Origin: Podarcis pityusensis
Taxonomy: Eukaryota
Assembly (NCBI GenBank): GCA_964106645.2
Contig: OZ067045.1
Length of the DNA: 64,000 bases
Strand: one strand, 5' to 3'
How positions within the stretch are numbered: the first letter of the stretch is position 1; each line of letters opens with the position of its first letter. Of the stretch, positions 1 to 64,000 are shown piece after piece. The notes below the pieces were generated by a model. The model was not told where the DNA came from and did no database searches. It saw nothing but the letters and a program-made list of their open reading frames with translations. The translations under genes and the position numbers were made by a program.

Positions 1-683
1 GCAGCGCGGACACGCAGGACCATCGGGGGAAAAGGACGCGGACGGAGCAGGCCGGGGACGGTCAGCTGGGACGGGACGAGGACGTCCGGGCATGGGGAGG
101 AGGGAGAGAAAAGCAGAAGCGGAGACGGGCAGGAATCGACGCGGGGCGGAGGCGACCGGGCGGAACGAGAAGCGAGCCAGAAGAGGCGGGAGGTGGCAGG
201 ATTAGGCCGCAGGTTAATGGGGGCGGCTCGGGAGGAGCTGGGAAACGGGGGGGGGGGGAACCCAATCGACTCGGCCAGGATCAAGGCGGGCGGGTGGGTG
301 TTTTGAACAGAGGTTTTTGGCGGGGACAGGAACGCCCGGGGTTAGTCGTTTCCATAATGGCGGACGAGTTAAATAAAAACCGAGTCACTCCAACAGGCCG
401 TGGTTGGCAGCGGCGGAGAGGGTGAGGCGGCGGCGGGTTGGGCAAGGCCGAGCTAAGCAGCCGCGCCTCTGTCTATTTATCCAGGCCCGGCCTGGTTCCG
501 GCAGAGGCGCTGCTCTGGGAGGCCGATGGGCGGCAGTACCAGGCCGGCATCAGGGCGATGGGGACGGTAGAGGGAGACAAAGCCCCGCTCCCCATCGGCG
601 GCGCCGCGGCGGGTCCCAGCCCGAGCCCCATCGTGACACCTAGAGGCCGGAGAAAGCGACTGCAAACCCCCCGCGCTGCTTAC

Positions 684-870
684 CTGTCCCGGAGGCGCCT
701 CCGGGCCGCCCCTGCTGCCCCGGGCCCCGCCCCGCTCGGGCCCTGCGGAGCTCCTACTGCCGCTGCCCCGCCGCTAGCGGCCGCCGCCAGCGCCCAGCAC
801 CAGCTCGCGGTTTAATCGTTCCACAGTCGCCTCGGACACAAAATGGCGGCCGAGAGGAACAGTGCGCCTG
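684..870 (-). other. CTCF: Non-coding first exon of CTCF (5' end approximate)
   Basis: Minus strand reads GCCGCCATTTTGTGTCCGAGGCGACTGTGGAACGATTAAACCGCG, resembling the vertebrate CTCF 5'UTR as I recall it. Strong donor CAG|GTAAGC at 684/683. Synteny with RIPOR1. No CTCF coding sequence is in the window. Confidence 0.75.
839..850 (+). promoter_or_regulatory. YY1 consensus site CAAAATGGCGGC
   Basis: Matches the YY1 consensus, inside putative CTCF exon 1. A second AATGGCGG lies at 356-363. Confidence 0.7.
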
Positions 871-1023
871 CGCCAGCCCGGCAGCCGCGGCCGCCGAAGC
901 CGAGCGAAGGGAGGAGGGAGCGGGAGAAGCGGCCGCGCGGAGCACCATGGGAGGAGCCGCTGGGCGCCAACTTCAAATAGAGGACCTAGAAAGGCCGAAG
1001 CGGACGTGAGGGCGGGTGGCGCT

Positions 1024-1094
1024 GTGACGTCACGCGCGGCCTGGGCCGAGGGTGCAGAGCACTTGCACGTTGCAAGCGCGGGCAAAGGGATTGG
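1024..1094. promoter_or_regulatory. CRE palindrome GTGACGTCAC (1024-1033) and CCAAT box (ATTGG, 1090-1094)
   Basis: Exact motifs 150-230 bp upstream of the putative CTCF exon 1. Confidence 0.55.
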
Positions 1095-2244
1095 TTCCGC
1101 GGTGTGGCGCCCTCTTGAGGTGACGTTGGCCCTGTTGCCACCTGCCGAGAAAGGAAAATCTCTGTCAACCGGCGGGGGTGTCACGGGCGTCGTGTTGGTA
1201 TAATCAGGAGCAAATTGGTGCAAACGTGTCCAGAAGCAAAATAGGCGTGCTTGGATATGTAAGTTAACTGCAGCTTGTCAGAGGCAGTTTGTGATTGCAC
1301 ACCTTTGCCTCAAAATAGAGATGCCACTTATTTTTATATTAGAATTAAACCTTTAAGAATCCCTTAGTAGGCAGAAATTCAACAGGCAAAGCTGCCACCT
1401 GTCAGTTTATAACTGTGGTGAGAAATACTGCTGTCCTTTTTAATTTGATGCACAGCCATCAAAGCCCTGATACCCAAAAGAGCAGGGGGTGGGGTGGGAT
1501 CTACAATCTTTTAAATCTTTTAAATTTTTAAAGATCTACAATCTTTAAAAGTCATGGGGATGTTTGCTTTACACATCTCATTTGTCTTATTTGAAAGGCA
1601 TAGTAAATTGAATTGACCCTAACCAGGGAAAGGGTCACAACAGGTGGGTTGATGTCCTTTCAAAGTCCATACAGTATTTGTTAGGATATGTACCGTACAT
1701 GGAATGTAGGTAAACTAACTGCAACCCACCCCAATTCTTAGTGAAGGGTTCCCGCCTCCTTGAAATGTCTAAGAGGAGAGCAGTTTGTAGTTGAAAGTGA
1801 GTATCAGAAATTCAGCAGAAAACGTACTAAAGAGATTTGCTTGTGTCCCATTCCACATTCAGGCAGTTTAGATTTTACTTTAAAGTGGTGCTTGGTTTCT
1901 AAAATGGGAAGTAGCTCTATCTAGAATCCCCTTACCTGTCCTTACGGAGCCAGTGGATTATCGTTATTCAGAGTGTTCCTTGCTGCATATGTAACACGAA
2001 TGTAGTGACTATAATATGTTTGGTGGTTGTTTTTAAACACATTTCTTCTACTTTAATAGTATTTATATACCTCCCCTCACCACCAAAATATCCTCTATAT
2101 ATCTCTAATCCCTATTCTTTAATTAATCCTAGTTCTTTAATTGGAGCTGTGGTAATTTTTGTGGCCTTGCAGCAGAAGGTGCCATCTTGAAGGGAAACAG
2201 AGTTTTCTACAAAAGAACAGTTGTCTCCTAGAAGAAATCAACAT

Positions 2245-2405
2245 TTTTTTTTATTAGTTACATTTATATACCACCTTTATCTTCCAAGAATCTGAAGGTG
2301 GTGTACATTGTACTCTTCCCCATTTCATCCTCACAAAAACCCTGTGAGGTAGGCTAGACTGAGAGGCAGTGACTGGCCCAAGGTCACCAGTGAGCTTCAT
2401 GGCTT
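2245..2405 (-). mobile_element. Old tRNA-derived (MIR/CORE-like) squamate SINE fragment
   Basis: Reverse complement of the SINE at 21125-21313 (CCTCACA..CCCTGTGAGGTAGG..GACTGGCCCAAGGTCACC). Boundaries approximate. Confidence 0.6.
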
Positions 2406-5400
2406 TCACTATGCATCTGTCACCTGTCTTCCTCTCTTGGCAAAAAAGAGGATGACTATGTCTGGGTCCAACCCTTTATCTCCAGTTCCAGGGCAACCAT
2501 CAGGGTCCCAACATCACTGATACCTGCCCTGAGTTCCCCTTTATTTTTTGTGGGCCAACACAACACCCCTGACAAAGTGCTGTTACAAGGTATTGAGGGA
2601 AATTAACATGGTAGCTAGTCCCTGCCATCCAGCATTGCTGAAAGCATCACTGTTGCTGCTGCGAACCATTACTGACAGGTATGCCTGCTAGGGCATATTG
2701 ACGGGGGGGGGGGTAGGGCGGGCACTAGAATGAAGAATGCATAGGACCACCCCTACCTGGGGCTGGCCCTTTCCAGTTTCCTCTCAAATGACAGCTTCAG
2801 GAAAATCTCCCCACTTCCATCTGCTTACACCAGCTAAAAACAGCTAGGGAAAGATTTAATGCTGAGCATAGGCAGTGATCCTCCATAAACCTGCTGGCCA
2901 AGAAATCCCCAAACATCTATTTCTGGATTTGCTGGATGGCCATTTTACTCTTGGTGGACCTCATGGGAAGCATGACTCAATTCTTCCCACTAGAAAACCA
3001 GACAGCAGCAATGATAGATGTTGGAAATCATTTGCCTTGTATGAATTGTCTCAGGCTTTGCAGGTGCCTGTGGGTACTTTAACAATCCCGTAGTTAACAG
3101 GGTAGCAATGTTAACAGAATGTGTGCTCTCTCTCAAAAGGTATTTTATTCTTTGTATGGGAGAGGCAGGTACAAGTACAGCTGAACGTATGTAGCTTACA
3201 CTGATTTCTCCTACATCACAACTTGTATGTGGGCAGTGGATAAATAAATGGAGAGCAGAGAAAACCCACTGCAAAAATATCTTTTTAAGCCTTCCATTTT
3301 GCTTATTGGGCTCTGGGAATGTTACATGAGGGCCCTGGGCCTTGCACATCCTTCCCAGAGGGCAGTAAGAGAGGCCAAGGGCAAGGCTGCTGTAGACAGG
3401 GATGGTCATGGGGAGAGCAGTTCCAGAGGTTCCTGGCTTTACACTATTTTGCATTTGCATGAGGACCCCTGAAACCAAACCCTCATATAAGCTGCCAGTT
3501 ACCTCTACACAATCACAGGAACTTCCACCTGAAGTGGTATAGTCCAGACACTAGGCCTAATTCAAAAGTTATACATTTCATCATAGTGGCAGGCTAGGGA
3601 AGCAGCTTAGGGCACTTTCAATACATTTTAGTGAAGTAACCATGTGGAAACGAAACCCAGGGACGTGCCAACAAGAAACTCCAACGAAACAATTATGCAG
3701 GGCAAATAGCTGGGTCTTTGCAGGAGTGAAATATTCCTCATCAGGGAGAGGGAGACTGTGGCCTCCAGGTGTTGTTAGATGGCTAAATGCCCTCTGTCCC
3801 AGTCAGTATGGCCAATGGTCAAAAACTATGATAGTCTAGCAACCTCTGGAAGTACAGGGGTTCCCCATCTCTATGCTAAAGGGATCCATTCAAGCTGAGG
3901 ATCTCAAGACACATCATTTTGATGTCACAAGCCAAGGAAGAATTAATTTAGGAACAACCTTGGTTTTAATTTACTTTACATCCATATATCCTGGGGCTTT
4001 CCTCAATAAAGAGCTCATTTTGCCCAGTGACTCTAGGTTAATGTAAGTCGGACATGTTTATGCTAGTTTCTGGGTGTAGGAGCTTTTTGGAGTCACAAGT
4101 GGTACAGGGATATTCATGGGCACATGCATATTTTTATAAGCGCATTTACCTAACCTGTATTTATCCACTTTCAAAATGTATTTTCTGTTCTTACCTAACA
4201 GCCTATATGCAGCTCTCATTCAGGCATTGATTCAAAAACACTGCATCAAGTGCTCCCAGACAACTGGAGGAATGTTCTTATTTTCTTACGGGCAAACTAG
4301 ATGAGATTCTATCTACGCAGTTTACAATTGTGTTACTTTTTTTTTTAAAGTAAATGGCAGACATAAGTCCCCTGACTTTAGCCCTTTGCCCTCCCCCTAT
4401 ATTTCTGATCCATACTCGGAGGGGGGGCACATACCTGCATTTAAATGTAAAAAAATGTGAATTATGTTGCATCTTGTTCAGCACCTTTGCTTCTTTTCAG
4501 ATTGCAGACACATTGAGCTAATGTTTTCAGGAGACATCCCCAAAGAATTCTCAGCCTAGGTTATCTCAAGAATCACCTTTCTTCATATGAAACCTGTCTT
4601 AACATCTTCGTCTTCTGAGGCCCTGCTCTAAGGTCCCTCACCACCACAGGGCCTTTTCAGATCTGGAATAACATGCCAAGGGGGTTCACCTGCCCCCTTT
4701 GTTGTTTGCTTTCAGATAGGCAGGAACCTTTTCAGATTACTCTCCTTGAATTTCATCTTCCTGTTAACTTTTTAGTGTTTTGCACTACAATCCTATACCT
4801 ACCTAAATGAGTGTAAGCTGTCTTGAACTCAGAGGGGCTTACTTTTGACTAAAAAGATGTAGGTTTGTACTGTTAATATCTTTAAGATTGTTAGTTTGGC
4901 AGCTTACGTTTGCTGCTGTATTGATCCCCTCCCCAAGAAGTTGAAAGTCAAATGTGAGGCTTCAACTGTGTCAGTTTTATTTCTGGTGTACAAGTTATTC
5001 TCTTTAACTGATATCCAAACACACAAACATAGTACCGAAGAAATATTTTCATGTTCCTTTGCTGTCCAGTTTGTTAAAAGTTTAGAAATACGTTGTCAGA
5101 ACATGACAGTTTTCAGAGATCCAGAGGGCTCCAATAGGAGAAGAGACTTCCTTATTCACTTTAATGCTAGTGTGAATTTGCTGTATTGATATCTATCTAT
5201 CTATCATCTATCATATTCAGAGAACCTTATTTAACAAGGCAGGGTATGAATATTGAACATCGATGAATAATGGTTTCCATTTCTATTTTCTGTACTGCAG
5301 GAAGGACAAGGATGACTTGTTGCCTGTGGTCTTCAGCATCCCTCTTTCACTTCTGGAAAGAAGCTCAGTCCATCTTCCTTTTTATTTCACCACCTGTAAA

Positions 5401-5565
5401 ACCACTGAAAAACTTCAATGCTGTACTTTGTTGACTTGAGTTACCTAAGGTGTTTTTGACCACTTGAGGTTTCACAACACCTCGCTCCTTCCCAGTTTGG
5501 TTAGGGAAACTCCACAGCAGCAGTCACAAAATGATGTACACCCAACTCACTTGCTCAAACTTCTT

Positions 5566-5571
5566 TTTATT
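5566..5571 (-). terminator. RIPOR1 polyadenylation signal AATAAA
   Basis: TTTATT on plus strand, about 0.9 kb after the stop codon, preceded by an AU-rich 3'UTR and followed by GU-rich sequence on the minus strand. Confidence 0.7.
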
Positions 5572-6463
5572 TCAGGCTTAAAGTCAAAATTAGCCAAACC
5601 TCTTGATAATTACATTATATATATTTATATATCTATGTAGATATACAGATAAAATTATAGAGATTTTATAGAAAAGACTTTTTGCTTTTGTCTGCAACCT
5701 CCCCCCCCCAAAAATGTGTAAATAAAAATAATAAAATAGCCAAAGAAGTGGCAGCGTTTGTCTATCCATGTTGCTTCCATCTGCCACAGCACCACTGTTA
5801 AAAACAATCTGTCCTTTCTTCCTCCTCCACTGGGAGGTGGGAAACTCCCTCCTGTAATCATTGTGCATTTTCTTTCCCCCCCACCTCTCAGAACCGAGAG
5901 AAGAGTTTGCAGCTCCTCAGTAGCAGAATATACCTGGTCCCAATTTCCTGCAGTATTCACAGCCCCAAAGGGTGGAGGACATGGGCAAGCTAAGAACAAG
6001 TTGAACACTAAGTGGGACTTCAAGAACACACAAAAATTCTTCCAAGTTTGTCTCAAATGGGAGATGGCTTTAGCAACTGAGACTTTCTGCCATGGCCATA
6101 ATGCCCAGCTGTTGTTTTTCTCCAAAATGTGGCATATTGATCCTGGCGAATGGCAGAGAGCCATACTCAATCCCTCAGCCCTGTGGGCTCCTGTAGGAAA
6201 AAAACAAGCGAATCTCTCAGTGTCTTGTACTCATGTTAGTTCCATGAGTGAAGCAGCCACTGGGGCTAGGAAAAGGCATCCTCCACATAAGACAGCGTGT
6301 GGGTGATGCTAATACTGCAGTGTGTGCATGCGCTTAGGGGCAAAGAGCTGCCCAGTCTATGGCACACTAGTCTGACCCCAGTCTGTGTGACTTGGTTGAA
6401 GTTCTGTGGCATGCAAAGTCTGGGTCCCAAAAGGATCTGGCTGGTCAGTTTGTGTGGCACCCT

Positions 6464-6561
6464 TCAGAACGCAGTGCTGGCCATGCTCCCCGGGGCAAAG
6501 ATTCGGGGCAAACTGTCAAGAGACTCTTCAAGACGTCGATGAGCAGATTTCCCATCTTCTC
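6464..6561 (-). CDS. RIPOR1: RIPOR1 last coding exon (G)EDGKSAHRRLEESLDSLPRIFAPGSMASTAF*
   Basis: Acceptor TTGCAG, phase 1, TGA at 6464-6466; matches the RIPOR1 C-terminus. Confidence 0.95.
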
Positions 6562-7191
6562 CTGCAAGCAGATAAAGCAATCAGCTGTTATTTAGGATAT
6601 GGTTTGCCCCAGCCTTGCACATGTCTACAAAGTCAGACCATAAAATTTCCCTGTAATCTTCCTTGGCAACACACTGGCCTGAAAATGGGTGATTCCCTCC
6701 CCCACCCAATTTCATAAAACTTCATTGCTTGGCTGCCTAAGGGTGATCCAACCAGCTGTGTGGCTACACTTATAAGACTACACTTCCAAAATTAATGTAT
6801 GGTCAATATTGTTTGCTGATGATGGTCCATTCATATTTTCTTGAATGTGAACCCAATTCCCCAACCAAACAATGAAGACTGATGAGGCTATATGATTACT
6901 GACAAGAATTTACCCTTGTAGGAATGGTCAGTTGATACATCTGAAGAGCTCATTTAGTACCTTTTGAACACCGTTGGTTTCCAGGTGCCCTTTTCTGTCC
7001 TGAGTCAGGGTCATTTAACAATTGTTGTCCTGCTTCCTCTGCATGTTCAAATTGGCGCATGACTGCACTATTCTATTTGAATTTGCCCTTCATTTTGTAC
7101 CTGTGCTGATCTTTGCTTGTTTGCAATACTTTAGAACTTGTATATAAATACCCTCCGCAACAGGCATGATGCTTTAAGCAGAACTTGAAAG

Positions 7192-7310
7192 GGAACATAA
7201 GAAGAGCCTGCTAGATCAGGTCAATGACTCATCTAGCTCAGTATCTTGTTTTTACAGTGGCCAACCAGATGCCCACGAGGAGCTCCACAAGCAGGACCTG
7301 ATTGCAACAG
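7192..7310 (-). mobile_element. CR1/L2-type LINE 3' end fragment
   Basis: GAACATAAGAAGAGCCTGCT..CAGTGGCCAACCAGATGCC is the reverse complement of the tail seen at 46150-46237. Related pieces at about 26920-27060 and 55130-55260. Confidence 0.55.
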
Positions 7311-9182
7311 GTCCCCCCATTCAGGCACCTGGATCAACACAGTTTTTGTGGCATTGCAACTGCTGAGAATCCCCTCCTGCTGCACTTTGATGGTCTGCTA
7401 GTGGGTCTGTGAAATGGGTGGTGTAACCCCCACAAAAAAACCTTTTAAATTATTAAAAACTATTGTCCAGATTTCATTCCATTTTAGAAAATTTACAGGG
7501 TGCCATGCCAGATCCTGTGGATCTCACCCCACTCCATAACAAATGCAACCAGCTCTGTGCCAGTGCTGATTCCTGGGCTCCTAGTTTCTAGTCATAACGG
7601 TTGGTGTGTGTTCAAGCTTCCCCCTGAAACTTATCTTCCCAATCTGGGGCCTGCAGTTGCAGCATATGAACAGTAGGGGAAGCCAAGGGTGTAGGCAGAA
7701 GCTCTCAAGAGAGCTGCTGTGAAGGATGTCCTGCTCAGTGAAGGGTGTGCTTGGCCTTGTAACTGGCTATTGCAGGGATGGGGGCAAGAGGCCTTTTCAC
7801 CCACCATTGGTAGCAGAAAACCCCAGGGTGCAACTCAAAGAAATATGCCCTACGACAAGAATGTTGTCATTCCTGGCAACATAGACACCAACAGGCCATC
7901 ACCCTAACCTTATAGTTATACCCCTTTCAGCTCTCAGAAGTTAGTCGCCCATCACTAATGGAATGCAGGAGGAGCCTAAATAGTGCACCTTTGAGAAGCC
8001 CTTCATCTTCCAGGTGTTTCGAGCTTCTTAAAAACAAGACACCTTTAGCTGGGAAGGCAGGTTTCATTTGGAAGAGATGAACTACATGCTTCTTGTTAGT
8101 GCCAAGCCCCTGATCTAAAAGGCCTGTCTGGGTAGGAAAGTGGAACTTGCTTTGCATGCAGAAGATCCCAGGGGAGAGTGCTTGGCATCTCTAGTGGAAA
8201 GATCAACAAGTAGGTGATGGGAAAACCACAGCCAGATAAGGGAGAGCCACTGCGGCTTCAGAATAGCCAATACTGGGGCAAGATGGACAAGCAGTCTGAC
8301 CTGGCAGAAGGCAACTTCCTATGTAATCTGGATCATAGTCCCTCTACAGGTGTGCCATTCCCTTTGCAACAGTGACAAAGACACAGCCAGAACACAAGCG
8401 CACTAGGAGGAGTGAGCTGAGACAAAAGACCTGACAAGATAAAGACCAACAGGGTCCAGGACAAGAGACACCAATAAAGCATGCAGCACAGGGGGAAGGG
8501 GGAAGAATGGACTGGCCAACACATCCCGACCTGTGCAGCTGCTGTCATGACCCGGAAGTCTAGTTAGCCAATCAGATGGTTCTCTCAGTGCCATCTAACA
8601 AAATGATAAACAACAACTGCTTAGTGCTTTCCACTCTCAATGTTCTATATCAACTCTCCCTAAGTGAGCAGCAATGTAGGGCCAAGAGGGTCCTCTGTCC
8701 TATGCTGTGAACACTAGCAAGGAATAGGTATGGGGTATTTAAGAGCATAAATCTATGGCCAAACAGGCTAGGAGTTCTGCCTAGCCATCTAGTATAGAGT
8801 GAGCACCACATGGAGCCAGACCCCACCCCTCAACAAGCCACAAGGCAGGAGTGGACAACCGGCAGGGTGTGCTGCCTATAGCCTTTAGCCTGGTTTCCAA
8901 AGCCCTCTGCAACCTACTGGTTTAAATTTTTGGAAGAAGTGATCTGTCTCTTTCTGAATGGCCTGTTGAGTAGCAAGAGGGGGTGGGAGGGGGAAAGAAT
9001 GAAAAAGGTAGCCCCACCCACCTCAGGCTCTGGCCCTGCACACTGCTGACTTTAGCCCCAATGGATTCCCCTGAGAGAATGTCCCCCTTGATGGTTGTCA
9101 ACCACTGTCATAAAGGGAGCCACCTGCCCAGGTGAGACGGGTGAGAACTATGTCTGAAAACAAGGGGAGGGAAGGCACTCAC

Positions 9183-9273
9183 CACACAGCATTAGGCTCT
9201 GTTTGGCTGCCTCTCGTACGGCCTCTTTGTCCGTTTGGCACAAGTACACCAGCTGCTCAATACTCTCCTTGGC
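9183..9273 (-). CDS. RIPOR1: RIPOR1 exon AKESIEQLVYLCQTDKEAVREAAKQSLMLC (HEAT/ARM-like C-terminal region)
   Basis: 91 nt, AATAG acceptor, GTGAGT donor, phase 0 to 1. Confidence 0.95.
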
Positions 9274-9593
9274 CTATTGGAGGAAAATGTAAAAGAAGCT
9301 GATGTTATCAAGTTTTAGCTCCTCTAAACGGAACCCCAAAACCCAAAGCTACAAATAAGGTGGAGGACCAATACACAAATACTGGATATTGAAGCCCACT
9401 GCAGCCCAGACAGTTGCTCAACCAAACCTTGTGGTGTGCAATCACCAAGAAGGCTTCCCTCCCTTCCATACAACAAAGTCTTGTTTTAAATGATCAGGTA
9501 CAGAGGGTGAGATACATCCAGAAAACTCCTGAATGTCAGTTAGTAAATATATTAAAAGCAGACCTTTGAGAAAAGCTTCCATCTAGCCCTCAC

Positions 9594-9677
9594 CTTAAGG
9601 CAGCCCAGAGCTGCGCAGGCTGCAATCCGTGTTTGCACCTCTTCATCCTCCAGCTGCTCAAGGTAACAGACCAGGGC
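9594..9677 (-). CDS. RIPOR1: RIPOR1 exon ALVCYLEQLEDEEVQTRIAACAALGCLK
   Basis: 84 nt, CCCAG acceptor, GTGAGG donor, phase 0 to 0. Confidence 0.95.
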
Positions 9678-9906
9678 CTGGGAAAGACACGTCAGTCAGC
9701 CTGCTTGTGCCCCCTTTCTGTACACCACACCTTTTGTTTCTTGAGACAGATGGGTGGCAACAAACAAAACACCCAACTAAGAAATCAGCAACCAATGACT
9801 AATAAGGCACTCTCAGCTACTTCATGAAACTGCAACCCCCAGAATTATTCAGGAGGAATCAAGAAAGTTTAATTGCTTCCAACATGCTTTAGCAATCTGT
9901 AGTGTA

Positions 9907-10239
9907 CGCGGGTGGTGCTGTGGGTTAAACCACAGAGCCTAGGACTTGCCAATCAGAAGGTCGGCGGGTCGAATCCCCACGACGGGGTGAGCTCCCGTTG
10001 CTCAGTCCCTGCTCCTGCCAACCTAGCAGTTCAAAAGCACGTCAAAGTGCAAGTAGCGGGAAGGTAAATGGCGTTTCCATGTACTGCTCTGGCTCGCCAG
10101 AAGCGGCTTAGTCATGCTGGCCACATGACCTGGAAGCTGTATGCCGGCTCCCTTGGCCAATAAAGCGAGATGAGCGCCGCAGCCCCAGAGTCGGTCACGA
10201 CTGGACCTAATGGTCAGGGGTCCCTTTACCCTTTACCTT
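9907..10239 (+). mobile_element. Near full-length Sauria SINE
   Basis: tRNA-like head (GGTGGTGCTGTGGGTTAAACC..GGGTCGAATCCC), typical body, (ACCTTT)n tail, and 7-bp TSD TAGTGTA at 9900-9906 and 10240-10246. Confidence 0.9.
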
Positions 10240-10322
10240 TAGTGTAGCTGCACTTGAAACCAGGCTATCTTCTGATCAATAAATCCCCTCCTAACAATAG
10301 GACCAGCACAGTAGATATTTAC

Positions 10323-10519
10323 CCGTTCCCGGAAGCCAGGGTTCTCTGACAGGTTGCGCAACTGTGCTGACACGGCCCCGACAACCTTGCTGTTTCCTTC
10401 AACAAGAAGCAGGCTTAAGGCTTTCAGCCCATCCTTACGAAGCCGGCTCTCAGGAACGCGTTTCAGGGCCTTCAGGACCACGTCTTGGTCATCAGAATTC
10501 AGGTTCTGTGCTAGCAGCA
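10323..10519 (-). CDS. RIPOR1: RIPOR1 exon (V)LLAQNLNSDDQDVVLKALK..NPGFRER
   Basis: 197 nt, TATAG acceptor, GTAAAT donor, phase 1 to 0. Confidence 0.95.
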
Positions 10520-10586
10520 CTATAGTGTGAAGGCAGAACCAGCTCCATGGTTAGCTACATCATTATTTATTTATAAAGTTCATTTA

Positions 10587-10849
10587 CTGTATTTTTTGCT
10601 CTATAAGACTCACTTTTTCCCTCCTAAAAAGTAAGGGGAAATGTGTGTGCGTCTTATGGAGCGAATGCAGGCTGCGCAGCTATCCCAGAAGCCAGAACAG
10701 CAAGAGGGATTGCTACTTTCACTGCATAGCGATCCCTCTTGCTTTTCTGGCTTCTGAGATTCAGAATATTCCCCCCCCCCCTTGTTTTCCTCCTCCAAAA
10801 ACTAGGTGCGTCTTGTGGTCTGGTGCGTCTTATAGAGCGAAAAATACGA
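10587..10849. mobile_element. Tc1/mariner-superfamily (Tc2/pogo-like) MITE
   Basis: TIRs CTGTATTTTTTGCTCTATAAGAC / GTCTTATAGAGCGAAAAATACGA, TA on both flanks, internal hairpin at about 10683-10758. Confidence 0.8.
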
Positions 10850-11647
10850 TACATACTCCTTTTCAGGAATACATCTGGGAAAGCTGAAGACCAGACACAA
10901 AGGGTTATTGTATCCACTGTTAGTGCCACTTAGACTCACTGAAATAGATAGACCTCTGGGTCTACTCTTGAGTGAAAGCTGGTTGGCTACAACCCTGAAA
11001 TTTTTAAATTTAAGCAATCCAAAATTAACGAGTAAATAAATGCATAAAACAAATATATAAATCATTACAGCATTTTAAAATTACTCCCATCATGCATATA
11101 CATTATAACCCAAATTTATAATAGTCAATCTATAATTGATGGAACCTTTATTTTTTCCAGTTTTGACTAACAGTCGTTCTAACTGCAGCAATAAGATGTA
11201 CAGTATCATTTCTCCATCCTCGGCTAATATTAATGATTTAACATAGCACAATATTATGGATGGTAATATACATATTTCCAGTCATCTTGTACGCTGGTCA
11301 TTGCTAACTTCAAGTATTCCATAATTTGCGACATTTCCAATAAATGCAAGTTGCATCTGCTTGAACTACAAGCAGGAATTACAATGCCAGTGAATGGCAT
11401 TAACTCCCGAGTCACTTAGGGACAAATTTAGTAAGAATCCCTTTATGTGGCTTCTAATAGGTAGAATGAATAGCCTCCCCTAAAAAATGCCCTTGTGATG
11501 GGCAGGGTGATGATCAAACCCTTTAAGTAGCATGTGAGCCAAGAGGTATGGACACATGCGCAAGTCTTCACTTGATGTTGCTGCTATCTGGCATCACAAC
11601 ATGCATGTGGGAACCCTCCATGAATCTTCACAAGTCACACAACATAC

Positions 11648-11806
11648 CTTCCTCCGCCAACTCCATGATGTAAGAGTCCAGCGTCAAGACAGGCAGAGCC
11701 TCAAAGTGGCTCCAGTATTGGAAAACAGTGATCTGCTCAGCCTGGCAGCTCCCCTGGCGCCTGGGCAGTCTGCGTTGCAGAAACTCCTCCACCAGCTTCA
11801 CACACA
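11648..11806 (-). CDS. RIPOR1: RIPOR1 exon (V)CVKLVEEFLQRRLPRR..IMELAEE
   Basis: 159 nt, CACAG acceptor, GTATGT donor, phase 1 to 1. Confidence 0.95.
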
Positions 11807-12409
11807 CTGTGGCAGGGGAAAAAACACTGTCAAGGTGGCTCCCAAATACTTGGTAGATGTACCAATCATATGACAAGGGTCTTGCAACTACACCCAGGCT
11901 TCTGAATGGGACTGGAGTATGGTAGGGACTTGGGAACAGTCCCTGGGAACAAGCTCAGGGGTGGGTTCACTCTTTGGATATGAATAAAGCTTTGAGGAGT
12001 TCATTCTGAGTTACACTCATTTTGCCACCACCCTCAACAGTTCAATCATAGTCAAAGATCAACCCTATCAAACAAATCATGGGTCAGTTATACTGTCAGT
12101 CTTTAACATATCTCGACACAAAAAATGCTGAACTAAGTCTAAGGCAAAAGAACAGCTAAAAGGTTCCCTAGGAGTCATTCCTTTATGAAAGTGAATTTTA
12201 GGGCATCACAAACGACCCTTGTCCTCTAACCATACTCACCTTCCTCATAAAAGAAGCATACTGCACAAGCATAGGAATGGATATTTGGCCCAGAATTCAG
12301 CACTCGGGGAACCCCCAGATTCATTCATTAAAAAATCCCAAGCATCTGGACCCCTGACAACATGAAATATGAGCCATGCCTGCTGGAACATAAAGCTGGG
12401 AACCAAGTG

Positions 12410-12702
12410 GAATGAGGAATGCCTGAAAGACACAGGTGTGCTTAGGGGAAGACGTGATAGCCGTCTTCAAATATCTGAAGGGCTGTGACAGAGAAGATGG
12501 AACAGCCTTGTTTTCTGTTGCTCCAGAGAGCAGGACTAGTACTAATGGGTGGAAATTGCAAGGAAACACATTTAAGCTAAGTGCTAGGAGAAACTTCCTA
12601 AAAGTAAACATTGCAACAGTGGAACAATTTGCCTTATGAGGTGGTAAACTCGGGTTGGATTAAATAGCTTCCAAGGTACCTTCCAACTGTATGATACTAT
12701 GG
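12410..12702 (+). mobile_element. CR1 LINE 3' fragment (degenerate ORF2 C-terminus plus 3'UTR)
   Basis: Translates to DVIAVFKYLKGC..LFSVAPESRT..NGWKLQ..RRNFL, followed by a CR1-like tail CCTTCCAACTGTATGATACTATG. Confidence 0.8.
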
Positions 12703-12929
12703 AATATCAAAGCTGGAGTGGGACTGAGGAGGACTTCTAGCAGTCAAGGTATCAGCCCCTTGCCCATCCCACATCACTAGCTAAAGCATAGATGTGCACA
12801 ATGTGCAGGTTCATGCTTGAATTGCAAAGAATATAAAAAAGACTGCAGATCGTAAGATGAAATTGGGGGCAGTGGAGAGAGAAGTAAAGCATATAGTAAG
12901 TACTGTCCTGCGTCCAAAGTCACACCCAC

Positions 12930-13091
12930 CTGGATCTGCCAGGCCGTGCTGGCGTTCGTTGATTCGTGCCGCATACTGGGAATTGAGTGTCTGCAAGAAT
13001 TTTTCTACAGGGCAGGTGTATAGATTAGGCATGACCACACAGTTGTCCCAGAAGAGCAATACTCCCTCCTTCCATGAAGAAAACTCTACCA
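12930..13091 (-). CDS. RIPOR1: RIPOR1 exon (V)VEFSSWKEGVLLFWD..HGLADP
   Basis: 162 nt, CTCAG acceptor, GTGGGT donor, phase 1 to 1. Confidence 0.93.
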
Positions 13092-13806
13092 CTGAGAGGA
13101 GAAAAAGACGACATAGACAGCTTAGACCTCTGGTTATGATAATGACACCAGGAGGAACATTTCCCCCCCGAACCAGTCTTACTCTTAGAAGCTCCACAAA
13201 TGTCTCTCTTTCCCTCCCCTGCAAAGTATGCTATACAAATTTACATTGAAAACAGCAGTCAGCAATGCTCTAAAAGTACACTCACCATATTTACGGTCAG
13301 CTGTACCCATTCCTTTGCACGATGAGCTCAAATTGCAAAGGTCTGCAGAAAGTGGCTGTGCACAACTCTGATTGGCTAGCAGCTGTAAGGTCAACATCTC
13401 CTCCCTCCCCCATTCTCAATTTAGTTTTACAACTCTTTAAAAATTGTTCTTTTAAAGAAAGGGGTTCAGGGAATGTTACATTGAATAAAGGCAGACACAA
13501 TGCTTTAAAAAACTTTTTAAATATAAAAAACAAAGGATGGGAGAAAGGGCAAAACTAACAACTATTGCAGGTATAAATGTATCTTACAAAGACAAGGCAG
13601 CAGGAAGCCAACCTTACCCTATGGAAGAAAGACAAACAGCTTGGCTGCATGCTTTGTTGTATATTTGCAGACACCCTTTGTAGAAGAACAGTTGACTCCG
13701 CCTCCCTGGATTCTATTTCTCACTGTATCCTGCAAATAAGTGCCAATTCCGGTACTGGTGTAGCTAACCCCAGATTCATTCCACACCTGTCCTCTTTCTT
13801 CCTTAC

Positions 13807-13942
13807 CTTCCTCAGCAGAGCTGGCTGTCCCTGCTCGCTCCTCTGCTAAGCGGCAGACCATCTCCAGGACTTGTGCTTCCCTCGCCAGCCTGTCGAGTGC
13901 ATACATTTCCCGGCAGCGGAGGGGCCCAAAAGTGCCCAGTTT
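13807..13942 (-). CDS. RIPOR1: RIPOR1 exon KLGTFGPLRCREMYALDRL..ASSAEE
   Basis: 136 nt, CCTAG acceptor, GTAAGG donor, phase 0 to 1. Confidence 0.95.
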
Positions 13943-14815
13943 CTAGGAATCAGATACAAGTGGGAAAGATTCTTAGTGGAGGTGGTCAATCTCAGCTCAT
14001 ACTGTGCAGGGCATATGGGGAGCCCTTTTAAGGTAAGGCTCCAGTACAAATAGCTACTCCCCCCTGGTTAGGTATCATGTGCAAGAACAACACAGAAGGG
14101 TAGGCCTGGCATCAAAGCTGGGACTCAACAACTTGAGTGATGTCTGACTGACAGGATGGTCAAAAAAGACGAGGAGGAGGAGGAGGAGTTCCAAGGTAAG
14201 GGCCAAGTCTTAGGTTCCCTCTAGTGGTGGGAACCAACTCTGGATGTTGTTGGGCACCAACTCCCATCAGCCCAAGTCAACATGGCCAATGGCCAGGAAT
14301 GATGGGCACTGTAGTCCATCATCGTCATCTAGATTTCAGAGTCTTGGTTTTGAATGAGGAAGCCCTAAAAGGCCTGGGACCAGTGTTATCGAAGGACCTC
14401 CTTTGGTATCAACCTGCCTATCTACTGAGCTAATCTAACAGGGCCTTGCTCCAGGTGTTCCTGCTGGCTGGTTATCAGAGCCTTTTTCCATTGTGGAGCC
14501 CCAACCATACGCTTTCCCCAAGTTTTTGCCTAGCACCTGTTTCTTACGTTTCTTCAAATGGCTTTGCAGGGTTTTCATTGTGGGTGGCTGTTGGGTGGTG
14601 GTGGTTGTTGTTTTTTTAAAAAAAATCTGTTCATAGTACTGCTTTTTTAAATGTGCATTTGTATTGTACTTTCATTTGGCTTTATTCCTTATTTTGTTTT
14701 TGGTTTTTTTAAAGCTCTTGCAAACCCTCCTGATCTTCATTTTTATACAAGGACAATCATCTTGCACAATGAAAGACATAGCCAATTCTTCACTGAAACC
14801 TCACTGTGAACTCAC

Positions 14816-14996
14816 CAGCAGCAAGCGATTGCAATGGTTCAGGTGTAGGACCAAGGCCCTGTCGAGGAACTCGTTGCCAGTGCTCATGGGCTCTGAGCCA
14901 CCCTCTGAGCTTAAGCACCCAGCTGTGTCTTCAGTAACAGCCTCACTGGGTCCTGGTACCCTGCCCAGGGGTGCAGGCTGTGCACTGCTAGCCTTC
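14816..14996 (-). CDS. RIPOR1: RIPOR1 exon KASSAQPAP..STGNEFLDRALVLHLNHCNRLLL
   Basis: 181 nt, CACAG acceptor, GTGAGT donor, phase 2 to 0. Confidence 0.92.
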
Positions 14997-16504
14997 CTGT
15001 GAAAAGAGCCAGCAGGGAAGATATTAGCAGGGATCCAGTCCTTTGCAAGCCCAACTTTCTTCACTCTGTCAACCCCTGAACATTGAAATGCATTGGAAGT
15101 ATGATTTGGCTTGTCCCAGCACCCATGTAACACCAAAAAGCTCCTGAACAGGTCTGAATTAGGGCTGTGATATCTACTTGATTAACTGGCAAAATCAAAT
15201 ATATAACAAACTTTAATCAACTGAAAAAGGTGTCTCCCTGTTAATCTGGCAGAAGATTTTTCTGAAAATGAGAACATATACTTCTTGCCTCACAAATGTT
15301 TGCCCAACATGCAAATTGAATGGAGTAACACAAATCAATCCATTGATTTTAAACCCTCCTCCGTTATCATATCCTTAACTGGGTTGCGGATCTAGTCGAG
15401 TGAGCACTGCAACTTCGACTGCCAGTGTCTCAACAGAGCACTCCTGAACACTTTTATCCACTTTGTGCTCCAAGACATTTACACTCCCCTTTTTGCAATG
15501 GTCTACTTTTCTACAGAGGCTGGAAGAGAACAGGTTCCTGCTGGCAATATCCAGGGCTGGCCGCTGGGTGGCACTGTTGCAGCACAGCCTGCTGGAATTC
15601 ACCTGTCAGGCCAGGCTCATTTCCGGCAGCTGCATCGGCACTGTGGGAAAAGTCCATCTGGGTCTCTTAGCATGCCAAGCAGAGACATTAGCCTGGAGCA
15701 AACACAGAGCCCCAGCCAGACAAGGGAGCCACTAAGAATCCAAACTATCCCTGAACTGTGGGGGCCTGTTTATAAAAACCAACTATCCTGAGATAAAGAC
15801 CTCTGAGCTCCCTTCAAGTTCTGGTACAGGGAGAGGATACACAAATAAACTGGAGGAGAGTCAACAGCCGTAGGCTGTTTCATCCTAACTTAAGCTGAGC
15901 ATTGCCAATTGGTAGGCCAATGAATCAGTGTTATCTGGCCCACCTTTAATCAAGGTTTTTTTTCCAAAAAAGTAGTAGTAATATTCATACAAATAAAAAA
16001 AAAGAATAGGTTTGAAAAAGCTGAATATATTCCCATTTTACGTCCACATTGGACTTTCTGTACAATGCTCCTGGTTATGCCTGAATACAGAAGTTTGTTC
16101 ATTATGAAGGAAAAGGCTGCAGCTCAGATGTGGTGCACTTGAACACAGGAGGTTCCTGAAGAACTGCTGCCAATCAGCGAAGACAATACAAAGCAACTTG
16201 GAACAAGGGTCTGACTTTGTGTGAGGCACCTTCCAATGCTCCTATGAAGCTTTTACCATGTTAAGGGTCACCAGTGCTATCAGAGGACTTGACCGCCCAT
16301 GATGGATTTGGAGAGTGTGAGAGAAAATATACTTTTAGGCCACAGCTGGAGAAGACAGGGCCCTTTAGAGAATACAGAAGCTGGTCAACCTGATTAAAGC
16401 TACGGTAAGGCTGTTATTTAATAGCCAGAATTTGCAGTTTGTCGTCTCATCAAAGATGGTTAAACAAAGGGGTGTTGTGGGAGAAACACTTTGTGTACTT
16501 TAGT

Positions 16505-16570
16505 GCCATAATAAACCTGTTAGTATTTTAAGGTGCCTTGGTATATTTGTTGTTTTTGCTGCTACAGAGG
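16505..16570 (+). mobile_element. Old Penelope-like element terminal fragment
   Basis: ATAAACCTGTTAGTATTTTAAGGTGCC..TTTGTTGTTTTTGCTGCTACAGA resembles the PLE end seen at 37775-37828. Confidence 0.4.
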
Positions 16571-17073
16571 AAGAAGGTGACCTCCCCAGAATTCCTTGTT
16601 CCTGTAAGACAGATGCTCTTCCAGGATAACCACCTGGGACAATTGTAGAACCTCAGTAGTGTGAGGAAGCTCCAGGGCAGGCACATGCTAGCCAAGAATG
16701 TTAAAAGCTTGCAGGCTCCTGTTGTTCAGGAATGGGAAGCCTGTGGCCCTCCAAAGGTACTTGCATTCCAGTTTCCAAACTGCTCTGGCCAGCGCAGCCA
16801 ATGGTCTGGGATGATGGCAGCTGTAGTCCAGCAGGAACTGGAAGGCCACACCTTCTTCAGTTAACACCTCATCATTTTGGGATGAGGGGTTTTCTAATTT
16901 TGCCCCTTTGCATTGCAAGCCTCCAATCACTTTTCGCTATAAAACTGAATATTACTTTGTCCCCACTTCTCATACAGATCGGAATCCCAACATGCTGGGG
17001 TTCCGCTTATGTCCACTTTAACTTTTGGCAGCCTACACTGAGTTCCCCAGTAACCTATCCCAGCCTCACTCAC

Positions 17074-17189
17074 CCATCATCGTCTGAATCTTCTGTATCA
17101 GAAGCATTGAGGAAGCTGAAACTCTCCAGAGCATGCTCTACCGTCAGGCTGGTGCTGGAGGCCCGGCTCAGGCACACACCCTGCTTTTG
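17074..17189 (-). CDS. RIPOR1: RIPOR1 exon QKQGVCLSRASSTSLTVEHALESFSFLNASDTEDSDDD
   Basis: 116 nt, CACAG acceptor, GTGAGT donor, phase 0 to 2. Confidence 0.95.
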
Positions 17190-18323
17190 CTGTGGGATGA
17201 GGGGAAAGAAAACAAGCATCACTTTGTCCACTCTGGCAGCTGTTTCCTATGTCTGCCAGCAAAACACTCTGGGCCATGAGATCAAGCTGTGATCACCTGT
17301 GCTTCTGTGGTTGCAGCCGCTGTAGCTTCGAGAAGTGAGAAACTCGGAACAATTTCTAAGGGGAAAGTTGTGGGGAGGGGACATCTTCTAATCTCATAAG
17401 TATAAAAGCATAAGAAAAATGTCAAAAGCAATATTTGGGCAATAGCTTTTATCAGAACAACCAAAATGTCACAAAACTTGTGTGCAAGCTTTTAAGTTCT
17501 CCAGAACCCTTTAACAGGCTAGATGGTAAACAAAGCTGGCTGGCCCAGGGGTGGGGGAGAAAGGGAGAAACTTGGCTGAGAGTGAAGCCAGGGAACCTCC
17601 ATCTGATCTCCACAGATGGAATGTGGAAGGAGGTGGCAGACATTCAGTCTCATTTTCCTCAGGTGCCATGCAGCTTTCAGGTTGCACTTAAGGATGCTGG
17701 GAAGAAGGAACATACCATATTTTTTTTGCTTCTATATGTAAGGCAGAATTTGGCTTCTATGTGTATCTGTTTGTGGGCTGAGTGTTGGATTCTGTTGGTC
17801 AGGATGCACCTTAGCAAGAGGATGAAAAAGGAGGGGACCCCGGATTCTAAATGTGCTTCAAAAACTGTTGTTACATTTGGGGGGGGGGGAGAGGGTGTCT
17901 TGTTTTATTATACTGTATTGTAGCTCTGATTTATATTACATTGCATTGGATTATATTACATTGTAGTTTCTCAGTTTTCTTTTTGTTATATACACATATT
18001 GCTATTTTGTTAACTGCTTATGTGTATCTGCAACAGTAACTTCACCAGACAGGGTGGGAACACTAGAAAGGATTTACAGTGGTCAGGGAGCGAGGCTTCA
18101 GGGGTCCAACGAATTATTCTTTTGTTCTTCCCTATGGTTGGCACAAATTATGCAAACAACAACAAGCAAATATGCACAAAGTGAGGTTTGTTTGCACAAT
18201 TCACACAAGTTCCAGAATTCAGCAAAGTATGGTTAAAACATTTTATTACAGCTCTAAATATACACAGATCCAGGGATGCTGTCCTTCCCCCAGCCATGGT
18301 CTTCTTCACCCCCTCTCACTCAC

Positions 18324-19025
18324 CAAGAGAATCTCCTCTAGGTGCTTGAGCTCCTGTTCCAAGGTCTGTAGCTCAGGGAACTGGCCTCGGTAGTCATCTA
18401 GAGCAGAGGCCAGTGAGTTGATGGCCTCCTCCAGCCCACAGTCCACAGGCTTGGGCTTTGGTGGCTCCAAGAGTCCCACTGGCTGAAGCTCCTTTGGGAC
18501 CGGCAGGCTCAATGAAAGCTTGGGCTGTTCAACCTCTTGGGCTTGGGAGGCTGTGTCCTCAGTCCCTTCTACAGTGGGAGTGGCCCCATCAGGCTCAATC
18601 TCCTGTTCTCCAGCCTCTATGATCTGAGTGTCCAGCACTGAGCCTGCACTTTGGGGCAAGGAGTTCGTTTCCAGCGGAGGCAGGTCCCTGGGACTGGAGT
18701 CTCTGGGGACAGTGCACTCCTTTTCCTCTGCCAATGGCAGGTCCACACTAGCCTCGCTGATCTGACTAAGTGTCCGAGCATAGGGCACATGTCCGTTAGC
18801 CACAGCCACCTCCTCGCGAACGGCTGGTGGCTCTTTGTCCTCGGGTTGCGTAAAGGCAATTTCTATGGCAGGTGGAGTTGCCTGTACTGCAGGTTGCACA
18901 ATAGGCCTGGGCAGTGTATGGCGGTCACTTCCAGACAGCTGTGGGCTAGAGGAATCATCCGAAGACTCTGAAGAGATGGACCAGGCTGCCCCGTTCTCAA
19001 GCTCCTCCTGCTGCCGCAACATGTT
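18324..19025 (-). CDS. RIPOR1: RIPOR1 large central exon NMLRQQEELENG..LDDYRGQFPELQTLEQELKHLEEILL
   Basis: 702 nt inside ORF 18306..19106, TCCAG acceptor, GTGAGT donor, phase 0 to 0. Confidence 0.95.
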
Positions 19026-20825
19026 CTGGAAAGAATGCAGCATAGATGAGACACGAGGGATGCATTGAGCATAGTGCATGTGTGCAAGCATGGAAACATC
19101 TGTCACTGCCTACACCCCTGCATAACACCATCACTTCCTTCCACCCCCCCCAACTCCTTTACTCTTCAGGCTCACTGAATTTTCCTTATTTGTGCCCCTT
19201 GACCCCCATGATAAGCTCCATTGTTATACCAGGCTGCAACTGAGCTCCCACTCTCTTCACTTGGCCAGCAACAGACACTTGGGAGATTGTGCCCTTTGGG
19301 TGGAAAGATGCTGGATATCAGAGAGACTGCAACTTTGGTAGGAGCAGGAAGCGCAAAATGTTGGGTCATCATTTTGCGACTCGGCTCCCCACTGGAGAAG
19401 ACAGCTTGCCCAGGATGTGTGATGCTGCATCTTTTACAGACAAAAGCAGTCTGCTTCAAGTCTCAACAGTCTTGGAGACAAGACTCCAGGGCAGCAGCCC
19501 AGCTACTTGTGGGCAGTTAAATCAACCTCCCTTGCAAGTGGGGTTGGATCCAGAACTGGCCAGGAGGGCCATCGTTCCTAGCTGTCCTGTTCTTGGTTTG
19601 CTGTGACAACTCAAGGTGCCCTCAACAAGATGGCAAGGCACCTGAGAAACATTTCAGCCCCTAACCATTCTCTGACAGGCTGCTTGGAGGGATATTGGCT
19701 TCCAGCCCTCCAGCCCAACCCTTTCTATTCAAAGCCCTTTGTGCTTCTTTACATAGCTTCCACCACGCCTCTATACATCCACCACCCATGGATAAGGGCA
19801 GGAATTGCAGCCAAGATGAGACACACGAGTGATTTGTTTGTTTGCCAGGCCCCAGCACTGAGCCACATGTCACAAATCACATGGCAAATTATATGCCAAT
19901 TCTCTGCTAATCTTTGTGGCAGACAAGGAGGAAATCACTGTTTATTTCAGGTAGCACCCCAGACGAAGGAATGTTGCACAATTCCCTGAAGGTTACATTT
20001 CCTCCTTTCTTGAGATACCTGCTCCAGTTTGGAAATACCACAAATTACACAGAGGAACACGGGAAGCCACCTCATGCTGAGTCAGACCAATAGTCCATCT
20101 AGCTCAGTACTGTCTACACTTACTGATAGCATCTTGCCAGGGATAAGGGACATTCCCAGCTGTACCTGGAGCTGCAAAGAATTGAACCTGGTACATTCTC
20201 TGGGCAAAGCATCTGAATTACCACTGAGCTACAGCCCGTACACACACACACGTCAGCTTGGGAAGCCTAGAGCAGGGAGGGGAAACCTGTCATCCTCCAC
20301 ATGTTCAACTCCCATCATAATTTACCATTTGCAATGCTGGCTGGGGATGATGAGAGTTGGAGTTCATCATCATCAACTGGAAGGTCAAAGGTTCCTCAAG
20401 TCCTGGCCTACAGGGAGGCAGCTCTTCCTCAGCCACCAAATCCACCAGAAGGCAGCCATATGATGAATATGGGCAGCACATAGAAGGCTGGTATATTACA
20501 GAAGGCAAACTGGTGTGAGGAAGAAATCTACTACTACAAAAAGCAGGAGACGAAAGCCTGTATGATCCGCACCCTGCCTTCAGGGGCAGCAGCAAGTAAG
20601 CACACGATCGCCACAAAACACCACAATCTGGGAAGACAGGGGAAGTCCACTGCTCACTACTGCAAAGCAGCAGAGGGACAGGCAAGATTCTGCAGTGAAT
20701 CCACTTGCCTTATTCACAGCTCTGATTCAGGCCTTGAAACAGGAACCACAGACTAGCACACGGGAGACAGAGCACAGCTACATCTACATCAGGTGACTAG
20801 GCTAAGCTAGAGGGCCAGCACTTAC

Positions 20826-20969
20826 ACAGCCCCGAGGTGCCCTTGTGCCGAGCTGCACTGAGGAGACGTCGCTGCATGAGCAGCTCCGCGGCAGCCTCTC
20901 TAGGAAAGTCTCCCGGAAGATGTCCAACAAGGCCCACCTGTGCTTGTGGGGAGCCTCCCGTGGCAGGCT
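20826..20969 (-). CDS. RIPOR1: Putative RIPOR1 cassette exon SLPREAPHKHRWALLDIFRETFLERLPRSCSCSDVSSVQLGTRAPRGC
   Basis: 144 nt, open, phase 0 to 0. Branch-like GCTGAC, polypyrimidine tract, AAG acceptor, GTAAGT donor, CpG-rich. Resembles the RIPOR2 alternative exon at the same position. Confidence 0.7.
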
Positions 20970-21124
20970 CTTGAGCGGAGAAAGAGGCAACGGTCAGCAC
21001 CAAGGGCTTAGCTCCATTACAACATGAGACTCACTTGCCTTACAGACAATCTGCTGGTGCTTCTCCCTGGCAATCAGGACCACTCTGGTTTCTATAACTG
21101 ATTGATCTGCCAGTGTGGGGGTAC

Positions 21125-21313
21125 TAGAGTCTCAGACTGGGACCTGAAAGACCCGGGTTCCAATCCCCGCTCAGCCATGATGCTCGCTGGGTGACCTTGG
21201 GCAGATCACTGCCTCTCAGCCTAATCTGCCTCACAGGGTTCTTGTGGGGATTAAATGAGGAGGGAGAGAATGATGCACATCACCTTGAGCTCCTTGGAGG
21301 AAATGCTGGGATA
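21125..21313 (+). mobile_element. Old tRNA-derived (MIR/CORE-like) SINE interrupted by the MITE at 21316-22006; A-rich tail resumes at about 22009-22033
   Basis: B-box-like GGGTTCCAATCCC and core-like TGGGTGACCTTGGGCAGATCACTGCCTCTCAGCC. Confidence 0.65.
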
Positions 21314-21315
21314 TA

Positions 21316-22006
21316 CCGTATTTTTCGTCCCATAGGACGCACCTAGTTTTTTGGGGGGGAAATAAAGGAAAAAAAATTTCCCTTTATTTCCCCCCCAAAA
21401 GCAGGTCGGGAAACCGAACAAGGTCGAGGAACAGCGGGATGGCGGCGCTGCGCCTCCCTGCTGTCCCCCGAGCTTGTGGGGCTGGCCGATGTCTGCCCGG
21501 CGCGCGGGGCGCTCTGCTTCAGGGCGCCCCGCCCGCCGGGCGGCAGGCTGCTATCCGCAGCGTGGGGAGCCCTGCGGGGAACTCCTGCAGGGCTCCCCAT
21601 GCTGCGGATGTGTTCCCGAAGCGCAGGGCGCTCTGCTTTCAGGGCGCCCGGCGCTCCGGGAAACAGGCTACTATCCGCAGCCTAGACATCCCTGCGGGAC
21701 CTCCGGCAGGGCTGCCTAGGCTGCGGATGTGTTCCCGAAGCGCAGGGCGCTCTGCTTTCAGGGCGCCCGGCGCTCCGGAAACCAGGCTGCTATCCGCAGC
21801 CTAGACATCCCTGCGGGAACTCCCGCAGGGCTGCCTAGGCTGCGGATGTCTTCCTGAAGCCTGGAGAGCGAGAGAGGTCGGTGCGCACCGACCCCTCTCG
21901 CTCTCCAAGCTTCAGCGAAAGCCTGCATTCGCCCCATAGGACGCACCCAGATTTCCCCTTCATTTTTGGAGGGGGAAAAGTGCATCCTATAGAGCGGAAA
22001 AAACGG
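21316..22006. mobile_element. Young GC-rich Tc2/pogo-like MITE with internal tandem repeats
   Basis: TIRs CCGTATTTTTCGTCCCATAGGACGCAC / GTGCATCCTATAGAGCGGAAAAAACGG, TA TSD at 21314-21315 and 22007-22008, CpGs retained. Confidence 0.85.
21508..21860. repeat. Three 119-bp GC-rich tandem units, each self-complementary
   Basis: GGCGCTCTGCTT starts at 21508, 21627 and 21746. Units 2 and 3 contain ATCCGCAGCCTAG..CTAGGCTGCGGAT; unit 1 has a variant. Confidence 0.85.
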
Positions 22007-22423
22007 TAAATGCATTTTTAAAAAAAATAATAATCTGACATTTCTCCTATCAACCAGATGTTGTCCTCTCCTTTCTTGTACTAATTTCCTCAACTTCTTC
22101 AGCTCAAGACAGAGGCCTGGTTCAGATGCAAAAGTCTTGACTTGATAAACTAAGGTTTCTTGTACTGAGAACAAGTGTTGACCCCTCCACTTCTCCCACA
22201 TGCCTTAATGCAATATGTTCAAAGTAGGACTTGCTCTGAAGATCTCTCCATCTCATATAGCATTGTGGCTAAAAGTCTGAGCTGCGATCCAGGAGGCTGC
22301 TGATTTTTAGTCACATCTCAGCCACAAACTTAGTTGGTGGGACTTAGGAAAGCTACAGTTCTCCCAACTAGGACCAGGAGTGTGGGTTTTGATTCCCTTC
22401 CAGGTTTTTCCCTTTGCACTCAC

Positions 22424-22553
22424 ATAAAAAGCCTGTTCACGCATAGATGGTGTATCAGGTGGGCTCTGGTTGTACGTGGAAAATCTCTTGTTGACTGTAG
22501 ATGTCTTTGTCACAGTGCTAGCAGATGATGGTTGGTCCTCTTTGTCAAAGGGG
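22424..22553 (-). CDS. RIPOR1: RIPOR1 exon PFDKEDQPSSAS..PPDTPSMREQAFY
   Basis: 130 nt, ACCAG acceptor, GTGAGT donor, phase 2 to 0. Confidence 0.95.
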
Positions 22554-22941
22554 CTGGTGAAAAGAAAGCAGAGTGCTCAGAGAGAAAAGTGAACCACCCC
22601 TCCTGTACACTGATGTAAGAAGAGAAAGGGAGGGTCACACATTATTAAATCCTCTTGGGGAGTCACCATCCAGAGCAGCCTTCCAGAAGTTCTGGACCAC
22701 AGATCGCATTGGTCCCAGTCAGCACGCTATACTTGCCATGGGCTGTTGGGAGTTGTAGTTCAAAACACCTGGAGGGCACTAAGCTGGGGAAGGAGGATCT
22801 ATAGTACCATGGTCCCAGTTCCCTCACTTATCAGGCCCCTTCCCTTCAGGTTCTGTAAGATCACAACCTTCCTCACCCAAGAACATTTCTAACACAGCTC
22901 CACAACAGAGAAACTCAACAAGCCTCAAGCGAATAACTCAC

Positions 22942-23090
22942 TTCCAATTAACCTCCAGGCTCAGCTTGATGGTGCCCAGGTCATTGATATCTACTGCCAC
23001 GACCTGTGGCAGTGCTGCAAACAGGTCCTTGGTTTCACAAGAGACGTTCCCCACCACCACATGACTGGCCAAGCTCTTCAGCTCTGTTAC
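22942..23090 (-). CDS. RIPOR1: RIPOR1 exon [33 protein letters not shown]
   Basis: 149 nt, CCCAG acceptor, GTGAGT donor, phase 0 to 2. Confidence 0.95.
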
Positions 23091-23185
23091 CTGGGAGGAG
23101 AAGGAAGAGTTGAGGCCCAGTAAGCCTAGGAAATGAATTGTCTTTCCTGTGACAGGGGCCAGCTGCCCAGAGTGGCACCAGATAC

Positions 23186-23311
23186 CTTGATGGACAGGAA
23201 CTCTGTAATGAGGGGCAGGAAGATCATCTCCTCACTGTCCCACACTTGCTTGCTGTTTGCCTCAATGCGGCCCCGCAGCTTCCACCGCTGGCGCCCGTAT
23301 CTCATGAAGAT
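23186..23311 (-). CDS. RIPOR1: RIPOR1 exon [23 protein letters not shown]
   Basis: 126 nt, GGCAG acceptor, GTATCT donor, phase 0 to 0. Confidence 0.95.
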
Positions 23312-23521
23312 CTGCCACAAGGAATAAGAGAGTTCAGATCAACTGGATGGACGTGAAACAAGGTGTGCATCCTATCAGAGCTGGACAAGAGCTAATGCAA
23401 TCAGTGCTGGGGAACCAGATTCCCCTCCAACAAGCTGTTTGGTCAACTCCAGTTCATCTAGTTTCCAGGACCCAAGCCCCTCCCTCTCCACATGTTCTGA
23501 GCCCATCTCTAAGTCACAAAC

Positions 23522-23565
23522 CTCATATTGGTCTCCGGCACAGAGCCTAGCAAAGCCAGCCAATC
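23522..23565 (-). CDS. RIPOR1: RIPOR1 exon (G)LAGFARLCAGDQYE
   Basis: 44 nt, TGCAG acceptor, GTTTGT donor, phase 1 to 0. Confidence 0.95.
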
Positions 23566-23847
23566 CTGCAAGAGGAAAAAAAATGTCAGTGCCTCTGTCA
23601 TGACCCCACAATTTTGCTGATCCACTTAAATGACAAGAGGTGTGGGATAGGGTGCAGATACATGTTTAGGAGGTAAACTTGCAGCTGGAATTTCATATAT
23701 GGGATCTGGAGTAAAACATCCGCTTTCAAGAAAAAGGGTTAACCCTCCCACCCACTTAGGGTTATGCCCTCCCAAAGCTGCTTTTCAAGTTACAAAATGG
23801 CCACCAGACATCCCTTTGTATATGACATATTGTTTGCTCTTCTGTAC

Positions 23848-23911
23848 CTTTCATCTTGATGTGGAACTCTCCCAACTGACTCTCTAGTTCACTCTCCAAC
23901 AGACACATATT
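23848..23911 (-). CDS. RIPOR1: RIPOR1 exon [21 protein letters not shown]
   Basis: 64 nt, TCCAG acceptor, GTACAG donor, phase 0 to 1. Confidence 0.95.
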
Positions 23912-24022
23912 CTGGAAGGGGGAGAAACCAATAAACTGTCCATTAATGCCGCCAACACAAAGCCTGGTCCCCATTCCTCCATTTCCTTCCTCCTCCCTCA
24001 GTACCAGGCCATCTTGACTCAC

Positions 24023-24175
24023 CTCTGTGTACTCTTTGTAGCCCTTGCTAGCTTCAGCCAAGCTCTCGCGTGCCTCCTTGCTGCCAGGTGAACCAGCTGT
24101 GTAGGCCTTGACCATGTTGTGAGCTCCATCCCGAAGCCGCCGCTGGATGCAGTAGGCCTCGTAAAGCTCATCTAT
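24023..24175 (-). CDS. RIPOR1: RIPOR1 exon [25 protein letters not shown]
   Basis: 153 nt, AACAG acceptor, GTGAGT donor, phase 0 to 0. Confidence 0.95.
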
Positions 24176-24770
24176 CTGTTAGGAAGTAAACCACAGAGCT
24201 AGGATGATGGGCTGTAGGGGATGCTTGGCAGAAAGTTTGGTTGCCACAAACCCAGATCAGTGGAAGCATTCAATAGGGTCTCAAATTTCAGTGGCACCCT
24301 GTGTGAACCCAAAATTGGTATGTCCCCCCCCCCCACTTCCATTCAACATCAAAGTTGTAGCCGCCCCTGAGGCTCTGCGCCCAGTGTGACCGAACCAGCC
24401 ACACTTCCCTAAATCCTCCTCTGCTCCCACCATAAAGCAAAGGTGGAAAACCTATGGCATTCCCACTGTTACTGGACTCCCATCAGGCCCAGCTAGCATG
24501 AGTAAAGGTCAGGAATGATGGGAGCTGGGACCCAGCATAACCTAGAGTGCCACAGTTTCCCCACTACAGATATGAAGTGTTCTAGGGAACACAACAGACT
24601 GCTTTGCTTGGAACGTCGGTCCCCTACATAGCTATCTGCCTCACGGCGAGACTATACAAAATGAGCAAATATATACAAACATACTTAAATTGCATAATAT
24701 TCAAAGGTAACAGAGTTCAGCTTTTCTCAGGGCAGAAATTCTGTTTTACAAGCTGAGAAGCAGCTGGTAC

Positions 24771-24824
24771 CTTGCTAGCGTGAAACTCCAGACGGCGCAG
24801 AAACCGCTCAATTGACTTGACTTG
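24771..24824 (-). CDS. RIPOR1: RIPOR1 exon QVKSIERFLRRLEFHASK
   Basis: 54 nt, CACAG acceptor, GTACCA donor, phase 0 to 0. Confidence 0.95.
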
Positions 24825-26832
24825 CTGTGAGACAATAAAAGGAAATCCCATTAGACAGGAATTGGAAATCCGACTGACTAAGTAGTGAAGGTCCCAGAAA
24901 TCCTTTACGTTCCCAGCTTGCCCAAGAAAGGATTGGGGTCTTTCCATTTGCAATAGATGTCGTATTGGTGCTTACAGGCTAAACTGATTCCTTTGCTGAT
25001 CTGTTTTAGAGCAACAAGTTCCTGATATGTATCTTCATTGGCAAAAGAACAGTATTTAAAGCTAGGCAGATATAGCCTAGCTCAGGTTAATCACTGGGCA
25101 ACTGGCCAGGGTCCTTCCATCTGGCTGCTGTTCTATGGGCAAGAGGAAGTCATTCAGGGTTGAAAGGCAGGGGTAGGAGAAACTGGCAAAGTTGCTTTCT
25201 TTTAGGCACCAAGCAAAAAGCTGGTTGGTTTGCTCCCACTTTCAATGCTTCCCTCCTACTTTTAACAGAAAGCACATCTTAAAAACATGCTACTCCTTTT
25301 CTTTTTTAAAATCCATCAGATTAGAGGCCATCACTACATCATATCAGATATGCCCATGAAAAGAGAAGTTCAAGTCAGCAGACTGTAAATAAAAAGGAGG
25401 CCTGGAAGTGCTCATTTTCTTCTCTCATTTTTTAACTCAAAATTTCGGAACCACACATCTGCCCTCCTCTGCCTGCCCAAATGCAGCATCCTTTCACCAG
25501 GCAAAGCTGACCCCCAAAGAGAAAGCTCATTTCCTGTGCTTTTTGTTGCTTGGGGCAGAGTGCAGGATGCATATAAGTTGTAATGAGGACTAGCCCATGG
25601 CTGTTTCTCTCCCAGTCACCACATTTAGCAAATATACTGGTTTCCTTGATGTCAAGCACTGGGAAGAAAAGAGATTAGAAACTAACTATGAAACTTCATC
25701 ATTTTGACGTTATTATTATTTTGAGATTTCATTATCTATTTAAAAGATAAATTAACTACCCCTTTTCCTTATGTTTCTAGCATATTTATTTTTTATTTTT
25801 GCCTTCAGTTCCTCAAGGAAACTTCTTGGAAAAGAGCAGCTTCAGCCAAGGCATGCCTGAGTTAAAACTGAAAAAACTGCCCCCTTGATTTCTTTATGTT
25901 CTCCCGGCCCCACAACCAGAAGTTTCTGCTGCAGCTAATACACAGACTAACCTCAGGCTGGAGATAGGCAAATAGTTTTTATAAGAGAGTTGCAACTGGC
26001 TCAAGAGAGATTTCGCAAGGTATTTACCTAATGGTATTTCTTTTATTCACTTCATGTCTCACCAAACAGGTTTTGCATGTTTTTGAAACAATGCAAAGTC
26101 TTGCAAGAACTGTTTATCAGATGCAAAAGAGCAGGATAGGGTGTTTACATCCACTCTTTTGTAGACGATCCTACTCTTTTGATATGAAAGTAGCAATACC
26201 TGTCTTGGAACCACTTTCCACCCCTCTCCAAGGTGGGGAAGTTATCATCTGCTCCACTATAAACCAAAAGCAACCTCAAAGGCTGCCAGTCTGAGCAAAG
26301 GAAGGGCCAGCAGGGTGCAGGAGAAACTGCTTGACTCTTTAGTCTATAGCCATTGTACAAAGCTCAAAACGGACCTCCCCAAGCTTCTTCCCCCACCCCC
26401 AGGATATCTTCCCCTGCATTTGAGAAAGCAGCTGAAGAGATCAGAAATGCAGGATTAAGCATTCCTTCATTCCCCTCTTCTGCTTTTGATTATGACTTCC
26501 AAGGCAGCTTTTAAATTAAAGAGAAACACCAGTGAAGAGAGATGCAGAACTCCTGCGTCACATCTAGTTTGGCTCTTAAGGCAGTTGGCCAGCAAAACAA
26601 AGGATTCAGGAAGTGACATCTGAAGGAAAGCAGCAGAAGCAGCAGGAGAGAAGCATCACTGAAGTCAAGTAACTTGACTTTCTGTGCTAGCAAAGGCAGG
26701 GATAAGAGATGCAACCCAAGGCCCAGAAGCTTCAATGTCTTGCATCCAAGCGATACAGAACTCAACGGGTTGGCAAGCCCTCCCCCACCCGCAATCCATG
26801 GCAAGCACAATTTCCTTCGCGGCATGCCTTAC

Positions 26833-26856
26833 CTTATCAAGATCGTACAGAAAGCC
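26833..26856 (-). CDS. RIPOR1: RIPOR1 24-nt micro-exon GFLYDLDK
   Basis: CTAG acceptor, GTAAGG donor; fills the exact gap between NSRL and QVKS. Confidence 0.93.
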
Positions 26857-27474
26857 CTAGAGGAGAAAACAAGGAGAAGGTGAAGGTTAGGCAGAGGTCA
26901 GAAAAAAATGATTGCTGAATACACAGCCCTGCTGGATTAGACCAAAGGCCTACTTAGTCCAACATCCAGTTTCCCACAGTGGCCGGCGAGATGCCTATGG
27001 TAATACCACAAGCAGAACATGAATGCAGTAGCCCTCTCCTGCTTACGATCACCAACAAGTTGTATTCAGTAGCACACTGCATCCCATATTGGGAGATAAA
27101 ATCCATTCATCACAGATCAGTTGCTACTGTTATCCTTCTCCCCGATGAAGTTGTCGAACACCATTTTCAAGTTGGTGGCCAGCACCAACTGTTCCCAAAA
27201 AGCATGTACAGTATATGTGTCCCAAGAACTGTCGTCTGCCCCATAGCTCTAGGGAAGCACCCTCAGGATCAGAACTGTTGAGAGGCTACAAACATGGCAG
27301 AAGCCAATGCTGAGTGAGAGGGCAAAGGCTCCAAAACAAACAGTACCAGAAGGCTCCTTCCCTTCCCTGACCTGTCACAGTCTCTCTACTATTGCCAGTC
27401 CTGCACTCTGGGGAGAATGAAGTGCATACACTGAGGGCAGGAATGCTTTTAGTTGGCACCAACCCTCCACTCAC

Positions 27475-27553
27475 CAGTCGAGAATTCCTCTTGGACTCGC
27501 GGATTTGGGTGCTCAGCTTCTCCAGCTCCAGCTGGTGCACCTCCAGATAAGCA
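27475..27553 (-). CDS. RIPOR1: RIPOR1 exon AYLEVHQLELEKLSTQIRESKRNSRL
   Basis: 79 nt, AACAG acceptor, GTGAGT donor, phase 2 to 0. Confidence 0.95.
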
Positions 27554-28337
27554 CTGTTAGGGGAGAAATGGGGTAAGCAGAAGCAGCAGGACTCTTCCCC
27601 TTTAAGTAAAGAGATATGGGGAGACAGCATCCTGACCACTCTTTCAAACTTCTACAGGATGTTATCCTTGGCAGCAAGGACCCAAACAGAATCCTTGCTT
27701 CCAGATTCCCAGGAGGCTGTGCCCAGTTCAGCTGTGTCCAGCAGAGCTTTCGGTTCGCCAGCTTCACTGAGAAGGCTACTGGTATAGACTAAGGTTTAAG
27801 CAAACATACTGTGCTATTTGCCTGCATGTACCCTCACCGACTCAAACATACTTTGTGGAGAGTTGGTGGGGAGAGGGAATATGCAGGCACGTAGTTCATT
27901 GTTGTGTGGGAAGAAATATTATACTGTATGTGTATAGAGGGAGGCAGGGCAAAAAACTATCCCACCCTCCACAGGCCAGTTTTTACAGGTGGGAGAGGTC
28001 TGAGAAAGTTGGTTGGGGCTGATGGGAGTTGTAGTCCAAAACATCTGGAGGACACTGGGCTGGCAAAGGCTGGGGCATACACATGTTAGTTATGGTTATG
28101 GTTAGTGTTTGTTATGATCACTGGGCAGCTGGCGCCCCACCCCGTTGAGATCTGGGTTCTATCTACCACTGTTGGGTTTGTACTGCTAGTGAGTTTGCAT
28201 TCCAACATTCATTCTAGGGAGCCTCAAACATCAACATGTGATAGAAAGATGGCATTAAACAATTTTCAATGAAACAGGCACCTCCACCCCAAGCCACAGG
28301 TTAAGAGGGTGGGACTTCTGGCAGCAGCATCACTCAC

Positions 28338-28490
28338 GTCAGTCCCTTCTTCAGTGCTTCATACACTTCGTCGAGTCGCTCCGGCTGGGGCACCTTGGGT
28401 GGAGGGGATTTGTGGGACATTGAAAACATCCTACTGACCCTGGAGCCAGACTTCCTGGAGACCGTTGGGGTGCTGAAGGCAGGGAAATTC
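28338..28490 (-). CDS. RIPOR1: RIPOR1 exon NFPAFSTP..KVPQPERLDEVYEALKKGL
   Basis: 153 nt, TTTAG acceptor, GTGAGT donor, phase 2 to 2. Confidence 0.95.
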
Positions 28491-31400
28491 CTAAAAAAAT
28501 AAAAATAAAAATCCTCAAGCAAAGTATGACGTCGTGGAGCAGGGCTGACTCTTAAAACAATGGAGTGAGTGTACCCATGTGTGGGGGAGAGCTTTGACTC
28601 ACAGTGCAGAGCACCTATCACAAAAATACATGCACTCAGGAGGAAGCTTTCCACACTACTGCTGCTGCTTAGAGCGAATGCTGAAAGCACAGAAAATGCT
28701 AAAAAACCAACCCACAGTAAAGATCATTTTCCCACGCTTTATACCCTGAAAGTGGGTCACTCGGACTGCATGAACCGGATCTCCTATTGTAATATGGACT
28801 ACCAGGAACAAAAGGGGAGGGGGAGAACCACAGAGCACCAGCAACTCTGCACAGTGCCATTTGGAAGTGCACTTCTAAACCCTTTAAAGTATATGTCCAG
28901 CAGGGAACAGCATGCAGCACTTCACAAATGCTATCCTAAGGAAGATGCTCCTTACTCAAAGAGTAGTGCACATGCCTGAGTATTGTCACAACTCAGATCA
29001 GATTGTTTTGGTAGAGTCACTCGAGTATTCCCTGTACCCTAGTATATGGGTAAGGAACTTGATCTGTCCAGTGGGCCAGATCCTTATTTATCCTATCCTA
29101 GCAGGCCAAATCTGGCAGGTGAGCAGGGTGCCCCAACTGTCCAATCATCAGGACTTCAAAACAGTACACAGGGCTTGCAAATTCTCTGAAGTACCACTGA
29201 TTAGGAGGGTTAATCAGCTGATGGGCAACAACTCCAAGCCTGCTTTTTGCAGATATCACCTGCATGATGGAGTTCTGCATGGGGAAGTTGGTTTACAGCT
29301 GATTCAGCCACGATTCTACCTGCCCCATACCTAACATGACATATGTTGTCAGATGTGGGGAAGGAGTTCATGGTTTGAGAGAAATAGTGCATGCCAAATT
29401 GGAACCTGCGCCAGGACAAATTTGGCCCACAGGCTAAAGACTGCCCATCTTGCCCTAGCGTATAACTGAAGAATCACAATGAACTCCTGACTCTTGAATT
29501 TCATTCCCTCTTCTTCTCTCTTCCAGCTAAAATTAAACCCTGTTTTCTCTCAAACATGTGCTAAATTTGATTCTAAGCAACACTGACTAGTTTAGTGGGC
29601 ATGGCTGTTACTGTTAAATTGATCCCTGCACCCCCTAGAATAATTGTTTTATTCAGGCTCCAAATTCTTGCTGCCAGATTAATATCCCATGCTATTTTGG
29701 GAGTTACTGGTCAATCTTTTATTGCTACAACAGGAGCAGGGAACCCTTAGCCACCCATATGTTACTGAACTACAGCTTCCACCATTCCTGACCACTGACC
29801 ATTCTGTGGCCGGGGCTGATGGGATCTGGAGTCCATAAACAACCAGACAGCCACAAGTTCCCCATCCTTGTGCTGCAGGAATAGTCCCAAGTCTAGAAAT
29901 TGTGCATCTTGCTGGGAGGACTGGAACTAAGAAGGATGCCTTGCTGTTAGGAAGCCTTAGACAGCTGACCATGACAGCATGTCTTCTGCAGTAACAGATA
30001 ACGAGTAGGGAAGTACATGCTTATCACGTTCATGACATTTTTGCTCCTGACAGAGGTAAGAAGGAAGAATGGACAAGTGTTGATTGCAAAGGAACATAGG
30101 AAGCTGACGTAGCAGGTCAGACTGTAAGTCTGTTTAATCTGGTACTGTCAACCCTCATCTGTGGCAGCTCTCCACAGTCTAGGCAAAAGCCTTCCACCTC
30201 ACCTGCTATTTTATCCCTCCAACTGGGGGTGGCAGGAATTGAACCTGGGATGTTCTGCACACAAAGCGTGCTTTCTAGCAGTAAGCTGCGGTCTTTTCCA
30301 GGAACAGACCGGGCAATAGTAAAGAATCCCAGATACAGTAGGTTGTGGGTGAAAAGCCCAGTAAACCTGGACATAAGCAGCACCATGCTAGCAGCTGAAG
30401 ACCAGCACTCATTAAGAAGTTCAGAGGAGACCAACAAAACAAAACAAAACCAGAACCCCAGAACAGGACAAACATGGCTAGTTGGAATTGGGGTGTGAAA
30501 GAGAGCCAAGCAGAATGGCCGAGGATTGGTTCTTAGCCCAACAGCTTCATGATCCAGCATTGGCTTTTATACTAATTTTGCCTATGGCACTTAAAGGCTT
30601 ACACCAGCCCCTGACTGGTACTCTTGAAAGACTTGGAGGCAGGTGAGGAGATGAACAGAGCAGGAGACTGAAGCCAACTGGGAGGCACTGGTACTGTACA
30701 ACATGAAGTAATATTATCTTTCAACCAACCCAATAAGCCTCTAATATGGTAGTCCTACCTAGATCTCTGTTTTTCATGGAAATAACTTGCTACCTTACTT
30801 CTATAAGTACTAGGAAGCCTGTAGCTTCTTTTCAAAGGCTTAGGTTTTTCCATGATCCTTCACAAGCAACAGTACGGTACTTTGTAGACTCCACTCCCTT
30901 CAAGGGTAAGAAACACAAAATGACTCCAACAGCTGGAATTCTGATATCAGCTCTAAACTTTCAAAACACAGCAACTGACAGAAATGAGGATTCCAAATGT
31001 CAACAGTCTCTGTGTTGAGATGGTAACCGTCGCTAAGCCAACAGGTATTGCTTCTTCGCAGATGTTCCAAGCTCACCAGCAGAAACGTGAAATGTTATAT
31101 TTGGAGCAATTCCATGCTGCAAAAATGTTTGCTGATTTGAAATACTGATTTACAGAATTGTTCTACACATTGGGGAAGCGATTAAAGAAATCTGATGTTA
31201 TGGATTTTGACACTCCTGCGCCTTCTGCCTCACCCTGACCCAAACCTAAATGTTCTAGCACTGCCCATGGGCAATAAGGGCACTGAGTATGGTGAGCTGA
31301 TGGCACTTGTTTGCAGGCCTGCCTTCCCTCTGTTTAATTACTGCAGAAACAGGAGCATTCACCATCAAGTGGAATTTCTGTTGCATCTAGCCTGGCTCAT

Positions 31401-32718
31401 TTTGGTCAGTACTTCAAGAATCCAACCTCACATATTCAAGTTCGCCAAGGAAAAAATTATCCACTTGCCAAATGTTCCTACAGGAAGAAATAAAGGGCCT
31501 TCTAACATGTGGTCGCTGTGTCTATGTTATGGACTGGCTTGTTAGTCAGATTGCATCCTACTCCTTCCTCCCACGAGAGATTCTGCTCCCGCTCTAAACC
31601 AGTGGTAATGAAACACAGAACTGTCTTAGGAGTGCATTCACTAGATAAACAAGTAGTTTTCAAGCATTCTTAAAATGGGGCAAGCATATCAACACCTCAT
31701 CACCCCACCCAACAGGTTGAAAAGGTGACTATCTACAGAGAGGAGCATCTTCTATCTGGTGAGGTTCCTTGCGCATTTCGGTGCCATACCCAGCTTTCAG
31801 AAAATGCCACCTTTTCACATGCTAAGAAGCACTCTCCACCCAGACAGCAGATACAGCCACAGATTGACTGTATGGTGAAAGAAACTATACTTCTGAAAAG
31901 CTTGGGATTCCCAAAACCCTGTGTGGGGATGCACAGCCTCAACATCAGAAATGGCTCATATGCACAGCTTGTAACTACTAGAAGCTGTGCATTCAATCTA
32001 GTGGGCCCCAGCCTGTAGAACTTTCTTTCAGCTGGGATGGGACATACAACCTTCTTGCTGAATCTCCAATGCATGACTAAAACTTTCCTGTTCCAGCAGG
32101 TATTTTAAGGTAGTGTTCAGTTTTATGATCAATTTTTATATTCCTATTTTCTGTGGATTATTTTTTTTATGTACACCACTTAGAAATTCAAATAATTAAG
32201 TGGTATGTGGATGTCTTAAATAAACAAACAAACAACATAGGGAATAATTATGGCAATTTATATAGGCAGGGGAAGCATCTCTGGAGCAAAGGCAGTGAGC
32301 GAATACTACAAAGTAAGAAGCCAGCCACTGTTCTTGCTGAAGTAATGTCCTATGTTATGAACAAAGCTGTGTGCATTTCAGCTTTGTTATTTTAAAGTAA
32401 GTATTTCATGTCCTGATGGGAATGAAGCTTAAGAACATGTGGTCAGCAGCAGTACCTCAGGAGATTTGAGGAGGCTGAGCAAGACATCCAGTTGCCAGGG
32501 GATTGCATCATTTTGCATATTCTAGCCCTTCTGCTATAACTAGCTGAAACAAAATACATTATGCACAATAAATTAAAATGTAAGTACAGCAGCATGACTC
32601 TCAGTCCTGGGTGGGATAGGAAGGCAATTAGCCATTTAGGCATCACATACCACCATTCACCTTGTTTTCCACATGCTCCAACTCCCATTTCCACCAAGGA
32701 AGCTTTTTCTGGGCCTAC

Positions 32719-32845
32719 CTGAAAGATTTGTCCTGAGTGGAGTTGACACCAGCGAACGATTGACTCCTATTGATCCTGACCACCAGGCTGCGCCGCTGGG
32801 GCCGCACTGAGAGTGACATCGTCGAGCTCCACCTGGAGGGACGCC
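32719..32845 (-). CDS. RIPOR1: RIPOR1 exon (G)RPSRWSSTMSLSVRPQRRSLVVRINRSQSFAGVNSTQDKSF; internal ATG at 32817-32819
   Basis: 127 nt, CGCAG acceptor, GTAGGC donor; frame is open from the acceptor (phase 1) through the ATG. Confidence 0.93.
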
Positions 32846-35808
32846 CTGCGGAGACAACAGAAGAGCATGGCATCAAGGACAAAGTGGGGGAGCAAAAGGA
32901 ACCATGTACAGGGAGAGGAGAGGGAGGAGGGAATCAAAGCTGCAGGAGGTGGAATGATGGTGGGAAAAGCACTTTTTATATGTAACCAAAACAACCACTG
33001 AGTCATAAGTTTATAAAAAGCGACACCCCTAATTACAATGATACACAACTTAGACTTAGCTGAGCTACAACATCTCAGAAAATGAAGAGAAGGATCAAAG
33101 TTATGATCTAGTAAGGGAGGCTCATAACCCAGCTGCCTTGCAAAGGGCTCCTGTGTAGCTCATTCCTCAACCTCCTTTTGCTAAAACACAACCTGGAATA
33201 TCAAACACACCAATCTGCCTTGTACCAAGTCAGACACATAGTTATCATTTTATTATGACAGGCAATGGCTAAGGCCTGATATCTACTGCATTCCTTTAAA
33301 CTAGAGCTGCTGGCAATCTCTTACTCTTCCACCAAGTATAGCAACACCAGGTTAGTACAGTGGAGGGTGATGTACTGGGAGGTCAGTCCACTGGTTTTGG
33401 AAGCAGTAGGACCTTGCCTATACCACTTCTCCACTCACAGCAGCTGCAGAGTCAACTGACACCCCCACAGCCTCCCCCCAAGTCAGGGCTGAAGAACCTG
33501 CAAGCCTCCAGATGTTGCTGGACAACTCGCATCATCACTGATCATGTTGTCTGAGGTTGATGGGAGCTGGAGTCCAACAACATGTGAAGGGCCACAGGTT
33601 CCCCATCCCTGCCCCAACTGCTATCCCACTCTAAGAATCTACCATGGGAATAAACAGACAAGACTGCCTTCCCTCTGTTCTAGATCCTTCAGACCAGGTC
33701 TTATTTTTGAGAGGAGGCATTGTCCCATATCAAACACTGAGTAGAGGGCAAAAGTCAAGGTGTTGCCCTATTGTCCAAGTGCTGGAAGCAACAGTCTCTC
33801 CAGAATTGGCTGTCTAAGTGTCCTTCCTTCACTCGCTTGCTGTTTACAGGAGAACTAATACAGTTGTACAAAAGGGCCATGCTTGATTTTGAAGACAGAG
33901 GTGAGGAAACTCTGGCCTGTGGGCCAAATATGGCCTCTTAGGCTTGTCAAGCCCCACAGAGGAATGCCCTATGCCCTTGAGTGCTTTTATCTGGATGGAA
34001 TGTGTACTTGAACTGTGATAATACCTCTGGCTTGCCTGGATTCTGGATGGAGATGTGTTTCATGTGTTTGGGGCTGAATATGTAGAAACCTCTGGCTTTT
34101 TTTGTAGCTGAAATGCAACTTGCTGTACAAAGGTAAGAGTCACATCCTTTGTTCCACCAACTTTCCCCACCAGCACGTGGCCCCCAGAAGTTCACCCATG
34201 GTGGAATGTGGCCCTCAGGCTAAACAAAGTTCCTCACTTCCGAGAGGAAACCCATCTCTTGTTGCAACTGTTCACCTTAGGGATTTTTAGTGGAGCTTTG
34301 TAAATCAATTACAAATGTCACCAGCCTACCTATTCCCATATGTTAATCATTTGTGGCTTAGTGAAAGAGCCTGAAAGGCCAAAAAAAAAAAAAAAAAAAA
34401 AAGCAGGGGAGGGAATACACAGAACTGCCCCACACTCCAGCTGGCTATTTTCTGTACACAACAGCCTTTAGAAATCCCCAATCAACCTTGTTTCCTGCAC
34501 ATTTATTTAAATATTTATAAACCACATTCTTGGCCAAAGGTGGCACCCCAAATTATGCCAAATTCCAGAGGGTGAGCTGTGTGTGCTGCAGAAAACACAC
34601 AGTCTTGTCGCACCTTGAAGGACTGGCATATTTATATAAACCAAGATCTGCCAAGATCAGAGAGCCCACAATATCCAATTTCATAGCTTGTTGAGGACAA
34701 GAGGCAATGGTCCCTTGTCTCCTGACCCTTGGGGAACTATTTCTAGTGTCTAGAATGAAACTAAACAGAATGCTTTGGAATGTCATTTGCTTAGGTAGGA
34801 GTGGCTCAGGTTTAAGATGATTAACTCAGATTTTCAAGAATTTACCAATAGGAGGGGAGGAAACTTAAGGATAGAACTATGTAACTGGACCATTGGATTG
34901 ATATTCAGAGTTGCGTCCCTAGCCAGTTTGACTTGCAAATTTCCAATTCTTCTGCATCCACTGATTTTTAGCAGGTTGTTGTGCTGTTTTCTATAGACTA
35001 GAAATATAAATCTTCGTTGACTTCTGATTTCTTCTAGGGAGAATTATTAAAATGTTCTTGCTAGGAGCAAGAAACTATCATGGCCTGAGATGAAGGCACC
35101 AATTCACCTTGTCCAGTGATTCTTAGGACAAACTGGCCACAACCCTGATGGCTTTTAGGTTGAGCAACAAAAATGTTTATTTTCCACTTGGCTCTTGCTT
35201 TTATTGAAACTGAAGGTTTTGATTCATTCTTCCTATTTTTTAAATGTCATGTTTAACATTCAGTTTTAATTCTGTTATTGTTTAAACCGCTATTTTCTTT
35301 TCTTGCAAACTGCTAGGGTGCGTGTGTGCTAGGGCTGAACACTGTATAAAAATGTTTTTTATAAATAAAGTAAACATGTATCACAACACATTTCTCTGGG
35401 GACCAAACTGGGCCTGGTTCTCCTCAGACCCTTGCAATGTGACCATTTTTTTGCTCTCAGTTCTCATGGCACATTGTGCAGTTCTATGGCAAGGGTGGGA
35501 AAACCTTTTCAGCCTGAGGACTACGTTCCCTTATAAGCAGCCTTACAGGAACCACATGCCAATGGTGGGCAGGGACAGAGGCAGAGGTGGTGGGCCAATG
35601 AATGTTAACTTTTACCTTTGTACAGTAAGCTAGTTTCCACACACACTGACGCACAGTTCTCTATCATCTGTCCAGGCAAGCAGGAGTCATCAGAGTGCAA
35701 GGATGCATTCCAGCAGACCTCAGGTTTCCCACCCCTGATCTGTGCCTTTGACACACCTGCCCTCCAGCCCTGGCAGGCATCACCCTCCACATCACAAGGG
35801 AGGGACTA

Positions 35809-36014
35809 CAGTGATACCTCACGTTAAGAACTTAATTCGTTCTGGAGGTCCGTTCTTAACCTGAAACTGTTCTTAACCACTTTAGCTAATGGGGCTTCCC
35901 GCTGCCACTGCACAATTTCTGTTCTCATCCTGAAGCAAAGTTCTTAACCCGAGGTACTATTTCTGGATTAGAGGAGTCTGTAACCTGAAGCGTCTGTAAC
36001 CTGAGGTACCACTG
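35809..36014. mobile_element. Tigger/mariner-like MITE, copy 1
   Basis: TIR CAGTGATACCTC / GAGGTACCACTG, TA TSD; homologous to 50112-50337 and 53631-53853. Confidence 0.85.
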
Positions 36015-36030
36015 TACTTATACCCTACAG

Positions 36031-36234
36031 CAGAGCTTTCAAAACTGTGTCATGACACGTTAGTGTGTCGGCTGCAGTGTGTAGGTGTGTTGTGTGAACG
36101 ATCCCCACGCTCTTCCCAGGGCTGCAAAGAGGTTAGTTTAACCTCTGGTTTGCTAGTAAAACTGAATTACTGTGTTGCAAAATGATGCATGTCTAAAAAG
36201 TGTGCTACCAATATGAAAAGTTTGGAAAGCTCTG
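36031..36234. mobile_element. hAT-type MITE
   Basis: TIR CAGAGCTTTCAAAACT / AGTTTGGAAAGCTCTG; perfect 8-bp TSD CCCTACAG at 36023-36030 and 36235-36242. Confidence 0.85.
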
Positions 36235-37667
36235 CCCTACAGAGTCTGCCAGGCAGTCTCTCAGTTCACACTGTCAAGCTCTTCTAGGCCCAAAGGATCT
36301 CAGAAGAACTCAAAGCCCTTCGGATGCTAGCTGCTTGACCAAGCGATTGCCACCAACTTGCAGGCAGAGTCAAGGAGTCGTCAGGGCCTAAACACAAGCC
36401 TCTGGCTTTGGGATCTCCTTCTAAAGAGGCCAAGACTAGCACCAGCATTGTACTCTTTTCAGAGCCAGATTAATATATATTTTTTAAACTGTTCAGTCTT
36501 CAAAAATTTTACAGTATGGTTTTAGGTGGCTGAATACTTCTTTGGTTACAACCTCTGTTGTTTTATTATACTGCTCTGATTTTTACTGTTTATTTTTAAT
36601 ATTGTAGTGATATTTGCAGTTTTTATGTAAATTTTTCTGGAATCCATGTCTGGGTGAAGCTGCAGTTTAGATATAATGAATGAATGAATTAATGGTCCTT
36701 TACACAGAAAGGGATGAATCAACCATTGAGGCCTGTCTCAACACAAGACGAGCACATGCCAAGTTCCAGCCCAAGAAACATCTCCTTTCCCTTACATGGT
36801 TTGACAGGAGACAACTTGGACCTGTCAACACAGGCAGTAGTATGAGATGGTATAGCTGACTGTACCAATTTAGAATCAAGATGGAGTATATTACACTCCC
36901 CAAATAAAAACCCACCCTTCAAAGAGAGGTGAGGAGGAACCTGCCACAGCAAGAAGAAAAGATTCTTGCCCTATCAGCAAGCTGTTATACAGGCAGCGAC
37001 CATTTTGTGTGAAGGTTCTGTTCCTGGCACCCATGCATGTGTAAGCCTGCCCTGTTACTCCCTGTTCCAGGTCCAAAAGAACTCATGTGTTGGTGCTTAC
37101 TTGGAGGATGTTTTCCACATAAAAATGTGATCCACTCCCTGAACTCTGAAATGGTACAGTTCATGCTCTCATCTCAGTGCTCAACTATACATGAGGCAAA
37201 GCAGGCCTCAGAGCCAACCTACCACCCCACAATGCAAACCAGGAAAAACTCAGGAAAGCCTTTTAAAAAAAGTATCACATTTCTATCCCAACCATCACAC
37301 AGGGTTGAATATATGCTATGTGTCCCCATCTTCTCATTTTGTGCTCACAACAGACTGGTGAGGTAAGTACACAGAGATTTTGACTCAGTCAGCCAGTGAG
37401 CTTAATGGATGATTTCAGCCCAGGTCTACCCGGTCCAACGGTGTACGCAATACAATCACAGTCCTTCAAACCCGAATCTCAGACAGGTCCTTAACAATCT
37501 CTCTCTTGAGGACAAAATGTGAAGGCATCACAGCTGCTCATGATTTCCTCAGAGCACCCTTTCCAACATAGGTGGAGTTACAGATAGGTAGCCGTGTTGG
37601 TCTGCCATAGTCAAAATAAAAAAAACCCTTCCAGTAGCACCTTTAAGACCAACTAAGTTAGTTCTTG

Positions 37668-37705
37668 GTATGAGCTTTCGTGTGCAAGCACACTTCTTCA
37701 GATAC
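37668..37705 (-). ncRNA. Minimal type I hammerhead ribozyme motif, sense to the RIPOR1 pre-mRNA
   Basis: Exact reverse complement of 37737-37774. Confidence 0.65.
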
Positions 37706-37736
37706 CTATCTGAAGAAGTGTATCTGAAGTATCTAC

Positions 37737-37774
37737 GTATCTGAAGAAGTGTGCTTGCACACGAAAGCTCATAC
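37737..37774 (+). ncRNA. Minimal type I hammerhead ribozyme motif
   Basis: GUAU-CUGAAGA-A-GUGUG(CUUG)CACAC-GAAA-GC-UC/AUAC: stem I GUAU:AUAC, intact core, stem II with CUUG tetraloop, palindromic AGCU stem III. Predicted cleavage after 37770. Confidence 0.65.
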
Positions 37775-38433
37775 CAAGAACTAACTTAGTTGGTCTTAAA
37801 GGTGCTACTGGAAGGGTTTTTTTTATTTCAACATAGGTGGGAACATTAAGAGCTGAAGTTTACACTAAAAGTCTGGGACTTGACATGGCGGGAGGAGGAA
37901 GAGGCCAAACCCTCTCTGGGGGAAGGTAATGAGTGTGCTGTTTGCCCGAATTGGATAGGTGTCAGCCCCTTCCAGGACTGCTTCCTGCATAGGACTAGCA
38001 CTTGCCAACATGCAGACAGCACTGAACAGATGGGCAAGGATAAAGTGCCATGCAATCACAACGCTCAAAGGCCAGAGCTGGTGGTTCTTTTTGTAATTGG
38101 TTTATTTGGTGCTCTGGACTCTCAATAACTGCTTGCTCTCTTCTAGCACTCTGGAAATCCAGGCATACATACACCGCACACATACACTTACTTCTGTACT
38201 AAGAGAAGCTGAATTTTATGCAAATGAATCATGCCTGACTTATTTTTTAAAAATATATTTTGCATTGTTTAATCTGGCTTTGCTAGCAGGGAGAAGAGCA
38301 GCTATGTAGGATACACTTGTGAACATATTGACAAATGCAAGAGGTAGGCTTTCATAAAAATCTGGATTCTGAAGCCAACACTGATGCTGTGCTTTTTATA
38401 TGCTCCCTCAGAATCACAACATATATATAAATC

Positions 38434-38558
38434 CAGTGCTTTTTTCAGCTGGAACTCAGTTTCGGCACCTCTCAGGTAGGCACCATTTCCATTATAAGAG
38501 AACAAGGGAGGCGTTCATAGTGAGTTCTGGCACTTCTTTTTTGAGAAAGATAGCACTG
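38434..38558. mobile_element. Short MITE, probably hAT
   Basis: Ends CAGTGCTTTTTT / AAAGATAGCACTG; the same TIR type bounds 56313-56463. Confidence 0.55.
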
Positions 38559-41469
38559 CATTAAACCATGTGAGGGTTTGCACATGGTATGACTATTCTC
38601 AGTTGAGGATATAACTGTGTGAAGATGGGAATTGATTTGACTACACAAAAACAAAGAGTTCACCATATTATATTTGTAGGCTAGCTTCAACCAAGAAAAG
38701 AACCCAAGCATACCGCTACTAAAAGGGACTAAAATACACCTGACATTATTTCAGAGACTTAAAATATTTCATGGAATACTATCCAGCCCCCAAAACCACC
38801 GTTGTTGGGAATTATTCATTTGATCTTGCTAGTTATGCAGAGGTCACAAAATTCAGCTTCTCTCAGTTCTGAATTTAATGCTGGTTGATGCTAAGTCTTA
38901 CAATATAATATACAGTTATCAACACCAGTGTGTAATGTGTCAATCATATTATCAAGAGAGTAACTCTTTTATGTGACTTTGTTTTTCTTTGTTCCTCTTT
39001 TGAGAATGCTTTCACCTTTTTTGCACCCTGATTGGCTAATTAGGGGAAGGGGAAAGAAGGTGGCTGAGCAGTGACAAAGAAGGGGAAACGTATACGGAGT
39101 TCATTCATACACTAGCAGAACTGGCATCGTTATTTGGCACTTGGTGGGACTACAGCAGAAACAGAACAAGGAGCCTGCCCTGCGTGGGACAAATCACAAA
39201 ACACTTTCCATTCCAGAGTTGGAACAAGGCACAGTTACAAACACCATTAACAACGGACAAAAGTTATTAATTCAGCCACACACACACTTCCAGGAGAATG
39301 CTACTTTGGAGCTGGAAAGTCGTAGTAAACAGTCATGGAGGAATGAATACAAAACCCCCAGTTCTTTATGGCAGGAGAGGAGCCCTGCAGAACTCAGAAG
39401 CTTGTGATTCTACAAACATAAATGACCCACCCAGAAGATGGACTTTAAGAACCATTTTGCATTACATCTATCTGCGTTCTTTATGAACGCTGATCAGTGG
39501 GAGGAAGAGGAAATAAGACAGCAATGGTACAAACTAACTGCAAGGTCACTGTACCCATGGTCCATAGCTTTGTCACCCAGCTAACAGCTTATCTGCCAGT
39601 GATAACAGGCAAGGTTCTTCTCACTTACCCCAAAAGCTACACAGACCTGAACAATAGCCAATCCAAGACAGTCAGCATCAGCAACCAGCCAATAGGAGCC
39701 AGAGCCTTTCCCCCACCAAAGATCTCCGTCACAACATCCAAATCCTCCATGGTTGATCCTTTGCCACAAACATTTCGGAGTAGCATCCCAGGAGCTAGGA
39801 GTGAGGCCGCTCACATTGGGCTCCCTCCCACCTGCACAGCTCAAGACCCAGGCAGTATGAGATTCAGGAGCTAGCCCTATGATTGCTACTCCAGCGGTCC
39901 CGTTTCTAGGACAACAGTGGCCCAATTAAACTCATTACGAAGGAGCTGTAATCCAAGTAGGACCTTAGCGGATTACCCTCTCTGTTGGAGCCATTTAATC
40001 AGATCACCAAGGGAGCCCTGCCCTGCCACCCCCACTGAACTCAGAGGGTCTTTATGGACTGCAAGCAAGGATGATGAGGCAACAGGTGCTCCTGCCAGGT
40101 CAGCACGATTTAGCCAGTTGGCCCACTACAGAACTAGGAGGGTGCCCTCATCCGGTCAGTGCAAGGGTACTATTGCCAAGAGCAAAGCAGGTGACAAAAC
40201 CATGCAGAGCCTTTGTGGAGAAGCATAGACGCTGAGCCCTTTTAGGTGCCAGGCGGAGAAGAAATGCCAGTCCCAGGAACTTACCTGTTCTACAAGGTTA
40301 ACACGAGGTGCTGTAAATACTGCCGAAACCCTTGGGGCCACAGGAGATGGAAGCTGAAAGACAGCCAGCTCACCCTGAAGGGGTTGAAGTCTAGGTGTGC
40401 ACCCGCTTTACCCAACTCTTCGAAGCTTAGGAAAGTATTTGGAATCCGGAGCGGACACATCGGACAGCAAGCAGGATGTTTCCCAGTGCTTTCCCCGAGG
40501 GGCTGGGCTCCACTCTTGCATTCCTAGCATTTCAAAGATAATCGGCAACTGGTACTGCCGACAGCAGAGGCAGGGAGTCTAGGAGGTGCCTCTGGCAGGC
40601 AGGCTAAGAACAGGTGAGCAAATCCCCACAGGAATAGGGCTTGCAACAGAGACCTGCAGCAGGAAGGAATGAAGCTGGTACTTTGGGCCACTATGATCAG
40701 AGTTTCCTACTTCTCTGTTCAAAACAGGAAATGGACAGAAAAGCAAAAGAAAACACATACCTTTTATCATGCCCCAAAGGTCTGACCCAAACATAAAATG
40801 CATTTATAAGCTATTGGGAGTTTTGCTAGACGCAGACCTCATGCTTGTGTCCTTCCTATTTTACAAGAGATTGACATTTTCATCCTGTTCATCAGCATGC
40901 TTTTTACATCAGATGTAACCCCAGATTAGAAGGTGGAAGAGTGGAACAACCCTTTAAGAGGCAGGCTGGTTGGCACTGACATCGCCAACATCATTCTCTA
41001 AAGCTTGGACATAGGAGGCCAGTGGAGGCAGCAGGGTTGGCCCTACCATGAAGCCACCTGTGGCGGCAGATGCTGAGGGGTGGGGAGGTGTTGAAGGACA
41101 CTGCCTGCCCTGGGCCCCTAAACTAGCCTTCTACCCTCAGATGTGGTGGGATGAGGACACTGCCCTGTTACCAGTGTTGAAGTAAGATTCAACTGGCTGT
41201 CTAGCTGACTTCTGTACATGGACCTGGGAAGGGGCACCATCTTGTTCTTTACCTCAGGCAACAAAATAGGTTGGGCTGGCCCTGGGCAGCAACAACAGCC
41301 TAATGGAGAGAAAGTCAGCTTGTGTGTTTAACACTGAGACGGTGAGAACAGGAAACCTGTTGGAATTCCATTGATATCTCCTCACTCATGGTGCTAGCAT
41401 GCCGAACCATCCTGTTTTTTAGTTGCAACTGATGGAGAAACAAGGACTCCCTGCCAGCAGGACAGAGGA

Positions 41470-41594
41470 TTAGATTGCATCCAACTAAGTTAAAATCAAA
41501 GCAGACCCATTGAAATTAATGGACCTAAGTTAGTCACACGCACTAATTCCAGTGCGTCTACTCAAAATAGAATTAATATTGGATACAACCCTAA
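41470..41594. repeat. Short palindromic interspersed repeat
   Basis: TTGCATCCAA..AGACCCATTGAAATTA..TAATTCCAGTGCGTCT..TTGGATACAA; second copy at about 63003-63117. Confidence 0.55.
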
Positions 41595-43560
41595 TGTCTG
41601 CTCAGTCTAGAAAACCTGTTGCTTAAGGGGTGCAAACAAAACCTTGGGAGTGACAAATAGCATCTTTCTTAATGAAGGCAGTAAAACAAACAAGGTATGT
41701 TTACCAACACTTGGCTTGCTTTGATTTGTCTGTATTGCATGAGCTGCCTAAACATTTTAGTGGAGGCAGCATAGATATATTTTAAATAATAATAAAAAAG
41801 AATTCCTGAGTATTAGATATGCATGCATAGACACACATACGCACTCTACCGAAAATGGTTTTTAACTAAAAAATAGAGGTGGGCTTGTGATTTACAGGGT
41901 CACATGCCAAGGAAACAGATTTCTAGCAGAGCAATCAAACTTGTAAAAAACAGTAGTCAAAGGGGGCAGGGGAAACAACAGAAATTGTGGCTTCCCTAAA
42001 TTCCTTTATTAGTCTTAGCTGGCTACAGTTTAACAACCCCTGTAAGGAAACAAAAAGGAAAGCCCCTTCCCCAAAGCATTCCAGGGATAAAGGTGCTAAC
42101 ATGAGAGTATAGAAAAAGTGACCCTCGCCTTCAGACTGAAGTGGTACAGTCCATTTTCCCATTTCAGGACTGTACCATCCCATTCCGCTATGCGCATAGA
42201 TTTAACACAGGTCCACAAAGTGATTGTATTTTGTACAAGCCCTCAGATGGCCAACAGGAGTCACCCCAACAAACAGGCAGTGTGTTTGTATAATAAGAAA
42301 AGGAGGAACAGATTAGATGAGATTTATTACATTTATCCTGCTTTACAGTACAAAGACACACAAAACAGCCTGTTCCAAATTCAGCTGCCGGCTCTCCAGA
42401 CTCTAGGATGGAGCAAGCTTCTCTAGCAGCTCACAAAACATGGCGACGTTTTTGCTAAGTCAAGAAATGAGTCACAAACTCTCAACTTAATCCAAGTGCA
42501 TTGTGACTCACTCAGAATTTTAATTTTTTTGTCTGTCTGAGCAAAGGTTTCTATGACGGAATGATTGACTCTAAGCAAATAGATGAGAAATGGCACTACA
42601 AAAGCACTGAGCCATATTTCCACCCACGCCCAGGGCTTCCCTTTCCAAGCTCTTGGAGCCTTACATGCATGCAGTAAAATAAGGTAGCACCCAGAAAAAT
42701 ACTTGAGCAGAGACACTCCACCCTCCACTGGACCCAAGAGGGAGAAATGGGAGGCTGAAAATAATTGAGGGTTTGGGTGAAGTAAACATGCACTCTCAGT
42801 GAATGGTTACATTTCCTTTAAAGCAGAACCAGGGACACAGGGGTCCTTCAAGTACAACTCCATGAATCCCTAACCACGGACCACATTGCTGGGGCTGAAG
42901 GGAGTCACAGTCCAGCACGACATTCCTCCTGTCTTCATTGTCATGAACTCCAGCTTCCCCCCACAACTATTAATCTGCAGTCTCTGACTGAAACTGAAAC
43001 AAAAGAAATCCACATTTTGGGAAGCGCACATGGAAATTTTGTGCACATCTGCACTGACTGTGGATGGCCATCACAAAAGTTTGGTTTCCTGTTTCTAGAA
43101 GCATTTTGGAGTGATGGCATCAATGATAAAAGCAAACCACAGAAATGGGGAAAGACTTTGGAAGGAAAAGGCAATTCTCTGTTTAGCAAAGGGTAGCTAT
43201 AATTTTAAGGAGCATGTGTGAGGTATCTTCATGTCAAGCAAAGTCAAGATGCTTACGGGTTAATGAAGGGCATGCACAAAAAGGGCGACTGGGAAAAGGA
43301 AGAGCGACAACAATTGGAGGAAGTGGTTGCTTACCCGTCAAGCATCTCAAAGGAGGGTGTGCAAAGCTAAGACGCTTGGGAAGGGCTCTTCCTGCCACAC
43401 CAAACAAGAACCTGTGATAACTGAAGCTTTTCTCTGCAGATTCACTTCTCCAGACGCTGCAGAGTTCTTGAGTCTGTTCTATTTGGAGATGGAAGAAGTG
43501 ACCTCTAATCCCTATTCAGCTATGAGTTCACTGATAGACACACTAAGGAAGCCATTAGCT

Positions 43561-44157
43561 CAGAGGTTTTCAACCTTTTTGAGTCCATGGCTCCCTTGAG
43601 CAACTACATGCTTTCTGTGGCACCTCTGTGGGGCTCAGGAGCCCAGTTATGTCACCCATTGCCTCCAGAGCTGGCAGCCTCTCACTCTTTTTTGAACACC
43701 CTCCCTTGTGGAGTGTTCCCTCAGCCTCCTCTCCTTGCAAGTTCTCCGGGCAGCTGCCACTCCTGGTCTCTGAGCTGACCCCCTGCTCCAAAGAGAGGTT
43801 CCTCCTCACACTGCCCCACAGGGGCCTGGGACTTGTCTGTCCGTTCCCAACAACAAGGGCTGGCATATTGACTAGCTGGGCTCCCTCCCTCACTTGCTTG
43901 CTTACTCCAAGACTGCCTCAGCTCCTGGCAACCAGCACCCTCTGTCCCAGTCCCAGAAGAACCATTCTCCTGGAAAGCTTGTAGCCAGGGCTGCTGCAAT
44001 AAACAGCTGTACAAGCCTTTGGGAGGCAGAGATGCAAGAGGAGGGAGGGAAGGAAAGAAAGAAAGAAAGAGGGACAGAGGCCAGTGTTGCTTGTGGCACC
44101 CCTGACCATCATTCAAGGCACCCTAGGGTGCCACGGCACAGTGGCTGAAAACTACTG
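43561..44157. mobile_element. Non-autonomous hAT element
   Basis: TIR CAGAGGTTTTCAACC / GGCTGAAAACTACTG; perfect 8-bp TSD CATTAGCT at 43553-43560 and 44158-44165. Confidence 0.85.
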
Positions 44158-45949
44158 CATTAGCTCTTTGCTTCAAGTTTTTTCCAACCGTACAATGGGA
44201 ATACTAATGAGCAGCCTCTTCGGGATTCCAATCACGACATACATACAGGCTGTGAAAAACTTTGCACAAAGAAGTTAGTAAGAACCATCAACACCAGCCC
44301 ATCATTTCTAGAGTGGGAAAAATCCCAGTACAATTGTGCAGTGTGTTCTGATCAATTTCTAGGTTAATGAACCAAACCTCTCTCTCCCACAGCTTTGGTC
44401 ACTTTATTACCCTTCTTCTGAACATGTACATTTTTCTAGGAGTTTGAAATCTCCACGGTACTTCACATACATTTTCTAAGCCATTCTTGCAAGTCTGTAA
44501 GGTGAGCAAACTAATAGGCGTCATGAAATAAGATGGGGAACTGCAGCTTCCACGGGGAAAAGAGTGTGCAGGAGCTTGAGGCATCACCACACCATGATTT
44601 AGCCGTGGCTTCTGAACCAAGCCAGTAAGCTGCCTCAGGCCATATTGTGACTTCACAGCTAAAAGTCAGATATGTGAAATCAGATACCTCCCAGATCACA
44701 CAGGGTTAAGCTATACACTAGGTTCAATACGAAGCTTTTTTCTTACACAGAGGTAAGTGTGCAGGCCTGACATGGTTTGCAACAACAGCTCATGGAGGAG
44801 CAAAGTTTAATCCTTCCCTCCCCATCCATTCGCAGCTGTTATAAATAGCTTTTAAAAATTGAGTACCCACTGGCACCAACTGGGTTTTATTCTGTCACTG
44901 GGTGTGTGTAAATTTCCTCCTGGTGCCCCTGCCATCTGAAATGAGGGAGGAAGAAAACAGGGAATGGGCCTTTTCAGTTAGAACACTCCATTTATGCTAT
45001 GCTCTCCCTTGGGAGGCTTGCAAAACACCCATTTCAATCTCCTTTCAGCGCCATTTGAAGACCTTTAAAAACAACAATCCAAGCCTTTCAAACATGTTTC
45101 CCCTCCTGGAAATTTATGCTGCAACGACTGCTGTTTTTCTTTTTATGCAGTGTTAATTTTTATAACTTGATTTCACTGTGCTTTGTTGTAATTTTATTGC
45201 TATTTGGTTGGGTGCCCTGAGAATATATTATTGAAATGTGGGATATAAATGCAGTAACTAAGTACAGCATGCCAACCTTCTATTCCTGTCTATATCAATT
45301 AAAAGCTTCTAGTCCTTATTACCAAATGTTTCACCTTTACTAATCAAAGCAGTTGGAAAACTTTGGTCTCTTTCACATACTCCTTCTGAGATTTTAGGAG
45401 CCATTTCCCACCACTTTCAAACCTGTATTTGTAGCTCACTGTTTAAAACAAAAGCTTGGATCCTACGAGACTGAATTTTGCAGTTGTCCTGCCTTGGATA
45501 CAGGTTGCCCTCTCCCTGAAGTATGAATTGCATACGGCCTCTACTGCACAGGTCTTCACACCGTCCTTAAAAACTCACCTGTTTCCGGTTGCTCTTTCTT
45601 AAGAGTATCAGCGCTGCTCATTTTTGAGATTCCTGAGTGGCTCTAAACTGTTTTCATGAAAAGATATTGCAGAATGGTTCTTCTAGCCTACTGCCTTTTA
45701 GACTGCGGTCTTACAATTGTTTTAAAACTGCCTAATGTTCTCAGCGTATCTGACATTTTGTTTGCCTAAGCCAGCTCATGAAGGTTAATTCCCTACAAAG
45801 TGGCTGAGGAATAAACATATAAAAGCAAACACACACAGCGGCTATGCTATCTATCCCTTACGTTCTGCGCAACATCATGCATGCTGATTAGTACCATTTA
45901 AAATTAAAAATTAAAAATTAAAACTGCAACATGCAGTAAGAGTTGTAAA

Positions 45950-46237
45950 TTCAGGATAGACAGAAGATTGCACTTCCTCATGCGATCTATAATAAATCTT
46001 GTGAAATCCAGTTGTGGTGATGGCTACTGGTTCAGAGGGTTTTAGAAGGGCATTAGACAAAACCATGGAGGAGGAGGAGGAGGAGGTCTTCAATGCTAGT
46101 AGTTCGCTGTGGTTGCAACAGTGGGGGAGGGCCATTGATGGAGGACTTCCCAGAGGCATCTGGTTGGCCACCGTGGGAAAGAGGACAGTGGATTAGAGGG
46201 ATCTAGATATAAACCAGAAGGCTCTTCTTATGTTCTT
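45950..46237 (+). mobile_element. CR1/L2-type LINE 3' fragment
   Basis: GTGGTGATGGCTACTGG..TTTAGAAGGGCATTAGACAAA.. ending GCTCTTCTTATGTTCTTA. Confidence 0.6.
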
Positions 46238-47365
46238 ACGCCCACCTGACTTCACACAGGCCCTGGCGAGGCAGGAATGAACCACATCCCCACAGCAGGG
46301 GAGCTGGCTAGGGCTCCCTTGCAGGCAGGACTGGCAGCAGCCCTCCCTGCCAAAGAGTCAGTCAGCAGTTCAAAAGTGCCCCTGCCGAGGCCTCCCCAGC
46401 TGCACGGCATCCGCCTGTGTTTATTTCTGGGTTCTCATTATCAGTAAGTAGCAATTTAAAATGGAAAAAACTGTGGGAGTGTGGCGGGGCGGAAACCTTA
46501 AAGCGATCAACTCCTAAGACACAAGGAAGAGAGCAGCGCAGCAAGACAGACGTGCTGCCATGCGAGGGAGGCTTCCCTACTGCCTATAGCAAGAAGCACA
46601 GCGCTTGCCACTGCCAAACATCTGGCGCAGGAAGCGCAAGAGATGAAACCAAAGCACTGTTTGAGCTCAGCTAGTGTGGGGGTTGTGGTCAGAAAGCAAA
46701 GCAAAAGAAGGGCAGAGAAGGGCCATGTGCACACTTACAAAAGGAAGAGAAAAAAATAGTCAAAACTCTGTGACAAGAAAAAATGATTTCTGGGACCGCT
46801 ATAGATCAGCAAATGTTTACTATCCAGCATCATTTTCTCCACTAGGGATGAGGGGGGCCAGGTAGCATTTTTACAAGAGTCTCTTAGCATGAATTTGATA
46901 GCTGGTACTTTAATTCGTGTATTTTATTGGCTGTATTATATGTTGTGTGTTTGTAATGCACTTTGGGCCTGGTAACAATGAAGGGTAGGATAAAAAATTC
47001 TTAAAATAAGAAACCCCCCCCTCAAACCTGGAGCTGGCCCCACCTATGGATGCCACACTCTGATTGCCCCCAACTTCAGAAGAGAGGGCAATAGCAGGAG
47101 CTAGGGACTTCCTTTGCAATAGTATCTTGGCTGGAGAGTTCATCTCCTCAGAAGGATTAGTCAGGGACAAATGCTACTAACATTTAGGCCCTGTGTTAAT
47201 TTTCATTATTATTCTCTTCCCCACTCAGCATACAGTGGTGTAGTAAACCATGTTTGGAGGGCTGTGGAAAGTGCTTGGACAATGAAATGTAAGGAGTGAG
47301 GAATGAAGAGAGCATAAAATGACCAGTTACTGGAGGTGGAATTCTGTCATTTGACAGTCTCTGCA

Positions 47366-47509
47366 AAGTAGATTGCTCAGTCGGCAGAGCATGAGACTCT
47401 TAATCTCAGGGTCATGTGTCTGAGCCCCATATTCGGCAAAAGATTGCTGCATTGCAGGGGGTTGGACTAAATGACCCTTCTAGTCTCTTCCAACTCTACA
47501 ATTCTATGA
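47366..47509 (+). mobile_element. tRNA-Lys(CTT)-derived SINE with a CR1-like 3' tail
   Basis: GCTCAGTCGGCAGAGCATGAGACTCTTAATCTCAGGGTC matches the tRNA-Lys D and anticodon arms (CTT at 47399-47401), followed by GGGTTGGACTAAATGACC..CCAACTCTACAATTCTATGA. Confidence 0.8.
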
Positions 47510-47558
47510 AAAAGGGAATGGGCCAGCGGGGATTAGCTGGGTGGGATTGGGTTTAGGA

Positions 47559-47698
47559 CAAGGCTGGGGATCTGTGACCTTTCGGATATTGTTGGATCTC
47601 AACTCCCATCAGCCCCAGCCAGCATGGCCAGAGGTCAGGAATAATGGGAGTTGCTGCATTTCAGCAACATCAGGAGAGCAACAAGTTCTCCACCCCTA
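47559..47698. mobile_element. Palindromic hAT MITE, representative of an abundant family
   Basis: Core CAACTCCCATCAGCCCCAGCCAGCATGGCCA..ATGGGAGTTG; perfect 8-bp TSD GTTTAGGA at 47551-47558 and 47699-47706. Related copies near 3750, 14225, 16725, 20270, 22675, 24445, 28000, 29715, 33480, 52915, 55330, 58136, 58690, 59540 and 62295. Confidence 0.8.
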
Positions 47699-49433
47699 GT
47701 TTAGGAAGCTTCTAGTTACAACTGCATGTGCATTAAACCAAAGACTCAGATCAATTGTTTTCCTTGTTCCTCAAATAAATGTTGTTATGCCTGAGTAATT
47801 GTCAGTGAAACCCACACTTAAAGAGTTTGAAAACCTACTGCCGATACCTACACCTACACAGTGCTGTTAGCACAGAAAGTGCGGCACAGCTATTTGAAAC
47901 ATTAATTGTGGTGTGTCGGTGTTATTAACACTTGCTCCATGGTCATTTCAACGTTCAATTTTATTACTAATATTATTTTTAAATGTTTTGTTTAAGCTGT
48001 CCTGGAGACCTTCCAGTCAAAAGGCAAGATAAAAATGTTGTAAATAAATGAATGAATTTAAGGTACTGAAGCCCCTATTCTCTGTTACCACCAAATGAAA
48101 GCTATGTTGTTTAAAACAAGAGATTTATAGCATTAACACCATCTCCAGAAATAATAATGGTCATCCAGTAAGACTTGTGGTTGAATAAGGATTTAAAATT
48201 ATTCTTCCTTAGTCTAAATTAAACACCATTACTCCAACTCTTTCCTCTCTGACCCTATCACTACTACCACCACCATGCCTGTATCCAGTCATACCTCTTC
48301 CAACCAATCACTGCCTATTTGTGAACACCTTTGGCAACCTCCCAACTATCCTGCCCAGTACTTAAAACAAAACCAGGAATGAGGCCTGGTGAGTATCACC
48401 AGCACTCCCACAATACTTCAGATCAGGTCAACGTATATATTAGGGATAACTGAGCAAAGGAAGAGGAAGAGAATGTGGCTCACATGTGAGCACCAGGAAC
48501 ATCTTATCTGCTTACAAAACAAAAGAACAAACAAACAAAACAGGAGCTTGAAAGCCAGGTTTCACTGCCACTGTCTCTGCTATGTGGCCCCAGGCCTACT
48601 GACTCACTCCCTAGCAAATACTGGGGTGCAGGATGTGCAGCTTACAAGACACTAGAATCTCCATCCCAAGATTCAGCCAAGAATGAGCAGCTTTGTGCCC
48701 TAAATCCCAAAAAGCAGAAATGAGGCATCCTTGAAATTCCTCCAGAGCTCTAACTCTATTCCCCTCTATTTTACTGATTTATAACTTTTAAACAAAAACC
48801 TTTTTTTCCCAACCACAGTAACAAAATTTAAACAGTAACAAAATACTACAATCCTACAATTAAACAACAGGCCATTAAGCAAGACACAAAGTTAGTAACT
48901 CATATGCCACAGAAAATAAGCTTTAGACCTGGCACTCACTTAGCCAGGTGCACTGAGGCACGGCAAGAGAGAAAGTCACCACTGGCTCACCTGGGTGGTC
49001 CCTATCTCCTCTCCAAGCTTTTCCTTCCTTGTTATCCACTGGGATTTCCGTAATTTAGAATGAGCCATGCAGGCAAACATCCCACCTACTGCCTTGTCCC
49101 AGGTTCAAAGTTTGTCTAGTATTTACGTAGTGCTTTAAAAGTTTTCTAAGGTCTTCACATGCATTACTGGGGCAATCCTTAAAAAAATAATCTTATCCGG
49201 CTGCCTAGTCAGTTTTATCATATTGCACATTTGAGGGTTGCTGAAAAGCTGTAATTTGCCTGAGGCCATGTCCAGACTTCATAGCAGAGGTGATATTTAA
49301 ACCAGAGAAGTTCCTGGCTTACAGTTCAACATTTTTCAGCCTGGAACCCCCTTCCCAAGATTTTCATTTTAGGGATCCCACCACAATGGTTTGGAAGTCA
49401 GGAAGAAAAGAGAACATATTCTGAGACCATTAC

Positions 49434-49452
49434 CTTTGTATTTCCCTTTCAT
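49434..49452 (-). CDS. RIPOR1: Putative upstream first coding exon of RIPOR1, MKGKYK(G); 5'UTR extends rightward
   Basis: AAG-ATG AAA GGG AAA TAC AAA G|GTAATG. Phase 1 joins the open frame at 32845. Same layout as the human long-isoform start MNTKKRG/SPARTHSMMSLSV as I recall it. Confidence 0.7.
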
Positions 49453-49564
49453 CTTGAAGCTGGGGTTAGTGCATCACCCACACTGAAGACTGGAGCAAGG
49501 CCTTGAGTACCAGTGTTGCTTGCTCTCATCCTTATCCCATGAAATGTGGCAGGGACAAGAGCTC

Positions 49565-49595
<31 letters not shown>
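49565..49595. repeat. (CCAG)7 microsatellite in the probable 5'UTR
   Basis: Read directly from sequence. Confidence 0.9.
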
Positions 49596-50111
49596 AACAG
49601 GGCAGTGTGTCTCCTCCCACACTTCCCTCCTTGCAGCCTGACATCACTGCAGTTCCTGCTGCTCCCAGGGTGAGTCAAAGCCACACAGCCATGGAGAGGC
49701 AAGAGAAGGAAGCCCTGCCTCTGGAGGAGGCGGGGAAGAAAGAAGACACATCAGGAAGACAGAGAAGACTGTCTAAGAACTTCCAAGAATGTCAACCGCT
49801 GGGTTATTTTTCTCTTTAGCCAAAATATCACAGCCCTAGAACAAGAACAGAAGCCTTCATTCTTTCAGAACCCAAAGCTTCAACATAGGTCCACTTCAAA
49901 TTTTTCTTAGCATATATAGTAGTAAATGCTAAAGTCCAAGAACTTATGACAAAACCCAGCCCCCCAAGCAGTAGAGCACCTGCTTTGCATGCAGAAGGTT
50001 CCAAATTCAGTCCAGGTAGGGCTGGCAAAAACTCCTCCCTGAAAATCTAAAGGACTGTCATCACCAATCCATGTATGCTGAGCAAGATGGACCAATGATA
50101 TGACTCAAGTA

Positions 50112-50337
50112 CAGTGGTACCTTGGGTTACATACGCTTCAGGTTACACACTCTGCTAACTCAGAAACAGTGCTTCAGGTTAAGAACTTTGCTTCAGGATA
50201 AGAACAGAAATCGGGCTCCGGTGGTGCGGCAGCAGCAGGAGGCCCCAATAGCTAAAGTGGCGCTTCAGGTTAAGAACAGTTTCAGGTTAAGAATGGACCT
50301 CCGGAACGAATTAAATACTTAACCTGAGGTATCACTG
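50112..50337. mobile_element. Tigger/mariner-like MITE, copy 2 (inverted relative to copies 1 and 3)
   Basis: TIR CAGTGGTACCTTGGGTT / AACCTGAGGTATCACTG, TA TSD. Confidence 0.85.
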
Positions 50338-50339
50338 TA

Positions 50340-50479
50340 CAGTGGTGCCTCACAAGACGAAATTAATTCGTTCTGCGAGTTTTTTCGTCTTGCGAAGCAC
50401 GGTTTCCCATAGGGTATTAACGGTTTTAAGAAAAAGGAAACAAACTTGCAAGACGTTTTCATCTTGCCTTATACCACTG
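50340..50479. mobile_element. Second mariner-like MITE of a different subfamily, abutting copy 2
   Basis: Starts CAGTGGTGCCTC directly after the shared TA at 50338-50339 and ends ACCACTG-TA. Confidence 0.7.
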
Positions 50480-53037
50480 TATAAGGCAGTTTTCGGTGTT
50501 CCTTTATATGACCCCAAGGTGAGTCCAGAAACGCATGCAGCTATGTGGATTTTTCTCTCTCTTTTACACACACAGCACACACACCAGTAATACTACCCAT
50601 TGCACACTACCCAGTTTATTAGGATCAGCTGACATATCCCACTTCATCTATATAAATTTGTAAAAGACAACAGTAACTCTTAACGCCTTGCCAGAGCAGA
50701 GAGTTCTCCAATTAGCCTGGCATCCTAGAGGTGAGACTTTGCGTCCCCCCACAACTAACCTGTTCTCTGCTCTGCCCATCCCACCCACCACTTTAGAGTG
50801 ACCAGATGCAAAGGAATTTACAGATCTACAGCACTGTATTTAATAACTCACTGGATCGCCCATGGCAACTAGAGGTTCCACACAGGGGAGTGAGTGGGTT
50901 GGCAAAGGGGGGGGTGGATCTCTCCATTCCTCCTCCCACCAGCCTCCACTTTGCTTCCTCTGAAGCCAGCATGGAAACCAAGTCTGTCTCTCCTCCACCA
51001 GCCTGTATAGCAGAAGGCACTTTCTTTAACAAGCCTGTTGAGAAGCTTCCTCTCCTCTGTGGTCATCATGGAAACAACAAGCTACTAATTTCCTTAGCAG
51101 GTTAGTAAAAAACACTGCATGCTAATAACTTTTGTGGGCTTATTTACAAGGCTGTTTAAATAGCTACATAAGAGGCGGAATGTTTACAGAGACAGCTTGT
51201 CATGTAGGAGTGAGAAAACCACACCTAACCATTTTTCCTCTCTACACAGCTATTGAAGATAAAGGAACTCTGCCTCCTTAGCATCTGGTCACCCCCTTTA
51301 CCTCTCTTTCCTTCTTTAAGAAAAAGCCCCACTCAGTCACCGCCAAACCACAGCCCACTCATGAAGCCCACCAACTGAAGACCAATCCCCCATAACTTTT
51401 TAATAAATGAATCTCTGAGCATGTCTAGATTGCCCTAAACACAGTGATTGTGTTCTTCATAGCACACACCCCACAACTCTGATTGTGCAGCAAGTTGTCC
51501 ATGTAAAAAGGGACAGGTCCCAGCCAAATATGAATCTCCACACCTTCCTCTTTGCAAATTAAACCACCAGTTCTGTTTCCTTATGGTCAAGCAAAGCTGC
51601 AAAGCCCCAGGCTTTGCTGGAAATGTCACTTAGTGATGCACCCAAGACATGACTATGGGTCAGAACTGAAGGGACACAGTGCCTGTTTGCCTGAGCTTAG
51701 CTCCTTCCCTTAATCTCATACACACACCTTCATTTCCACATTCTTCCTTACGGCAGAGAATTAGGTCTGTGATACAAAGAGATGTAATTTTGAATAACAG
51801 TGCTCTTGGTTGGCCTTAACAATCTGGGCAGGTTATAGTGAAGCAAGGGGAGAGCTGGTCTCTTAGCTATGGTCTCTTAGCACAGCTGTTATGGGAAGAT
51901 GTCAGAAGACAGCAATGGGGTACCACTAAACCTTACCCAGAACGCAAAGGCAACACCCAAATCCTTTCAAGTAAAAGCTTTTGTCATCCTGTAGAAGGAA
52001 AGTTCTCTCCCTGGCTGCCTTCCTGTACCATGGTATGAAATAGCTAATTAAATGGCCACTTTTACTAACAGGCCTTCTGCTTGTATGCAGCACACAGCAA
52101 TCAACTTAGTGTCCCTCTGCCTTCAGGGGCTGGAAATATATTCTGGTGCTACAAAGTGCCACAAACATCCCTAGTGCAGCTTTTCCACAGCTAGCAGCAT
52201 TGAAAACCCATTTGAACTCCAGCTAAAGCACAGTCGCCTCTAGCATGCTAAGCCAGCAGGGTTTCTCCCTCCATATATCACCTTAGATACACATCTACCC
52301 ATACCCCAAGTTTCCAGATGAGTTGGCTCACCTCCACAAACCATGCACAAACCTTTAAGTCTTGAATCCTGCGGAGAGAAAGCCAAGGCCTGACCAGTTG
52401 CCTACACCTTTTCTGTGTGAGTTCAGATTTAATCAAAAGTAGCTTTTCCCAAGGAAATAATCTTGGAAGGTGGAAAGCCCTTCAGAGAGCTCACCGTTGT
52501 CCGGAAGTAGCACAGTTAAACTCAAAACAGGCTCCTTTTGAGTTCTTTGAAGGAGTCCCCTCTACTTTCTCTCTCTCTCTTATTCACTCATGGCGCCATC
52601 TGTAGGGTGGCGATTGCATAACGACAACAGCTAGGTATAAGTAAAACTTACTTACTGAGCATGTTTTTGAGCTCACTAGAACTTTTATTCTTATATTTAC
52701 AAGAAACCCACATTCCATCCTCCTATCCATCATTGGTCACATATAGTATAAAGAATTATTTAGGTTGGATGCAAGAATGAAAAAAAGAGGGCGGGGAAGG
52801 AAACATTGTTTTGAGGTGTGATGAAAAAGGCAAAACTGGCAGTTTGTAGTAATCTTGAGATGAAGTGGAGGAGGTAGGCAAATAAATAAGATGAAGATTT
52901 AATTAGGCTGGACCAGATACCCTCAGCCTGGCACCCTCCAGACAGTGCTGGACTCCCAATTCCCATCAGAACCAGCCAGCACGGCTAATGGTCAAAACCT
53001 CTGGAGGGAATCAGGTTGGCGAAAGTATGGGCTACAC

Positions 53038-53324
53038 CAGGGTCAGCAGCCTAAGGCCCATGGGCTGGAAGCAGCCTGCAGAGGTCATTTGACTGGCCCA
53101 CAAGCCACCCCCCAACCGAGCTGCCAGCTCGTGTGCTGCGCTAAACTGGCACAGTGCGGCATGGAGATTCACTTCTGCAGCGCAGGAAATTGTGTCTGCG
53201 TAGACGCCAACGCCAAAAATCACATCTGCGCACACACAGATGCCAAAAATCACGGGTGCGCATGCGCGATCTGGCCCATGGAGGACCAATCTGGCCCAGG
53301 CAAGATAAACTTTGCTGGCCCCTG
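53038..53324. mobile_element. hAT-type MITE
   Basis: TIR CAGGGTCAGCA / TGCTGGCCCCTG; perfect 8-bp TSD GGCTACAC at 53030-53037 and 53325-53332. Confidence 0.85.
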
Positions 53325-53336
53325 GGCTACACCATA

Positions 53337-53462
53337 AAAGGTAAAGGTAAAGGACCCCTTACAGTTAAGTCCAGTCGCAGATGACTCTGGGGTTGCGGCG
53401 CTCATCTCGCTTTACAGGCCAAGGGAGCCGGCATTTGTCCGCAGACAGTTTTTCCGGGTCAT
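53337..53462 (-). mobile_element. 5'-truncated Sauria SINE
   Basis: (AAAGGT)n tail and reverse complement of the 3' half of the SINE at 9907-10239. Confidence 0.85.
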
Positions 53463-53630
53463 TCAGTTCAGTTTTTCAGGTCATTCAGTTCCGGGTCATT
53501 CAGTTCAGTGCGACAATTCTCATGTCACACCAGAGTTTATTAGAACAAAGTAGCAACGACAGGTCTTCCTTTCAAATAAAAGCCTGCAGATACTATCCGA
53601 GTTGAGCTCTTTAAGGGATGCACTTAAATA

Positions 53631-53853
53631 CACTGGTACCTCAAGTTAAGTACTTAATTCATTCCGCAGGTCCGTTCTTAACCTGAAACTGTTCTTAACC
53701 TGAAGCACCACTTTAGCTAATGGGGCCTTCTGCTGCTGCCACGCCGCGGCACGATTTCTGTTCTCATCCTGAAGCAAAGTTCTTAACCTGAGGTACTATT
53801 TCTGGGTTAGCGGAGTCTGTAACCTGAAGCGTATGTAAGCCGAGGTACCACTG
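53631..53853. mobile_element. Tigger/mariner-like MITE, copy 3
   Basis: TIR CACTGGTACCTC / GAGGTACCACTG, TA TSD. Confidence 0.85.
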
Positions 53854-56312
53854 TACCACCTAACTAATCTGTCCTGATAACTAGCCCCCTTTTGCTGACT
53901 TTTTGGTGAACATATCTGGTTACAAAGGAGGAGTGCCAGAGAAGTACATGGAGATGGAAAGCAGGAGCCCCTCGCCACCTGCCAGATCTCCGGAAAGCTT
54001 AGCCTGGGCCTTGCCTGCTCAATGCATCCAGGGCGAGATTCCCTCCATTCATCAGATTTCAGCAAAAAAGGAAAGGCGTTCCCTCTCTTCCTTGAATCCA
54101 GCCCCAATGATAGAATATTCCACTGTGATTCAGCAAAGTCCATTCCACTTCCTGCTTCTGTGCGCCTTACCTTTAAATAGCCAGCCAAATAAGAAACTGG
54201 GATGGTGGTTTTTTTTTTTTTTAAGGCGCCTTTAGTTCTTGTACCCTCATTTACTCTCCAGCCTGTGTTAGCCCAGCTTTCTTCCTCCAGTTCCCAAGTA
54301 GAGTTCAATCCTTTCAGTGTGAATCAAGGAGACCCTGATTCTCCTCTACAAAGCCACCCAAACAGTGTGTATCACCAGACACCTCATTGGCCACAACAAA
54401 TTCACTCCCAAAGCCCGTTGTGAAATACCAACACACACACACAGAGATCCATTTGGCCTCCCATCACAACCACTGACCCTTTCCAACATCATGCCCTCAA
54501 CACCCCAAATTTGACCTGTCTGTCTGATGCAGATGACTGGGTGACAACATACCTGTCAGACAGGTATTGCCAGCTTCATCGTAGCACGTGCAGCACTTCT
54601 GTATAGAGACAGGTGCTGAACACTTGGAATTCCTGTTCCCCAGCGGATGCTGAGATTAGCCAAGTTCAGGACAGAAATTCCTGAGTGATTACGTATGACC
54701 CAATCTGTATTTTGGCATTTGGTAGGATGTGGAACAAGACTCAGTGTGCCAGACCTTGGTAGCTCCCAGACTAGAAACAAAATGTTTGTTAGTATTTCTG
54801 TTATGGGTGTGTATAGAAAGTGAGGGAACAGCTGCTATCTGCTTCCAGTGTCTTCAGGAATGGCAGGAGCTAGCGAACTACCCTTTTGCAAGCTGATCGT
54901 TTTTCAGTTCCTAAACGGAAAAGAACCTTACATACATTACACGAGAAGAGCACTTCTCAGCTATAACATGCAACATTTTCTTGGATCAAATCAAACACAC
55001 CCTCTGAAGCATACTCTTTCTGTGATCATACTAACCGATGGGAGGACAGCCACAGATAGGTCTATTAGCCCTGACAGCTAAATTGAACCTTTATGTTCAG
55101 AGGCAGAATACAAATGAACACCAGTTTCTGGACAGCAAATGGCAGTGGAGAGCTGCTGCCTTCATGCCCTACTTGTGGGCTTTCCAGAAGCATCAGATTG
55201 GTGGCTGTGTACGACACGATGGTGGTGGCCTGTCTAATCCAACAGGACTCTTCTAATGTAATAAACTAGAATACTAAGAAGCCACTTGCTGGTTGCATCC
55301 TGCCTTCCTGACCTTTCCCAAGCCCAAGCATCATCCAGAAGAATGTGGCATTTCACATATTGTTGGATTCCAACTCTTAACAACTCCAGCCAGCACAGCC
55401 AATGACAAGTGATAGTGGAAGCATGGTGCAACAACATCTGGAGGATCAATGTTTTGGTATAAACATGTTGATTCTGCCCCCTTACTATCAGTAGTTTATT
55501 TATCACGGATTTATTATTTATTAATTATTTCCAACAAACCTCTTTGGATTGGGGGAGACTAAATTTTCTTTTTAAGCTAAAATAAAATTAAGGAGCTTTG
55601 TTGGGTTCCCTAAAACTCCAGTTCTCCCAAAATGGTTCAGCATTTGGGACTCAGTGGTACAGCATAGGCTTTGCATCCATAAAGTTCCAGATTTGATCCC
55701 TAGAATCTCCAGTTGGGGACTGGCAAGATTCCTGCCTGCCTGGCAGCAGATCTCCAGAACTTAATATAGAAAATACTATGCCATATAGACCAAAAGTGTG
55801 AGTCTGTATAAGGAATCTTCCTACGCTTCAGGAATGTAGTTGAACTGAAGGTTGGCAGTAGAGGGCAGTGTAGAGCAAGCCAAGCTGCTACAATCCTTGC
55901 AAGAACAAGAACCTGTTACTTCGCTCTCCCCACAATGCCTAGGGGCTCCCACAAACCACTGTTTCTAAGAACATGAACTAAGGTGCCCTCTGCCTAGAAG
56001 AAGAGGCCAAAATGGTTTTTTATAATTAGGTGAGCAGGCTGGTAGTCAATAGCTGAGTGGTAACATGGGCTATGGCCTGCCATTATTCTGTGTCTTGCTT
56101 ACTTGTTTATGGCAAAAATATTGAACTTGAATTTGGAAATTCCATTTTAGCTATCAGAACCAATGCACAGAATTCTCTTTTGCACCTCCAAAATAAGTTG
56201 CAGATCAGCTTCGGTAGCGACACATTTCCACAGATGGGCCCTCGCACACATATCTAGTTGCACAAAACCCATCTCACTCAGCCCACAGAGGCCATCCAAA
56301 AGGTAGCTAAGG

Positions 56313-56463
56313 CAGTGCTTTTTTTCTATAAAAAAGTTTAGGGGTACTCTCATTCTCCTACTCTACTCATATTGAAATACTGCCCCTCAATGAGGCCAAA
56401 CTTAGATTCACAATATGTTTAGGGGTATGCGTACGCCTGCATACCCCCAGAAAAAAAGCACTG
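56313..56463. mobile_element. hAT-type MITE
   Basis: TIR CAGTGCTTTTTTTCT / AGAAAAAAAGCACTG; diverged 8-bp TSD AGCTAAGG / GGTTAAGG. Confidence 0.75.
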
Positions 56464-59400
56464 GGTTAAGGTATCCAGAGGATGGCATATATGAGGGTAC
56501 AATGAGGGCCATGGATGGACTACTGCTTTTTCTGAATAATATTCAAACTGCAGGCTTTGTCAGGTAATCAACACGCTGGCAACGCAGTATACACCCCCCC
56601 AACCTTGAAAAACAGTTATTTAAATCAAAAGCCTTGTTTCCAGTACCTAAAAGACCACAAAAAACCATTGTTATACAAGGTTCTGCTTCAGGTTCCTACA
56701 GAGCCAAGGCCTAAGCATGTTCATGCAGATAATAAATCCCCAGGGAATTCAATGGGACTTGCTTCCAATTAAGGATGCTTTGGTTTGCAGGATAAGATTC
56801 TGATCTAAGTACCAGTGATAGGCTTAAAGAAGCTGAAAATTAAAGGAGCAATGAAACAACGATAGAAGAGAAGGCAAACTGGCTTCTTTTTTGAAAGCCT
56901 CTTTTTTATACTAGCTGGAGAAAAACAGGAGGGGGGAAGGGGGGACTATCGCAACCAGAACTAATGATGTAAATGTACATTCACATTTACATAATTTATT
57001 TTAAGTGCCAGATTTGGGCCTGCCTGCTTCACCTTGGACTAGCAGCTAATTAACCATTTATTCATAAAGCACTTTAAGGTTTTCAGATCTTTTTTTTCTG
57101 GCCATCGTTTTTTCCCATCCACAGAAGGCAGCTTTAGATTGAAACAGGCTATGCCATCTCTCTTGGGAGAACACGGTGACAGGCATGCGAGGAAGACAGC
57201 ATGCACTGAGCTGCGACTAAGGTTAATGGGCTCATGCAGACTTCCCTCCACCCCCAACACTCTTTCAGCTGGAGAAGAAGACCCTTTAAAAGAACTCCAG
57301 TGGTTCCCCCGCCCCCAGTTGAAAGGCTGCTCCCTGAAGCATCATTTGATGCTAAAAGCTTTCATTTCATTCGGGATCTCCAATGTGAGTGCAAGAAAGA
57401 ATTTATTCATGGGTAAAAAAAGAGCCTGGCACACTCTACCTCCTTCCCCATCTGCTTCTGCCCCGCCACCCCACAATCTGGGCTGCCTCATATTTAGAGC
57501 ATTTAATGCCTTCTTACTGAGGAACACAGAGTGTATATGGGAGACAAAGCAACAGTTGAAAGGAACACACAGAGGGGCAAAGCAGAGAGAGGAAAGAAAG
57601 AGTGCAATCCTATCTGTTTGAAAAGATTGGGAGATAATGAAAGAAGAAAATAAATGACTGCTTTATTTCTTACAGAGATACCTAGGAAGCCACCTTATAC
57701 TGAATCAGATCATTGGTGCATCTATCTCAGCACTGTCTAAACTGACAGGCAGCAGCTCTCCAGGGTTTCAGGCAGAGGTCTCTCCCAGCCCTACCTGGGA
57801 ATTGAACATGGGACCCTCTGCATGGAAAGCAGATGCTCTGCCACTGAGCTACGACACTTAACACTCAAACCCACCTGTCCTGCTATGTCTATACTGGGTC
57901 CTTCTCTCTTGGCCTAAAACAGCAGCTTCCAGGCTTTGTTATAGAGAAGCATGCAGGTCCTTGGAAGTTGCTTAGGGTTTCTCAATACAAACATAAATGC
58001 ACATGAGATATCCCCCCCTGCCCATCCCAGTCATATGTAATCATGTGTCTAGGAGTTATCCTCCACTTAAACAGCTGTTACTCTAGGAGAATTGCTCATG
58101 AAGCCACTGATATGTCTTCAACACACAGTCTATCGCAGCCGTCACCAACCTGGTGTCCTCCAGTCATTTTGGACTAAAACTCCCATAAGCCCCAGTCAGC
58201 ACAGGGAGATCTGGAGTCCAAAACATCTGGAGGGCACCAGGTTGGTGAAGGCTTGTTAATCAGAAGTTGAAACTTATATATTTAGTTCTATAGAAAATGT
58301 TTCAGGCTGCTTTTCAGCTATGCAGACCCTCAAAATGGCTGAAAATAAAACAATAACAACCCTTCATAAAAGAATTCATTGGTAAAACACATACTGTCCA
58401 TACTATCAGCAGCTTTATACCATATTAAACATAAACAGTCCTAGTTCTTAAAAGGCTTGGTGGAAAAATTATATTCACAGAACAGCAAGAGGGTCTTGCA
58501 AGGGAATTCTACAATGCAAGCCCCCCACCCCACAAAAAAGCTAAATTTTTGGTTGTGGTTAATCTTATTGTGGATGGTGGCGGCACCTATAGCAACATCC
58601 CTCCTTGTGAACCTTTGTTCACTGTTGCAGAATGGGGAGCGGGGAGCCACTCTGGGAATGTGTTTTGAGAGCAAGATATATCTCTGGAGAAAGCTGTTCC
58701 TGAAAGCCTGTGGCCCTCCAGATGTTACCAGGATCCAACTTCCACCAGCCCCAGCCATATAGCCCATGAAGAGGGAGTCATAGTTGAGGAGAGTCAGGGG
58801 TTCCTCAACCCTACCTTATGCCAGACCAATTACAGCAGCAATGGGGGACCAGCAGCTTTAATTTGGCTAGAAGCAAAATGATAAACCCATAAGTTGAGAA
58901 GAGAATAGGTGAAATGAACTGGAAGCGAATAGCCCTTGACACAAGCAGGGTCCACTGACAGGTAAGCTGCTGTATGGGAGGGCTGGGTGGGCTTCAGGCT
59001 TTCAATTTGCTTTTTTTAAACACACACCTACACACCCTGGGAAGAGCCACCAATTGGAGACAGTTGCAAAATATACACATTTCAAGTTAAGGACGCCTCT
59101 CAGCGCATCCCAAGCCCAATAATTCGTTCACAGCATGAGAACTGAGCTCACAGTGCTTTCACACTAAACATTCACCCCTGGTTAAAGTTTCTTCTTTTCA
59201 TCAGCCTTCCTGATGAAAAGTTGGTGATGCAGCCTCTCTGCTGTTGCTCTGGTTAGACTACTGGGAGTCAGAAAACATTACCAATCTACTATGAATGGCT
59301 CTCAGATCTACCAGCAAAGCTGGCTCTACTCTGCAACATAGGGCAAGGACACTTCAGGCTACAGATATCACCCCCCTCTCAAGGTTAAAGAGGTCCTTTG

Positions 59401-60154
59401 CCCTCTCAAATACCAAGGAACTGAAGGAACTCTTATCAATACCACACGTCTCAGGGGAAAGGCTCTTCCTTCTTCCTGATGCACACCAGCTCATTTGTTC
59501 TCATTAAATTTTAACAAGAACAGAGCTCTAGAGACAGAGGCAGTGTATGTGGTGCTCTCCATATGCTTGTAGTTCTTCAACTACATCTGGGCAGCCACAG
59601 GTCCCCCAACCCTGTAGTATAGGTTTGCTACCAGAAGACTATTCAGTGCATCTTCCTGTTTTTTATCTGCAGGGGTCCCCTGGTAATATATTCAGATTAA
59701 AAGCCCCACACCATTCTCTGTTCAAAGTTGGAAGACTAGACACAATACTGTGATACAAAATTCACCCATGCCCTGCATCTAATTTGCGGTACAAACACAA
59801 TGCTGTTATCCCCACCTGCACACCACTTCCACTTCTAAGGCTTGGTGTCCCTATTCATTTCCCCCAGAATGCTACCATGTCTTTCTTTTAGAAGCAATCA
59901 GTATTCTCGCAGCCCTGCTGCTTCCTTTCCAATCCAAAACAGGCAAAAAGGAAGACAGGTAAGAAGCAAGGAGGTTTCCAATAAACTTGGAATTTCTCTC
60001 TCTGGTTTTGCTGCCACAGGCCATTTTCGAGCCAAGTGCTATTCACAGAATTTGTACGCAATGTGTATCCACAACAGAGAGAATTGTGAGAAAGGGAATT
60101 ACCTTCTAGGGTTCACCCCCATCCCTAGCCAGTAGCACCATCTTGGTATCGATG

Positions 60155-60562
60155 CAGTGAGGAACGGTTGAAAGAACTGGATATGATCAGCCTAAGTTAT
60201 AATAAGTTAAGGAAAGACATGACTGGGATCTTCAAATATCTGAAGAGCTGTAACACAGAAAATGAAGCACTCATTCTCTCTTGCTCCAGAAGGCCAGGCC
60301 TTGAAACAAAGGCTGGGAACACAGGGAAGCAGATTTTAGCTAAGCCTTGGGAGAGACATACCAATGATATGAGCTTTCTGATAGTGGAACAGACTGCCTC
60401 AGGAAATGGTGATCTTTCCTTTTCTGGAGGCCTTTTAAGCAGCAACTGGACAGCCATCTGTCAGGGACTTTGCAGTAGTTTCACCTTGAGTTGCAGATTC
60501 TGAACTGAGGAGGGAGGTGGACTAGATGCTCTCCAAGACAGCTTCAAACTCTTATGACTCTT
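60155..60562 (+). mobile_element. CR1 LINE 3' fragment
   Basis: ERLKELDMISL..KLRKDMTGIFKYLKSC followed by a decayed CR1 3'UTR (GGACTAGATG..CAAACTCTTATGACTCT). Confidence 0.8.
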
Positions 60563-63500
60563 ATCTCAATTTCCTTGTGCAGATCTCATCCAATGAGCAG
60601 GTCTATAGACTGCTCTGCACATGGATGCACTCAAAACATCCTATGCTCTTTATTTCATGCATTCACAGGCTCTCTAGGACAAAGCTGGGTAAGCCCATGA
60701 GTAAAATGTGGCTTACCAGGGCTCCCAATTTGGCTTGTGAGGCCATTTCCCCTAAGACATGCTCACCACCCCACACTTGACATCAGAAATGAAGCAGGCA
60801 CTCATGTGGCAACAACTAAATGTTTGGGAGCTTAATGCAAGCTCCCAATTCTTCATTTCAGCTAGAGCAAGGTGAGCTCCCACTGCCAATCAGCTGATGG
60901 GAGATGAAAGCAATTTCCATTTTGCAAACAGCCCTGCACTACTCCTTGGTTTTTGGAAGTTCAAAAAACAGTGCAGGGCTGTTTGAAAAAGGGCTTTCAT
61001 ACAGTCAACACAATGAACCTTGAAGCCCCAACAACTGGGCTTCAAAGCACAGTGTCACCAAACATCATAGAGATACCAAGGTGATTGATTGATTGATTGA
61101 TTGACAGAGAGACAGTTCCACTCACCTGTCAAATCTGGCCTGCTAAGGGTTGGAGAAGATCAGGATCTAGGCCAGAAAAGATTCCCCACCCCTGCTCCAC
61201 CAGTGACACCGTACACTACAAAATGGCATCTATCCTGATGTGTTCCCTGCACCATGGCGTCTCTGCTCCTTTCACCAGCAACTGAAACCAACTTTTGTAG
61301 CTCTAAAGTCCTGCAAGGCCCTCAGGCTGTACTATAGCAGGTGGGCATTAAGCATGGAAGCTCAATGGCCTCTGCACGCTGCCAAACACTGATTAACATT
61401 GGCCTTGCCAAGAGCAAGATGCTTGCCAAAGGAGCTGGGGACAATGGGACTGTGCGAGCCAGACTGCCGCTGCTGCAGTGGAAAGAACATGAAGCAGAAA
61501 CAAGTTAAATTTATTGCTGCCCATGGCTGTGATGGAAGGTTCTTCAGACCACTACCAAGAAAACAGGCATCAGATTATGTTGCAATAAAATATATGGGCA
61601 AGTGATGCCCATGATGCAAATAAGAACGCCTTACTCATTTACTGTTGGTAGGAAACGAGCAAATAAAGGAAATGCGTATTCTTTCTGCAGCAAAACCATT
61701 CCAGCATCTGTCTGGCACTCAGGGAAATAATAAAGGTAGACAGAAGGAAAAATTCAAAATCCAGAATTTAAAGTCTTATAAATTATCTGAATAGCCTCCA
61801 TCCTTAAATTATGGTACTCATCAAGAAACTGATCCTTAAAACTGCAACTCATTGCTGCACCTCAACACCAGCACAAGCTGGTAGCAGCTGAGAATGTGAA
61901 CCAAAGATGCCCCTACGTTGTGGCTCATCTTAACCATGAAATCACCAACTGATCACAAGAGAAGGCATATTTTCTCATCCTCAAACATCCAACCCCCCCC
62001 CCCCCAATACTGATTTATCAACAATGACCTACCTTACCGGATTGGATGGCCTTGGACTGCTGGTTGCCATCTGTTAACCCTACTTATTTCACCTGGTTGT
62101 TGTAATGATAAAAAGTACACCCCCCCCCCTTGAGCTCCACTGTGGAAGGGTGACATAAAAAAGTAACTAATAAATATACACATACAAATTACATCATTCT
62201 CTAGAGATGTGGCTGTTTACCTTGAATGAACCAACAGACACACACTATTCCCTTTCCTTGTTAAATAGTCCCCCCCGCTCTTGTAGTCTTAAAGCAGAGA
62301 TGAGGAACCTGTGGCCCTCCAGATATTGCTGGACTACAGCTCCCATCAGCCCTAGCCAGACTGGTCAGTGGTCGGGGTGATGGGAGGCAGAGTCCAACAG
62401 CAGAGGACACCAACCCCGATAGTCCGCTGCAGTCTTGCAGCAGAGAGCAGAGGCAGCTTCCCAAGGGCACATTTTTAGAGCAGTCTTGCTGGGAGCAAAC
62501 TCGAAGCAGAGGTCAAAAGCGGTTAGGAAGCTATTTCTGGCTTTAACCTGGACTTGGTCCATTGAGAGCTGCAGTGCAGCATGCCCATCCTGCAGTCCTT
62601 TTCGTCTGGGCATTGCCAGCCTGACCTGCCAGCTGCCCAAGGGACAGATCCCAACAAGACTATTACAAGCAGCAAATCCATCACAGGTTCATACAGAACA
62701 GCTGAAGTCACCAGAAGCACAATTCTACTGCAGCACAGCAACGACAAGGGAAGGCAGAAGTTGAGTTTCAAGAAAGCATCACGTTGAAGTAACTGCATCC
62801 CATCTGCTGAAGACTTATATCAGTGACTTGGCACTAGGAGTGGGCAGATCAGTCCATTTCCGGCCTGTACAAACTTTGTGCATGTTGTTTCCATATAGAT
62901 GTTTTTTACCAGTTCCATACCAATTATTCTAAATATATTTTACCCTAATATAACTCATTTTGGTCCATTTTTGTGCTGAGAACTCTACTGCAAATCTCAG
63001 AAAAGGGTTGTATCCAACATTAGTCCTACTGGTTGCACACCCACTGAAATTAATTAACTTAGATATATTAATTTCAGTGGGTCTACTCCCAGTTTAACTA
63101 GGCTGAATGCAACCCAAGGTGTGAAATCTGAAGGATAATTACATTTCGATCTGTGTGTTGGTCCGGGAGGCGTGAATTGGGTCAGTTCACTTAAAAATGC
63201 AGACTGCACAAAATTCTTCTCCATCCCTCCTTGGAACTTATGAAGTGTACAGCACAAGAGAGATGCTCCCATGGAGAACTAGGCAAAAAAAAAGCACCAC
63301 TACAAAACGCAGACTCGGGGATCTCATAAATGCTTAGACACCACAAAACTTGACCTAAGCAAGGAGTTTTGTTCCTTTGTGGTGGACACCTGCCTACACC
63401 TACACATAAACAAGCACAGATATATACAGAGACCACGTGTTCTCTTCTTCGCCCACCTCTCAACTCCAGCCCACAAGCAGCTTTGCAGCAATTATTTCAG

Positions 63501-64000
63501 CTAATAAGCTGTCATTTGGCAGAATCCACGTGGCTTTTCTACATAATCAACCAGCACAGGCATTGTTTGCTGTTGAAGGCTCACGAAACGACTGCAGTCT
63601 AATTATTCTACAGACCTCCCATTAAGGGGAGGAGGGAGAACTTGCAAGATTAATAGGATCTTTTAAAAAAAAAGCCTTCAAGAAGCCAAGAGACAGAACA
63701 GATGGCCTCCTCCATTAAAAACAATATACTGTAGTTTCAACTATATAGCCTTGGTCTCTGTTCAATCAAATAGGTTCCCAAAAATTGCATTAAACATCTG
63801 TTGATCGCATTGGTTCTGGTTATTAAACTCTACAATATACCCGTTGTCCAAACTGCAATTATCCAAATGGCTTGGTGGTCTGAAATAGCTGTATGTTCCC
63901 ACACCTGTTGATGTAATCCAATGTAAATAACCACAGTTGCATTCATACAGACTTTTGCTAATCCAATCCCATCAATGGGGTTAATAATGATAAATAAAAT

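Follow-up and report, generated by a model that had tools for sequence, protein, structure and literature searches.

RIPOR proteins tie Rho GTPases to cell polarity, to the orientation of the Golgi, to the migration of immune cells, and to hearing; their route to membranes is described as unresolved (PMC6141708, PMC4898930, accessible parts). The RIPOR1 gene of the lizard Podarcis pityusensis raises the question of whether one of its introns holds an optional exon, how old such an exon would be, and what it would add to the protein. An earlier note, made from the letters alone, claimed that a hidden cassette exon lies here, paralogous to an optional segment of RIPOR2 and kept in reptile RIPOR1. 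Below, “the window” means the whole stretch of 64,000 nucleotides that was analysed.

The host gene can be assigned to RIPOR1 because the form of its 12-exon stretch that skips the cassette matches RIPOR1 of Podarcis raffonei at 557 of 559 residues. The Podarcis protein was also placed inside the RIPOR1 clade in the tree. Pfam finds the PL48 domain (PF15903) in RIPOR1 of Varanus (P0002) and no family that matches the 48-aa cassette peptide. For the host protein, no relative with a solved structure was found by sequence, the ESM Atlas gave no usable match, and Foldseek with the low-confidence N-terminal model returned none at E <= 0.001. The following features, all on the minus strand, are used throughout the text.

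9184..32844, minus strand: RIPOR1 (FAM65A), the host gene; its coding exons were located with tblastn.
22424..22553, minus strand: upstream constitutive exon with the end of the PL48 domain, ending in AFY; borders from the exon map.
20993..20997, minus strand: branch-point-like CTGAC, its A at 20994 (-25); a consensus match only.
20970..20992, minus strand: pyrimidine tract (15/17 pyrimidines) and AAG acceptor.
20826..20969, minus strand: RIPOR1 cassette exon, 144 nt, 48 aa, phase 0-0.
20892..20942, minus strand: conserved helical core, peptide positions 10-26, from column conservation and the helix in two AlphaFold2 models.
20868..20885, minus strand: S-C-S-C-S-D motif with Cys codons at 20882-20880 and 20876-20874, aligning to S-R-S-F-[SG]-D of RIPOR2.
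20820..20825, minus strand: GTAAGT donor, a sequence match.
18324..19025, minus strand: large downstream exon that starts with NMLR and opens a low-confidence, probably disordered linker.

The description of the segment in the earlier note is accurate: it is stop-free (48 codons from 20969 to 20826), lies between the AFY and NMLR exons, and is flanked by the branch-like sequence, pyrimidine tract, AAG acceptor, and GTAAGT donor. The 12 RIPOR1 exons from 28490 to 18324 keep an open frame both when the cassette is included and when it is skipped. There is no AG from CTGAC to the acceptor, and the AAG is the sole non-YAG acceptor among the 12 exons. A manakin model that reads through the acceptor spot has Lys directly before the exon, which suggests that the AAG is conserved. 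The 3.4-kb intron holds one exon candidate, the cassette itself, and 96 of 500 shuffled introns contain at least one; by themselves the splice signals are within chance expectation. Neither RBFOX nor QKI motifs turned up in a scan of the sequence up to 300 nt from the exon, and the 11 YGCY motifs in the 300 nt downstream come from a scan without a control and are uninterpretable as enrichment.

The exon stands above chance because it is conserved in RIPOR1. The Varanus model has the same borders as the lizard 48-aa peptide, with 81% identity (E = 8e-13), and both the Varanus and the Laticauda models agree with the window exon in cassette borders and length. The lizard core is identical at 17-24 of 28 residues to ten RIPOR1 proteins ranging from snake to bichir. 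Judged by this conservation, the exon at 20969-20826 is real.

Several other features of the surrounding sequence deserve mention. A GC-rich element of 695 nt (21314-22008) lies about 350 nt upstream of the cassette exon. It has imperfect inverted ends (23 of 29 positions match by eye, starting with TACCGT), internal tandem units of 119 nt, and many hairpins. These features resemble those of a non-autonomous DNA transposon, presumably of the Tc1/mariner kind, and the element could influence splicing of the cassette exon. A SINE-like sequence adjoins it at about 21120-21310, which we take to resemble MIR/CORE. At about 8570-8595 on the minus strand there is a short terminal exon, closed by a stop, that agrees with the C-terminal end of a Podarcis model (P0114) and departs from the consensus for this end in other RIPOR1 proteins; RIPOR1 may thus have alternative last exons. 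Positions 1-1200, downstream of RIPOR1, are GC-rich (69%) and CpG-island-like; an adjacent gene probably has its promoter or first exon here.

The distribution of the exon was surveyed with the Varanus region, including the exon, as the query; the best 120 of 1,068 matches were considered, all of them cluster representatives. The exon is present in 101 of these 120, skipped in 18, and replaced by other content in one; as the exon in the query biases the ranking, 101 of 120 is an outcome of rank and not a frequency. In the 101 carriers the insert between AFY and the next exon is 38-61 aa long. Tallied from entry names, these carriers include 77 teleost entries, nine bird, six amphibian, five sturgeon or paddlefish, two squamate, one lungfish, and one bichir; there is no turtle, crocodilian, shark, or mammal among these representatives. 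All 18 skip forms in the same set are lepidosaurian. Predicted models of both kinds, including and skipping the exon, exist in Varanus (P0002/P0094), Anabas (P0082/P0144), and Sander (P0089/P0147). A peptide search of a 50%-cluster library gave 11 matches, 10 of them nameless, which were left out of the counts.

Judged by these gene models the exon is a genuine optional one, as proposed, but neither hidden nor peculiar to reptiles. It is already in automatic annotations of RIPOR1 in non-mammalian vertebrates, as predicted isoforms of fish, amphibians (including frogs), lungfish, and birds. Some database names in this family are misleading: P0113 is called FAM65B and has a RIPOR1 sequence, P0228 is called tolloid-like protein 1, and several fish entries named “RIPOR2-like” or “regulator 2-like” are the teleost duplicate of RIPOR1.

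Within the cassette, the mean modal fraction over 40 aligned RIPOR1 rows is 0.72 for core positions 10-37; the upstream exon reaches 0.91, the 40 residues that follow 0.82, and the linker beyond 0.49. The helix has no fixed length: 25 of the 101 cassettes have 39 aa, and four helix residues are missing in 11 of the 40 rows. In spiny-rayed fish entries (P0068, P0071-P0099, and related ones) the cassette is shorter by four residues, roughly one turn of the helix, and keeps the cysteine cluster.

Mammals appear to have lost the exon. The earlier note stated that human RIPOR1 joins AFY directly to NML, and exactly this is seen in the named human and orangutan entries. In a yak model (P0119), 25 residues from Val to Gln stand between AFY and NML; they look like a retained intron of about 75 nt. 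Such an intron cannot contain a 144-nt exon. The simplest reading is that placental mammals lost the exon. From a single yak model, three entries of primates, and the lack of mammals among the cluster representatives listed, we regard the loss from mammalian RIPOR1, at least in the placentals seen, as very probable.

Teleosts have a second copy that nests within RIPOR1 in the tree. At least 13 entries of this duplicate among the matches listed (P0153, P0158-P0160, P0162, P0164-P0166, P0168, P0173-P0175, P0180) have an optional segment of 31-44 aa at the same junction, from which the Cys pair is gone. Scored with the RIPOR1 cassette profile described below, five of the 13 segments are matched by at most 4 of 1000 shuffles and another five by more than 160, so that the likeness to the profile holds for some of them only. 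Models with and without the segment were found in medaka, Brachyistius, Archocentrus, and Odontesthes.

The paralogy with RIPOR2 was studied in a length-restricted search, in which the best 120 of 567 matches were considered and 20 nameless ones dropped. Six named RIPOR2 proteins (seal, mink, gecko, and three fish) have a segment of 49-50 aa in the same place, in agreement with the segment of about 50 aa given in the earlier note. According to Pfam, the last PL48 residue is 361 in RIPOR1 of Varanus and 363 in RIPOR2 of mink, and in each protein this is the start of the optional segment. A profile built from 82 unique RIPOR1 cassettes hits the segment following PL48 in all six whole RIPOR2 proteins with 14-30 bits, and reaches at most -2.1 bits on 18 skip-form RIPOR1 proteins; for each of the six, none of 1000 shuffles scores as high. 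Comparison of the RIPOR1 cassette with the RIPOR2 segment by hhalign gives a probability of 96.5% (E 1e-9). The lizard peptide aligns with each RIPOR2 segment, gap-free as claimed, over 31-39 residues, and none of 2000 shuffles scores as high in any case. By these comparisons the RIPOR1 cassette is homologous to the optional segment of RIPOR2.

The exon borders agree with this as far as they can be read from proteins. A trout model reads through the exon end and indicates a phase-0 donor; the 3' phase of the RIPOR2 segment follows from this read-through and from the point at which seal and mink diverge, and the 5' border was taken from the alignment. Since human RIPOR2 residue 566 lies in exon 14 (bioRxiv 10.1101/2019.12.20.884726, as far as its accessible text goes), the segment occupies residues 360-409 in mink, and the cassette is the 12th coding exon found in the window gene, the optional segment of RIPOR2 is, by its position, most likely exon 13. 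The ATG exon of the window gene carries its own acceptor; the cassette is exon 13 as well if one exon precedes the ATG exon.

A tree of the N-terminal part, from which the cassette was excluded, separates RIPOR1 from RIPOR2 at 100/100. Ray-finned fish and tetrapods occur on both sides, and a shark falls in RIPOR1. Because the segment is paralogous and the tree has this shape, the exon is older than the RIPOR1/RIPOR2 duplication, which itself is older than the radiation of jawed vertebrates. The broader claim of an origin before the RIPOR duplications thus holds for the RIPOR1/RIPOR2 split, the only pair compared; no RIPOR3 or invertebrate sequences were among the matches listed in the two surveys. 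Altogether, we have hardly any doubt about the exon, its frame, its conservation, its paralogy, and the occurrence of both isoforms in gene models.

The most distinctive part of the RIPOR1 cassette is the Cys-x-Cys motif. Among the 101 cassettes (best 120 of 1,068 matches) the first cysteine is present in 95, the second in 99, both in 93, and neither in none. In the 40 aligned rows the second Cys and the Asp are each kept in 39 and the middle Ser in 37. Given the counts across the 101 cassettes, Cys-x-Cys is as old as bony vertebrates. We therefore rejected a reptile-specific change of the motif. The wording that R-S-R-S-F-S-D “has become” R-S-C-S-C-S-D has to be abandoned too, as Cys-x-Cys occurs throughout RIPOR1, bichir and birds included, and the RIPOR1 and RIPOR2 sequences compared contain no outgroup to give the change a direction. 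Two single-base codon changes would convert one of the two motifs into the other. In RIPOR2 the motif is S-R-S-F-[SG]-D in five of six proteins; the segment of Weddell seal RIPOR2 (P0161, from residue 273) has Cys for Arg where the first Cys of RIPOR1 stands, an independent half-step between the two motifs.

The residue at -3 in RIPOR1 is mostly Gln (25 of 40 rows; Arg in 8), which means that RIPOR1 does not conserve a site for basophilic kinases. Gao et al. reportedly mapped the 14-3-3 sites of RIPOR2 in 2015. The 14-3-3 mode I consensus (RSXpSXP) has Arg at -3, Ser at -2, and Pro at +2, according to the accessible part of PMC5666830. The R-S-x-S of RIPOR2 has Ser or Gly at +2 and no Pro, and the suggested 14-3-3-type motif is therefore not of this mode.

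Upstream of the cysteines, both AlphaFold2 models have a helix from position 8 to 24 of the cassette, with pLDDT of only 43-52; some six residues separate its end from the first Cys. The most conserved positions common to both paralogs are the hydrophobic helix positions, a Thr, a Leu, two Ser, and the Asp. The earlier note proposed an amphipathic helix; the helix is indeed predicted, with this low confidence, but it is only weakly amphipathic. The best 18-residue window of the lizard peptide has a moment of 0.36 and net charge 0 (592 of 1000 shuffles are as high), and a 13-residue core has a moment of 0.42 at 100 degrees (1324 of 5000 shuffles). With moments of 0.36-0.42 within the range of shuffles and charge 0, a classical lipid-binding amphipathic helix was rejected.

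What would the exon do? The best explanation, which we consider fairly probable, is an ancient regulated exon of RIPOR1 whose cysteines are S-acylated and which shifts RIPOR1 to membranes. The ancestor of RIPOR1 and RIPOR2 would have possessed the exon by the time the jawed vertebrates began to diverge; it would have been retained in RIPOR1 of ray-finned fish, lungfish, amphibians, squamates, and birds and lost in mammals. The weak AAG acceptor would lead to skipping by default and leave inclusion to regulation. Inclusion would add 48 residues right after the Rho-binding PL48 region: a short helix with a hydrophobic face, then a six-residue modification cluster. The Cys-x-Cys of this cluster would be doubly S-acylated, the helix making the first contact with the membrane or the enzyme, and the long RIPOR1 would stay on Golgi, vesicle, or plasma membranes with no need for Rho binding. 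The corresponding positions of RIPOR2 would form a basic, RxRxxS-like phosphorylation site.

S-acylation as the mechanism is a more tentative proposal than the explanation as a whole, and we put it somewhat short of even. S-acylation sites typically look like this, with paired conserved cysteines near a hydrophobic helix and a surrounding linker of low confidence. The cassette looks like a predicted S-acylated insert of this kind, with conserved cysteines beside a helical patch, and acylation fits it better than a disulfide because 8 of the 101 cassettes (best 120 of 1,068 matches) keep a single Cys. The open-access literature gave no report that links RIPOR1/FAM65A with palmitoylation or S-acylation. 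Points that weigh against the explanation are the modest moment and low pLDDT of the helix, its variable length, the absence of RBFOX and QKI motifs near the exon, the missing Cys pair in the teleost duplicate, and the tie of the Cys-Ser-Cys in the BK-channel exon STREX to hypoxia sensing, which favours a redox role. RIPOR1 is known to bind active Rho via HR1 and CCM3 with MST3/4 via its C-terminus (PMC5201024, accessible part).

As for tissue, we lean slightly towards neural inclusion, by analogy with RIPOR2 exon 13. In mouse, Fam65b lacking exon 13 occurs in many tissues including cochlea, and the larger form with exon 13 in brain, cerebellum, spinal cord, and retina only, according to the accessible text of Zhao et al. 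(2016, PMC4898930). Phosphorylation moves RIPOR2 off the membrane (PMC6141708, in its accessible part). It is conceivable, at about one chance in three as we judge it, that one ancestral cassette gave rise to two chemical switches, a basic phosphosite on the RIPOR2 side and, on the RIPOR1 side, an anchor of two cysteines that carries lipid or responds to redox state; splicing, probably in neurons, would then decide whether RIPOR1 has its anchor.

The alternative that survives best is a docking module, in which the helix would bind a partner or fold onto the HR1/C2-like region and alter Rho binding or oligomerisation, and the cysteines would do no more than enlarge the binding surface, a part that Phe plays in RIPOR2. 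It is possible but appears rather unlikely. It suits the positions best conserved in both paralogs, the conservative hydrophobic swap of Cys for Phe, and the net neutral lizard helix. Moreover, the shorter RIPOR2 isoform 2 binds RhoA more strongly than isoform 1, although the C-termini of these isoforms differ too (PMC6141708, accessible part). It leaves unaccounted for why RIPOR1 has Cys, as opposed to Arg, fixed at the first position (95 of the 101 cassettes). Neither AlphaFold2 model has a confident helix, and at pLDDT of about 50 or lower the models are uninformative on docking and too weak to exclude it.

It is less likely still that Cys-x-Cys is a redox, nitrosylation, or metal switch through which oxidation or hypoxia would act on RIPOR1-Rho signalling. 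The STREX exon of the BK channel has a Cys-Ser-Cys whose residues C23, S24, and C25 are required for hypoxia sensitivity (PMC8727448, PMC12346439, accessible parts), and the well-kept middle Ser and following Asp of RIPOR1 would agree with such a switch. However, a match of three residues carries little weight, RIPOR2 has the Ser and Asp too, although five of its six proteins have no cysteine there, and the single-cysteine cassettes speak against it.

We consider it quite improbable that the lizard exon is a decaying, rarely included relic on the path taken by mammals, functional only in fish, amphibians, and birds. The skip forms (18 of the 20 lepidosaur entries among the best 120 of 1,068, the Podarcis representative included), the AAG acceptor, and the Arg of Varanus and Laticauda at a position with Trp in 38 of 40 rows could be read in this way. 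But cluster representatives hide other isoforms, and the window copy retains the Trp, both cysteines, the frame, and the canonical length, with a core identical at 20-22 of 28 residues to those of bird, lungfish, bichir, and sturgeon. A chance pseudo-exon or convergent likeness to RIPOR2 has next to no probability: comparable splice signals do arise in the shuffled introns mentioned above, but an orthologous peptide in at least 101 proteins, the same position in the paralog, and the shuffling results for all six RIPOR2 proteins rule it out by conservation and homology.

Searches of the open-access literature turned up no description of the RIPOR1 exon, its paralogy, or its acylation; subscription journals, supplements, and splicing atlases may list the event. 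The cysteine motif and the apparent mammalian loss of the RIPOR1 exon were likewise not found described there. The surprise is moderate: cassette exons shared by paralogs are well known, as is the loss of exons in single lineages, and automatic annotations already contain this exon. A RIPOR1 twin of RIPOR2 exon 13 provides a long alignment that marks the key residues, namely the helix face, Thr, Leu, and S-x-S-x-x-D. The isoform of zebrafish and chick RIPOR1 that is seemingly absent in mammals is a caution for model work. If the proposed anchoring is true, fish, frog, lizard, and chick models would have a membrane-anchored RIPOR1 that is invisible to human and mouse work.

Among known systems, the predicted long RIPOR1/FAM65A isoforms of NCBI and UniRef contain the same exon as the window; they are automatic models with no function described. 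S-acylation of STMN2/SCG10 uses two closely spaced cysteines. It is required for vesicle association of STMN2 and also brings about Golgi association (PMC12264562, accessible part), as would be expected of the long RIPOR1, but it acts in a constitutive N-terminal domain and not in an internal optional exon. The BK channel (KCNMA1) STREX is, like the cassette, a vertebrate cassette exon encoding a cysteine-bearing insert, and this insert is palmitoylated (PMC8727448, PMC12346439, accessible parts); it belongs to another gene and has 58 aa, and we draw an analogy only and claim no homology. The closest counterpart is RIPOR2 exon 13, which shares with the cassette its place at the end of PL48, its length (49-50 aa versus 48), the gap-free core, its optional use, and possibly the exon number. 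It differs in its more basic helix, in having S-R-S-F (S-C-S-F in seal) in place of the S-C-S-C of RIPOR1, and in being kept in mammals, with brain-confined inclusion in mouse (PMC4898930, accessible part).

Follow-up and report, generated by a model that had tools for sequence, protein, structure and literature searches.

A recent hammerhead-bearing palindrome in a RIPOR1 intron of Podarcis pityusensis, probably a truncated, promoterless copy of a Penelope-like retroelement

Introduction

Insertions of EN+ Penelope-like elements (PLEs) are described as comprising an inverted, 5′-truncated copy, a tail of 30 to 40 bp on one end and a target-site duplication (TSD), with full-length copies occurring in partial tandems and with a pLTR which overlaps the start of the open reading frame (ORF) and harbors a TATA box and an initiator-like motif (PMC8557442; PMC3846280). 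PAc, a Poseidon element of Anolis carolinensis, encodes a reverse transcriptase (RT) with a C-terminal GIY-YIG domain and carries a hammerhead at its pLTR-ORF junction; in vitro, both target strands are nicked and extended, and two internal RT start sites are located a tail apart near the ORF start (PMC11167929). The PAc hammerhead is reported to cleave only in the presence of protein; it is dispensable for in vitro insertion and leaves no ends in RNA-seq data (PMC11167929). The minimal hammerhead ribozymes (HHRs) of PLEs are characterized by a CUGANGA and GAAA core, an extra base before stem II, a G-C pair closing stem II, a 4-bp stem I and a palindromic AGCU in place of stem III (PMC4209133). 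Such minimal HHRs cleave weakly even when dimeric (PMC4209133; PMC6765202), and opposite-strand pairs situated 100 to 700 bp apart have already been noted in Schistosoma (PMC4209133).

Here, we describe an insert in the RIPOR1 gene of P. pityusensis, located in a 64-kb stretch of contig OZ067045.1 (hereafter, the window). It displays the published PLE insertion form, i.e., an inverted arm, a one-sided 38-nt tail and a 12-bp TSD, and its family shares the pLTR organization and the partial tandems of canonical EN+ PLEs; it differs from these in that both arms end at the hammerhead edge, so that what remains is a 253-bp palindrome without the ORF body, and the TSD of the Podarcis family spans 12 to 13 bp as opposed to 8 to 10 bp in rotifers (PMC8557442; PMC3846280). 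We consider it probable that the insert is a promoterless, 5′-truncated copy, of recent origin, of the end of a Penelope-like retroelement that carries the hammerhead. It was likely assembled from two separately primed cDNAs placed head to head, and its hammerhead, predicted to be locked in the hairpin, is likely inert in RIPOR1 RNA.

Structure and position of the insert

The 253-nt insert is flanked by a perfect 12-bp duplication (CAACATAGGTGG), and its parts are listed in Table 1, in which, as throughout the family analysis, element positions are counted from the hammerhead cut site. The initial annotation had reported an insert of this length between 12-bp direct repeats with hammerhead motifs on both strands, and both the coordinates and the sequences were confirmed. 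The short arm and the inner 92 nt of the long arm do not differ at any position (37737 to 37828 versus 37614 to 37705), and the single mismatch in the 95-nt inverted repeat called at the locus is located in the spacer. When compared to the natural full-length copy L183, the long arm exhibits two differences, one of which is peculiar to L183. The 28 element-copied nucleotides of the spacer are made up of three stretches of 15, 8 and 5 nt, each copied from element positions -32 to -18, and the spacer was also detected as a tandem repeat with a period of 14. A fold of -182.2 kcal/mol (z = -25.5) is predicted for the hairpin, and a rare variant, carried by seven loci genome-wide, is present on both arms. 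The element's TATA box is missing from the insert, which is therefore likely a dead end.

Table 1. Features of the insert and neighboring RIPOR1 exons (window coordinates)
Feature	Position	Strand	Remark
Left target-site duplication, 12 bp	37564..37575		
Long, tail-bearing arm, 130 nt	37576..37705	-	Element -33 to +96; pLTR end and ORF start
PLE tail, 38 nt, on a single side only	37576..37613	-	Element +59 to +96; tail as defined in PMC8557442 and PMC11167929
Minimal type I hammerhead motif, RIPOR1 pre-mRNA sense	37668..37705	-	Predicted cut 37672/37671
Locus-specific junction (spacer), 31 nt	37706..37736		28 nt element-copied, 3 unassigned bases
Short inverted arm, 92 nt	37737..37828	+	Element -33 to +58
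Minimal type I hammerhead motif	37737..37774	+	Predicted cut 37770/37771
AATAAA hexamer, RIPOR1 sense strand, hairpin base	37822..37827	-	Mirror copy 37615-37620 on +
Right target-site duplication, 12 bp	37829..37840		
RIPOR1 exon downstream of host intron	32718..32846	-	AG acceptor
Nearest alternative RIPOR1 first coding exon upstream of insert	45577..45621	-	14/15 residues match P0129; GT donor follows

A minus-strand exon near 18.3 to 19.0 kb shares 99% identity with Podarcis raffonei RIPOR1 over 233 residues. Seven of the 11 lacertid cluster proteins possess an N-terminal extension that could be mapped, to four places, the first coding exons lying at window positions 45621 to 45577 and at window-extended positions 66055, 66829 and 88935. 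As all four sites lie beyond the insert, it resides in intron 1 of those isoforms; this placement, which rests on homology to annotated lacertid isoforms, agrees with the intronic position initially assigned. Contigs of a run from a related species (X15, presumed to be RNA) exhibited minus-strand splicing only at a downstream RIPOR1 intron (27553 to 28338).

An empty-site allele was also sought. The flank is single copy in the assembly, and among the joints listed in the contig mapping, in which repeats swamped the signal and 921 further joints occurred, none skipped the insert. One X1 contig terminates precisely where the left duplication does, at 37575, without overhang into the repeat; this matches a filled/empty branch and constitutes a weak hint, as X1 may be the assembly's own sample.

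The surrounding sequence harbors additional features. A strong CpG island at window positions 1 to 1500, past the RIPOR1 3′ end, is probably the promoter of the next gene, which we take, by human synteny, to be CTCF as a candidate. A very high-copy short repeat at 35877 to 36018 attained the highest summed depth in the contig mapping. Upstream of RIPOR1, three window-extended intervals (108037 to 111051, 119138 to 122973 and 129422 to 132955; L195 to L197) presumably represent, as judged by motif, a 1,004-codon LINE-like endonuclease/RT frame, exons of a C-factor-like short-chain dehydrogenase and a second LINE.

The parent family

Full-length copies of the family consist of a 3,010-bp unit arranged in partial tandems and encode a single 951-codon frame with RT and GIY-YIG domains (RVT_1, E = 4.5e-12; GIY-YIG, E = 2.8e-4 and 21.6 bits against a cut-off of 22.6), the GIY-YIG domain scoring 22.7 and 22.9 bits in two partial copies. 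The frame contains a CX4CxxC linker (CNKPRCQLC), which fits the CX2-5CxxC linker between RT and EN that marks Neptune/Nematis-type PLEs (PMC8557442). The 130-nt arm sequence was found, in full or in part, on both sides of the ORF in all eight fetched loci, and the 3,010-bp tandem units in L183 display the pLTR arrangement expected of partial tandems. L183 (G000:C9:17784000-17793999) comprises two tandem full-length units with open 951-codon frames which are 99.98% identical, and is a candidate active source locus. Copies are about 99% identical, and 150 of the 659 RT candidates were scored, nearly all at 96 to 97%.

At the sequence level, these relatives establish that the insert belongs to an EN+ Penelope-like family, and the Penelope-like origin advanced in the initial annotation is thus borne out by full-length copies with RT and GIY-YIG domains and the same 130 nt flanking their ORF. 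The perfect TSD, the identical arms and the existence of intact full-length relatives of more than 99% identity point to a recent insertion, as had likewise been suggested. With PAc, the family shares an RT with a C-terminal GIY-YIG domain, a hammerhead at the pLTR-ORF junction and two ends located a tail apart near the ORF start; it differs in its Neptune/Nematis-type CX4CxxC linker, which is absent from Penelope/Poseidon elements, and in its candidate start codons, which lie downstream of the cut site, whereas that of PAc lies in stem II (PMC11167929). A limited literature search, conducted without most subscription journals, Repbase and Dfam, returned nothing relevant on Podarcis Penelope elements or lizard Neptune insertions, and this lizard family may already be named.

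Architecture of insertions across the family

Exact matches in the genome number 4,439 for a 36-nt hammerhead piece and 2,712 for a 31-nt tail piece, and tight head-to-head junctions (at the hammerhead edge, with no more than 12 nt between) occur at 577 loci. In order to describe insertions, a sample was chosen by the tail, and hence unbiased with regard to the 5′ end, comprising 90 regions from the first 91 of the 2,712 matches, all on contig C1; following the removal of four regions as duplicates or internal pLTRs (L088, L104, L159 and L169), 86 loci were retained. Sixty of these are inverted and 44 are both inverted and no longer than 320 nt, which extrapolates to a genome total of roughly 1,400 palindromes of this size. 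In 75 of the 86 loci the tail arm has its 3′ end between +90 and +98, and in 56 of the 60 inverted loci the inverted arm has its outer end between +47 and +65, such that the family possesses two fixed 3′ ends, at about +58 and +95. The modal TSD of 12 to 13 bp was found in 42 of the 60 inverted loci. Among the 30 loci closest to the RIPOR1 insert, spacers vary from locus to locus and arm ends also differ. Two loci located 12 kb apart, L087 and L088, share the same insert structure and junction and are probably the result of a local duplication.

The RIPOR1 locus is ordinary, being one young copy among hundreds, and the view of this insertion as something special is not upheld, since the same geometry recurs at at least 577 loci and corresponds to the published PLE form. 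By itself the locus matters little; the family matters somewhat, its statistics being modestly informative on how PLEs make an inverted arm plus tail and on what the hammerhead does. Presumably active in this lizard, the family retains intact 951-codon copies and has left fresh junctions by the thousand; it thereby connects genomes with the two start sites observed in vitro and lends itself to testing. Introns also receive from it perfect 90-bp hairpins that could become substrates for editing or small RNAs.

5′ ends of the arms

Arm 5′ ends cluster at -36 to -32 (33 of 146), corresponding to a density of 6.6 per nt, compared to 0.26 at -79 to -37 and 1.4 at -31 to -1, and none of the 146 falls at the cut site (0 to +2); five tail-arm calls at +63, which lie outside both position classes, are a reference-variant artefact. 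The cluster is preceded by TATATAG at -66 and coincides with an initiator-like TCAGT whose A is at -36, the spacing between the two being 30 nt. In sets that include the loci picked for similarity to the window (L001 to L030), a G precedes -33 ends in 28 of 44 cases (p = 4e-5), and 38 of 40 arms with the -35 boundary have a T just before it, in place of the element's A. The G fits cap copying, though microhomology with the partner arm could partly account for it. The T is only partly explained: it is not accounted for by the cap and represents the partner arm's last base in only some cases, untemplated addition or 2-nt slippage being possible.

From this arrangement, we infer that the element mRNA would start about 35 nt before the cut site, directed by the TATA box and initiator of the pLTR, and that cDNA synthesis would run off at the capped start. 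Such an arrangement is unlike that of Drosophila virilis Penelope, whose promoter is described as internal and TATA-less (PMC2377424). It is improbable, in our assessment, that the -35/-33 boundary is instead a 3′ splice site or another processing site, even if the initiator bases (CTTCTGTTTCAG) conform to a splice acceptor as well, a pyrimidine tract and CAG lie directly before -34 and are retained in older subfamilies, and an intron of D. virilis ends at hammerhead helix I (PMC4209133). No recurring upstream exon is present in 95 junctions at -36 to -33, only three long sense joins were observed (from +143, +144 and +149), none of them with a following GT, and the 30-nt distance between TATA box and initiator further argues against processing. 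If start-site run-off and priming at two sites (see below) are taken together, the genomic read-out of 5′ ends tips the balance slightly toward an inserted template that was not cleaved by the ribozyme.

In three independent loci, L135, L139 and L103 (G000:C1), the -35/-33 start immediately follows position +143, +149 or +144, respectively, and no GT donor is present; such joins point to either a jump of the RT to a favored site or a circular template of approximately 180 nt.

Assembly of the palindrome

In 31 of the 56 two-armed loci (BLAST boundaries), the inverted arm outreaches the tail arm on the 5′ side by more than 5 nt, in 7 of these by more than 30 nt and at most by about 900 nt; the tail arm extends further in 9, and the arms are level (within 5 nt) in 16. 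Fold-back of the tail-arm cDNA cannot copy bases which that cDNA lacks, and two separately primed cDNAs are therefore the better reading. The family's two fixed ends fit, by analogy, the paired RT start sites of PAc. In the proposed mechanism, the RT/GIY-YIG protein would introduce one nick into each target strand, with about 12 nt between the two, and priming would occur at two positions within the RNA close to the ORF start. Having copied about 92 or 130 nt, each cDNA would reach the capped 5′ end and run off, and the cDNA 3′ ends would then be joined via iterative templated end-joining or template jumping. The patchwork at the junction is reminiscent of polymerase-theta templated insertions or RT template jumps. 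On balance, we lean toward the view that in vertebrate PLEs such two-site priming near the capped mRNA 5′ end yields, as its commonest product, a palindrome of approximately 250 bp that forms double-stranded RNA (dsRNA), with a hammerhead which is both uncut and self-silenced.

Self-priming (fold-back) of a single cDNA, or synthesis on an antisense template, has been proposed for rotifer Penelope (PMC3846280) and is favored by the junction patches, which are copied from neighboring ends. Concordance between arms is also in its favor, as the subfamily marker +28T occurs on both arms in 9 of 52 pairs and on one arm in none, and the rare variant is found on both arms at the RIPOR1 locus. That locus is, however, the exception, given that the other two of the three two-armed carriers have the variant on one arm only; at RIPOR1, the shared variant would so imply one template or donor for both arms, or later conversion. 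These two discordant loci, the greater 5′ reach of the inverted arm in 31 of 56 loci and the fixed outer end of the short arm, which is consistent with a second site of RT initiation such as that determined for PAc (PMC11167929), render fold-back an unlikely origin of the family's palindromes. Still less tenable, and largely refuted, is amplification of the insert as a whole palindrome, in the manner of a MITE-like or retrozyme-like non-autonomous unit. Dozens of full-length lookalikes of 240 to 260 bp with 86 to 95% identity could be read in this way; a MITE, however, would amplify as an entire unit and keep a common interior, whereas the 30 closest loci have different spacers, arm ends vary and the palindrome has no TATA box. 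Non-LTR retrozymes resemble the insert in being small, non-coding, PLE-derived and equipped with a type I hammerhead, but are defined as head-to-tail tandem arrays of hammerhead monomers, whereas the insert is a single head-to-head unit, rebuilt at each insertion (10.64898/2026.07.22.740005). The initial annotation had noted that PLEs often have inverted terminal repeats; with two separately primed cDNAs as the preferred reading, and with spacers differing between loci, the arms are likely not terminal repeats of a unit that moves whole.

If priming at two sites is correct, the hundreds of young copies provide a genomic read-out that favors two-primer synthesis over self-priming and maps the mRNA start. 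Within the limited literature search, no publication was found with PLE arm-length statistics, a two-primer model or a twin-priming account.

Hammerhead motif and likely effect on RIPOR1

The 38-nt hammerhead motif and its exact reverse complement are the only two matches in the window, as opposed to none in 100 shuffles. The motif possesses an intact core, a 4-bp stem I, one extra base, a 5-bp stem II and a palindromic AGCU replacing stem III, and its assignment as a minimal type I (dimer-type) hammerhead, which was correctly made at the outset, is based on its fit to the minimal HHR described in PMC4209133 rather than on an Rfam match. It shares with those HHRs the core, the extra base before stem II and its closing G-C pair, the 4-bp stem I and the AGCU; it differs in its 5-bp stem II and in that the two copies occupy opposite strands, which renders a cis dimer impossible (PMC4209133). 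The predicted cut sites were derived from hammerhead numbering (CUC before stem I). The covariance-model check that had been suggested returned no Rfam hammerhead model for the insert at E <= 10, and Rfam miRNA-model matches on the hairpin, with scores below gathering, were rejected as hairpin artefacts. Seventy stem II variants were identified, mostly single changes within near-identical subfamilies, and no usable compensatory changes were found among them when stem covariation was sought. In a cofold of two 38-mers, a fully swapped duplex (-25.7 kcal/mol) is ahead of the double-hammerhead form (-11.1 kcal/mol), and the model thus gives no support for an active dimer.

The hammerheads point outward, such that the antisense arm is transcribed first in either direction and any transcript of the insert holds a single sense hammerhead without a cis partner. 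The predicted cost of forcing the hammerhead fold is 64 kcal/mol on the minus (RIPOR1) strand and 49 kcal/mol on the plus strand, and the pair probability of stems I and II rounds to 0 on the minus strand, as calculated by equilibrium modelling without proteins or editing. Given this order of transcription, this cost and the single sense copy, the ribozyme is likely inert in RIPOR1. RIPOR1 is expected to be unaffected or to experience a small effect of intronic dsRNA (editing); as routes to a small effect, the 92-bp duplex and the AATAAA hexamer appear, by sequence, more plausible than cleavage.

The initial annotation had envisaged a latent self-cleaving motif in the RIPOR1 pre-mRNA, masked unless unfolded, edited or paired in trans with other copies; as a switch, it would be freed by unfolding, A-to-I editing or trans interaction with PLE transcripts and protein. 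On the RIPOR1 sense strand, the core and both stems (I and II) are indeed intact, the arms contain 26 and 31 adenosines on the minus strand, thousands of copies could provide trans partners, and the related PAc ribozyme is protein-assisted (PMC11167929). Against this, the motifs lie on opposite strands, the blocking arm is made first, and the one sense copy per strand faces the predicted penalties given above; moreover, the insert ends at +96, while PAc activity, by analogy only, required the first 172 nt of the ORF (PMC11167929). The weak cleavage of minimal HHRs even as dimers (PMC4209133), the absence of cut-site ends among the 146 family arms and the age of the insertion, which as one young copy of hundreds is unlikely to have been selected for a role, likewise leave such a switch very improbable.

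Variation in the motif is evident elsewhere in the family. Older subfamilies (L025, L030 and L199 to L228) display a fully palindromic stem II with a CATG loop, and some carry U for C at the cut site. At L045 (1378 to 1729; G000:C1:6051943 region), an inverted tail arm precedes a head-to-tail series of 74-nt repeats with three sense hammerheads, and this locus, unlike the RIPOR1 insert, could form a cis dimer.
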